DNA of 62,949 nt, filler included, from Welwitschia mirabilis (GCA_051453625.1; 5 parts of one record of this genome joined end to end with filler, not necessarily neighbours in it), one strand, 5' to 3'. Counted from the whole stretch's first letter, positions 1 through 62,949 are shown. The notes: a model not told the origin generated them from the sequence alone. Program-made: numbers and translations.

Positions 1-1183
1 TACTAATACATAATAACATAAGACACTAGAGGTCATAGACATGAGAATGTTTTAAGATCAGATGAAATTCAATCTCATCACCCTGTATGCCTCGAAGTAG
101 AAAACTACTTTGATAAAAACTTAAATAAAGTTTAACACAGGACTAAGAGAATATATAGTCGAATAAAAAAAATGACATAACCAAGAAACCCTGTTAAGGA
201 GTTATTTAGGTAAAGGTGAAGGGAAGATTCTCATTTTAATCAAGAGGTTCTTCCTACTCAATTTCTTCTATCATGTCAAAAGGATGTTGGTAATCTCAAT
301 CATTATCCATTAATCCTAAGTTTTTATTAGCATCTAAATTAAGAAACCCAATGAGATCCCTCAAAATGCACTTCTCTATAAGATAAAAACTTATCCACTT
401 AAAAGTTAATTCATTATAAAGATGTAACCAAAGGTTGTAATGAGATGACCTAAATAGGCATGAAGGATAGAAGAAAAGTGTAAAAGAAAAATTCAGAAAA
501 ATTAACAAGAAAGAATTTAAAATAATGTAGTTTTTTATTTTTGGCTTCTTTTTTCCCCCAAAAAAATAGAAATGAAAGCCATTGAAAATGTGACATGAAT
601 ATGGCCAATAGGAGGACGTGATGGATATGAGTGAAATGGAGTAAATGAGGTATTGATGATAGATGAAAGATGTGATGAGATGCATGGTAAGAGAGAAAGG
701 TACCCACTAATGTCTAGTGGGATGACAATGATGATATATGAGTAGGTAGAATAACAAGTTCCATGAGAGGGTATGACTACAATAGGGGAAGGATGAGGTA
801 TGTCATAGCATGGGTCAATGTGGAATATGTCATTGTCATCATCTTCCATGAATGAAGCCTTATCAAGTAAAATGTCAATCATAAAAACACTGGGACCATG
901 AGGGACAAAGCGACCCCTACCATATGAAGAAATAATAATGTGCCATTAATGTTACAACTTATTCAAGGGAGACATTGAAGAGAGAATGATGTGCCATTAA
1001 GATCATAATTACTTAAAAGTATTTTGGCATAACCAACTCCTGTTTATATAGGTCATTTGTAATTTTGATTGTGTGTGTCTTCAATCCTAATTTCATGATC
1101 ACATTATTTAAAGCTATGGACTCTTTTGTTGAATTCCAGTATTTTCAGATAACATTCATGTTGCTAGTCTGATTTCAAAGACA

Positions 1184-1300
1184 TGTTCAGGTTACTTGAA
1201 AGATTTTGAGATTATAGGAGAAGCAAACCAAATGCCTTGCAAACATATTTTCTCGAATAATATTTGATAGGGTTTTCAAATACTACAATTTTGCCTTTTG
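1184..1300 (+). pseudogene. RING-H2 E3 ligase fragment (plant 'MPCKH' type)
   Basis: Translates CSGYLKDFEIIGEANQMPCKHIFSNNI* followed by LQFCLL, resembling CxxCLEDFExGxEAxxMPCKHxFHxxCI...CPLC. Several metal ligands are lost and stops are present. Confidence 0.7.
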
Positions 1301-1535
1301 GTATGGACAACACTATTCGGTCTACGATTGGATTTACCTTCGACAGGAGGCACTCTCAGTTTGCTTCCATTCTTATCTCATCTGCAAGACAAGAAGAATA
1401 ATGTCACTTTTAGCAACAACAAGATCTTATTTAGTTCTCCGTGGTGTCCCTTTGCTTAATCTAAAAATTCTTTCCATCGTCTTCAAAAGATTTCTGAGAT
1501 TTGTTTTGTAATAGGGTTAGGGTTTAGAAAGATTA

Positions 1536-1950
1536 ATGGCACATGAGAGTTGAAACAGAGATAAGGAAGAGATTAGGTGCAAGGTACCCCAAGGCCTCAT
1601 CCTTTACACCAATAAGTACGACCCCTTTGGCAGCTATGTGACCATGAATCTTTGCTCCAAGTGCTACCGAGACTTGAAACACTTATTTCTGCAGGCCGGC
1701 AGTGATTCCGCGGCCACTTTCAGATCTGACATCACTCTGGCTTTTGCTTGGAATGAAGAAAGAGCCAGACCATCATCATCTTCTAGTGCCATTTCAAGTT
1801 AGAAGCCTCTTGTGATAGAGGCGATGTGGTAAACGACAAACAAGTGTACAACCTGTAGGAAGAAGGTCAGATTGATAGGGTTCTGATGCAGATGCAGACA
1901 TATGTTCTATGGCCTGCATCGCTACTCCAACAACTATGGATTCTTCTGAA
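1536..1950 (+). pseudogene. A20/AN1 zinc-finger stress-associated protein (SAP) pseudogene
   Basis: ATG at 1536 gives MAHES*NRDKEEIRCKVPQGLILYTNKYDPFGSYVTMNLCSKCYRDL (A20 domain). Near 1840-1945 it reads NKCTTCR/KVRLIGF*CRCRHMFYGLHRYSN (AN1 domain). Contains stops and frameshifts and runs into an N gap. Confidence 0.88.
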
Positions 1951-2247
1951 ANNNNNNNNNNTGGATAACCATCAGCCTAGTTTTGAAGTGGTAACTAGTG
2001 GAAAACTTCCTCTGGGTCTGAAGAGGAAGTTTCTACACATTGTGGTAACCAGAGGAGTTGTTGCTTCTAGAAGTGGATCAGATCTATCGTCTGGCTTGTC
2101 CTGCTTCACCTATTCATTACAAGCACAAGGGAGGCCTATGGGGATCCTCTGCAACATCCTCAGAAGAAGACTTAAGAAGAAGTATCATATCTGGACGGCT
2201 TTTTNNNNNNNNNNNNNNNNNNNNCACCCCTTAGGGTTACAGCCACA

Positions 2248-2358
2248 TTCTTTTTTTCTTTTCGTTTCCTCTTTTTTTTTTTTGATTTTTTCTTGGCACT
2301 CCGCAGCCTACGCGCCCAATATGGGAATCGAACTTCGAACTTGTTGCCTCACAGGCAA
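2248..2358 (-). mobile_element. Possible 5'-truncated tRNA-derived SINE
   Basis: Minus strand reads a small stem-loop ttgc-ctgtgag-gcaa, a B-box-like gttcgattccc, then tgggcgc, a short body and an A-rich tail (the T tract at 2248-2293 on +). No A box seen. Confidence 0.4.
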
Positions 2359-2509
2359 TGGAAGCGAGGCTTATGTAATGGGCGATGAAGCCACATCTTA
2401 TAATTGGCATGTCTATACTGCCACTGCTAATGGGCTTGCAAGTGAAAACAATATACCTTCTATGCTCACATTAGAAATGTGTATAACTAAACTGGATCCA
2501 AGGAAGGCA
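2354..2509 (+). pseudogene. S-adenosylmethionine decarboxylase (SAMDC) internal fragment
   Basis: GNGSEAYVMGDEATSYNWHVYTATA...PSMLTLEMCITKLDPRKA matches the plant SAMDC motifs AYVMG, WHVYSA and TLEMCMTGLD. Confidence 0.85.
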
Positions 2510-2608
2510 ACTATTAAGGAGCTGAATCTGGCTAGGAAGTAGGGACATCATGAATTTCGTATAGAGGTAAATCTTCTAAGTCGACTGCATTCCCCACATT
2601 TGGTACAA
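2507..2608 (+). pseudogene. Receptor-like (cytoplasmic) kinase fragment, subdomains II-IV
   Basis: ATIKELNLARK*GHHEFRIEVNLLSRLHSPHLVQ resembles AIKxL...GKQGxxEFRxEVxLLSRLHSPxLV. Same frame as the SAMDC fragment. Confidence 0.8.
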
Positions 2609-4689
2609 AGCAAATCAAATGTGATTGCTATCTTTAATAAATTACCCTGAAAAACAGCAATTTCATAAGAAAATTATCCCTATCTTAATGGTTTGTTATG
2701 CATGATTCTTAGATGGCCTATCATCCATAGTTAAAATAGGGTCCTTGTAAATCCTATATATTGTCCTTGAAAGAATGATGCTAGGAGTGTGTGGTGGTAT
2801 CATATTAAACACCTCTTCCTTTGTGTCTTGAAGAGAAGTTCAAAGTTTTATTCAATTCCAGAGCAGTGTTTTCAAATATTTTACTATCAGCCTTATGAAA
2901 GTGGATGCTCCTGTTTCTGAAGAGAAAACATTTTAGCTTCATCTCTAGGTTTTAAACTTTTATGTTTCAGATATTATGAATGCTATATTTTTGAGTTTCA
3001 TTCCTTAGTTATTTGAACTCAATAGAAGTGGTGTAGTATTTCTTTCTATGAAAACATGAAACTCTTATGTGTGTAAAATATGTTCAACTACAAATAATTG
3101 GAAATCCATTACTGCAAGTGAAAATTCATTTCAATTTTTTTGGTAAGTGAATATTCCTTTGTATATCAGAAATTTTGCTATGTAAGCTTATGCCCTTTTT
3201 AAGTCTGCTTTCATATTCTATGCTATGCAAATAAAGAAGTGACATTTGAAGATTTTTTTCCCTCTTTTGTCTCAAAGCCCAGCACCTGTAATAATACTTT
3301 GTTGGCTGAAAAATTTCAGCTCCAATCTCTATTTTTATTCTAGCCTAAAGAATTCAGTTTTTTAACTCTCAATTTTGTGAATTTTGTGAAGGTACAGAGT
3401 CCATCAAAATTGCAATTGTTTGGCACACTTGAGCATGATTTATAAAGTTCTTAGAATTTTCTAATGTATTGAAATAAGTTGGAGATTAGAATTCCTTTTC
3501 TTTTATGTTTGCATTGCTAGAGAAATTAAAGTTTTATTTGTAACTCATAATGTGGAAATACTAGGAATAACATCATTTTAAAACTTCTTCAATACTCTTG
3601 AATTAAACCACATTCTATTAATTCTTGGGAACTACATCATGTACACATGGCATATGGCCTTATCATTATTCTGTATTGAGGTAAGTGGTGCGCATTATTT
3701 CTACAAACTGAGAAATGTACTTAGCCATAGTTTGTAAAACTTAAACATGGAAAATAGAACATGAACTCTACATGATGTGTGAAAAAGACTAATGTTATTC
3801 TACATGAAAACCGTTATGCATATACATGAACTATTTCATCAAGAGAATGAATGCAATGGAAAATGATATAAATTAGCTAACAAAAATGTAGAAATGAATG
3901 AATTGCAGCATGAAATAAAAATGAAATGTACTTTATATTTTTTTTTAGTGATAGTAAGATCAAATATATAGGGAATTTATCAGTTTGCTTGCTTCGACAT
4001 CATTTAAGTTCTTCAGTTTATACATTTCCTTGTTGAATTTTCATGAGATAATAAATGATCCTAATCAATTTAACAAAAACTTAGGATTTTTTAAATTAAA
4101 TTTACTTTTAACATAGGTCACCTACATTATAAGACTTTTGATTTACATTCTTGTCGTATGCATTACTAATCCGCTTCTGGTAGAGTTGGCTTTATTGCAA
4201 GGCTTTTATCCACTTTTCATCTAAAGTTTCGAGTTGCACAAGCTATATTTTCTTTTTTATGTTAGATGATTCTAGGTCTTTGGCTAGAGTTTTTAGTGTG
4301 GGAAATGGGTAATACCTCTTCAGTACCCTAGACTAGTTGAAATAAGATCATTCCTACAGCATTTTTTACTGTAATACAATAATTTCATAATTCTAAAAGT
4401 AGCTTTTATGCCATGACTTTACATTTATTTATAACAACTTCTTGAGGCAATTGATTCTGAGCTTATTAGTTGCCTCATCTTGTTCATTGGATTAAAGGTA
4501 ATGCAGAATTAAAAATGAGTGTTTTGTTCCAAATTTGCTCAAGAAATTCCTTAATTTTGATGACCTAAACTATGGGCTATTATCAGTGACGATGACATAG
4601 GGCATGTCAAATCTAGTAATGATGTGATTAAGGATGAAATTTTGAAGTTTATTTAACATTATTTGCAATAATGGGACTGCTTTAACCCA

Positions 4690-6095
4690 TTATATCATAG
4701 TAAGAATAAACACCTGTTGTCCTGATGAGTTAGGCATAACAGGATTAATAAAATCCATACCCTACTTTTAGAAAATTTTAATTGAATCAGAAGAAAAGAG
4801 TCTAGTAGGAGTTTAATGTATTCTCAATAAAAAGATACAATAGGTATGACATGTTCTTACCATCTTGAAATAGTCATTACTTTCTATTTTTTCGAAATGA
4901 CCAGATCTTATTACATGTCTCAATAGTGATCTTGCCCCCTGGTGAAGCTCACATAGTTTAGCACGTATCTCTTTTAAGACATGAGTGGCTTTATTTGAGT
5001 TTATATCTCAATAAGATATCTTTATTTAACTTTTTGTATAATTTATCTTAAATTAAGGTAAAGCATGTGGCTTGATGTCTAAAGTTTCACTTTTGTAGCG
5101 ATAAGAGATTTTGTGGTAGCTTTTGATCAGTGAGGTAACTCACTAGAGTATCATATCACTCATCATTTACTTTGGATATTTTATCAGATAACTTACTTTA
5201 TCTCATGAAAGCCCTAGATAAGCTACAATTGGGTGTTCATCAAGGAATTTTTAATTGATGTCTATGCATGTGACATATTCTTTAAGGAATGGATCTCAAA
5301 AGCATGTTTACATGAAATTTACAAGATAATCTGCAAATTAGTTTTCATTTATAAAGACAATTAGAATTTTACATGACTTAAATGATGTAAGAAACTTTCT
5401 TACTTTTCCAAGACATGCATCTAAGACTTTTGAATTTGATTCATACTTAACTAAGACTTGGTTAACAACTAGTTACAAGTCACTAAAAATGCATAAATTA
5501 TTAAAACCCCCTTGAATGGCTAATATGATTTCTCTTGCAAAATTCTAGTATTTAATGATATTGTTTTTACAATGAAAATTCATTTTAAAAGAGAACAGTA
5601 AGCTAATTTTGTTGTTAAGAAAGAAGACTACTCTTGCAAATCCACCATTTTGGTTAGATGTGCCATCAAAGAACATCATGTATTTCAATTTTTTTATCTT
5701 GATAACATGAATCCCCTCATTAGGGAAATTTTAGAATTACTATAGGATTCACTTTCATTTTTGATCAAGAGATCTATCATTTGCTCAGCTATACACTTTT
5801 CCTTAACTAATGTTTTTGATTGAATTTTTAAATCAAACGCAGTGAGGATCAACATCCATTTGGTCAATTATGTATTACTAGTGGAATATTCGAGTTGATG
5901 TCTAAGTAAGTTCTGATTATTAATCACAATTATTTTTTTTGTCATCATCTAATAATGAAAATTTGTAAAGTAAACACTAAACTCAAACATGCCTTTTCCA
6001 CATCAGTGTAGTTTCTCTTGTACTAGTGTAGTTCTCTACTAATGTAGTAGATTAAATAATCTTGATAAAGTTCATCTCTTTGAAAGAGCATCATG
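4690..6095 (-). mobile_element. Tat/Ogre-like Ty3/Gypsy pol, 3' part (RNase H, additional aRH RNase H, start of integrase)
   Basis: Minus strand gives IYYISREL..NYTDVEKACLSLVF (RNase H), MFFDGTSNQNGGFA (aRH, typical of Tat) and GMDFINPVMPNSSG (integrase start). Degenerate. Confidence 0.75.
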
Positions 6096-6100
6096 CTAAC

Positions 6101-7350
6101 TATTGCAGTGCATATTTCTATAAATGTTATGCTCTTAAGAAGTTTCCATCATTCACAAATAAATATAGATTTTCCACAACACAACACACTAATATAGACG
6201 AGAGTGGACTCTAATGTTGTATTCTCATTGAAGGTGTAGGCTAGAAGAAAGAGAATTGATTTTAAGGAAATGAAACACTTGTATCTTTTAAGTAGAAATA
6301 AAGAACAATGCAGAAAATAGCAATGCAACATACTTATGCAAATGAACGCAAATCTAATCTAAGTGCAACTTTCATTCGATTACTAAATCAACCTATCACA
6401 GAGATTGGCCCTGTATGACCTAGGTCAATTAAGAAATGCCATTACCAAATCAAGACCAACCTAAGCTATTAGGTACATTGAACATAATAGAAAACTATGT
6501 AAAGTTAATCTAAGAGAGAAATACAATGCACATAAACTAATAATGCTCAACCTTAACAAAAGTTTCCCTCATAATTTATATCACTAAAGAAGTTGTTACA
6601 GAATCAGAAGTAACATAGACTATAAGGAATATGCACACAATAAGCATAAGAAAATAGAAAAGAATTCTTTGATTAGATTCAAACTAATATCCATGTTACA
6701 AAGCAGCCGCGCATTAATGGAAGAAGCATAGCTCAATACCAAGGAAGATGTCTCTCTACAACTACGTTAGATGAATCTCCTGTCATGAGAATTTCCAGTG
6801 TAAGAGAAGATAAGCAGGATTTAAGGGTGGAGTTGATACTTATTGACAAAAACAGATTCATAAATAAATAAGACAAATAGATATGGGTATAATCCTAATA
6901 GCCACGTAAGACACACAGAGACAAATGGCCAACATTAGGTGAAGTTTAATGAAGTGTTATTTCAGATGTCATCCTGCTTGTTGTCTGGATGATATAGGAG
7001 ATGATGCCACCTCATAAGAATTTCATATTATCTACCAAATTGATTTCAGTCAGCATCCTCGTTAGCTTAAATGTTTCATCGTCCATACAGATGTCTAGAT
7101 GATGAAGTGAACAATAGGCTTTGTACAAGTATTTATGTAATGCATTAGCTTTAATGTTTGCAGGAATTTTACTTTATATCAAAAATCTTGCAAACTAATT
7201 TAAATGTTGTAAAATATCATGAATATTACATGTTTCTGTATCTTTTGTCTTAGCTCTCCATTATCGTAGAAATTTAGCATAACCCTATCTAATATCATAC
7301 AAAACTACTCAAAATAACTTATCAAATACATATAAGTTGGTAGTGCAACA
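6101..7350 (-). repeat. 3' LTR of the Athila-like element
   Basis: Direct repeat of 15112-16371, from tattgcagtg to gtgcaaca. A PPT-like tract follows at ~7351-7370 on the minus strand. Confidence 0.88.
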
Positions 7351-7796
7351 TAGCCTTCCACTTAGCCTTGTCAGTTTCTAATAAAACTAGGCAATTAACT
7401 ATGTTTGTGAACTAACTTGTCCAACAATAAAAATAATTAAGGTATTTGAAAAATCATCTCAGAAAAATTTTTAGAAATATTTGAGATATAGACTAAATTA
7501 TTAAAAACATAAAACTGAACATTTCACCTTTTTAAGATTCTGACCACAATCATCCAAGTCATGCTCCAGATGATATAGTGAAAGACAGACTCAAAAATTA
7601 TTCTTGGAAAATAAAAACTTGTAAAANNNGTTTTAGACAAATAACCAATAAATGCACTAATAATTAAAAGCCCCTAACTAAAATGTATAGTAAATAAGTA
7701 AAATGATCGTGGAAAATATACTCAATCCTCATTGTGAATTGTAAAAAAAAGATAAGCATGAACATCATAAAGTACACCATGCTGAACTAAAAATAA

Positions 7797-7800
<4 letters not shown>

Positions 7801-7830
<30 letters not shown>

Positions 7831-7840
7831 TATATATATA
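7801..7840. repeat. (TA)n microsatellite
   Basis: Directly visible run, with one interruption. Confidence 0.9.
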
Positions 7841-7919
7841 ATCATGAGTTTTAAGTATAAACTATATAGAGTGAAAGAGACAAAATATGGCATAAATCAC
7901 TCCCCTTAACATCTTATAA

Positions 7920-9140
7920 TGAACTCAGTATGGACGGCAGGCTCAGGTTTAGGAGGAGAAGGATAGTACTCAGGGTCTTCAAAGAAATGGAGATCCAATG
8001 ATGTAGAGATGGAGCAGACCATCTTGTCTCCCTATAAACGGAATGCCTCTAAAAAGTCCACTGTTACACTCTGCTCAATGAATATAATGCACTAACGTAC
8101 ATTGACTAACTACTCTTCAGAGTGTTGAACTCACCTCTCAATCGTTTGGATCCTCTACTCAAGTGTCTGAATCCTCTAATCAAGCATGAGATACCTCTAT
8201 TGATGAAACCCTTGATGGTCTCAGTGGTCTCTTCCAGGGGGCCTGGATCTACTCTAATGATGTTCCAGCCACAGGTCTCTGAACCTGAGGTATGTCTTCT
8301 TCTCCTGGTACTTATATATCCATGTCCTACAGATAGCGAGTAGAAGTCTGAATATGCATAAGGAGCTACTCACCTATGGGTTCTGGTATCCTGAACCATC
8401 GAAACATGGCTGAGAGAAGTCATGAATATCCCAAAGTATGTGGCTGTCATGCCTCAATCATGAACTTGAGTCTCCTTCATATGAAAGTTGGCAAGTCCAT
8501 CTGCTCGCCTTGCTTGAATGCTACCAAGATCTGAAGGTATACAATCATGGTGTGACTGTCATGAAATGATGAGCTGATGTTGTGAATCAGCCCTTGGTTT
8601 AAAACTCTAGAGGCTGGGATAAATTGAGTCGCAAGAATACCCCACCTATCCAACATCAAATCTGCTAAAATGTCTGGTGCTATACCATATGTATAGTGTT
8701 CCTCTATACCACCAACAGGATGAATGTGAAGACTTCCAATACTACCTAAATGTATTACTATCATAATGTGGTTTAGGAGTACTACTATCTCATGGTCCCA
8801 AATTAAAGCTACGATCATATCCACTAGGCGACCATAAGAATTAGATCGTCGCTCTATGTGCATCATGTCATAAAACTCCCTGGTCTTTGACATATAGTAT
8901 ATTTCATGTTCATTAAAAATTCAATGGAGTTATAAATTGAAGAGCCTCTGATCAATCTCTAGGTATAATCTACTCATAAAGTTTTTGAAATGTCTCTCAA
9001 CACAGATAATAATGGTCTAAATCATAAGCAAATGTCTATGTCCAGGCGAGAATGCTCCGCACGCTCTGCCTTAGTAAGTCCTAATGGACTGCCTCCTACT
9101 CTACGGCCTTGGCCTTAGCCTCAGCCTACCTATCTCTACA
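7920..9140 (-). pseudogene. Decayed extra ORF between pol and 3' LTR (Athila env-like/ORF3 position)
   Basis: ORF 8477-8893 (REFY...LIHNI...MDLPTFI) plus flanking coding-like sequence, in the position where Athila elements carry an additional ORF. Confidence 0.5.
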
Positions 9141-9792
9141 CGTACAAGGCCTACTCAATCAAAAATACATAAAAAATTACACGAAATCTGTAGACATGAC
9201 TAAAATACGCTACGTGGATGTTCAAAAATAATCCCCAAAATTGATAAAACATGTAAAAAATTATGAAAATACATCCTAACCCCCCCTAAAAGTGTTAATA
9301 CGTCCCATATTGCCTAGTCGTGTGAAGAAAATTTTGAAATGCTGAAAAATAGAAAAACAATTTTTAAGTGGGCTCCACATAAGGTAAAAATTCAAAGTGC
9401 TTAAACGAAAAACCTAATTCGGTAGAATTGTAAAACTAATCAATTTACCCTAAAGGACCACTACGTTTTATCTTACGATTTATGAAATATTAAGTATGAA
9501 AGTTTAAAATCTAAATTTTTCTCGTAAAAACACAATTGGTTATATCTTTCAAAATACATAGCAAAAATCAAATCTATAAGTTCCAAATCAAAGAGCTCAA
9601 AAAACTAATCGACATATATGAAAACTATATGTTGAAAGGCTAAGAAATGGAGAAAAATTAAAAAAGAGAAGGCAAAAAAAACATACCTCATTTTTAAGAA
9701 TACACAAAAATCTAGTAATTCTATGAGTGAATCACATAAGGACAAGATCCAGCATGCTAGTAGGAACCAGAAGATTGTCATCTCTCAAAAAA

Positions 9793-9892
9793 NNNNNNNN
9801 NNNNNNNNNNNNNNNNNNNNNNNNNNNNNNNNNNNNTTAATTAATTAANNNNNNNNNNNNNNNNNNNNNNNNNNNNNNNNNNNNNNNNNNNN
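9793..9892. other. Artificial scaffold linker (44N-TTAATTAATTAA-44N)
   Basis: The same 100-bp structure recurs at 22714-22813, 43488-43587 and 60432-60531. The 12-mer has stops in all six frames. Confidence 0.95.
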
Positions 9893-12800
9893 TCTTGAGC
9901 ATGAATAAGGCTACCATAACACTGACAAGGATCACACCTTCTAGCAAAATCAAAAAAATCTTGAAAAAGAATAGGTTAACAAAAACTAGGGTGAAAAAGT
10001 TTCACAACTGTTTTTTGTCTACAAAAATAACCTTCACAAACACTACCATGACAAAGATAAAGGATATCATATTTTTCCCAATCAGGCATACATTTTCATA
10101 CAATTTCATCTTTGTACCTATGATAAAGATGTGGCTCTATCCATTCATAGTCATTTATTCTATAGAGAAAGGATCTTCTATGATTATAAGTTTAATATTA
10201 TGGTGTTTTCATGGTAATAAGGTAATTAACAATATCAGCATACCAAGGAGGAGGATGAGTACAAGATATAGCAAAAAGTTGTTCATCTAGAAAAGAATCA
10301 TCAATCACAAGATCATCAAGAGGAGAAGAAAGACGAGACAAATAATTAGCAATATTATTATGCTTTTCTACTTTATCAATGATGGTCAAATTAAATTCTT
10401 ACATAAGGAGGATCCATTTAATCAGTTTAGCATTTAAATCTTTCTTGATCATAAGGTATCAAATTGTAGCATGATCAGTATAAACATTCATATAAAAGCC
10501 TAAAAGATAATGTCTAAGAATGTCAAGGCAAAAGATGATTGCTAATATTTCCTTCTCTGTGATAATGTAATTCATTTGAGTTCTAGACAAAGTTTTACTA
10601 TAATAAGATATAACTTTAAAATCATTTTCATATTTTTGACAACGTATCCCACCCATGATAAAATTACTAGCATCACACATTAACTCAATATCTTTTTCCC
10701 AATTAGATCACATTATAATAGGAGCATAAGAAAGTTTACATTTATGTTTATCAAAAGTAAGCTGACAAGATTAATTTCAATTAAATTTAGCTTATTTTTT
10801 AAGTAATGATTAAAGGGTTTATAAATTTTTGCATAATCCTAAATAAAGCGATGATAAAAATCACAATGACTAAGGAAGGATAGAACTTAGTTTATATTGG
10901 TTGGGGAATTAGGTTTTAAATGGTATCAACCTTTTTGGGATTCATCTAATCCTTTTTTCTGAAATATGGTGATCTAAAACAATTCCACTATTAACTAAAA
11001 ATAAATGTTTTTAGCAACTCAAATGTAAGCCACTAGAAATACATCTATCAAGTACTTTCTCTAATCTTTTTAAGATTTGTTTAAAACTTATAGCATAGAT
11101 AGAGAAGTCATCCATAAAAATTTATATTAGATCCTTTAATATATCAGGAAAAATATCCATCATTGCATGTTAAAAAACACCAAGAGTATTGCAAAGTCCA
11201 AAAGACATGCATCTAAAAGTAAAAGTACCAAAAGATGAAGTAAAACTGGTTTTAGCTTAATCCTCACTAACAATGCAAACCTGATTGTAACTACTATATC
11301 TATTAAGAAAACAATAAAAAGTATATCCTTGAATTTTATCAAGTATATAATCAAGAAAAGACAAAGGATAATAGTCTTTTTTGGTTACTTCATTTAATTT
11401 TCTAAAATCAATACACATCCTCCACTTCCCATCTTTCTTAGGTACTACCATTAAAGGGCTAACCCACTTATTATCAAGTATGGCATAAATGATCATAGCA
11501 TCCATTTATTTAATATTTCATTTTTTATGACTTGCTTAAGGGCTGGATTAAGTCTATGTTAAGGTTGCCTAATAGGTATTGTATTATCCTCAAAATAGAT
11601 TTTATGTTAAATAATTAAGGTAGAAATGGCTATTAAATCTTTATGGGACCAAGCAAACACATTTACCTAGATTAAAAAAGTGATATTAAGCTTAAGTCAT
11701 CGAAGGGAATAGGTTTTCATTAATTATGAAATGTTTGTTCTGATTAGTGCATAGAAGGATGTACTTCAGTCCACTAGGTAAAGGTTTTAGATTCAGATTT
11801 ATATTCAAATTTTTATTTTCTATTAAATTTTTGGGAAAATTTAATTTCATCTTAGACTATCATCCAGACATTAGTAGTGGATGACCACTCTCAAAATAAG
11901 AAATCTTAGTTTTACTTAGATCTTGGACTTTTGCATAGTTAATAAACTTAGGTTTTCTACTCTCCAAATTAAAATAATTAATTTTTAAATGGTTAAAGTC
12001 AAGTTGATCTTTATNNNNNNNNNNNNNNNNNNNNNNNNNNNNNNNNNNNNNNNNNNNNNNNNNNNNNNNNNNNNNNNNNNNNNNNNNNNNNNNNNNNNNN
12101 NNNNNNNNNNNNNNNNNNNNNNNNNNNNNNNNNNNNNNNNNNNNNNNNNNNNNNNNNNNNNNNNNNNNNNNNNNNNNNNNNNNNNNNNNNNNNNNNNNNN
12201 NNNNNNNNNNNNNNNNNNNNNNNNNNNNNNNNNNNNNNNNNNNNNNNNNNNNNNNNNNNNNNNNNNNNNNNNNNNNNNNNNNNNNNNNNNNNNNNNNNNN
12301 NNNNNNNNNNNNNNNNNNNNNNNNNNNNNNNNNNNNNNNNNNNNNNNNNNNNNNNNNNNNNNNNNNNNNNNNNNNNNNNNNNNNNNNNNNNNNNNNNNNN
12401 NNTAATTCTAAGATAATCTTTATAGTCTCTATTCTACTTTCTAACCTAAGTTGTTGACAAATGTGCATAGGCATAATGTTGACACTTGCTCCTCTATCAA
12501 TTAAAGCTTTCTTTATTCTTCTGTTTCCTTTAAAAGTAACACTAACAATTGCTGTCCCTAATTCTTAAACTTTGAAAATTTTTGTAAAACTAAGTTGTTA
12601 CTGGCTTGGGCAAGGAATTCTTTGTTATGTATGATCCATTAGATCTTTTCATATCTTAAAATATTTAGGATTCTCTTGCAAAAGTTTTCAGAATGGTAAA
12701 TTTATTCTCACATTTTGCATTAATTCTTTAAGATGTTTATAAAATGTAAGATTAATGTTTAATCTATCAAGCCAAGGGGTAGCAGGTTTCTTATTCTTTT

Positions 12801-15090
12801 CTTGAGAATAATTTTTTTTCAAATTATTTAAAGGAGAAGGGAAAGAGTGATTTTCTAAAATTTCAATATCCTCTTGTTCCTCATCATTTTTATCACTTTG
12901 AAATATTGAAGCCTCATGGGTAAGAGGTGTTTGATTAGCAAGCATAGTTTGTTATAAAATACTAACAATTTTTTCAATGTTAAAATTTGTTATTTCTTAG
13001 ATATTTCTCAACTCATCAATGAAATTCCTGAGTGGATCACTTTAATTTTGTGAGCTGGATGGGCTTGCTTGATTGTTAGAGTTGTTTGATTGAAAATTTG
13101 CACTCTCATATCTTTTTAGAAATGGTTGGAAATTAGGTTGATTTGTCTAAAAGTTCTTGAAATTTGGTTGTTCATTTAAGTTAGGTTGAAAATTGTTTTA
13201 ATCTTGATTTTGGTGTTGATTTTGATTTCCAAAGTTTAAAAACTTTTGATTAAAAGCACACACTTCTTCATAAATCTTTTTTTTATAGGTAGGTAATAAA
13301 AGACAATCTTTTATCACATGGTAGTTGTCTTCACATAAATCACGAATTGGAGTTATAACTATACTCTTTTTTATTGCCACATTTGGATTTAAAATCATCT
13401 AAGTGTATTTCTTTAAAGTTGAGAAGAAATCCTTAATGACATTAGTTGGTTCTTTTTCAGTTTTACTTCCTCCTTCTCTTACTTAACTTCTTTAAGGTCT
13501 TTAATTATTTAACCTGCTGTACGATTCTCTCTAGATGAGGATTTAGGCCAAGTTTGACCACTAACTCTTCTAACACTCTCCAAGTATTTTCTAATATAAG
13601 TTTTATTAAATTTCCTCCACATGAAAAATTAACGAGTTACTTAATTTGACTATTCAATCCATTATAAAAGTTGTCTACTAATTCTTCTTGGGAAAAAGCA
13701 TCTATGGGATTTGAATGTCAAGTAATAAAAAATCTCTCATATGTGGAGGCATAATATTTGTTAGGCTACTATTGGAAGTCAGCTACTTGTTTCTTTCATT
13801 TTCTTATAGTTGTTTCACTTATGAATCTTTTTGTGAAAGCTTCTTGAACTTGACTCCATGTTTTTAAACTCTTATGGGGAATAGTTCTTAATCAAAGNNN
13901 NNNNNNNNNNNNNNNNNNNNNNNNNNNNNNNNNNNNNNNNNNNNNNNNNNNNNNNNNNNNNNNNNNNNNNNNNNNNNNNNNNNNNNNNNNNNNNNNNGGT
14001 TGTTTAATCTTTTTTATGAAAGCTTCTTGAACTTGACTCCATGTTTTTAAACTCTTATGGGGAATAGTTCTTAATCAAAGTTTAGCTTTTTCTTCTAAAG
14101 TGATGGGAAAAAATATCATATAAGTTTGATCATTTATTCTTTTCTTATCATTTCCAAAAGTGAGTACTAACTATTTGATATTGGCAATATGTTGTAAAGA
14201 ATCTTCATCATTTTCACCACTAAAAATTGGGTAAGCATTCAAATTCCTAAGTTCGACATCATCATCAAGAGATAAATCAAAAAGGGTTTGGATTCCATGT
14301 TTCTTATTAGCTAGAATCTTTTTAGAGGTGACATCGACATTGGGATTTACAGACATAGTCATAGGGATTCTAATAATAATGGGTGGATTAGGCGAAGTGA
14401 CTTGTCTTTGCTTTTGCAACACATAAGAAATATTTATAAAATGATTTTCTTCTAAACTATCTTCTAAACAATCTTCTAAAAATTTTTCTTTTGTAAAACT
14501 AGATTTTGAAATAATAGAAGTATAAATTTCTTCTTATAGAAGTTTTGAAAAACTTTGCGTACCTTTAGTGTGCATACCTGAGTTAAATTCAAAGTCAATC
14601 AAATCTTCTTGGAGGTTTTCTTCCATGAACAACCCTTCTTTTTAACATTGTTCTTTCTTACTAGATTCAGTTTTTATGTTCAATGTGCATCATCCCTATA
14701 GTCATCTGCATGATATGTATGAATGACAGAGCACACAAAAAACTGAAAAAATGAAAAACAAAGAAAAACAGAAGCACGAAATAACAGACACTAAAAACCT
14801 TGAAAACAAACTATCATCCTCCTAAGTCATCTAGACAATATAGGATATGATTAAAAAATCCTAAATTTTTAAGAAAGTAAAAAACTCAAGGCACATAAGC
14901 CATCGTCGTCACACATCATCTGGATGATAAAGCAGATGACAGAGCATTTATTTTGAAATGTAAAACAGAAACTGTGGAAAAAAAAACCTATGCTACTATA
15001 GTTAAAAGTATAGAACTAGTATAGGAAAATATCTGAACTGATATCCAAATACTCACTAAGTAACGATAATCCTCAAACTCCAAGCAGCCT

Positions 15091-15108
15091 TCTCCAACAA
15101 CGGTGCCA
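15091..15108 (-). promoter_or_regulatory. Primer-binding site of the Athila-like element
   Basis: Minus strand tggcaccgttgttggaga, adjacent to the 5' LTR, resembles the Athila PBS TGGCGCCGTTGCCGGGGA. Confidence 0.75.
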
Positions 15109-15111
15109 AAA

Positions 15112-16371
15112 TGTTGCTGTGTGTATTTGTGTAAATGTTATACTCTTAAGAAGATCTTGTTATTCACAAATAAATATAGATTTTACATAACACAACACAA
15201 TAATGTCGACAGAAGTGGATCTGAATGTTGCATTCTTGTTGAAGGCGCAAGCTAGAAGAAAGAGAATTGATTTCAAGGAAATGAAGCACTTGTATCTTTT
15301 AAGCAGAAATAAAGAATAATACAGAAAATAATAATGCAATACACTTATGCAAAGAAATGCAAATATAATCTAAGTGTAACTTTCATCTAATTACCAGATT
15401 AACCTATCACAGAGATTAGACCTGTATTACCTAAATCAGTCAAGAAATGCCATCACCAAATCAAAACTAATAAGGTATCAGATTCATCGAACAGAATAGA
15501 AAACTATGCAAAGTTAATTTAGGAAAGAAATACAATGCACCTAAACTAATAATGCTTAACCTTAACAAAGGTTGGCCTCATAATCTATATCACTAAAGAA
15601 GCTATCACGAAATCAGAAGTAATATCAACTATAAGGGATATTCACACAATAAGCATAAGAAAATAAAAAAGAATTCTTTAAATTTGATTTGAACCAACAT
15701 CCATGTTACAAAGCAGTCACACCTCAATGGAGGAAGAACAACCCAAAACTAAGGAAGACATTTCTCTACAACTATAATGGATTGATCTTTAGCCCTTCGA
15801 TCTCCTATCACAAGAATTTCTAATGTAAGTAAAAACAAGCAGGAGTTGAGGGTGGAGTCAATACTTATTAACAAAAAATAGATTCACTATCAAATAAGAT
15901 AAACAGGTGCAGATACAACCCTAGCAACCTTACAAGAAACACAAAGATAAAATGGCCAAAGTTAGGTGAAGTTTAGTAAAGTGTTATTTCATATGTCATA
16001 TTGCTAGTCATCTAGATGATACAGAAGATGATGCCGCCTCATAAGAATTCCATATCATCTACTAGATTGATTCTAATCAGTAGCCTTATTGGCTTAAATG
16101 TTTTGTCATCTATACAATCATCTGGGTAATAAGGTGGATGATAGGCTTTTTACAAGTGTTCATATGATGCATTAGCCTTAACATTTATAGGAATTTTACT
16201 TCAGATAGAAAATCCTATAAACTGCTTCTGTGAAATATCATAAAGATTACATGTATTTGTATCTTTCATCTTAACTCTTTGTTATCATAGAAATCTAGCA
16301 TAAACCTATCTAATATCCTATAAAACTACTTAAAATACCTTATCAAATATATACAAGTTAGTAGTACAACA
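15112..16371 (-). repeat. 5' LTR of the Athila-like element
   Basis: TG...CA termini (tgttgctgtg...gtacaaca), homologous to 6101-7350. Confidence 0.88.
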
Positions 16372-16376
16372 CTAAC

Positions 16377-19300
16377 TGATAATGGGGTATAAACAAGATA
16401 AAGATAAAAGGACTGATTTGGCCTAGGTAGACTTAAAACATGTAGTAGATGTTAGACAATATTTAATCTTATCAAAGGCCTTTTAACAATTCTCATCCCA
16501 TTTGAAATCGCTATCTTTTTAAGCAAGTGCATGAATAGCTGACATCAATCTATTAAGATTGATATAATCTGACATATTGCGTATAGCCTACCTTGTAGAC
16601 TCCATAGTTCTTTTAGGTTCTATGGCAACGGCATTTTAGTAAATACCTTAACTTTATCTGGATCAATTTCAATGGATTTTTTTAATATCATGAAGACTAG
16701 AAGTTTCTCTGATGGCATACCAAACATGCATTTGTTTAGGTTTAGGCATAAATGTATCATCTTACTTATGTAAATATCTAATTTAGGTTATTAAAATGAT
16801 CAATAACTACCTTTGACTTAGCCACAACATTGTTCACATAATATTCCCTATTTTAATGGATCGTGTTATGAAAAATGTGTATCATTGCATGTCAATATGT
16901 TATATCATTATTCTTTCATCCGAAAGACATCATGATGTAATAAAAGAGACCTTATGTTATTATAAAAGTTATTTTATGCTGATCTATGAGATTGATAAAT
17001 ATCTAATTATAACCTGAGTAAATGTTCATGAATGATAAAAGGTCATAAACAACAGTATTGTTTACTAGGATGTCGATGTTTTGTAAAGAATAATCATCCT
17101 TTAAGGTAATATTTTTTAGGTCATGATAATTGATACAAATTCTAATTTGGTTACTTTTCATTGAAACGGACATCATGTTCGACAACTAATCTAAATAATC
17201 TACTATTTGGATGAAAGGAGTAGTTAAGAGATGTTCTACATCTTATTTCATCACTAATGCAAGACGAGGATTAAGATTTCTAATCTTTTGCCTCGAGTTT
17301 AGATTTAGGATAATTTTATGCATGACTACTAATTTGTTGATACCTAGCATATGTTTATCACGCCAAGCGATGACATCCCTATTAGAGGATAATACATTTT
17401 CGAGCTCGGATTTAGTTTGTTGTGANNNNNNNNNNTGTGATAGTTACTCATTAATATTAAAAGATTTCTCTTAGTTAATCAAGTCCATTAGGATGTCGTA
17501 TGTTATGATGTTTTGTTGCTTCATAAGAGATGACTTCATCTTTTTTGACTTTATTGTTTTATATTCTTTAGCATTTTTACTCATTTGCTCTTTGTTTCAT
17601 ATAAGGTTTCCATAGGGAATCAGTATAATTAAAATTAACAAGGTTTAGATTGAGGAATCTTTTGATAATCTAACTATCAAGAGTGAAATAAAAAGACATG
17701 CTCAACCAACTCCTCATTGTGGTGTCCTTTAAGCCAAGGGATTAATGTAAGAATAATAACAAGACCAAACCAAAAAAAAAAAAATCATTGAAAAATATCA
17801 TAAGCAACTTTGATTGAAAGAGGTGGAAAGTAAAAGTATAAACTATTTAGAAGAGACTTTGCTTTTTTATCCTTTCTTTCTTTATTTCTTTTTTTACTCA
17901 AGGGAAGGGGAGGGAGGGGGAATTTTTTTTATTTTTTAAAGTTTTTAGATATTACATTTTAAAAATATTCATAAGCAATGTGATTTGATAAAGCTTTTAC
18001 TTAGCTATCAAGACTTTGCTTGGTTGCATAAACTCATTTTGTATGAAGTACTTTGATTATCAAGAACCTTATTCTTTGTATTCTACATAGACAAGTAAGC
18101 TAACACTTTTTTTTGTTCTATTTTTTGTTTTTAAGGTTTTTTAATTTTTTCATTTTCTTTGGTTTTTTCCCTTTAATACACATATGTACTTTTTTTGTGA
18201 TTTTATTTTTTATGCCTTTTTTGTTTTAAATAAGCTTTTTTCCATGAGAATTTCAAATCATGAGATAGTTGGAAAGTTGTCTAGGAGGAATGAAATCCAT
18301 TCTACATCTAGGATTTGCGTTTCAAGAATTAACAAGACCTTCATCTTATGAGAGTTCACTCGATCATGTTTGAAGTGTAAGAAATGAATAGTCATCTTCT
18401 TAGATGCAGGAGGACGGTATGATTGATGATAAGATTGTTGAGGAGAAAAATATTGTGAAGCAAAAGAAACTTAAGATTTCATTATAATTATCACTAGATT
18501 TCCCATTATTTAGGATGAGTAAGTTAGTTAAATAGGTTGATTATGACAACAACATTCTTTGGGTTGCTGCCTCTAGTATTATCCTTTTTGGATGGTTCCC
18601 TTTAGGACATGTTATCATATTTTATGGATTCTTTCTCTTCTTTTACAACTTCTATTCTATTAGCTACATTATATCTTATTTGAAATTTTTGAAAGATTGC
18701 ATTTTCAAATGCTCTAATACATATGGTATACATGACTTGGCAAAAATATACACCATGTTTAAGTCCACGATGGAAGTAATCAACTATAGTGTGATAACTC
18801 TTCCTTGATTCACNNNNNNNNNNNNNNNNNNNNNNNNNNNNNNNNNNNNNNNNNNNNNNNNNNNNNNNNNNNNNNNNNNNNNNNNNNNNNNNNNNNNNNN
18901 NNNNNNNNNNNNNAAGAAATGAATAGTCATCTTATAAGATGCAGAAGAAAACAATGAAGATAATGATATGGATAGAGATTTGATATTTTCTACAATATGA
19001 TTTCATTCTAATGGCACTAAAATTTTAGACCCAATGACCTTTAACTTCTGATGGGATAGAGATATGATTGCTTTCATGTCCATTATCCTAGGAGGCCCTA
19101 ATATAAATTGAACACTACCACATGGTTGACTACATGGAATTCAGTATCCTTAACCTTTTGAGTCACTTTGATAGGTCAAGTGATTGTCCCTCTCAATTTG
19201 TTTTTGCAATCATTGAATCCTCTAATCATCACACCTTTTTTTGCATTTAAAATAGAGCCCATTTTAAGATTCTTGAGACATGATGAACCTATTACATTTA

Positions 19301-21400
19301 ATTCAGCTTTGCAATCGATGAAGGATCTACTTATTTAATAGGTCTAATGTTTATAGATATGTAAGATGATTTGGTTACAATCATCCTCTTAGGGGTCATA
19401 GAAATTTCATAATGCAGGAATTGGATTGCTTTCTTATCTTATTTGCTCTTTTAAATGTGCACCTATTTTGATTTGGCTTTCTCTTTGGGTGGTTGAATTT
19501 GATTATGAGATAATTTTAGGTTCCATTATTTTTTACATATACTTTTGAATGTCAGTCTATGACTTAGAGTTCTCAATTAATGAGGTTAGATAATGATATG
19601 CCTCCTCTACTTTAGAAATGAGTAGTTATGTTAGTACATGTGATCAAGGGATAGGACAAGTCTGAGAATATTCCACTTGAATCGTTGCTTCTATTTTTCT
19701 TATTCTCTTAAATAAATTTTTTTCCAATGGCTTTTTAAGTTGATCTTGGATTACTAAAATTATAAAGAAATCATTGTCATCTTAGAATGCTACATTCTAT
19801 GATGGTTGAAATGTACAGGATTTAAAAGGAAAGGGGTTTTCATAGATCTCAAGCTATTCGTTTGCATTGTAGATCTTAAGTTATTCATTTGCAGTTACTA
19901 AGATCATGTTAAATTTTATGTTCTTTTTATTTTTGATGATGTTTTGGATAATGTACCTTAGGTTAAAATAGTTTTTGGTATGATGTCCTTAGACTTGATG
20001 ATACTCACAGTACTTTGACTCATCATACCTTCTTGGTTTAGGTTCATTTAGATTTCTTTGTCTAACTGGGGGGTAATTGAAATGCCCCCTTTTTTAGCAA
20101 TTTTGAGAGGATTTATCCCATTAGGATATTCAACTTCATAAAGTTACTTTTAGATTAAGGGATTGAGGTTTAACTTTAAGACCTGTTTTGGCCTTGACTT
20201 TAAGGCACGTATGCCTATTGTTGAGGTTGTAGTGGTAGTGGAGGTTGCACTTGTTATGGTGAAGGGTAGTATGATTAATGATAAACTAGTTGAGGTGCAA
20301 AAGCTTGCAAAGGAAAAAGGGCTTAAGATGCCATTGGCATCATCATTCAGTTGTCTATTAGTTAGAGTATGTAAATTGGTTGAATTAGTTAATTGATGAT
20401 AGCAATGTTCTTTAGGTTTCTACCTCTAGTATTATTGTTGTTCTTTTTGGATGATTCCCTTTATGAAGTGTTGTCATATTTTATGATTTCTTTCTCTTGT
20501 CCTACTCAATTCTCTTAGCTAAGGTGATAGCTTATTCAAAGTTTTTGAGGCATTACATTCTTAAATATTCACATATATATAACATACATGAGTTGGCAAA
20601 GAGGTACATCATGTTTGAGTTTGCATTAGAACTCCCCAACTGTAATGCGATGACTCTTCATCGATATACATATCCTTGCATAGTCTTGTTAGAGTATTAT
20701 TACATGATAGTGAGAGTGTCTAAGACTATCCTCTTTGAAATGTTGATTTAATAATGTTGAATAAACATTTCAAGGAGTTGTTTCAAACATGTGATGAAGT
20801 GAGTATGTATGCAATGATACCACTTGAGAGCTTGTCTTTTTAGGGAGCAATAGAATAGATGATATTTGATGTTGTCGTTAATGTTGTATATATGGTACCT
20901 GCATTTGAAATTTCTGACACACATGATAGGATCTTTTATGCCAATGAAATTTTCGAAATCTGGCATTTTGTTTGGTATGAGGATTTTACAAGGAATAGAG
21001 GAGTGGATGGAGGTATCATCAAGGTTAAATTCTAATAGCTCTTTTTGGTTCTAGAGATCTCATTTTACATTGTTAATGGCTTTACAAATATTTATCAAAT
21101 AGATTTGATTAGAATCTCTATTTTTAGCTTATATATTTTTGGGTGATTCTTCTCCATGTGTAAGTATTTGAATAGCTGTCATCATTAGCCTATTTCTTTG
21201 GACCTTGTGCTTATAGTTCTAGTGGAGCTTTTGGATTTTCCTCATGATTCCATTCATTAATGAACTCTTCATTGTTATTTCCTTCATGAAGGAGTTAAGT
21301 CTCCTGGGTGTGACTCTTTTCTTGACTAGTCAACCCTAATATCTTAGATGAGATAACACAGATTCACTTACTAAAGTGAATAAGGTATGGGTCCCAATGG
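16377..21400 (-). mobile_element. Tat/Ogre-like Ty3/Gypsy, gag-protease-RT part (continues at 4690-6095)
   Basis: gag MPDFENFIGIKDP (20748-20966), protease remnants at ~19000-19330, RT IRICINYHDLKNITLKDDYSLQNIDILV..LSFMNIYSGYN, and FKWDENC*KAFDKIK. Coding sense continues across the Athila insertion. Right boundary approximate; LTRs not identified. Confidence 0.78.
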
Positions 21401-22592
21401 GTTCTATACTTCATGATAGCATGAAGCTCATTTGCATCAAGTGTAAAAGGGTTTTATTAGATGAGGATTTTGTGCATCTCCTTAGAAATGCATGTCTTTT
21501 TTCCTCTTATTAAAACTAGCATTATGGTCGTTCTAAGTTTACGATAAGGCAATAGGAAATGTAAACAAGAAATGTCAAACGAATGATTAGAAAAGTCATA
21601 AGAGGAGTCTTTCTTCTAGTGCTAAACTATTTACAAGATTTTTTTTTTGTTTTTTTCCAAAAGTAGTATTAGTTCAAATGTTACTTAATGATAGGTGATT
21701 AGGTTTGATTTAATAACATTGTGATCATGGTATTTAATTAAATTTGACTATGTGACTGAGCTTAACTAAATTTGACTAGGTTTGAATGAGTTTTTAACTG
21801 AGTTTGACACTTGTTCCTTAGCTACTTAATGTTCTTTAATATTTTTTAACTATTTGTGATAAAGTTTGACTAAGTTTGATGAAATTTGACATCACTTTGA
21901 TGATTTTGGTTTGACTAAATTTAATACTCTTCTTCTAGTGTTAAATCTATTATGACTAAAATTTGCAATATCAGATTGATTTTTCCTTTTTGAAATGAAA
22001 TGCAAATTAGAATCAATACTTCATCTATTTCATGAAATGTTTAGGATTTGATGACTCTTATGGTTAGGAAAACAAAATCATAAGATGTGATACATCTTTG
22101 TAGGCTAGAATAATTTTCTCCTTTCTTTCCCTTCTTTTTTCCTCATAAAATTAGTAATTATTATGTAGATATGCTAAATAGAATTGACACAATAAATAAT
22201 TTATAACAAAACTTTCTTCCCTCCCCCCTCTTAGCCTCCCCCCTTTTTATCTAATAAAATAATACTAAATCCTAATATTTCTTAAAGTCTTAGTATCTAA
22301 TAAAGAAAAAACTCAATAAATTAAATAGTTTGAAGATACTTCCTAATATTTTTTTTATATCTTTTTTAAGTTGGATAATAAAATAAGTATCTAAACAATG
22401 TCTTGCAAATTATGATCTATGACATGGATTTATCCAAAATTAAAGATAGTTGTAAAAACATATCTCTTAAAATGAAATTTCAAATTTCTTTAATTCTTTT
22501 CAATTAATGAGATGGCAAAAAATTATTTTAATGAAGCAAAATGTGTTTTTGAATTAGCTTTAAATAGTATAATGAAAATAAGAGATACTTCT

Positions 22593-23038
22593 TGTGAAAC
22601 CCCAAATTTTTACAGTTACAAACTTCAATAGTTTACGCTCTGATACCAAAATGTAACGTCCAAAATTTCTAAAGTTGAAAATCTTCATAATTCACTTTGA
22701 CGCTCAACCCAAANNNNNNNNNNNNNNNNNNNNNNNNNNNNNNNNNNNNNNNNNNNNTTAATTAATTAANNNNNNNNNNNNNNNNNNNNNNNNNNNNNNN
22801 NNNNNNNNNNNNNCAACTGCATAAGTAAATAAAATATATCATTTCCACCACAATAGCATATAAAGATTGGGTACAAACATTTACACAAAACGGTATTCAT
22901 ATCGCAACTCAATAATATAGCATTTCAAGGACATATCAATTACCACAATTGGGGTTTTAAGTAATTCAATATTTTTCAAATATTGAATTAAACATAAACC
23001 TACAAATTTATAAGAAAATAAAAAATGTGGACGTGACA
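22593..23038 (-). mobile_element. Internally deleted or gap-collapsed LTR element with tRNA-iMet PBS
   Basis: TG...CA ends (tgtgaaacccc...ggacgtgaca) flanked by CTTCT on both sides. gctctgatacca (reverse complement of TGGTATCAGAGC) at 22637-22648, followed by tgtaacgtcc at 22652. Contains a scaffold linker. Confidence 0.6.
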
Positions 23039-26000
23039 CTTCTTATGATAAGTATGTAGACCAGATGAACATATTATATTAAGTATAAAATTTCACTTAA
23101 AGATGATGATAAGAATATTTAAGTTATCAAACCAAGGGAAAAAGAAAGGAAACAAAGAAGATGTTGTAGGTAGAACCTAATTTATTTAATAATTCAATGT
23201 GGATTAAGATTTTGACTAGTTTTGGCTACCAATGAACATCTACCAACATTTTTACCTTCACATTAAATTTCTATGTCTTTGATAATGGCATCCTATACCA
23301 ATTATTCCTTCATAATTAAATGTGGATCCTCCTCACTCTTATTCTCTTCTTATCCTTCTGGTGTCTAAGGTGATTGGTTGTTGTCTAGAGAATGGCATTC
23401 GCCATTTCCACTACCCTTTAATTGTACTTCTTGACTACTCTGTGATGCAACCTTCTTCGTGTATAATTTGTGTAATTAATTGTTTGAATGGTAAATATGC
23501 ACTTTGTTATTATGGGTTAAATTCTACCACTCTCATGAAAGGGAAGACATCTTTGATGTTTCTTTTTGCTCTTTCTTCATCTATTGCATTTTGCTTCTCT
23601 GTGAGTCATTGATGAAGGCCACTTCCTTTGATCACTCCTCTCTTCCTTTGACATCCTTTGTGTTTCTTGTATTTTTTTCTTTTTTTTTCCTTTTTTTGAC
23701 ATGCCCCTATTGTTCATATCCTGTGTGCCTTCTTCTTTGCAGATGCTTCCAATGGCTTTTTTCCCCTGTGCAGGCCATCCTCTTTGTTGCCCTTATTATC
23801 TTATGTGTCATGTGATGTGGTCTCTCCTTATTCTTGCATAGTTTTTCTACCATCCTCTTTTTCTAAGATGTCCTATTTTAGGTGCCCTCTCAATGGATGA
23901 AACACCTATGTCGATAACAAAATATGGTCAAAATGAAAAACTATTACTACAAACCTCAAAGAAAATTCTCCTCATCCTATAATTTGGACAGGGATTCTTG
24001 AATCAATATAAATATAATCTCCTTTGAGACAAAGTTGGAAGAACCACCATAATAAGTTAAACTACAATGGTGAAGTTAAGAGGGAATAAAAAATCATAAT
24101 TAATGCTAAAATTTAGAATGTTTCCTTATTTCTATTGCATAGCAGAAGCAACACAAAATTGACCACTACACAAGTATAATGGACATACATCTGTATCTAA
24201 TAATAGGTACTAGGGCTTTTCCATTAATAACTAAGATTATCTTATAACATATGCTTGAGCTTTTACATTTATTAATGCTAAAATTTATGAAATTATGATC
24301 TTACTAACTAAGGTTAAAGGCTATAGAACATCATGTATAGTGAGACTTAACCTTAGGATTACATAACTAAAGAAATTAAAATTTTACATAGATAAATATA
24401 TTTAGAAATCTTTTACTTTGAGAAATTCAACAAGTTAAATATCATGCAATAAAGCCTTGATGAATTAAATCATGAATTTCACGTGGTGAAACTATCTTAA
24501 AATTGTCATGTCTTTATTGATAATGAAATGGAAATCCTTCATAAAGAGAGCAAACCAATCTATTCTTAAATATCAGAAAATAAGTGAAATACACAAGTTA
24601 AAAATGTTATGATTATTAAAAAGATAATAATTAAAAGGACTTCATGTGCAAACGAATATATGATTAATTTAAAAAAATAAAAAATTAATTTTTTAACTTA
24701 AATAACTAAAAAAATTATTTATCAAACATTATTTGTTATATTATAATAAAGCAAATGAAGAATTTATAAAGTGGAATTAAACAAGCTAAGAAGATCCACA
24801 AATATCATTGAGAGATATAGAGAATTGGTTTTTGAAATGTTTGAAAGTGATTTAATTTTATAAGAGAGGTTATGCTCATAACCAATGGATAAGGTTTTGG
24901 AAATAACAAGAATAGACAAAAATAAAATAAACAAAGTAGCAAAGATTTAAGATCTTAAAAGCCACCCAGATATGAAAATGGGATAATGAAAAGAACAATT
25001 ACATAAGCTAGGGATAATAATGGGGAAAAATAAAATTATTAAAATCTATATCAAGAGTTTTAAACAACGGCATTCTCAACTTGATTTTTCAATGATCTAT
25101 TATAAGAAAAACTACACTTTAAAGTGTATTTTAAGTTCCCTTTTATATTTTTTAAGGGTATTTTAAAGATTTTACTATGTAATATTTTTCTTAATTCATT
25201 ATTATGATAGTAGTAAATTTTTAGATATGTATATATATTTCCCCCTTTTAAATGATTATATCAATAATAATGAAAAAAGATACATTTTACCATGTTTGAA
25301 GACCATGAAGACAATGCATTTTTATGATAACTTAGGCTTACTTAGGATAGTTATTAGAGTTAATTGCAGGGAAGTGATTCAAGGAAACACCAAAAGATAT
25401 GTTACATTAATTATTGTAAATTTATACACTAAATAAAAGAATAAATAAAGCTATCTTGAGTTCTAAAGTGAAATACATTTTAGTTTGCATTAACTAGGTT
25501 ATTATGTTTAGTAAATGGTATCTTTATGTATTAATGCATCTTCTCATCTTATATAAGGTATGATGATTTTAGAGGAAACTTTTGAGATAAATCTTACACT
25601 TCCTTTATGCCATTCATGATCATTTAACCATTTCCCAATGATTATTTTGTAATTAAATTATCAAGTAGTAGTGAGTATTTCTTGCTTGCTAGGTGGATGG
25701 GAGCGAAATCTTAGTGAATTGGTAAAGGATAAGAGGATAAGAGGTATGTTGCAAGTAGGATTTTGATACAATCACTCCTTAATTACTTACTTTTTTACTC
25801 TTAGTGTTGTGACCCTACATAAAATTTTTCATTTGCGTTGTGGACTTTTTTAAAGTACATAACTCTATTCTAAGAAGTAAACAATCGTAATGGTTAATAA
25901 ATCTTGGTAGTCCTTATAACCTAATTACAATAAGCTAGAGGTTGTGGAATAGGTAATTAATCTAATAATTAAAGATAGGTTGTAGGAAGAGGTCATTATG

Positions 26001-29000
26001 GAAATTAAAGATAACTTGTTAGAGAATGTCATTAAGATTTATAATGACCTTAGAGGGAAGTAGGATTGCTTGCCTTTTACTACTTTATTTGACATCTGCG
26101 TAGGCGAATGAAAAGCATGGATGTAAAAGATGCCCATGAAACATATGGTTAAAATAGGTAGTTTATTATTAATCTCCTTCTCTATAATGATGGTCCAAGC
26201 TAGATATGAAGATAATTGTTAAAGAAACTAAGGTTTTTTTGTGGTAATTGAATTGATTATGAGTTCAAGATATGTAACAGGTAAGTTAAAATAGTTACTT
26301 TTCATAAATATTTGAGTCTCCACTGCTTAAATTAAAAGTGAGATATATGTATCTAAAAAGGAATTATAGTAGGTAAAAATATTTATAGGGATGTGGGCTT
26401 AGAAAGTAAGGAAATAATTATTTTTAAGAACTATTCAGCTAATAATACTTTAGGACTACGTTGTACTAGGATTCACAGATAAATGATAAAGCAACTTCAA
26501 ATAGTTGAAAAGCATTTTCTAACTTCTAAATTTTTAGGAAAGTCCTAACCTCTTTATTATATTTTACTATTGAAATCAAATATTCTTCTATTGTAAGCTA
26601 AATCAATTTGTCAGTCTATTACATATGTGTAAGAACAAAAAATACTCTAATTATGAAACTTTCAAAAATATTCTTGGTACATACCTAATGTAAAGGATGG
26701 TTTTATGTAGGAAAGGAAAGGATGAAACAATGGAATATCAAGTTAGAGGATTCATACTATGTTGTAAAGAAGATTTGTAACATGATTAAAAATAAACCGC
26801 TTTAGAATATTTAATCAAATGTAGAAGGTAAAAAGAAATTTTATCTTAAATAGATTCATGGAGGACACCTCTATCAAGGTCCATATTACTGAAGTTTTAA
26901 AATGGAATTACAAGCCTTCTTAAGAAGGTGTGACTGAGTTCTCATTGTTTCCATATAAAAACAAATAGACAAATTAACATTTATTAGAATCCTAAACTAA
27001 TAGACTTTGCTATTAAGTTTGATTAAAGATAAAAAAAATGTTTTATTTAGTTGTTTTCTCATTGGATTTTAAGATGTAAATGGGAAATTGAAGTATCCAC
27101 ATTAGATTATCTATTTTAATTACCTATTGTTACTTTAAGACATTTCATTAAATCTGCCCTAGAAATTTTTGACATGTACATAAATCTTGTCTAGTAGATC
27201 TTATGAATCTCTTTTAGGACATGATGAAAGATCAATTTCAGTTTCATTGTTAATGTTAAACTCTTTTTATGTAGTTTACTATTTTTTCTTGCAACTCTTA
27301 TGGATACTTAAAGCATCCGTATTTTTAGCGTAATGTTATTTAAATCTAAGTTACTTGGAATAGTTAATTTGTTTTAATTACATAAAACACAAAATCTATT
27401 AATCTTAAACAAACATTTTGAGTAAATTACGAGGTCATAAAAAACATTACTCTTGAATTAATAATTAGAATAAATTTCTTGAAGTAGAAAAACATAATGC
27501 TTAATTTTAGTAGACAATTTTTTAATTCAAGAGTGGTTTTTGGTTCTCATCCCATTGCTAATCAAAGCTAATAGTTCCTTTGGGATATTAACCATCATTT
27601 CCTTTTTTAACTTAGAAACAATGTCGTAATCTAGTTTTTCATCATCTATGGTCTTCTACTCCCTTTTTCACTATTAGAGAGCATAATATTGTTGTGTGAT
27701 ATGTTTATTTTAAAATTCATCATCAAGAAACACATGTTTTATTAATATCGATCATCTCCTCAATCTTATATCTCACTAGTCAACATGCCCACATAATTTT
27801 CTACAATCAGCCTATATATCTTTGAAGATTTGTTTTTTATTTTGCTAGTTTCACTTAGTAGCTTTTCCTTCTGTTCAATATGATTTTTTACTCATGATAA
27901 TTTTTAATACAATGCTTGTTTAGGGTTGGTTATGCCTCCTTATTCTAAATAATAAGTATAGTTAGTGATATTTTGTTATGAATAGGAACATATTTCTATC
28001 TTTTATTGAAAGACTTTTTTAAGAATTGAACTCACAACCACAAAGTTAGATAAGCATTGCTCAACTATAAGGATGTCTCCAAGAAGACATTATTAGGAAT
28101 ATATTAATAATTGATAACTTATAGAGATGTCATTACAATTTAAAGTAAATTGGATTAAATAAAATTACAAATTGACATTCTAGTTTATTATGTTGTGTTA
28201 AATTAGTATAAAAACAATAAGTTTAAGAAATTATAAAAGCTTACTTAATAAAAGCGAAAATCAAATCTTAAATAGTAATAAGTCATTGAGGATTACAAAC
28301 ATTAGCAATCAACATCTAATATTTCATATCTAAAGATCTTTTTTTTCGCGGGGAGGAGGAGGTGTGTGTGGAGATGGAGGTTGTCAAAACTTGAATAAAT
28401 AGATTTTTGTTATTAAAAATAATTAAAATTAGAACACAAGGAATGGCAAATGACTACAGAATAGGAAAAAAGGAACAAGAGGTAAAAGTTAGAAGGAGAG
28501 ATAACAAATGAAAAGAAACTAAACAATCAATCACTAAAGGATGAGAATTTAAGAATGTAGCTAGAGAGATAAACACCTATAGGATAGTGAATGATCATCT
28601 ATCCACTGCACTAAAACTTACACTAGGTAATTAACTTTTGAATGAGCTTGCTCAGGATCCAATTTAATTTGAAAGATAACTTGATGAATAATATAAACCT
28701 TTTCAACATAAGAAAAATTATAATAAGCATCCTCTTCACAGAATGTAATTCCATAATGTTGTTTTCATATTTGATATAGTGCAATAAGACACGTGCACTT
28801 CAATAGAAAGAGTAAAGGAGGATATAGATAAGGCTCACCTTCGAAAAAATGTCTTTCCAATTTGGTTTAAAACCTTACCAAGCTCAAGACATCCATAACC
28901 AAACAAAAATTAACTGTACTCATAAAAATTGTGATAAAAACTCTCATCTAGATCAAAAGAAGGATAGATTACTTCAAAAATTCCTAGGTGAAGTACGTGA

Positions 29001-30786
29001 GATGATTTATTGCCCCACTTCCCCCACCTCCCCTGCCTCTTCACAAATTTTTTTTAAAAGGATGACTGATATGATTTTAAAACTTAAAAATAGCATTATA
29101 TAATTTGTATCAAATTAACACAATAGAGTTTTTAAAGATCAATTAACATAAAAGATCATTAAAAAAAAGTAAAGCATAGACATTTTATGTTCACGATGAT
29201 TACAATCGTAACACTTGACATGGAAAGTGTTATTCCTATAGAAATATTGTAGTTAGACTAATTGAACTTAATAACAAAAACCATTAGAAAAGCAGTAATA
29301 TTAATGCTCAATAATATAACTCCATACATTATGTAGAAAAACCTTAGGTACATAGTCACTATCCATATAGAATTCTTTGTTATTAAATGCCAAAGAATGA
29401 CATAAAAAAGTGAGAGGGTGTCAAACTTGAAACTTTAGTGATCATAGCTTCTTCTCTGGAATACAACCATAATGATCTACTGGTTGGCTCTGCTTGTCCC
29501 TGCTACTACTCCCCCTATGCACTAACTCATGTGCCTATATGGCTTAGCCTCATGGCTGCTCACTATGGTAGTAGCCATCCCGGTCTATCCAAACACGATA
29601 TCTGTAATTGGATCTGGGTCGTTAAAATGAAAGATTTAATTACTCTCAAGGCCTCATGCTATGCTAAGTAGGTCATCTAAAAGTTGAAACTCATTGCTTT
29701 CTAAGTGGAGAATGACTGTCCCACTAGATGGACTACCATCCTATTAGTAACGACTCCTAATATATACACATTAAATAAGTGCAAAAAATATAAATAACAA
29801 AAATCTATTACATTATTCTTTTAAGATAATGTAAGGAGATGATACTACTTAAATATCTATGTGTGTTGAAGAACTCAATACTAGTTAGCGATTAATGCAA
29901 CTTAGTGAACGAATTGATATAGAAACTTAAGAAACTTATAATAAGAGGCTTTTAGATCTTCAACACCAACATCCAAAAAGAAGGATATGTAGATCATCTG
30001 CCACTAGAATAAAACAACTAAAATTTATGATGATAATTTACACAGTGTCCTTCCTTGCATTTTTTTGTGGCAATGGTGGTTGCCATGGTTAAGATTGTGG
30101 GTGGGGTAAAGCTTATGCAAAACCTCTTCATATCATGTATTTAGAGAGATGGGATAATTATCAGGTTCCTTCTTTTGAAATACCTGGGATGACTAGGATA
30201 ACTAGTTCTTGTTGCCTTAAGAGTGGCTTATTTCACCTCTCATGACATTATGGTATTGTAGTCTTCATTACCAAAGCTACATTTTACCTCTCAACCTCTC
30301 AAAAATATAACACTCGCCACCATTTGAGATCTTGCTCTGAGTAGCAAAACTGAAATAACCTCAGTTGTGATCTCCATGCATCTATAAAACTCCTATTAAA
30401 TGTTTTTTAAAAAAATACAAATTTCAATAAACTAATCTACTTACTTATTAAGTAATAAATATAAATTAAAAAGTTTATGTTTATATAAAAAATTACGTTG
30501 AGATATTTAAGAAGTTTATTTAAACGAAGTATAAAAAACTTCATTTTGAAGAAGTACAACAAGCTTTAAATACATAGATAGAATGTTACAAAGAACTCTG
30601 AAACTCAATCCCTTGCATTACTCGATTTAAGAGTTTTAGGAATAATTTTGAAACTGAACATGAAGAGTTAGACTTCCATTTTGTTTCATACTTTTCATAA
30701 TGCAAACTCCTGGGCTGTAACATTTTTCCATAACCTCAAACGGCATACGACTTGAATAACAACCCGCCTTTTTTCTAAGGCGTCGA

Positions 30787-30828
30787 CACGTGAATCGACT
30801 GAGAGCACGGTGGAGCGTTCCCGGCAAA
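30787..30828 (+). promoter_or_regulatory. Putative NSE1 proximal promoter motifs: G-box and E2F-like site
   Basis: CACGTG at 30787-30792 and TTCCCGGCAAA at 30818-30828 (minus strand TTTGCCGG fits WTTSSCSS). Both lie in a local CpG-retaining island upstream of the ATG. Confidence 0.4.
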
Positions 30829-30950
30829 CTTAGAATTTGAGATACAGCGCTCCAGACGTCAGGGGTGCTTTGGGAAGAGCCCATTGGTTTGAGTAGAGAG
30901 CATCGCTATGCAAAACCAGTGAAGTAAATCTCTTCAAATTGGAGTGGAAG

Positions 30951-31065
30951 ATGTCGAGGTTGGATGCAAGGCACCATACGCTAATCCAGGCGCTTCTGAA
31001 CCGCGGGCCGTTGCACGAGAAGGAGGTCAACTTGCTTTTCAAATCAGTATGTGGAAATCCAACGG
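30951..31065 (+). CDS. NSE1: NSE1 (SMC5/6 complex subunit), coding exon 1
   Basis: MSRLDARHHTLIQALLNRGPLHEKEVNLLFKSVCGNPT matches the plant NSE1 N-terminus (HHTLIQAL.SRGPL.EKE). Donor G|GTAAG, phase 1. Confidence 0.93.
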
Positions 31066-31151
31066 GTAAGATTCTGAAAACACTTAAGCAAGTTGCAGGC
31101 CATGGAAGTGTCCTTTTGCTGTCGGAATTTCAGTTTTTGCAACTTCGTCAG

Positions 31152-31348
31152 GTGCGCGGGAAAGGGATTTTCATGAATATATAGGAAATATCAACCGGGA
31201 GCTTGATTTCTTGCATCTGGAAGCCCGAGCAAGCAGAAATCAATACGACGGCGAAGTTTTTTATGCCATTGTCAATAAAGTGGCCGATGAATATTCCAAA
31301 TTCGGAACCCAGCTTTCTCCTGCCCAAATTGCCTTTTTCAAGGCCGTG
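31152..31348 (+). CDS. NSE1: NSE1 coding exon 2
   Basis: CAG acceptor. Reads (G)ARERDFHEYIGNINRELDFLHLEARASRNQYDGEVFYAIVNKVADEYSKFGTQLSPAQIAFFKAV. Donor GTAAGC, phases consistent. Confidence 0.93.
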
Positions 31349-34300
31349 GTAAGCATGAAATTTTCAAACTTTTCTGGTTTACTCCTACTAATTTGCGGAC
31401 ATTCTGTTTGGAATTGCCTTTATGATCGTCCCGTAAGTTCTGACCAGGAACTTAAATAATTTTGTTGTTCACATTAGATAGTTTTGTCTTTGAAGTAAAT
31501 TCTCTTTTTTACGTCTTTGAAGTAAATTCCCTTACTCCTTAATCTCTCAGTAGCTATAGAAATTATTTTTCGTTTACCCTAAGTGTTTCTCGGAGGATTT
31601 GAGTAGTTTTTGCTTTGCCTGTAAAAGTACAGTCCTGGACATTTTGGTCCTTTATCATTCTTAGTCCAGGCAATGCTTGGGTAAGCTATTATTTCAAAAC
31701 TTTTACCAATATTTAGTGTTGCTGTCCAATAATCCATCACCTAAGTATGGTACTAAAGTAGTGTTAGCCAGCAGTCACCTAACTGTTGCGAAGAGGCCTC
31801 TTTAGGAGGTGAAATAAGGGAATTGTCAATCATTCTAAATGTTCTTGCACCTTCCTCATCTCATAAGACTAACACACCTACACATTTCTTGCAAATCTAT
31901 GTCTTCTATCTTATACCAATAACTTTGTAGGCATCATTAAAGTCGGTGGTTGCAATATGATATTTCATCTGTCTTTTAGGGTGCCTATCTGAAGGAATAA
32001 AATCACGATTTTGTGTATTCAGTTATCACCATTTACCCTTTGATTATTTCTAAAAATGTGCACAGTTATCAATATCACATTTGCTTTACTTTGGTTCTTA
32101 CACAAACCAGTTAAAATTTGGTTATGTTTGCTCATGGGCTTGTTTCAAACAGTACAGTGTCATCTCCAATTTACAACCAAGGCTCAGATTTGAATTTGCG
32201 AATGCTTTTTCATTGCTGCATGCAAATTCTTTTTGCAAATCTCTGTGTAAGGAAGTGCTTTCAATGTCTGACTGCTGAAGTCCAAGATTGAAAGATGCAA
32301 TTAAAACAAGCATAAGTCTGATGGAGGAATGCTTCATAAGAAGGGTGAAATTTTAGTGAATTTCACACTTGGCTTCTTTGCAAATCTGTTACAAACCTTG
32401 CCTTCTAATACACATCTCCATTAAATCTTTTTTTACTTTTCTCTTTTTCTTTTTTAGCCTAAAGAACCATTTGTTATAATGGGCATCTTTTTAGTTAGGA
32501 ATGGTACCCAAATCCCAATTCTTGATCTTCAAGAGAAACTTCATCACTTCATTGTGGTTGCCTTATAATCCTTTGGGTCTTCATTAATGTATAGTTTTAT
32601 GTACAGACCTAGGTTCATTATTACTAATTAGATGTCTGCTAGGCATTTTGGAGTGTCCCACTTAATGAAAAGGTGTTTTTGCATGTAGTTGAATTAGAGT
32701 TTGAGGTTTCATGTGTTCATGCTTAGGAAACTCAAGTAGGATATCCTTTTATGAACTACTTGTTCAAGTGGATCTTCAATCTCTTTGTGATCTAGGAAAT
32801 CAATAGGCTTTTGCCATATGCCAGGCTTAATTGCTTCCTTGAATTAAGTAATTTGTTTCTTCTTTAACAATCACATCCCATAATCTGACTTTCTTCTAAG
32901 TTTTCTATAAGCTATATCTGGTCATATCTAAGAAACACACAAAGTTCAATAATTTCCAACTTGAACTTTTTACATATGCCTCACATCCAGACATTTTGAG
33001 ATGTGAGTGTGACATTGAACTTCCGTTTCAAACTAAATATAGCACTTCACCATCCAAAGTCAAATCCTATGTCTCCATAAGTATGTTAACTATAGTGATT
33101 GTTATCTTTCCTTAAAAATTCGTGGACATAGATGATTCAAATATTGGAGTTTGAGTTCTTTCCTGTACTATTCTAATATGTCTTTCTGCAATTTTGTTTT
33201 GTTGTTCAGTGCCATGAACAATTTTCTTCAGTAATGCTTAAACTTTCTTGTAGAGTTGCTTGAACTTTTGGGAACAATATTTTCTTTCATTGTTTGTATT
33301 AGGTGGTTGACCTTCTTTCTACACGTGTTTTCAACATGGCCCTGAGCATCTTATAATTTTTAAAATTCTAATCATTATCATTCAAGGGATTAAGAAATAT
33401 TTTGCTATTCTAGCTTTAATGATGGGAAGAAAATAATTTACATCCCTTAAAGACACAAGGGAAACTATATTGACAAGTTGTGAGTGCACAATATGCTTCA
33501 ACACTTTTCAGGAGCATTCCTCTTGAAATTCACATATTTATTTTTGCCAACAGCACAAGAAATCAAGCTGCTAAAAACCCTTGATGTAATACCTTTAAGC
33601 TTCCTTGACTAATATATTCAATTCTTTTGTGGCAAAATAAAGAATCTACCTCCTAACTGATTGATGCAAGGCCAACAGAAGTAGCCCTCAAATAGTACAT
33701 GGAACCTTCCTTGGTTTCTTTAACATGGATGATGATACCCTTGCTAATTTCCATTTACCAACAAAAATAACAATTTTCGTCTGGTTGGCTTTTAGAAATG
33801 AGTTTTTTTTTTTTTTTTTTCAAAAGATAAAACACAATGGATATTTGTTAAGGTGAGTGACTAACAATTTAAACATATACACCTTAAATATCCAATTTGA
33901 TGAATCTTGTATGCAGCATCATCATCCAAGTATATCACTTCCTCAGGGATGTCTATATATTCGTGTTAGGACCGACATTGAATGATGCCTCTAAATCAAG
34001 TATTCGTTACGGAAGATATGGAATAAGGAAAAATAGATTAACTTGCATACTTGCATCATGTGCAACTAGCCTAACTCTATCCTCATGTCCGCATTTGATC
34101 GATGTACATTAGCCTCTTGCTTATCACTTCATTTGTTTTTGATTCCATTTGACCTAAGTGGTTCCTTGAACTCTAGTGTCTTGTTTTCCTTAGAAGTGGT
34201 AAAGCATGTGATGTTTGGTTGTTAGCTAGCTAGGTAGGTATGGACAAAGGGTGCATAGCTGCAAGATATGCTCTTAGATTACTGAGGGACAAGAGAGTCT

Positions 34301-37174
34301 AATCAAAAGGAGAGTAATTCTTAAAATCATAGGAAGCCTATCAAATAGATCCTATTTGTAGTTCAAAGACAACAGAATGAAGATATTGTGATTATTTTCA
34401 TAAAAGTAATCAATCTTGTACTAACATATGTTCAAGACCAAGACTTGGGAAACAGATGCTAGAGAAATTAGAACCACTTCGTCAATTTTCTAGTATTACA
34501 CGTTGCAAAAGTGGTTTGTAGCAGGAGTCCTACCATGATACTGGATGTTGTTTATCATGTCCTATCTTAGCCTAGAATTACAAAATGTATAAACAAAATG
34601 TATGGAATCCACAGAGCCATCTATTATAGAGAAATCCAGAAACGATAAAATGTACCAAAACTGTGCTTTCGTATTGTCCTACTGCTCATGATCAGTCTTG
34701 AGTATGAAACACATAGTCTATGAATTTAAGGAGGTGTATTAGAATAGTAAGACGATTTTAATAAACTTGTTCATCCTCGCAAAATGATGTTTTATGAAAC
34801 TAATTTTCTTTTTTATATTTGCTGTTTTGCTCTCTTTTCAATTTAATGAAGTATTGGTTCTTTAACAATGTTCCCAATTTGTGTACCAAGTGTTCTTCTT
34901 ATGATGCTGCCTCTTGGAGTGACACAAAGAGGATTTGAAAACATACAAAAATATCTTGTACTCCATTCTTCCTATGGCTTGCTAGCAATGATAAGTTGTA
35001 TGAGGGTAGAGGATTTTGTTGGCTTCCTTTTTGGACAGCCTTATAACACCTGGGGCCTTTGAGAGAAAAGGGGGATGATAATAATATGACAGAGGTTTGG
35101 TTATGCAAGTTCCTTGCCTCATAATTGTTGATGTAAGAACTCAGGTTGCAACAAACTTCAGCAACACGCCTTGGGAAGAGGATGTTTAGTAGGTTCAGAA
35201 GCTTAGGGTGCTTTCACTTTGGCATGAAAAAGCCATGGAACTAGCTTAGCTGGCATTCAAGATGTGGTGTGTTAGCATAAAAGATTTGTTTATATGTGTG
35301 CTTTGTGACCAGAGCTAGAGAGAGAATAAAAAACAGAGAGAGCACAAAAGATCAAGGAAATAGGGTAACAGTATGCAAAGTAAAGATCATTCAAATAGAA
35401 GTTATTTTTGATGAATGATTGCTTCTGCAATATGTTGCATGTTTAGAAGTCACTGTTTGATGGACATGAATGAGATTTCACTCTCAAGCCTTAATGTATG
35501 GGTGATCTACTAAAGTGCTTATTCTAATTTCATCTTATCATTAATTATGAGTGGTGAAATTGTTAATGAGTTTCATTGTTAAAGAAATCTCATAAACTCA
35601 TAATAATGAAGGCACTTTAAATGGCAGAAAATAATTCATTTGTTTAAGAAATGAATTGGAATTTACATGAAATAGGTCAACCTCTCAGTATCATGTAATT
35701 AAAGTGGGGTATTTGCATTCATTGCTTCTGAGGCTAAAGTTGTTCCATTCAAAACAAAAATATGATATTATGATGGGAGCTTGAACTTCTTTGAGGCATT
35801 CGAATATGACAAAATTCTTTTGCATGAAAATATAAGAGTACAAGAAGAGGAACTACACAAACTTTTGAAACTTAATTTATATTGCAATTTAAATTGACAG
35901 AAACCCTCACATTTTCCTTTTAGAGAACTTTATCATTCATTGTAACTATGAATCCACTTTGGCAGTTGTGCTAATCAGCACCAAACTTCAAACTAAGAAA
36001 TGAAAAGAGGTGTTGCCTTTCTATAAAAGTAAAACTGAAAGCTTCTGCTTAGCAAGATTAAGCTTTTGGAACATGTCTTAAAAAACATTGTATGGTATTA
36101 AGTCAAGGAAAAACCTTTTTTGTTTTAAGATCTTAAAATTTTCTGAAATTAGTGACAAAACCCATTTAATTTCTAGATTTCAGTCAGATTTGCGGATTGT
36201 AAAGGGAAACAGAAAACCTTTTAAAGACCAAATAACAGTTTCAAGAAATCAATCAAATAGGAAACAACAGAAAACCTGTATTGAAGAAGCTTCTGAGACT
36301 AAAAGGAGGCTTGAAGGCTTAAATCCCAGTAGGAGAGAGCCGATAGTATAATTTCAAATAATTATATGTGGAAATTGAAAGCTTAGAAAAATTAAAAAAA
36401 TGTAATAACAACAAGGGAACCTGACATAAATGAGGTTGAAGAGGGACTTCTGAAAGTTCTTTGCAGGCCATGAAGAGGCAACTCAAAAAGCAACATGTGG
36501 AATCAGGGGATGGGCCATAACTTGCGAGTGCACACTAGGGAACTTTGAAGCAAAAAGAACTTAGTCTTAGAGGCATAAGGGGACATGTCCAAACCATATT
36601 GAATATTAGTGGCAAGGGTGAAATGGAGCTCACTTTTAGAGGATTAAATGCAAGCTTGTGACATAGGAAAGAAAATGCTTCAAATATTCATTGGGTGAAA
36701 AAAACATGCTAGTTATTATGAAGCCAAACTTTCTATTTCCCGTTTTATGTTAAAAGTGTTGATAGTGAAGCCAAATTTGTTATTTAATGTTGTGATGTTA
36801 TGTTTTAATGTTGGCTGTTTTGTAATGTTGTAAAAGGAGAATATGTTATTAACTCCTTTGGGTGATTTCTTTTCTTTTCTTTTTTTTTTTTTTACAAATA
36901 TGGATAGGGGGGTGGGGGTGTAATTTGAGTTTGTTTGAAAACCCAAACCCAAAAACGATTTAAAGGTTGCTTAAGGGGTTTGTAACTCGATACATTTTGC
37001 TCCTGGAAGAAGATTAAGAGCTCTGTTAGCTTCCCATGTTTTCCCTCCAAGGGTTTCCACGTAAATTCTCTCTGTGTGTGTTATCTTTCGCTTGCTGTTT
37101 CGATTTCTTTAGCACTAATTTACGGTTGAAATTTGTAACAATTGGTCTCAAAGGGAGATTTGAATTGCTGGCAT

Positions 37175-37500
37175 GTGGTATTGTATACCGCCACACTGAG
37201 GGTCATTAGAAGGAAATTTAAAGAGTGCACTAGTGTAAGGCATGTGTTGCAGAGTTATGGGGTTTGGTGGGAACTTGAGCATTTGATGGTGGAAAGCTCC
37301 CACTGTTTGTCAAAAGTGTTCATCAAGCGTTGGTATATTGGGGGTGCAGAGGAGCTCCTAGGGCTATATGAGGAAGGAAGACGTGCAACGCTCCTTGAGG
37401 GAATTCCCATTGGTGTTGTAGGGAGGGTTTGTGATGTTGCAGGGAATTCCCACTAGTTTTAGGTGCACTAAATGCAACAAAACTGTTAAATGTGTTTGTG
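37175..37500 (+). pseudogene. 4CxxC-type glutaredoxin-like gene fragment (left arm)
   Basis: VVLYTATLRVIRRKFKECTSVRHVLQSYGV...KVFIKRWYIGGAEELLGLYEEGR...LLEGIP...VCD, then RCTKCNK in another frame. Matches the plant GRX-like domain plus Cys-rich tail. Confidence 0.85.
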
Positions 37501-38619
37501 GAGAGAGAGTTTTCTATCCATGTGATGGTTTTTCATTGTATAAGGGTTTTATATGTCAAAATTTCTTAATTAACTAAGGAATAAAACTATTATACAGGAA
37601 AACAAGTAATTCGGAAAGCATTTCTTTATGTTTTGGCGTACCTCTTGATCTCGTGTACTTCACTCTGTTTTTAACTATTTGAATTTCATTAAATTCATAT
37701 TTATGAAAGCGATTTTGAAATAAGGGTTACTATGACATGTCCCAAATTGGAACATGGTAGGTAACAATATGCATACACAATATATTAATTGTTATTCATT
37801 TGCACATGGTTTTTTTGTTATGATAATTAACTAATTAATTTTGGCCGAGAGGCTAATCTAGAGCTATTGATTTGTGTGGGATTGGAGAAGCATAACACAA
37901 CCCTTCACCTTTCCAAATTTGTCTTTACAAGGACCATTAAAATTTAATAAAGTAAAAAAATAAAGAATGCAAATTTTTTTTAAAAAAACACAGATGCCCA
38001 GAGAAAACTTCTAGGCACTTACATGACAAAACAAGCATTAGGATTAACCTTGTTTACACCTTGCTGTTCAGTGATGAGAATCCTAATGCTTGTTTTCTCC
38101 TGTAGCTGCTTGGAAGTTTTCTCTGGGCCTTAGTAAACTTTTTAAAGTTTCTTTATATTCTTTATTTTTCATTTTATTAAACTTTAATAGGCCAGGTAAA
38201 GACAAAATCGGGAAGGTAAAGGGTCGTGTTATGCTTCTCACGTCCCAGGCAAATCAGTAGCTTGGGATTGGCCTCTTGGCCAGAATTATTTAGTTAATTG
38301 TAATAACAAAGAAGCTACAAGCAAATTATTAACATATTGCTTATGCATATTGTTAATTGCCATGTTCTAGTTTGAGAAATGTCATGGTAACCCTCTTGTT
38401 CCAACTTCCTTTCACAAATATGAATTTAATGTAATTCAAATAGTAAAGAATAGAGCGAAGTACACATGATTGAGAGGTATGTCTAAGCATGAAGAAATGA
38501 CTTTCCTAATGACTTATTTTCCCACAAAATAATTTTATTCCTTAATTAATTAAAAGAAATTTTTACAAACCAAACCCTTGTATAATGAAAAACCATCACA
38601 TGGACAAAAAATTATTAGT

Positions 38620-38989
38620 CTCTCCACAAAGACATTGAACATTTTTGGTGCATTCAGGGTACCTAAAAGTACTGGGAATTCCCTGCAACATCACAAACCC
38701 TCCTTGTAACATCAGTGCGAATTCCTTCAAGAAGCTTCACAAGTCTTCCCTATTCATGAAGCTGTAGAAGCTCCTTTGTGCTGGCAATAAACCAACCCTT
38801 GATGAACACTTTTGACACACTACGGGGCCCTTCCACCATCAGTTGCTCAAGCTCCCACCTGAATGCCTGATGCTTTGGTACATCTCTTTCACTCACCCAA
38901 ATCCCATAACTCTCCAAGACATGCCTTACATTGTCGTACTCTTTAAATGTCCTTCTGATGACCCTTAGTGTGGTGGTATACAATACCAC
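38620..38989 (-). pseudogene. 4CxxC-type glutaredoxin-like gene fragment (right arm)
   Basis: VVLYTTTLRVIRRTFKEYDNVRHVLESYGIWVSERDVPKHQAFRWELEQLM...KVFIKGWFIASTKELLQLHE*GRLVKLLEGI, then RYPECTKN, resembling RCPECNEN. Confidence 0.87.
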
Positions 38990-41900
38990 ACACTAGGGTT
39001 TGTTGTGTGAGGGCCTTTTCTTGCAGAATTTGATGTCTCCACACGTCAGGGAGCAAAGCAAGTGAGCATAACAAGTGGAATGGAGTTGTCTTTTAGAGCA
39101 ATCAGAACAAGCATGATATTTCTATAGAAAATGGAATGCGTGTCGACAAGAGATAGATGGGTGGAGTCGAAAATTGGGGAAACTAGAAAATCCAAATGGA
39201 AGATGGTCTCTACTTCAAGGATCGCAATACATTCTTAAATCAAAAGAGAAATTGAGGGCAAGTTCTGGATTGTTAGATGCTAAATGGTTGAAGCAATACC
39301 TTAGTATAAAGTGGGAGAAACTCATTCGAAAAGCTCTCACCATAATACATCCTTGTCTTGGTAGTGGAATACCGGGGACATACAAAGGAATCACCAAGGC
39401 GCATGTCTTGTGGGGAGCTCTAAACAAAAGGTTGAGCAACCCACTAGTATAAATAAATACTATATGATTAACAAGGTTTTCAAAATCAAAATGAAGGAAG
39501 GTACACTTTTACAAAGCCATTTGGACAAGATGAATGGCTTGCTTGCTTAGATTGAGGATTTGGGCATAAATTTCGAAGAAGATCTTAGGTTAGTCACTAT
39601 TTCGAGTTTCTTGCCAGATTCGTGGGGACTACCTTGACTGCTGCTTTTAGAACTTTACCATCCCTCACTACTATCATCTCAAAGTTACTAGATGCTGATA
39701 AGACCAAAACAATGGATGCTCCTAATGAAGCATTGGCTGTTAGAAATGACTGATCTCAATCGAGAGGAAGATGGCACGGTCACAGACAAGGTAGAGGGGA
39801 GGGCTGCAAATAAGGACCTTAAATGTTGGTATTACAAGAAAAAAGGTCACGTGCTCAGAGACTGCGACAAATTAAAGAATAAACTTAGAACAAAAAGATA
39901 AGGGCAATAGTAGTGGTAAAGGACATGATCAACAGGACTATGAAACTAGTTAAGATCAGATGTTGTATTGATTGCTAGCGACAATGAGGTGAACATTTCA
40001 TGGTATTCTGCTCCCAACATTTGGATTTTGGATTTTGGATTCTGATGCATCATTTCATATTTGTCTAGATGCTTTTGTGTTTTGTACGCACGTTAACACT
40101 TCAAATCAGTATGTGTATTTAGGTGACGATAGACAATGTGATATCAAAGGAGCCGGATTTGTCCTATTGCAAGGATTTGATGGCAAAAGGTTATTACTAA
40201 AAAGATGTTTGCCATGTACCTCGACTCGCAAAGAATCTAAGTTTGGCAGGTCAACTTGATGCTTGTTCTGCAGTCTTTGGAGCTAGAGGCTAGAAAATCA
40301 CAAAAGGAGCGTGGAGTTTGGCATGTGGATAGAAAGAAGGTACTTTGTACTTGTTGCATGTAGATGCAGTGGGAGGCGTGGTGGCTGCGACTGATTATTG
40401 AGACAAATTTTTTTGGCACAAGAGGCTTAGGCATTTGAGTAAGACAGGTATGAAGGTACTTAAAAATTTGCTGCCAAAGTTTAATTTTGTTTTTTTAGAT
40501 TTTTGTAAAGATTGTGTTGTAGCTAAGTGAAAACATGAGAACTTCAAGAGATTTGTTTCTGATAGCAAATGTTGTCATAAACTTGATATGGTCTATTCTG
40601 ATATTGTTAGACCCATGCATGTTAAGTTATTAGGAGGCTCTTCGTCTTTTCCAACTTTTATCGATGATTTTAGTTTGTGACTTTTATCAATGGTTTTAGT
40701 CACAAGATAGGGCTGTTTATGATTCCTTTTAAAAACAAAGTCTTTGAAATGTTTAAACACTTTAAAGTTAGAGCAGAGAAGGAATCTAATTGTACTATTA
40801 AACATTTGTTGACAAATAATGGAGCTAAATATACCTTTAAAGAGTTGAAATGTGTTGCAGGGACGATGGAATTGTCCATCCTAGGAGACCACCATACACT
40901 TCTCAAAATAATGGAGTGGGTGAAAGATACAACAGAACAATGTTGGAAAAACCGCATTCATTGTTACAACATTTTGAAGTTCCAAAACACTTCTGGGAAG
41001 AAGCAGCAACAACTATTGTTTATCTCATAAACAGGTCTCCTTACATTGCTTTTGAAGGCGACGTTCCAAAGTTTGTTTGGAGTGGGAGAATGCCTTCTTT
41101 TTCTTACATTGCTAGAAAATGTTTGTTTCAGGGATATGATCGTGATAATCTTGGCTATCTGTGGTGGGATCCTGTAGATGGGAAAGTGATTAGATCTCAG
41201 GATGTTGTTTCTCATGAAGATCAAATGTTTTACAAATTGCAGGAAAAGGACAAAAAGGATGAAATCCTTGTTCTTTACGTTCCTCTTAGATATTCTAGAA
41301 TTTCAAATGGGAGCAATGATGGCAATGACGAAGCTGAACATGATTCGTCTGATGATGCTAGTGAATAAAAAAATGTACCTCTTGATGCACAATTGTCTAA
41401 TTCTTCAGATAGTGAGAATGTAGAGCCACTTACGTCTGCACACTGGGTTAGTATGTCTATTTGTCCAACTAGACCACTTGTTAGGTATTCTCCATCTTTA
41501 CATTGTATTTTGTATATTGATAAAGGAGAACCCAAGACGTTTTAGGAAGATATTCCCTCTTCTAACGTTAAAAAATGGAAAGCTGCTATGGAAGAAGAGT
41601 TGGACACTTTAAAGCATAATGACACTTGGGAAATGGTTTTGCCTCTTGAGAAGTGAGCATTGTGTAACATATGGATGTACACAATTAAGGAAGAGGCAAA
41701 TAGGAAGAAGCATTACAGAGCAATGCTAGTTGTAAAAGATTTTGGGCAGAAACTTGGTATAGATTTCACTGAAATATTTTTAATTGTTGTAAAACATTCT
41801 TCTATTTGTGTCATTCTATTTTTTGTTGCTATCTTAAATATGGAATTAGAGTAGCTAGATACCAAACCTGCCTTCTTGCATGATGATTTAGAAGAAGAGC

Positions 41901-43413
41901 TATACATGAAAGTCCTTGAAGGATGTAATGCTAATTGAGAGAACTTAGTTTGCAGGTTGAAGAGAAGCTTGTATGGGCTAAAACAAACACCAAGGGTGCA
42001 TGCAAAGAATCTAATATCTTTATGCAACAACAAAAGTATGATAGATTTGATGTAGATCATTATGTGTACCTTCATAGACAAGCTTTTGCTAAGATAACGA
42101 TATCATTGTTCTATGTTGATGACATGTTAATTGCAGGGAATGACGTCCATGAAATTAGAAGGCTCAAAGAGGAGATGGAAAGGCCTCGCAAAACAAATTT
42201 CTTGTTTGCAAAATTTCTAGAGATAGATTATGAGGCAAGTTGTGGCTAAGCTAGACAAATTGCATTGGTAAGGTTTTGAAATGCTTTAACATGGCTGATT
42301 GTACTCCTATTAGCAGTCCTTTGGCAAGCCATTTTCAGTTGTCTTTGGAGGATTGCCCAAAATCCAAGGAGGATTGTAGAAAGATGGAAAAGGTTCCATA
42401 TACTTTTGTAGTTGGTGCCTTATGTATGCTACGGTTTGTACAAGACCAAATATTTCNNNNNNNNNNNNNNNNNNNNNNNNNNNNNNNNNNNNNNNNNNNN
42501 NNNNNNNNNNNNNNNNNNNNNNNNNNNNNNNNNNNNNNNNNNNNNNNNNNNNNNNNNNNNNNTAGTTGTTTATGTTGATGGTAACTATGTAGCTTGTAGG
42601 GACAACAAAAAGTCTACCCTCGGCTACATATTTTTAGTGGGAGGTGGTCCTATCAACTAGATGTCTCGTTTGCAGAGGAACATTGCTTTGTCTACTACAA
42701 AATCAAAATATATTGCTTTGGCTGAAGTGGCTAAAGCAACAATCTGGTTGAAACAATTACTTTTCTGGTTTGGATTGAAACAATCACAATATGTGATTTA
42801 CTGTAATAGTCAAAGTGCCATTCATTTAGCTAAGAATGCATCTTATCATGCCAAGACAAAGCATATTGATGTTAAATATTATTTTATCAGGTAGGCATTC
42901 AAGGAGAGAAAGCTAAATATTCAAACAATGTATACACAGGCAAATATTGCAGATTTCTTAACCAAGGCAGTGATAGGAGTGAAACATCAATTGACTTTTC
43001 ACAATATATATTTGGAGCTGTGGTCTAAAAGCTTGGAAGTAAGCATCTCTTATAAGTTGTGTAAAGAGCTATTCTTGAAGACATGTCAAATTTGTCTTGA
43101 AGTGGGAGAGTGTTGTTAGTGAAGTTGAATCTTTTGTTTTTAATGTTGTAACGTTATGTTTTAACATCGGTCCCATTGTGATGTTGTCAAAGGAGACTAT
43201 GTTATTAACTCCCTGGGGTGTTATCAAGGGTAGTGGGGTGCGGGGCCGAGGTTGGCAGGGGAAGGGGAGGGGGGCAAGCAGGTTCTTGAGTTGGCTTGAA
43301 AACCCTAACCCTAAACCTATTTAACGATTGCTTAGGGGCTTCATTTGTAACTTGATTCATTTTGCTTCTTGAAGAAGATTAAGAGCTTTGTCTACTTCGT
43401 GTGGTTTTCCCGC

Positions 43414-43487
43414 TGAAGAAATATTGGGAGAAACCCCTTTTATTCGATATATCAAAGTATTTACAATACCCACTTATTTATAGGACA
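43414..43487 (-). mobile_element. Probable end of another LTR inserted into the Copia 3' LTR
   Basis: LTR-LTR homology stops abruptly at tgaagaaatattgggag (minus strand ends ...ttcttca). The segment runs into the linker gap. Confidence 0.45.
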
Positions 43488-43587
43488 NNNNNNNNNNNNN
43501 NNNNNNNNNNNNNNNNNNNNNNNNNNNNNNNTTAATTAATTAANNNNNNNNNNNNNNNNNNNNNNNNNNNNNNNNNNNNNNNNNNNN

Positions 43588-43815
43588 GTGCTGTTGCACT
43601 GTTGCTTAAAGGAACCAAGAGGCTAAAGGATTTTTGCTGCCTCTTGTGAGTGGAGTAGGCTGGGAGAGCCGAATCACTATAATTTGGTATAGTGCATTTG
43701 TTTCATTGTCTTTTGTATTCAATTGTCTAATTTAATTTGTTTTGTCAAAAGAATTTTTTAAGAACCCTATTCACCCCCGCCCCCCTCCTCTCTAGGGTAT
43801 TTGGTGATCCTAACA
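43588..43815 (+). mobile_element. Sirevirus-like LTR 3' end
   Basis: Ends ccctattcaccccc...tctaggg...tcctaaca, the reverse-complement counterpart of the terminus at 58283. Confidence 0.65.
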
Positions 43816-44004
43816 CTTCTAAGGTAAAGCAACAATCTTTCCCATAATGAGCAAGAATTAAGAGAAAGACCAATTTCATCGAATAGATTCCCTAAGAAAG
43901 ACCAATTGCATGCACTAGATTCCCTAAAACAGCATTGTTTCCTATGATAAGGAGGATATTGATTTAACTGAACATGATATCGCTCTCATAAGGTTTGGAA
44001 AAAG

Positions 44005-44106
44005 TACTGGGACTCAGATCGCATGTATGACGTATCCTCATGCCAATGATGTAGATACTGGGACTCAGATCACATGTATGACGTATCCTCATGCCAATGA
44101 TGTAGA
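44005..44106. repeat. 51-bp tandem duplication
   Basis: tactgggactcagatc(g/a)catgtatgacgtatcctcatgccaatgatgtaga occurs twice, with one mismatch. Confidence 0.9.
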
Positions 44107-45962
44107 TCTACATACAGTGCAAGTAGCTCAGTTGGTTACACCTACCTTGCAAAGACAATAAGCTAAGAAGGAGGAGTGGTTCCTTCAAACTGATTTTCTT
44201 TGTTTCCCCCATTGACCATAACTAATTATGCAACCAAATGAAGACAAACTAATCATAAACAATCAAGAATTCTAGACTTAATATGAGTTGACAGCCTCCA
44301 AACAGGATCATAGGATTGATTGGTTTAAAGGAAGGGCCCTAGACATGGGTTGGATGATTTTGTACTCACCATAAAAGATAAATCTGTGCTAGTCCTAGAC
44401 TGACATCCAAGATGAAATATAATGCTATGTGAAAAGCCCTGGTCAAGAGGATTTCTGTGTTGCAAGTAAGGGTTACCCATAGGAGGCCTAGAAACAATGA
44501 GCAATGCCAACTTATTTAGACTCCAAGGCTACTGACTATTATGCAAAGTGACAATGGAAATGGAAAACTTATCGTGAAATGATAAGGCAAATTTATTGAA
44601 AACAAAATCTATGCTATTAGAAAACTTGAATTAGCATAGAAATAAAAACGCCAAGGTGAAAGTTAAACCTTTGTAAATGATTCGAAGGCATGTTTCCAAA
44701 TGACGCATCCGAATATCATGTTCAAAGAGTTGGCAACATTGTTAGTGCTGAACATGGTACAGAACAATTGGGTTATTATTAACCACTTAGCTTAAAAGAA
44801 TCCTTAACAAATTACTATTCAAAATATTCATGCCTTCTCACTAAACACCTCCATGTTTCATCACTTCCAGATATATGATCTTGGGACACATAACTGATAG
44901 CACTGGTAGGAAGAAGCTTATGTCATGCAGTGGACTCAACTATATTTTTACATCAAGGGCATCATGTGATAGTGAATCCTAATAATTTCTTGGTTGGATA
45001 ATTCAAAAATTTGGCAACACATATTTTCTCCCAGTTATTTTCTAAAATAATTTGCTGAGCTGCATCGAGATATCGCTGACTTGATGGCAATATGTCTTCC
45101 TGTCATAAGTCATCCACGAGATGCATCTATGTGTTTTAGTTGGAGATTTGACAGTAATGAGGCTATAATTATGTCATTTTCTGATCTCTTTTTACAGCAT
45201 TACATGGATGTGTTTGAGCTTGTTTTCTATTCATCTAAATGTTTTAATTGGAGATTTGCTGGCAATGAAGCTCTATTTCTATCACTTTATATGGATGATA
45301 TACTGCTTTTCAGTTTTATCATGTCAACTACTCAGAGGCAAACCGGTTATTGTTTTACAAGAATTCAAAGGGTTTCTCATTAAAAACGGGTGGCCACTAT
45401 AGAACTAGATATATGTTATTTAAAAAGAAAAAGTTTATTCAGTGAATACATAAAAGAATAGGAAAGAATGCAAGTTTCATCTTAGTCTCAAGGCTGCTTG
45501 TTCTATTATTTCAACATATAGTGGAGCCAGTGCAACTTCGATTGTTGGTGCCACTTGAACAGTTGGTGGTTTGATTAGGTTTGGGTCATAATCATCTTTG
45601 GTGATGGGTGTGAACATCTTTTAAGTGTAAACATGGAATACAAAATTTATATGTATGTAAACTGAAACAAAGCATACCAAAGTTATCACTTTGCAGCAAA
45701 AGTAAAATCGATTATCTGTGTATCTTCCCTTTGGAGTGTTACTTGTCTGGTTTTTGCTGTAATAACACTCTTACATTTTTTAAAGGAGTTTTATGGTTTC
45801 TGACTTTATGCTATTGGATTATGAGATTCTAGTTTAGGTGTAAGTTTTTTTTAAAAAAAATTAATTTAAAAAAAGCACAGTCCCTCCTGAATCTTTATCT
45901 TTATGTCCTTTCATACAACTCAGATCCTTGCATAACAAACATTTTATGTTATTTGACTTAAG

Positions 45963-46043
45963 ATAGAAGCAATTCTTCAAGATCCATCTGGGAGGGGACA
46001 GATATCTAATATTGAGGCATTAAACATCCGATTAGATACCCAG
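45963..46043 (+). CDS. NSE1: NSE1 coding exon 3
   Basis: AAG acceptor. IEAILQDPSGRGQISNIEALNIRLDTQ matches NSE1 IEAI.QD...G.IS...ALNIRL..Q. Donor CAG|GTAATT. Absent from the ORF track. Confidence 0.9.
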
Positions 46044-46224
46044 GTAATTCATTGTAAACATTTTATGATTTCTTTGCTCCTATGCATTATAAGCTAGGTT
46101 GCCATGTCAGCCTGCAAAGAGGGTGTGTGTGTGTGTGTATGTGTGTGTGTCATATTTCCTAGAATGCTGCATGGTACATTTAAAAATTGTTAATATTGAT
46201 TATTATTTTGATCTCCACTATCAG

Positions 46225-46452
46225 GCAAGACAAGAGTCACAAAGCGATCAAAGTCAGATTCCACTGGCATTCCGCCAATTCTCAATGGCCCAAAAAGAAA
46301 AAACTCTTGAAGAGCTTATAAAGAATCGATGGTTAAGCTCTATGGATGAGGGGAGGGTTGGTTTAGGAGTTAGAGCTTTCATTGAACTGAAAAACTTATT
46401 CAAGAATTTCGATGTGCCATTTTGCGATGTATGCAATGAAGCAGGTATCAAG
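46225..46452 (+). CDS. NSE1: NSE1 coding exon 4 (second winged helix and first CxxC of the RING)
   Basis: CAG acceptor. Reads ARQESQSDQSQIPLAFRQFSMAQKEKTLEELIKNRWL...GLGVRAFIELKNLFKNFDVPFCDVCNEAGIK. Donor AAG|GTATTG. Confidence 0.93.
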
Positions 46453-46780
46453 GTATTGCGATGGACGTGTTAGTCTCTTTAACATGTTGCTTCTGTATTT
46501 TTTTTGGACATCTTATTACTGATGCAAAATGAACTGGAAATGACTGCTATTCTGCTTTGGATTCAATTACATAATGATTGTTACAGTGCTGTTGAACTAT
46601 TTCAGTACATTGTCATATCCTTAAGAGAAGTATTGAATAAATGATGTATGAGACATGCTCTTAGCATGAATGTCTGATGATGGTAATAATAGGCGCAGGG
46701 GAATGACAACTCTTGTTCTGTATAGACAAATTTTGTTTTATTTGTTTGTTTGTTATACTTTTATGCTAATACCATATGGT

Positions 46781-47133
46781 TGTAATAGTTGGTTAAATTA
46801 TACAACCCTTTGGGGTTTTTATTAAATTAAAGTTTTAACTTTATAAAAGGGGAATATGTTGGTTAGGAGCTATTTAGGGTTTGTTAGTTCATTACCCACC
46901 TCCATCCGATATACACCCCTCAAGCTTTTGAGGAGGGTGTTTTGTAATGTGTGCCTCATCGGTTTGTACTCTTAGAAGCTTTCCTCTCTTAGTCAAGAGT
47001 TTTGCAGTGCTTCATTGAGGATGTAGTTTAGAAAGGGGCCAACGTCATTAATTTTCTTGTCTGTTTTCTTTTCTGCTTGCATCTTTTTATTCTGGTTTTA
47101 TTATTGCTGCTGCTTGTGATAAGAATACCATCA
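46781..47133 (+). mobile_element. Probable solo LTR (Copia type)
   Basis: TG...CA ends. Shares the block ggatgtag.tt.gaaaggggcca....cattaa with the LTR-like region near 52968-53003. TSD only partial. Confidence 0.5.
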
Positions 47134-47776
47134 CTAGTTCTATGTTGTGGTAGCCCTCTAGGAATCTTTGGTGTTTGAGTTATGACAGGTTGTCTATATT
47201 TAAGTTTGAGATCTTCTTATAAAGTGTTAGTTCATAAACTACAATGAGTATATTGTTGAGCAATGCTTCCTATCTGAAACTGGATTGCAGCCAGGTTCCA
47301 TTTACACTATTGACTACGAACTTGCTTGCAAATGGTATATGATTAGAGATCCATTTTTTGCCCATTGTTGCTGCTACCTTTGCCTTGATTTAGTGACGAT
47401 TACTCTTTTTGAGGGGAGGATAATTCATGCTCAATAGGAAGCATCTCTTTGCCCTTTAGACACTAGCCCAATGCTCTCTATCACTTCTAGATTTTATGTT
47501 CACCATTTTCTAAATATTGATATGTTAGAAAAGCAAAGCTGGACTCTCTCTCTCTCTCTATATATATATATACATATATATCTTATTAGTATGCTTTTCT
47601 ACTTTATTTGTGTAAAGGTCCTCTGCCTTCATAATGTTGTTGGAGATATTCTTATGCAACTTATGTGGGTCAGGTGGCACATCAATGTTTATTCATGACT
47701 GTTTTAGAGTTTCAACCCTGATATGAACCTTTCAAAGGAAGGCATAGGTTAGGAAGAGGTATATTGTAATCATAGT

Positions 47777-50700
47777 TGATGATGGTGTTAAAAAAGTGAA
47801 GCGAAATTGACTTATATTTGCTTTGTAGTTCCCTTGTAATGTTATATTTTGATACTAATCCCTAATGTTATAAAAAGTGGCTATCTTACAAAATCACCTT
47901 AGGGTATTTTATGTCAAATGGGAGGTTGAAGTTGTAGTATTGTTTTTTAGACAGATTTGTATCTCTAGCGTCAGTTAAATTTGTATTTTTGAGGGTGGGA
48001 GGTGTGCTTATCTTCAAAATGTAAAGTGATTAATAGAAATATACGTGTGTTGGCTTGTTTTGTTGTGATAACAAGAGGCTTATAGTGATATCTAATGATG
48101 TAGGCTAGCAAGGAGTGGAACTTGTTAGATTTTTATGTGCTTCTTTCATTTGTGTTATTATTTTCTTCAATAAATGGTATTAGAACATAGGTTTCTTGAA
48201 TCGTAGGATTTCGAGAGTAGTCCTATATGCTGTTTGTCTAGAAGCAAAGCAAAGCATAGTAATAGAAGCAGAGTGGAACAAACTATTTGAGCATTGTGAA
48301 TGGAAGGAAGCAATGCTATGCAACATGGTATAGTAGATACACTCATGCTTCATGCACGTATTTCAAATTTTTTGGACAATTGTGAATTCGTTTTTATGGT
48401 TGTACCCTCATTTATTGGAATTCGTACATTATTTATTTACAATCCAATGTTTGCTATAGATGATGAATAGATTACTTAAAACTGAAAGTTGTAGTGTTTG
48501 CAAAATTTGAATGGAGGCTACCTTGGCTTCAACAGTTTGTGACATGGTTCTTTACCTTAAAGACTAAGTGGACAGGACTTCTAGATTACCTGATATGGAT
48601 TGGCTAAATCGGATGCCAAATGTAGATAGGGGAAAGGCCCTAGATAAGAAAATATTGCATTTTATTAGTCCATGTTTGAGTAGTGGCATTTTGAAGTTGT
48701 ATGCCAAGGAGACCTCAATTGTACAACCTTGGAGCACATAGAATCAAAGGTTTGCTCAACCTACTAGAATGAACTGATTTCATATAGTTAAGATAGACTT
48801 TAGGATGAAGATAAAAGAAGGTTCTTCTTTATAGACACCACTTGATAAGATGATCGACTTATTTGTAGAATTGAATATTCTGGAAGTGGCATTTCTAAAA
48901 ATCTTCAATTCATGACAATCCTTAATTCTCTCCCTAATATTAGAAAAACAATTCAAACTAATACTTTTACAATAGCCTTTACCTGCATCCAAGTTTGAAC
49001 AAAAAGATTTCAAAGCTATTGTATGTGGAGAAAACCATGCATGTTATTTGGGAAAGAAAGCAAATTACCAAAATCGAGAACACAAAGTAAAAGCAAGACT
49101 ATATTCACTTGTAAGATTTAGATTAAGTGAAAACAAATGGCTGAAATGAGCAAGAGCAACCTTTTGTTTGTTGGCAGTCAAACAATTCATATGGTAAATT
49201 TGTAGATGCTGATTGCTCATAACAAGGAATAAAATATTTCTCAATATCTTGTCTGAGATGTATGAATTCAAAGCTTCTTTTGATGTCTATCCACACTAAA
49301 ACCCTTTCAAGGCTTATGAAGCTATGTTAGGAGGTGTGGTTTACATTGGAGATGATCATCTTTTTAAGATAAAGCATTGAAGTTGTGGTCTGGAGGCACG
49401 GAAATGTGTAGAAATTTACCCCAACAAATCTTTGTCATGTTGTAAGTGTGGCAAAAAACCCATTTTTGGATTAGCATATTGGACAATGTTGGTTTTGTTA
49501 TTACTCAAGTTGGACTTCACAAGGAGCTTGGACCCTAGCTATTGGACTAAAGCAAGGATCCATTTTTCTCTTGAAGACATCTCCATGTGCTGGAGAAGTT
49601 TGTTATGAAGAAAGATGGTGTATGTTTAGGGCACAACTTGGCCACTTAAGGGAGAGGGATAGGAAGCTACTTTCTACTAGAAATCTTCTTTTCAAATTTT
49701 CTTCTCTCTCTTCATTTTTGCTTTACTTGTGATCTCGGTAAAAAGATGTCCTATTGCTCTTGTGTCTCTCCGTGGGGCTAGTTATTTTGTCACATTTCTT
49801 GATGATTTTAGTAGCAAAATATGGCTGCATCCTCTGAAGTCTAAAAAAAAAAAGAAATTTTTAATGTTTTCAAAGTTTTTAAAGCTATAGTTCAAAATGA
49901 ATAATCTTGTAAAATTAGACATTGTTGACTGATCATTTGGGAGTAAATTCACTTTGAATGGTTTTGAAATGTTTCACAAAACCAATGGTATCATTCATGA
50001 GAAACTACGCCAAGGACTTTGCGGCAACCCAAAGTTGCTAAAAGGCACAACATGACCATCTTGAAGAGAATATAATCTATGCTATTACAAACCCAAGCAT
50101 TTTTGGGGCGAAATTGCTAAAGCACTTGCTTACACCTACCTTAAACAATGATATCCCTTAGTTTTGTCGGTGTGGGAGTTTCACCCTCAGAGACATGATA
50201 AACGATGAGCTCAACGTGGGATCTTCGCCTGCTACAAATGATGTTATGTGGGGGCTATACAAGTTTAGCCTAGAAGCGTAGTTCGGGTTAGGGTATGCTC
50301 CATTAGGGTACTCTGTTCTTAGAACCTTTAGACGCATGGCGTATTTGCACTTGCAAGATGTTTCAAAATTGTCCAATGAAGCAAGGAGATGTATTATTGT
50401 TGGTTAGGATAGGGATCATTGTTGCTATAGATTATTGGATCTTGTGATATAGAAGGTATTTAGATTAGGTGATGTGTTGCGTGATGTCTTGTTTAACAAG
50501 GACATGAGGATATATAAAGTCACAAGATGCAACCCAAAATGACAAAGATTCTTATGTTAGCAGTTAGCACCCTCCATAATTCTATTAAATACCTAGATTA
50601 TGATGAGCTTTTAAATGAAGAGTGTAATGAAAATGTTTTGGGTGAACAACAATTTGAAGGGTAAGTAAGAAGATCACCTAGACTTGTCGACTCTCTTCAT

Positions 50701-53092
50701 GGGATGAGACATTCTATCAACCTTTTTGGTCTCTAGTAAGGCACTCTCCAACTCCATACTAAAATTCATGTAGTGGTGGTGGTGTATGAGAAACTTATCA
50801 GGATGTTGTCTCTTGTCTTTATGCAAACAAATGGCCTATTGTCATAAGTGCTAAGTAGTCACTTGCTTCTAATCATACATGGGATCTTGTTTCTTTTTTG
50901 CTCAGTTGACATGCTTAATAGAATTGGTCGATTTTCAAAATTAGGGAGAAAGTAACATGAGAGAAACATTATAAAGCCATGCTAGTGGTGTAAGGCTTTG
51001 GGTTTTAGTCAAAAGCTACATATTCACGTCAATTAAATTCTCTCTTGTAGTCAAACATTCCTTTGTTTGTATCACTTTAGCCATAATTGCTTCTTTTGAC
51101 TTGGAGCTCGAGTACCTTTATATCAAAACAACTGCTTTGCTTGTGGCTTCATTGTAGAAATTTATATATGTGAACTTACAGGTTTTGCATAGAATTACAA
51201 TCTTGTTTGTGGATTAAAAAGAAATTTGTATGGTTAGACAAAGACACCTAGAGAATGGTATAAAGTGTTTGACACTATCACATAGGAATAGAAAATGAAA
51301 CGTGCAAAACAACCTACATTGGTACTTTTCTACAAGCATTGTGATTTTGTTGCTTTATGTAGATGACATGTCCACAAAGGGAAACAATTTTGTTGAAATA
51401 AACAGGTTGAAGGTTCACACAATAAAACAAGTTTGCTACAAAGGATCTTGATCCCACAAAATGAATGTTTGGGATGAAGAGGGACAAAAATGATGGGAAG
51501 CTTTGATTGAGCCGAGAATACTAGATTGATAAGGTCATTGAATGATTCAACATGTCTAATTGTACACATGTTTCTACTACTCTAGCAATCCAGTTTTAGC
51601 CTTTAAAAGGAGAGTGTCCAAGTACAAAACGAGACAAGGAGGAAATAATGGTAGTACTTATACATAAGCAGTCAATGGCTTAGTGTATGCCATGGTTTTT
51701 AGTACACTAGACATTGCCTTTGTGGTGCGAGTTGTTTCTAATTCATGAGTAATGCTGGTACCCTTCATTAGGAGTGGGTAAGTCGATATTGAGGTACTTG
51801 AATGGCACTCAACATGTGTGTCTATGTTTTGGAGATCACATTTGGAAATGATAGGCTTCTTAGATGCGGACTACGCCAGCTGCAAAGATAACAAAAAAAT
51901 ATACCATAGGTCTTGTTTCCATGTTCATTAGAGCTACTACTTGGATGTCACGGTTGTACTCAGAAGTGGCATTTTCAAATACAAAATCAAAATGTGTTGC
52001 CTTACTCAAAGCTATAAATGTGATTACATGGTTGAAATGTGTTCTTGAATGATTTAATCTTTAGTAGGCTTAATACATTGTTCATTGTGATAGTCAAAGT
52101 GTAATCCATTTAGCAAACCATTTTGCATGTCATGCTAGGGTAAAGCACATAAATATAGATACCATTTTATTATGGAGGTTTTGATAGAGGCAAGATGCAT
52201 ATTTAGAAAATCTGTGAGAAAATACAAACATGGTAGATTTCTTGACAAAATCAATGGAAAAGTACAAAATTGAATTTTGTACACATAGCAACAATATGCT
52301 CTAAGGGATATAGAAAGTGATACATCTCTTGAAGTACACTTTAAAGGAGATTCAATTTGTCTTCACATGGGAGTCAGGACAATATTAAAAAGTGAAGTCA
52401 ATTTGACTTTTTTCCTTTTCTTTCTTTGTAATTTTCTTGCAACATTATATTTTCTTATAACATTATTTTAATGTTAATCTTCACTAATGTTTGGAAACGT
52501 GATTATGTGATAAAATCATCTTTGATTATTTTTTAATATGCTAAATATGAGGTGGTAATATGCTCTAAGGGATATACAAAGTGATACATCTCTTGAAGTA
52601 CACTTTTAAGGAGATTCAGTTTGTCTTCACGCGAGAGTTAGGACAATATTAAAAAGTGAAGTCAAGTTGACTTTTTTTCTTTTCTTTCTTTGTAATTCTC
52701 TTGTAACATTATGTTAATGTTAACCTTGACTAATGTTTGTTTGGAAAGGTGATTATGTGATAAAGTCATCTTTGATTATTTGTTAATAGGCTAAATATGA
52801 GGTGTAAAGCTTTAATGTTTATTTTAGGGTTGGATATGTAATTAGAGACTAAACATTTACTTTTAACGTTGGGATGTATGTTCATTTAAAAAATTAGAGC
52901 TATTGCTACAAGCCTATATGTGTGGGCATGTTTGTTGTGACAATGAGAGCTCTTCATTGCACTATGGGGATGTAGGTTGGAAAGGGGCCATACCTCATTA
53001 AATTGTTGTGTTGTTTATGCTATCATAGTATTTTCCTTTTCTTTTTATTTTTTAAGAAGTTAAAAATCTGCTTCTATGATAGTCGGTGCATC
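47777..53092 (+). mobile_element. Second, heavily decayed Tork-like Ty1/Copia element (NSE1 intron 4)
   Basis: PBS-like tggtattagaac at 48175-48186, integrase GASYFVTFLDDFSSKIW (~49775), RT LLYVDDM (~51350), RNase H remnants at 51860-52250, and similar aaaaagtgaag..a.ttgactt LTR starts at ~47790 and ~52387. Outer boundaries approximate. Confidence 0.8.
52293..52804. repeat. ~264-bp tandem duplication spanning the Copia PPT/LTR start
   Basis: The unit aatatgctctaagggata...ctaaatatgaggtg starts at 52293 and again at 52557, with scattered differences. Confidence 0.85.
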
Positions 53093-53230
53093 ATGAGTAA
53101 AGGGAGCCTCCAAAACACGAGCTTTATTATCTTCTTTTAGGCTTTAATTATTGAGTATGACTTGTGGCTTTGGGCTCAACTAGTGAGAGTGTTCCATTGC
53201 TTGTGGATAGAGCTTAGCAAGTGCCTTAAC

Positions 53231-55099
53231 CATAGTTGCCAGACTTAGGCTCAACACCAACTTGAGAAGGCAGTTTGGATTTGGACGCACCATTTGAAGT
53301 CAAGCAAACTTGGCGAACTTGGCAGAAATGCGAGAAAGCCAAAAGTGTTTGGATCAACATGCAATTTTCTAACATTTTAAGCACTTTTAATGGCTTAAAT
53401 TAGGATAATAAACATTTCTAAGCACTAGATGACTATTGTAAATACCATTGACAAAATTAGTATGTGTGGCATATGTGTATACATGGGTATTAGAGATCAT
53501 TTAGTTTCATTTTCAAAAATGGAGTAAGTGCATAACAAACACTAATAGAGCAACAAACTTTAACATAGTAACATATAGTAATATATACATTGAAAAATTA
53601 AAAGTCACATAGAACCTTAAAAAATCAAAAACAATAACTTAGTAATAGACAATGGACACTAACAGAGTGATAGACATTCACTAACGAACAGATAATAGAT
53701 AAGACACCAATAGAGTAATATATACTACCAATTACATATAAAAATGATAGGCATAGTATAATCTGTACACTCTTTGGTTGCATAAAGACGTTTGAAAATT
53801 TTCGATTAAATAATATCTATGATTAACCAAGTTGTTGAACAAAAATAAACTAGAAAAGTAAATGAGCAAGAAACAAAAACTAATAGAACTTGTAAATTTT
53901 ATAAACATGCAGGGAGAAAAAGCTTGTGATAGATTGAATACAAAGCTGCAATGTCAAAAAGTGAGATATGGGTTTGGTAAATCTCATTGTTATATGTGTC
54001 TAAGCTTTTCAAAGTAAGAAATATGTTTTTAAAAGAAGTGTTTTTAAAATGGAAGGTTGCTTTTTTTTAAAATAAGTGTTTATACCGTTATTTGTAATTT
54101 TAAATGAAAAGCAAGTCTAGGAGTTGTAGACTCGCAAAGCTCTCCAAATTAGGTAAGTCTGGCGAGTTTGATGAATCTGCCACTCTTGGACTCCTCTTTG
54201 CGAGTTTCATGTTTNNNNNNNNNNNNNNNNNNNNNNNNNNNNNNNNNNNNNNNNNNNNNNNNNNNNNNNNNNNNNNNNNNNNNNNNNNNNNNNNNNNNNN
54301 NNNNNNNNNNNNNNNNNNNNNNNNNNNNNNNNNNNNNNNNNNNNNNNNNNNNNNNNNNNNNNNNNNNNNNNNNNNNNNNNNNNNNNNNNNNNNNNNNNNN
54401 NNNNNNNNNNNNNNNNNNNNNNNNNNNNNNNNNNNNNNNNNNNNNNNNNNNNNNNNNNNNNNNNNNNNNNNNNNNNNNNNNNNNNNNNNNNNNNNNNNNN
54501 NNNNNNNNNNNNNNNNNNNNNNNNNNNNNNNNNNNNNNNNNNNNNNNNNNNNNNNNNNNNNNNNNNNNNNNNNNNNNNNNNNNNNNNNNNNNNNNNNNNN
54601 NNNNNNNNNNNNNNNNNNNNNNNNNNNNNNNNNNNNNNNNNNNNNNNNNNNNNNNNNNNNNNNNNNNNNNNNNNNNNNNNNNNNNNNNNNNNNNNNNNNN
54701 NNNNNNNNNNNNNNNNNNNNNNNNNNNNNNNNNNNNNNNNNNNNNNNNNNNNNNNNNNNNNNNNNNNNNNNNNNNNNNNNNNNNNNNNNNNNNNNNNNNN
54801 NNNNNNNNNNNNNNNNNNNNNNNNNNNNNNNNNNNNNNNNNNNNNNNNNNNNNNNNNNNNNNNNNNNNNNNNNNNNNNNNNNNNNNNNNNNNNNNNNNNN
54901 NNNNNNNNNNNNNNNNNNNNNNNNNNNNNNNNNNNNNNNNNNNNNNNNNNNNNNNNNNNNNNNNNNNNNNNNNNNNNNNNNNNNNNNNNNNNNNNNNNNN
55001 NNNNNNNNNNNNNNNNNNNNNTCATGTTTTCAGACTCGCATTAGCTTAACAAATTCAAGACTCACCACTCTCGTGAGGTTAGGGAGTCTGACAACAATG
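53231..55099. mobile_element. Non-autonomous hAT-like DNA transposon
   Basis: Terminal inverted repeats catagttgccagact / agtctgacaacaatg (13 of 15 match) with subterminal gactc/cgagt motifs. Contains an ~800-N gap. The 8-bp TSD is only partial (gccttaac/gcctctga). Confidence 0.6.
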
Positions 55100-55614
55100 G
55101 CCTCTGATTATGTACCATGTCTCCTCCCATTGTGGCATAAATTTTGTAGATGAGATCTTATGGGATCCTGAGAGAAATATTGGTTGTTAACAAAACCATG
55201 GGAAATATAAAAACTATATGTTTTTAATATTTATGATATATATATATATATATATATTAAGTGTCTTAAGGGTTGAAAAGCCCTTTCGCTACCACGAGTG
55301 AGTTGTTGTATAGGGTTACTTAAGGCATCGTGAGAAGTGAGAAATAAATTCAAGGAAAAAAGGGAATGAAATCCCCTTTAATTATTTACTATTTTTAAAA
55401 TTGTTTTCTTAAAAGAATAGATCTTGGAATTTGGGACAAGATCCTATCAGGAAACAACTATAAATCTCTGGGATTCCACTCTTGAAAAAATAAAATTTGA
55501 AGGCCTTGGGATCCAAGATGGGATCCTTAGATACCATTGGTGGGACGGGATCTCACTGAGAAATGGCAATAAATCAGTGGGATGCCAATCACAGAATGGC
55601 CTTAACCATATGAA

Positions 55615-56300
55615 ATAATTGTCTTTATTTGTTCTTTTGCTAGTTGTTTTTCACTCTTTACTATTTTACATTGTAGGTGTTCCCCCCATAGCAAATGGTA
55701 TCAAAGCCATGGGTTTTGAATCCTATATGGTTTCCACTTCTCATAGAATTTTTTAGTTGTGAACTGGATATTCTTGTTTTAGTAGGAATTTTGGATGTAA
55801 TAGAGAATTTAGTTTTGGTAGATGGATTTGATAAGAAGAACTATGGATGTTTAAGATGAAAGCCTTGTTGTATGAGTGAGATCTCGAATTGCTTATGTGT
55901 GAAGCAATTATGAAATTGAATGATGTCTTTTTAGTTAATTAGGCTGAAGTGAGACAAAAAGGTCTAAGAATAATTTATTCGGATGATTCAATTCTCACAT
56001 ATGTGGAAGTTGAAAAAACTACGATTTGTGAAGATCGTTGGAGAATTTCTATTAATAAGATCTTTTACTAATAGGGTGTTTCTCCATTAGAAGTTGCAAA
56101 GTCTAAAACCTAAACTGAATGAAGGCTTGACATCAACAGTTCAAATTTTTTTATTTCATATATGGTTGCCCTAGGGGTTAAAATCTTTGACTTGGACAAG
56201 AAAATGACTTTTAATAGTTTGCTGCTTGAATATTGGGATGGGCTTGTGATACCATTGACTAGCAATACCACTTCCTACAAGGTTGGGTGTTCAGGAAAAC
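55615..56300 (+). mobile_element. Copia 5' fragment (LTR end, PBS, decayed gag)
   Basis: ...tagca followed by tggtatcaaagc at 55696-55707, then gag-like FDKKNY and WMFKMKALL (frameshifted). Confidence 0.6.
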
Positions 56301-58282
56301 TAGACATTGTTGTCAAGGATGGGGTAATTGAGGTTCCAAAGAAGATTTAGAATGACACTTAAATACATAGCCGAGCCCAAACACTATAGTTGTAAAGAAC
56401 TAAATTCATGAAAATTGGTGCAAGCTAGCATTCATACATGTAATCGCATTGTAAGGAAATTAATAGGCAATAAAAGACAATTATTTTTAATATCAATGAA
56501 ACAAGGAAATTATTGATTTTGAATAAATAGTTTATAAGTTTTGATAATATGCATATTACGAGGACTTCCTGAAGAAAGAGTTTCTTTTCAAAATGTGGCA
56601 TAAGCAATTTTTTGGTTAAATTTCATTTTTCATTCATTACAACAAAAGATTTGTCTTCATATCAAATCATGATAAAACAAGAGCTAATTTTGAAGTAATA
56701 ATGTTAGACTAAATTTGTAAGAGAAATAATAATCTAACAAATAATCTTAATTACAAAATTTAATGAGTTGGAAAGTGCAAACATGAAGATTGAATTTGGA
56801 AGTGACAACACAGGAATTAGATGTAACGAATTAGAATGGGATGATTCTAGAACAAGAATAATACTTTCTTCTGACTGGTGTAAGACGGGTGTTGCATGAA
56901 TGAACTAGGAATTTTGTCGATGCTTTGTCTCAAATAAGACTTCTAAACCAATGCTTCCATGTTGACTATGCCTGGACTGAATAGGAAAGGGTCTAACAAA
57001 ATTTGGATGTTGGAAGGTTCCTCTTGAAACCAACACAAAACAGGAACTGACGCGTATATGGACAGACAGTCTCTTCTTTTCTCACTAGTTGGCTTTCATA
57101 ACGTTTGGACTTAAAGGTGGTAAGCAAAAAATGGGTTGAAAAAACAAAGCTTCAGACTTAATAAGGGGACAGGAATTAGAACAAAAATCAAGGATACATG
57201 AACTAGAATGAAGACACAGATCACTTTTTCATCCACGAAATCCCCTCTCTCCACTAGGTAGCAACATTGCTGTGCTTCAAATACATTGGAATGCCAATTC
57301 TTTGAGTTTGTCATTTAGTTACCAATAGAATTTTATTGTTAACCATGATTATTTTAACAATTACAAAATAGGAATTTGCATTAAAAATTTTGTTGTGCCA
57401 CCTTGCATATCTTGTTTTAGAAGAGGATCCAACATTGTTGAATTTGGAAGAAGCAGATTGTTATCATGAATAAGCTTACCTCATAAAATTTGGTTTGATA
57501 ATAATTGGCTTAACCAATCCGCTTTCTTCTTTACAATGCCTATCTTATGCCTATGCTGATTTGAAGGTCTAAGGTTTTCAATAGATATGCTTTTAATAGC
57601 TTACATTTTGTAGCTGCTTCATCAAAAAATGATATCTACTCTAGAAGGTAATCTAAAAAAATTCAAGAGCACAAAAGGAATCTTGTTCCTAGCAAGTTGG
57701 GGGTGCATAGAATAAGGTCGGGCAAGCAAAGCAACGACTTGCCATAGAAGAATGTAAGCAAAGAGCAACAACAACCATATAAAAGCACAGGAAAGTGGTT
57801 AGTGGCCTATGGGTCTCTAGCCCATTAGAGCATTAGTCCTTTGAAGTTGATTGGCAATGTCTTCAAGCATTCTCTGGATGTTGCCACTAACTTTTCTGAG
57901 ATGATCATAATCATTTTTCTAATTGTAGTGTCTTGTAGGTGGGCAAAGGGTCAAACTTCTCATTAAGCTTATTAGGAATTACACAATTTGCACATGAAAC
58001 ATCTATGTTAATGTGGAGAGTCTCCTAAGGTCTACTTTGATGTAGCTAATGCAAGATCCTTCCACATGCAAATCTTTTGAAAGTGGTCTCTGATTTTAAC
58101 CAAACCTAGTGTAGCTTTGGCAATCTTGTTGAAGATTGCCCTTTCGTGCCTCATGCTTCACCTTGAAGACATTACCATAGAAGAATGTAAGCAAAGAGCT
58201 GCAACAACCATACAAAAGCCCAGGAAAGTGGTAGTGGCCTATGGGTCTCTCCATCCCATTAGAGCATTAGTCCTCTAAAGTT

Positions 58283-60431
58283 TGTTAGGATTTGAAGGCA
58301 CCCTAGAGGGGGGCGGGGGGTGAATAGGGTATTAAAAATATTTTACAATAACAGAAATTTTAGATCTGAAAACAAATAGACATAAAATAGTACAGAGAAG
58401 TAAAGAGAACATAAAACAAATGCACCAGATTTTTATAGTGGTTCGGCCAAGCCTACTCTACTCTCAAGTGCAGCAAACAACTATCAGCCTCTTGGCTCCT
58501 TTATCTCCAAAAGGATCTTACAACAACGCCTTCACTCGAAGTTCGTACAGCTTCCAGGCCACTACTCAAATCCTTGAGCCACTTACAAATAGAATAAGAA
58601 TGTTGCTTGATACAATTGTGCCTAACTCTAGCACTATTCATTAGTGTTTAAGTCCTTGAAGATTAATCTTCTGATGAAGACAGATTGCTCAATGTAGTAC
58701 GTTAGCTTTCAGAAATGAAGCGAGTTTGGTATAGAAGAATTCTTGTAATGCACAAAATATTCCTTTTCAAAATGATGCATACTTTACAATACAATAGAGA
58801 GGTATTTAAGGAGAAGAAGAATAACTAGGGCTTAGATCCTTGAAGTATGTGCCAGACGACCAAAAGAGAGCCGTTGTAATGTTGAAATCCGTAGTTAACA
58901 TCTTTCAACGGCTATGTTTCTGCGCCAAGGGATAAAAGGCCGGACGTCCCATCGAGGGGACTCAGTCGTCCGATTTTAATCTGCTTCTACAAGAAAACTG
59001 AATACAGGGTCGGACGTCCCGGTTTTACAAGCATACATCCCAGTACAAATTACCGTGAGCAGCTCCGGACGTCTGGGTTTCACAAGGCGGATGTCCCAGT
59101 ATAGTCAAATCGAATACAGAGCTGGACGTCTCGGTTTCACAAGGTAGACGTCCCAATATCAAAGACCGAGCAGTTATTCGGACGTCTCAATTTCACAGGG
59201 CAGACGTCTCGATCGGATGAAAGCTTATTTTCAGACTTGCGAGTTTGATTCTCATCATTGAAAATGCATGNNNNNNNNNNNNNNNNNNNNNNNNNNNNNN
59301 NNNNNNNNNNNNNNNNNNNNNNNNNNNNNNNNNNNNNNNNNNNNNNNNNNNNNNNNNNNNNNNNNNNNNNNNNNNNNNNNNNNNNNNNNNNNNNNNNNNN
59401 NNNNNNNNNNNNNNNNNNNNNNNNNCGTTAGCAAAAATAGAAAAAATAATCTCATATTTTCTACCCCTTTGTCATCAATGAAAAGAAACAACAAAAAGTA
59501 AAAAGACATAGAGAAGTTGAAAGTAAGTGTGTTATATTAGTCATGAGATGATTACAAAAGTTGAGAGTTTAGAGTACAAAATGAGAGAAGAAAGATAGTA
59601 CGAACATGTAAGGAAGTATAATAGAAGAGGGTGCTAGTTAGAGTGAGAAGGAGAAGATGCTGTAGCTGGTTATTCCCCTGGTGCCTCCTCTTCTTCTAAA
59701 CTCACAGGAATATCCAGATCATAAGCTGATAATCCAAATGAAATGCAGTCTATCTTCCTAGTCAACTTGTCTGCTGTAGCCCTGGTAAAGTCTCTAACCT
59801 CATGGATGGCTTGAAGCAGATCTGCATTAAAGATGGTACTTGAGCTAGTCTCTTCTTCAGTTCTTTGTTTCTTTTTTAGTGGAGGAGCAGGCCCCATGGT
59901 TTCAGAAAAGATATTCATTTTCTTTAACAAATATAATCCAAGTGGTTTAGGAACCTTAACAAGCTCCTCATCTTTCTGAATAGAGAACTGATGATTTTCC
60001 AAGATAGCTGTGATGAGACCACCGAAGGGAAGACTAGAGTAGCTGGCGATAAAGAATTGACTGATATAAAACTAGTGATTAAAAAGTCGGCAAAAGTTAA
60101 AAAGTCCGCAATCTCAAAAAAAGCGTTGGTCATCGAGTCGGAGACTAGTCGGCAGAACAGTCGGCTAAAAAAGTCTGCTAAAAAAGTCTACTAAAAAAGT
60201 TGGCATTAAAAAAAGCATTAAAAATCATTTTTCTTTAATTTCAACAATGTAAGACATTAGTGGTCACATTTTGGATATACATAACGCTTTACTAATGTGA
60301 TCAAAAGTTCTAGATGACCCATTTTTAAATGCATTATGACTCTTACCAATTGAATCTTGAAGCATACAATTGAACATTTGAAACCACAGTTGACATATGA
60401 TGATATGAATGACCCAATTAGAATTTGAACA
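58283..60431 (-). mobile_element. Sirevirus-like Copia 3' region (extra ORF, PPT signature, LTR with repeated motifs)
   Basis: Terminus tgttagga...ctagagggggg...gtgaataggg, ~56-bp-period ggacgtc repeats at 58940-59215, and minus-strand tgatgacaaaggggtagaa (~59459-59477) resembling the Sirevirus multi-PPT. ORF 59670-60002 lies in the env-like position. Confidence 0.72.
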
Positions 60432-61499
60432 NNNNNNNNNNNNNNNNNNNNNNNNNNNNNNNNNNNNNNNNNNNNTTAATTAATTAANNNNNNNNNNNNN
60501 NNNNNNNNNNNNNNNNNNNNNNNNNNNNNNNTGAGTCTCGTTCCAGGTCCACCTGAAACACATTTTAACCGTTGTTTTATTTAAATTATTTCTTTATTTT
60601 TAAATAATGTGTTTCCGTTTTTGGATCAGAAAACCGTTGTTTTATTTAAATTATTTCTTTATTTTTAAATAATGTGTTTCCGTTTTTGGATCAGAAATCT
60701 GTGAGTCACAAGAAGTGGTAAAAAAGATTGTTTTTATTTTATACGTGAGTTTAAGTTCTTTTACCCTTTTACAGTAATAGTAGCCAAAGATGTGCATTTA
60801 TAGCTACGTAAACTACGTTTGTTATCTAAATGTTAGTAAGTTGTTTAATAGAAATAATTTAAGTATTAGTATTCTAAGTTTACAATATATTCCACAATAA
60901 TATTCCTTTTAAAGCTAAAAGGTATCTTTCGTAAAATATTTAAGAAGTTATTAAAAATATTTTAATTGATTAAAAGCTATTTATAATTAAAATTAAAATT
61001 TTTTAGTATGTCTATAAGACCCTGTTGGACCAAAGAAATGTATTTACATGAGCTTGAAAGATTTCATCTATAGAACTGATGAGTCTTTTGGGTAAAACTT
61101 AAACTAATTAAACAAAATTACAAGCTTTAATGTTTTACTCACTTTATATGTTATCTGTGAGAAGACATTTAAGAGGATGAGATAGAGAATATGAGAGGAA
61201 GAGTGTATAGGAATGGTAGGAGAAGGATTAGATTCCACAAGCGATGTGGTGAGAAGTCATGCAAGGAGGAGAAGCGCTAGTTTCATCTCTCGAAGAGAGT
61301 GGTAGAAGAGGAGAACATGTCTTGGCTAGAGGGCTTTGGCCTAAAGGGAGGTAGCATGCTAGGGTGGTAGTAAACAGGGAGATAGGATTATCAAGAAATG
61401 GCCCTCACTGGTAAGTTTGTCATCTTGATGGCTTCTAATGCAGTGAATTTTTTCTATGAAGAGATAGTTTAAGGTTTCTCCTAAGCACTATAGTGATGC

Positions 61500-62050
61500 A
61501 AAGGAAAGGTTCAAGCTTAGTTTGATAGGGCATTTTGTGTCTCTAGTCCTTGACCAAGCACCAAAGCCATTAGAAAATAAGTGACTTTAAAACAAACGAG
61601 ACTCAAATCTATTTAAGTGATAGCTTTAGTAGGGGAGTTGGTCTTATTCAAGTTTGAATCAGAGGAGGACTTGCATAACATAATCATAAGGGGGTCATGA
61701 TTCTTTAGAGCAAGGGCCTAGCCTTGGCTCAATGGAAACTAGGAAAAGATCACAAAAAAATCTTTTACAGGTTGTCGATTTGGGTTGAAGTACAAGGAAC
61801 CAATCTAACACTCTGAAATTAACATTTCATGTAGGACCTAGCAATTTAGTTTGAAGAATTAATAAAGCTAAACCCACTAGCTCTTAGTAGTACAAGAACA
61901 GTCATTATTTGTTTTGTTTGTAAATAGATATTGACTTAATGAATAATCTTTAAGAGCTTGAAATAATCTACACCTTCACAATTCATAAAGCAAAAGTAAA
62001 ATATAAGAATTTCCCCACTCCATGTGATTTTTGCAAAATGATGGCACATT
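61500..62050 (+). mobile_element. Decayed L1 LINE ORF1 (DUF4283-type region and CCHC knuckle)
   Basis: FKLSLIGHF, LVLFKFESEEDL..IIRGS*FF, LAQWK, IWVEVQG and KVKYKNFPTPCDFCKMMAH are all present, with stops and frameshifts. Confidence 0.72.
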
Positions 62051-62949
62051 AATCAATTATTTCTATTAACTTTTCTAGAGTAATTTTTCATAAGGAAATT
62101 AATAAATAATTTTTAATTTCAAACTTGAATATAATAGTTTTTCATTTACAAATAGTATGTTTTCAAAAATTGATGATTAACACGTGTCCTTTATATCCTT
62201 TATACAAATGTCATTCAATTAGTACCAATTGCAAATAAGAAGTTAGAGGAGTATTAAAGTGGCACACAAAAAAAATGACACCTATTTCCTGGTATTGGAC
62301 ATAGGGTAAGAGGAGTAGAGCACATGGTAGAATCTTGTTCATCCATGGAAACTAGTTACATAAACAATGAATTTATGCTATAAATATGTAATGCCTTGAG
62401 GAGAAAATTGAGGTTGTTAACATTCTAGTACATCTTGAAAGCTATTCGGGAGGTAGAGAAATCACCTCACTAGGAATCTTCACAATCATCTTTATACCTA
62501 CAAAGTTAGCAAAGTTTTGTAGTATTTCCCAACATTGATATAATAGATCAATTGATTCTGAAAAATGCTAATCATGTTGTACATTTGTTGAGTTTTCTTT
62601 ACATATTGAAAAGGTTTTGTAAATTTTCTAACAATAATCTGTATGCATGTTTATTGGTTTGAAAATATAGTAAATTGCATTTACATTATTAGATAGCAAA
62701 AAATCTACATGAAAAAGTATTGTTTATTACTTATATTGCTTCTAATACTTATAGCGGATGAATACCTAGGATAATAGTACTTACAAATAATTATTTACCA
62801 TAATCTTGCATGTGAAATATGTTTTTCCCCTATTCTATATTTTATATAAATTTCTTTGTTAATTTAGAAGTTTAACAAAGTACTTGGTTGAGTTCTTTGG
62901 AAGTTGTGATTGACATAGTTTTTGAAAGTAATAATTTGTTCATAAGCAA

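What the first reader, a model, noticed from the sequence alone, without database searches (positions are those of the whole stretch)
37168..38996. 1.8-kb hairpin built from an inverted glutaredoxin-like gene segment, sitting in the leader of an intronic Copia element
Seen: two ~880-920-nt arms around a 33-nt loop, starting about 14 nt after the Copia PBS and ending before gag. Each arm begins at the first strand of a GRX domain (VVLYTT), runs through the Cys-rich tail and continues into ~550 nt of non-coding sequence, arranged tail to tail. Established: plant 4CxxC GRX-like proteins (the family that includes THRUMIN1) have this motif set, and inverted gene duplications are a known origin of plant hairpin siRNA and MIRNA loci. 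Inference: either the NSE1 pre-mRNA or the LTR transcript would contain this fold-back and could yield small RNAs acting in trans on host GRX-like genes. If other family copies carry it, it would be a retrotransposon-borne host-silencing cassette.
Basis: partly seen in the sequence, partly recalled or inferred. Interest (0 to 1): 0.9.

Follow-up and report, generated by a model that had tools for sequence, protein, structure and literature searches.

The report
Decayed glutaredoxin-fragment palindrome in dead Copia
A real 1.8-kb inverted duplication of the tail end of a glutaredoxin-like gene sits in the leader of an old, broken Copia retrotransposon inside an intron, and it looks like a decayed relic of one gene-capture event, not a working silencing device.

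Summary
Arms 37174-38045 and 38079-38990 flank a 33-nt loop. They align end to end at 80% identity. The + strand RNA would fold at -1036 kcal/mol against -440 for shuffles. An independent DNA run has a contig crossing the loop.

Both arms derive from a plant Glutaredoxin + GRXCR-C type gene, but each has four in-frame stops. The Cys-rich tail is not recognisable by profile.

The hairpin lies about 19 nt after a decayed PBS and before gag of a degenerate Copia. The Copia lies between two NSE1 exons on the same strand.

Arm divergence (K2P 0.234) matches LTR divergence (0.275), so the duplication is about as old as the insertion.

The GRX end of the right arm is single-copy at 85% likeness or more, while the Copia body is repeated 10-200 fold. 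Two cDNA RNA-seq runs show almost no reads on the hairpin. Small RNAs, the donor gene and older copies could not be tested.

Verdict: an ancient, probably one-off capture plus snap-back duplication, now decaying neutrally. A silencing role is unsupported but not excluded.

The parts
36757..37140 (+). 5' LTR of the Copia element
   Evidence: Aligns with 43108-43410. Direct-repeat pieces are 79% and 81% identical, spaced 6356/6365 nt. It starts TGTTG and ends ...TAACA.
37143..37154 (+). Decayed primer-binding-site-like sequence (TGGTCTCAAAGG)
   Evidence: Best match in 37131-37186 to the recalled 12-nt Copia PBS motif: 9 of 12. It lies 2 nt after the LTR end.
37174..38045 (+). Left arm: sense copy of the gene fragment (glutaredoxin-like remnant, then about 475-530 nt non-coding)
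   Evidence: Carries a 39-nt deletion relative to the right arm.
37172..37510 (+). Left-arm glutaredoxin-like coding remnant, 113 codons with 4 stops
   Evidence: Translation P0002. tblastn E 1e-17 to 1e-22 with six plant homologues. No Pfam hit.
38046..38078 (.). 33-nt loop between the arms
   Evidence: Innermost inverted pair I6 has 33 nt between its arms.
38079..38990 (-). Right arm: the same fragment on the minus strand
38615..38992 (-). Right-arm glutaredoxin-like coding remnant, 126 codons with 4 stops; the first 80 are open
   Evidence: Translation P0001. Pfam Glutaredoxin 26.9 bits on the open part and 25.4 bits on P0001, cut-off 22.9. phmmer found 582 proteins at E<=1e-3, best 1.1e-24. 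PDB 3uiw Glutaredoxin 2, E 1.1e-4.
38997..39160 (+). Rest of the leader, up to where similarity to other family copies begins
   Evidence: X5 depth is 7.3 in bin 38727-39159 and 810 in bin 39160-39592.
39161..43107 (+). Degenerate Copia gag-pol, with many stops and frameshifts and a 106-N gap at 42457-42562
   Evidence: Fragmented ORFs. Pfam Pol_BBD 39993-40259, SH3_retrovirus (integrase C-terminus) 40841-41368, RVT_2 41657-41854 (33.6 bits) and 41935-42249 (29.1 bits, below the 31.6 cut-off). Integrase precedes RT.
43108..43410 (+). 3' LTR, only partly present; it departs from the family at about 43408-43414 and the contig ends at 43487
   Evidence: Alignment. Loose ends at 43408/43414 in all four runs. 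N44-TTAATTAATTAA-N44 spacer from 43488.
31157..31357 (+). Upstream NSE1 exon (Pfam SMC_Nse1 positions 39-106)
   Evidence: 55.4 bits, cut-off 23.3. A spliced joint 31064->31151, GT..AG, appears in three RNA runs. 70-73% identity to the named gymnosperm NSE1 hits over 95-100% of the exon.
46225..46389 (+). Downstream NSE1 exon (Pfam SMC_Nse1 positions 139-194)
   Evidence: 36.6 bits, cut-off 23.3.

Best explanation
This is a genuine, very old palindrome. The 3' part of a plant glutaredoxin-like gene of the Glutaredoxin + GRXCR-C type (the GRX domain, the start of the Cys-rich tail and about 0.5 kb downstream) was copied once and duplicated in inverted order around a 33-nt spacer. It sits in the untranslated leader of a Ty1/Copia element, about 19 nt after the PBS. 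The most likely origin (inferred, not shown) is a reverse-transcription accident. RT switches template to a co-packaged non-element RNA, then snaps back on the nascent strand, in or near the replication cycle that made this copy. That would make it a property of this insertion and not of the family. Since then the LTRs, gag-pol and both arms have decayed at about the same neutral rate inside a long NSE1 intron. Any + strand transcript crossing it (NSE1 pre-mRNA or an LTR transcript) would fold into an imperfect stem of about 870 bp. At most this would feed the generic siRNA and DNA-methylation silencing that acts on repeats. It is not a demonstrated or dedicated silencer of host glutaredoxin-like genes.
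For: Structure and its reality: plus independent contigs across the loop and the right border. Gene origin: with homologue architecture. Pseudogene state: 4 stops in each arm, a 13-codon deletion in the left arm, no GRXCR-C profile hit in 6 frames, and arm-to-arm dN/dS of 0.62 over 105 codons, with observed syn/nonsyn changes of 16.5/39.5 against about 12/44 that I worked out by hand for neutrality. Same age as the insertion: K2P for the arms is 0.234 (95% bootstrap 0.198-0.273, n=866) and for the LTRs 0.275 (0.207-0.362, n=255), with P(LTR<=arms)=0.16. One-off, not family-wide: in DNA run X5 the bin 38727-39159 (GRX end of the right arm plus leader) has depth 7.3, like the unique intron bins (0-10), while the LTR bins have about 500 and the internal bins 100-1200. 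No second copy of the hairpin, LTR or internal region exists in the 62.9-kb window. No target-site duplication: the flanks are ...TTGCTGGCA and CACTAGGGT.... No stable transcript: X16 and X19 raw cDNA reads give 0-0.15 depth in the three inner hairpin bins, against 3.1-8.3 (X16) and 1.3-7.6 (X19) per strand in the two NSE1 exon bins. Precedent: 3% of maize Sirevirus (Copia) elements carry gene fragments, 64.2% of them 3' exons (bioRxiv 10.1101/777037, passages read). Template switching between unrelated co-packaged RNAs is a recognised capture route (PMC13317346, passages). About 400,000 captured fragments per gymnosperm genome are reported (PMC13477047, passages including the abstract).
Against: The donor gene was never seen, so its exon structure, the mRNA-versus-DNA origin and the time of capture are all inferred. 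There is no poly(A) trace at the inner ends of the arms. The three inner bins 37428-38726 have X5 depth 42-62, about 7-10 times single copy. Contigs of depth 21-35 join 37585 to 38454/38467 on opposite strands. So arm-like sequence, at least its non-coding part, exists elsewhere in that genome, and I cannot say in what context. Reads were laid at 85% likeness or more, so sister copies as old as this one (expected about 75-80% alike) would be missed. The depth test therefore excludes only younger hairpin-bearing copies. The two RNA runs are cDNA/oligo-dT libraries read to about a quarter, and they cannot see small RNAs. X14 (RNA by guess; it holds a spliced NSE1 contig) has a contig over 38609-39157 at the same depth as the exon contig (5.4 against 5.57), so some RNA or DNA signal over the right arm exists. 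The longest identical run between the arms (31 nt, 37422-37452) is somewhat longer than chance (P=0.03, uncorrected).
Confidence: 0.6

Rival explanations
1. The palindrome arose at the DNA level after the Copia had integrated. A double-strand break in the leader was repaired by copying ectopic filler DNA from a glutaredoxin-like locus, with fold-back priming producing the inverted copy.
For: There is no target-site duplication at the borders. A short 33-nt spacer is typical of fold-back synthesis (general knowledge, recalled). Arm divergence (0.234) is nominally lower than LTR divergence (0.275), which would fit an event after insertion. There is no poly(A) at the inner ends.
Against: The difference in divergence is not significant (P=0.16). 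The position just after the PBS, in the one long non-coding stretch of the element, and the 3'-end bias of the captured part fit reverse-transcriptase capture as reported for Sireviruses. No evidence separates the two routes directly.
Confidence: 0.2
2. It is a working hairpin-RNA locus. The fold-back, transcribed within NSE1 pre-mRNA or from the LTR, is diced into siRNAs that act in trans on glutaredoxin-like genes, possibly as a cassette carried by a Copia sub-lineage.
For: The stem is very stable and has 5 unbroken helices of 21 bp or more. It lies on the transcribed strand of an expressed gene: the spliced NSE1 joint appears in 3 RNA runs. One 31-nt run of perfect arm identity has P=0.03. 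Arm-like sequence is present elsewhere in the genome. Inverted pseudogene pairs that yield siRNAs are known in rice (PMC2708354, passages), and Sirevirus LTR palindromes are siRNA hotspots (PMC4728375, abstract).
Against: The arms are only 80% alike and have decayed like the LTRs. Both carry stops and indels. The closest proteins in the library are only 39-55% identical to the arms, so near-perfect 21-nt matches to a present-day target are not shown. The GRX end is single-copy at 85% likeness or more. Rfam gives only sub-threshold, structure-driven matches at the tip (MIR9486, 34.2 bits against a gathering score of 100).
Confidence: 0.07
3. The whole 1.8-kb unit is a separate DNA transposon with very long terminal inverted repeats (Pack-type or foldback-like) that carries a gene fragment and jumped into the Copia leader.
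For: The unit is inverted repeat from end to end. Part of it is repeated elsewhere in the genome: X5 depth is 42-62 in the inner bins. Pack-type elements often carry gene fragments.
Against: No target-site duplication flanks it. The repeated part is the centre, while the terminus that could be measured (the GRX end of the right arm) is single-copy (7.3). That is the reverse of a transposon family, whose termini are its most conserved and most repeated part. There is no internal unique region beyond 33 nt.
Confidence: 0.08
4. It is an assembly artefact, a chimeric or falsely palindromic join.
For: The assembly is a draft with many N runs and contig-join spacers, and one gap lies inside the Copia.
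Against: The arms differ at 20% of sites and by several indels, which artefactual palindromes do not show. A contig from a run of another organism label crosses the loop with 1 difference, and a contig from a further study crosses the right border. 31-mer shares of 0.83-0.87 appear in 6 runs of 2 studies, one of which may be the assembly's own source.
Confidence: 0.02

Closest known systems
Gene fragments captured by Copia-type LTR retrotransposons (maize Sirevirus captures, Muyle et al., bioRxiv 10.1101/777037; maize Bs1, as reviewed in PMC13317346)
   Same: A non-functional piece of a host gene sits inside an LTR retrotransposon. It is the 3' part of the gene, as in 64.2% of Sirevirus captures. 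Template switching to an unrelated co-packaged RNA is the accepted route.
   Different: Here the fragment is present twice in inverted order, forming a stem of about 870 bp, and it lies in the leader next to the PBS. The 2026 review of plant gene capture does not contain the word 'hairpin' (0 occurrences), and my searches listed no such case among the papers shown. No family-level amplification is shown here.
Hairpin siRNA and young MIRNA loci born from inverted duplication of a gene (Allen et al. 2004, seen only as a reference entry; rice inverted pseudogene pairs, PMC2708354)
   Same: Two inverted copies of a gene fragment whose transcript would form a long imperfect stem. The rice examples have 155-185-bp stems at 83-96% identity and do yield small RNAs.
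   Different: No small RNAs, no target and no transcript were shown here. The stem is five times longer and as diverged as the weaker rice case. It lies inside a retrotransposon inside an intron.
Palindrome-rich region of maize Sirevirus LTRs (Bousios et al. 2016, PMC4728375)
   Same: Hairpin-forming sequence carried by a Copia-type element that can be a template for hairpin-derived small RNAs (abstract).
   Different: Those palindromes are short, element-derived, lie in the LTR and are conserved across the family. This one is host-gene-derived, 1.8 kb long, lies in the leader and is, as far as tested, confined to one copy.
Plant glutaredoxin-like proteins with a C-terminal Cys-rich region (THRUMIN1 type; Pfam Glutaredoxin + GRXCR1-2_C)
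   Same: The arms' reading frame aligns with the GRX domain and the first part of the tail of such proteins. THRUMIN1 is described as having a glutaredoxin-like domain and a Cys-rich, putatively zinc-binding C-terminus (PMC8566215, passages).
   Different: The arms are dead fragments. The N-terminal two thirds of the protein are absent, stops are present, and the Cys-rich domain is not detectable by profile. I did not test whether THRUMIN1 itself is the nearest family member.

Membership tests
Ty1/Copia LTR retrotransposon | Two long terminal direct repeats flanking the internal region | tested here: met
   36757-37045 aligns with 43108-43410, 77% identity over 255 alignable columns. The end of the 3' LTR is missing at a contig end.
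Ty1/Copia LTR retrotransposon | Copia-type reverse transcriptase (RVT_2), with integrase placed before it | tested here: met
   Pfam Pol_BBD at 39993-40259, integrase SH3 at 40841-41368, RVT_2 at 41657-41854 (33.6 bits, cut-off 31.6).
Ty1/Copia LTR retrotransposon | Primer binding site next to the 5' LTR | tested here: inconclusive
   TGGTCTCAAAGG at 37143-37154 matches a recalled 12-nt motif at 9 of 12 positions. The motif is from memory. Its reverse complement also appears in a loose-end consensus of related elements.
Ty1/Copia LTR retrotransposon | Target-site duplication | not testable with these tools
   The 3' end of the element falls in the contig-join spacer at 43488-43587.
Glutaredoxin + GRXCR-C gene (as a derived fragment) | Glutaredoxin domain | tested here: met
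   The right arm passes PF00462 at 26.9 bits (25.4 on P0001), cut-off 22.9. The left arm has no Pfam hit but gives tblastn E 1e-17 to 1e-22.
Glutaredoxin + GRXCR-C gene (as a derived fragment) | C-terminal Cys-rich domain (PF23733) | tested here: not met
   None of the 3 frames of either arm hits at E<=5. Homologues P0006 and P0004 score 68-69 bits. Pairwise alignments reach only query residue about 119.
Glutaredoxin + GRXCR-C gene (as a derived fragment) | Intact reading frame | tested here: not met
   4 stops in each arm and a 39-nt deletion in the left arm.
Plant hairpin-siRNA / proto-MIRNA locus | Long self-complementary fold-back | tested here: met
   MFE -1035.9 kcal/mol, z about -55, 771 of 779 pairs across the loop.
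Plant hairpin-siRNA / proto-MIRNA locus | Transcription across the fold-back | tested here: inconclusive
   Depth is 0-0.15 in two cDNA runs, each read to about a quarter. One contig in X14 covers 38609-39157, but that run's nature as RNA is a guess.
Plant hairpin-siRNA / proto-MIRNA locus | Small RNAs from the stem and a complementary target | not testable with these tools
   No small-RNA run is reachable, because the 31-letter word index cannot hold 21-24-nt reads. No whole genome is held.
Known miRNA families (Rfam) | Score at or above the family's gathering threshold | tested here: not met
   The best hit is MIR9486 at 34.2 bits against 100. The alignment is pairing-driven with little sequence identity, and both strands hit.
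Family-borne captured cassette | Same insert at the same place in other copies of the family | tested here: inconclusive
   Bin 38727-39159 has depth 7.3 against 100-1200 for the element body at 85% likeness or more. The inner bins have 42-62. Copies older than about 15% divergence would be missed, and there is no genome to search.

The most novel reading that the evidence does not exclude
This is the surviving copy of a Copia sub-lineage that carried a host-gene palindrome in its leader. Alternatively, it is an intronic hairpin still processed from NSE1 pre-mRNA. Either way, a retrotransposon would have delivered a ready-made hairpin RNA against glutaredoxin-like (GRXCR-type) genes, and the extra arm-like copies seen in organism B would be its relatives.
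Probability: 0.06. Interest if true: 0.7.

Novelty: new variant of a known kind. Interest (0 to 1): 0.3.

Why it matters
If such palindromes form during retrotransposition, then one accident gives a mobile element a complete double-stranded RNA trigger against a host gene. That would be a shorter route to trans-silencing than the antisense or RDR-dependent routes usually invoked for captured fragments. This case shows that the structure can arise and persist for a very long time in a gymnosperm-type intron. The evidence here points to a decayed single copy with no sign of activity, so its value is as a dated example of capture plus snap-back, not as a regulatory device.

Tried and rejected
- Whole-genome search: no genome is held for this window. 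The donor gene, copy number and other family copies could not be examined directly.
- Word-indexed protein search with the open 80-aa right-arm frame: nothing among longer proteins (12 candidates, none scored) and nothing among proteins of near length. The full HMMER scan then found the family.
- Earlier notes of this scan: nothing by place, by sequence or by words.
- RNA holders: no RNA holder was listed in the run index.
- Exact 25-mer scan of metagenome contigs: 0 matches.
- Rfam: only sub-threshold generic miRNA-hairpin matches at the stem tip. Rejected as membership.
- End of the Cys-rich tail: I looked in other frames. Two weak candidates are FCPCDGFSLYKGLVCKNF-stop and RCTKCN. tblastn E-values are 3.8-6.8 and there is no Pfam support. 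Left undecided.
- Search for a conserved miRNA-like duplex: the longest identical run is 31 nt (P=0.03), and there are 2 runs of 21 nt or more against 0.55 expected (P=0.10). Not convincing.
- Target-site duplication at the hairpin borders: none seen.
- Reads: the first read-laying request failed because of a 12-nt island between N runs. The shorter stretch 30500-43487 was laid instead, so splicing into the downstream NSE1 exon could not be observed.
- Supplements of the cited papers were not available. Lists of capture events there might include palindromic cases.

Full report
**1. The observation**

The inverted repeat is real and far beyond chance.
- The repeat finder returned 9 collinear inverted segments (31-241 nt, 77-87% complementary). 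They tile 37174-38045 and 38079-38990, and the innermost pair is separated by 33 nt.
- BLASTN of the region against the window aligns it to its own reverse complement from 37174 to 38990.
- MAFFT aligns the left arm with the reverse complement of the right arm end to end. Identity is 80.1% over 866 ungapped columns (100 transitions, 72 transversions). There is one 39-nt gap in the left arm and a few short indels.
- The 1829-nt + strand RNA folds at -1035.9 kcal/mol, against -440.5 +/- 10.8 for 12 dinucleotide shuffles. Of 779 base pairs, 771 cross the loop. The longest unbroken helix is 45 bp, and five helices are 21 bp or longer.

Misassembly is unlikely.
- The arms differ at a fifth of their sites.
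- A 1133-nt contig from a DNA run labelled as another organism (X5) covers 37543-38675, across the loop, with one differing letter.
- A 549-nt contig of a further study (X14) crosses the right border (38609-39157) with one differing letter.
- 31-mer shares of 0.83-0.87 were found in six runs of two studies. One of these may be the assembly's own source.

**2. What the arms are**

- Read from the outside in, both arms open with (H/C)VVLYT(A/T)TLRVIRR.
- The first 80 codons of the right arm (minus strand, 38753-38992) are open. A 78-residue reading of that frame (38759-38992) passes Pfam Glutaredoxin (26.9 bits, cut-off 22.9).
- The 126-codon read-through with stops as X gave 582 proteins at E<=1e-3 and 240 at E<=1e-10 in the full HMMER scan, best 1.1e-24. 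It also hit a solved Glutaredoxin 2 (3uiw, E 1.1e-4).
- tblastn of six top hits against the hairpin hit both arms: right arm E 1e-26 to 1e-29 (45-55% identity), left arm E 1e-17 to 1e-22 (39-49%).
- The two best named relatives come from Cryptomeria japonica and Ginkgo biloba. Such proteins carry Glutaredoxin followed by the GRXCR1-2_C Cys-rich domain at their C-terminus.
- The match covers residues 330-440 of a 474-residue protein. The arms therefore hold only the last third of the gene, plus about 0.5 kb beyond the coding homology.

The copies are dead.
- Each has four in-frame stops.
- The left arm lacks 13 codons and has no Pfam hit.
- No frame of either arm hits the Cys-rich domain profile at E<=5.
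- Arm-to-arm dN/dS is 0.62 over 105 codons, which is not clearly different from neutral.
Alignments reach the first CxxC...C stretch (query residue about 119), and most cysteines are replaced.

**3. Where it sits**

- LTR pieces 36757-37045 and 43108-43410 align at 77% over 255 columns.
- Two bases after the 5' LTR lies TGGTCTCAAAGG (37143-37154), 9 of 12 identical to the Copia PBS motif as I recall it.
- The hairpin begins about 19 nt later and ends at 38990.
- Similarity to other family copies resumes at about 39160.
- The internal region is shredded into short frames. It still gives Pol_BBD, the integrase SH3 domain and RVT_2 in that order, which is the Copia order.

The element lies between two NSE1 exons on the + strand.
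- SMC_Nse1 profile positions 39-106 fall at 31157-31357 (55.4 bits), and positions 139-194 at 46225-46389 (36.6 bits).
- A spliced GT..AG joint 31064->31151 appears in three RNA runs.
- One caution: four N44-TTAATTAATTAA-N44 blocks look like contig-join spacers (my reading of the pattern). One of them (43488-43587) separates the Copia from the downstream exon. The order and strand of the exons are consistent with a correct join.
- The NSE1 exon is 68-73% identical to its seven hits. The three that carry a name (70-72%) are Wollemia, Taxus and Cryptomeria.
- The window has 32.7% G+C and a CpG observed/expected ratio of 0.30.
- The source is therefore probably a gymnosperm that is not close to those conifers. 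This is an inference.

**4. Age**

- K2P between the arms is 0.234 (95% bootstrap 0.198-0.273; n=866).
- K2P between the LTRs is 0.275 (0.207-0.362; n=255).
- The bootstrap probability that the LTRs are not more diverged than the arms is 0.16.
- LTRs are identical at integration (established knowledge). The arms were therefore nearly identical at about the time this copy integrated.
- A palindrome carried for long in an active lineage should have arms more diverged than the LTRs. One made much later should be clearly less diverged. Neither is seen.

**5. Is it a family feature, and is it expressed?**

No genome was available, so I used one lay of public runs on 30500-43487 at 85% likeness or more.

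DNA run X5:

| Region | Summed contig depth |
|---|---|
| Unique intron bins | 0-10 |
| LTR bins | about 500 |
| Copia internal bins | 100-1200 |
| Bin 38727-39159 (GRX end of right arm plus leader remnant) | 7.3, single-copy level |
| Three inner hairpin bins (37428-38726) | 42-62 |

- The inner bins are 7-10 times single copy. Two contigs of depth 21-35 join 37585 to 38454/38467 on opposite strands. This is what a third, single-arm-like copy with a deletion would give.
- So something like the non-coding inner part of the arms exists elsewhere in the genome, while the GRX end does not at this stringency. I cannot say what those copies are.
- This pattern argues against a transposon with long terminal inverted repeats, because the terminus that could be measured is unique and the centre is repeated.
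- It also argues against young hairpin-bearing sister copies. It cannot exclude sisters as old as this one.

RNA runs X16 and X19 (raw cDNA reads, about a quarter of each run):

| Region | Depth per strand |
|---|---|
| Two NSE1 exon bins | 3.1-8.3 (X16), 1.3-7.6 (X19) |
| Most unique intron bins | 0 |
| Three inner hairpin bins | 0-0.15 |

- X14 holds a spliced NSE1 contig and also intron contigs of equal depth. One of these lies over 38609-39157. Its nature is uncertain.
- None of these libraries can show small RNAs.

**6. Mechanism**

Shown: the structure, its gene origin, its place, its age relative to the LTRs, its decay, and the lack of a stable long transcript in two libraries.

Inferred: the route of origin. 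I favour capture during reverse transcription, by a template switch to a co-packaged non-element RNA followed by snap-back copying of the nascent strand.
- The insert lies in the leader next to the PBS.
- It is the 3' part of a gene, matching the 3'-exon bias of Sirevirus captures (64.2%).
- It has no target-site duplication.
- It is as old as the insertion.
- Abnormal template switching between unrelated co-packaged RNAs is a recognised route.

A DNA-level fold-back repair soon after integration fits nearly as well and cannot be excluded.

As for what it does now, any + strand transcript through it would form an imperfect double-stranded stem and could be diced. With 20% arm divergence, stops in both copies, a dead host element and no transcript signal, the most likely present role is none beyond the ordinary silencing of repeats.

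**7. Comparison with what is known**

- Capture of gene fragments by Copia-type elements is documented in maize: 204 of 6,200 Sireviruses, and Bs1.
- Capture is reported as massive in gymnosperms, about 400,000 fragments per genome.
- Hairpins made of inverted pseudogene pairs that yield siRNAs are known in rice.
- Palindromes in Sirevirus LTRs are siRNA hotspots.
- What I did not find is a host-gene palindrome in an LTR-retrotransposon leader. I looked at the papers listed by four searches and at the passages of a 2026 review I read, which contains no 'hairpin'. That is absence from a limited search, not proof of novelty, and supplements were closed.
- Rfam gives only sub-threshold, pairing-driven matches at the stem tip.

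**8. Verdict**

The functional idea is unsupported so far and is made less likely by the age, the decay and the single-copy GRX end. It is a structural variant of a known phenomenon and of modest interest. A genome-wide copy survey and small-RNA mapping would settle it.

Noticed in passing
window 9793-9892, 22714-22813, 43488-43587, 60432-60531: Four identical blocks of 44 N, TTAATTAATTAA, 44 N. They look like spacers used to join contigs into a pseudomolecule, so order and orientation across them rest on scaffolding. Fourteen other N runs of 3-807 nt show a draft assembly.
   Followed up: partly
window 43408-43487: The 3' LTR stops resembling its family at about 43408-43414. All four runs have loose ends there. 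Reads coming from the left carry ...GCTCTGATACCA just before 43414, which is the reverse complement of a Copia-type PBS. The last bin (43057-43487) has an enormous depth (30,663 in X5; 45-48 per strand in RNA run X16). A very abundant, expressed element in the opposite orientation seems to abut the LTR at the contig end.
   Followed up: partly
window 32131-32523, minus strand: A second Copia-type reverse transcriptase remnant (Pfam RVT_2, 35.2 bits) lies in the same NSE1 intron, on the opposite strand and unrelated in sequence to the element studied.
   Followed up: no
window 37428-38726: In DNA run X5 the inner, non-coding part of the hairpin has 7-10 times single-copy depth. Contigs of depth 21-35 join 37585 to 38454/38467 on opposite strands and skip 38310-38410. 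Arm-like sequence of unknown context exists elsewhere in that genome.
   Followed up: partly
window 44005-44106 and 45121-45288: A 51-nt unit is repeated in tandem at 98% identity, and a 60-nt pair at 77% identity lies 108 nt apart, both downstream of the Copia in the same intron.
   Followed up: no
window 31357-46225: SMC_Nse1 profile positions 107-138 were not found in the stretches scanned: + strand frames of 22814-32000 and all six frames of 32000-36750 and 43588-48300. A small exon may have escaped the scan, or it may lie in a gap or inside the unscanned 36751-43587.
   Followed up: partly
whole window: G+C is 32.7% and CpG observed/expected is 0.30 (0.26 in the hairpin). This strong CpG depletion fits long-term cytosine methylation of a repeat-rich genome.
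   Followed up: no
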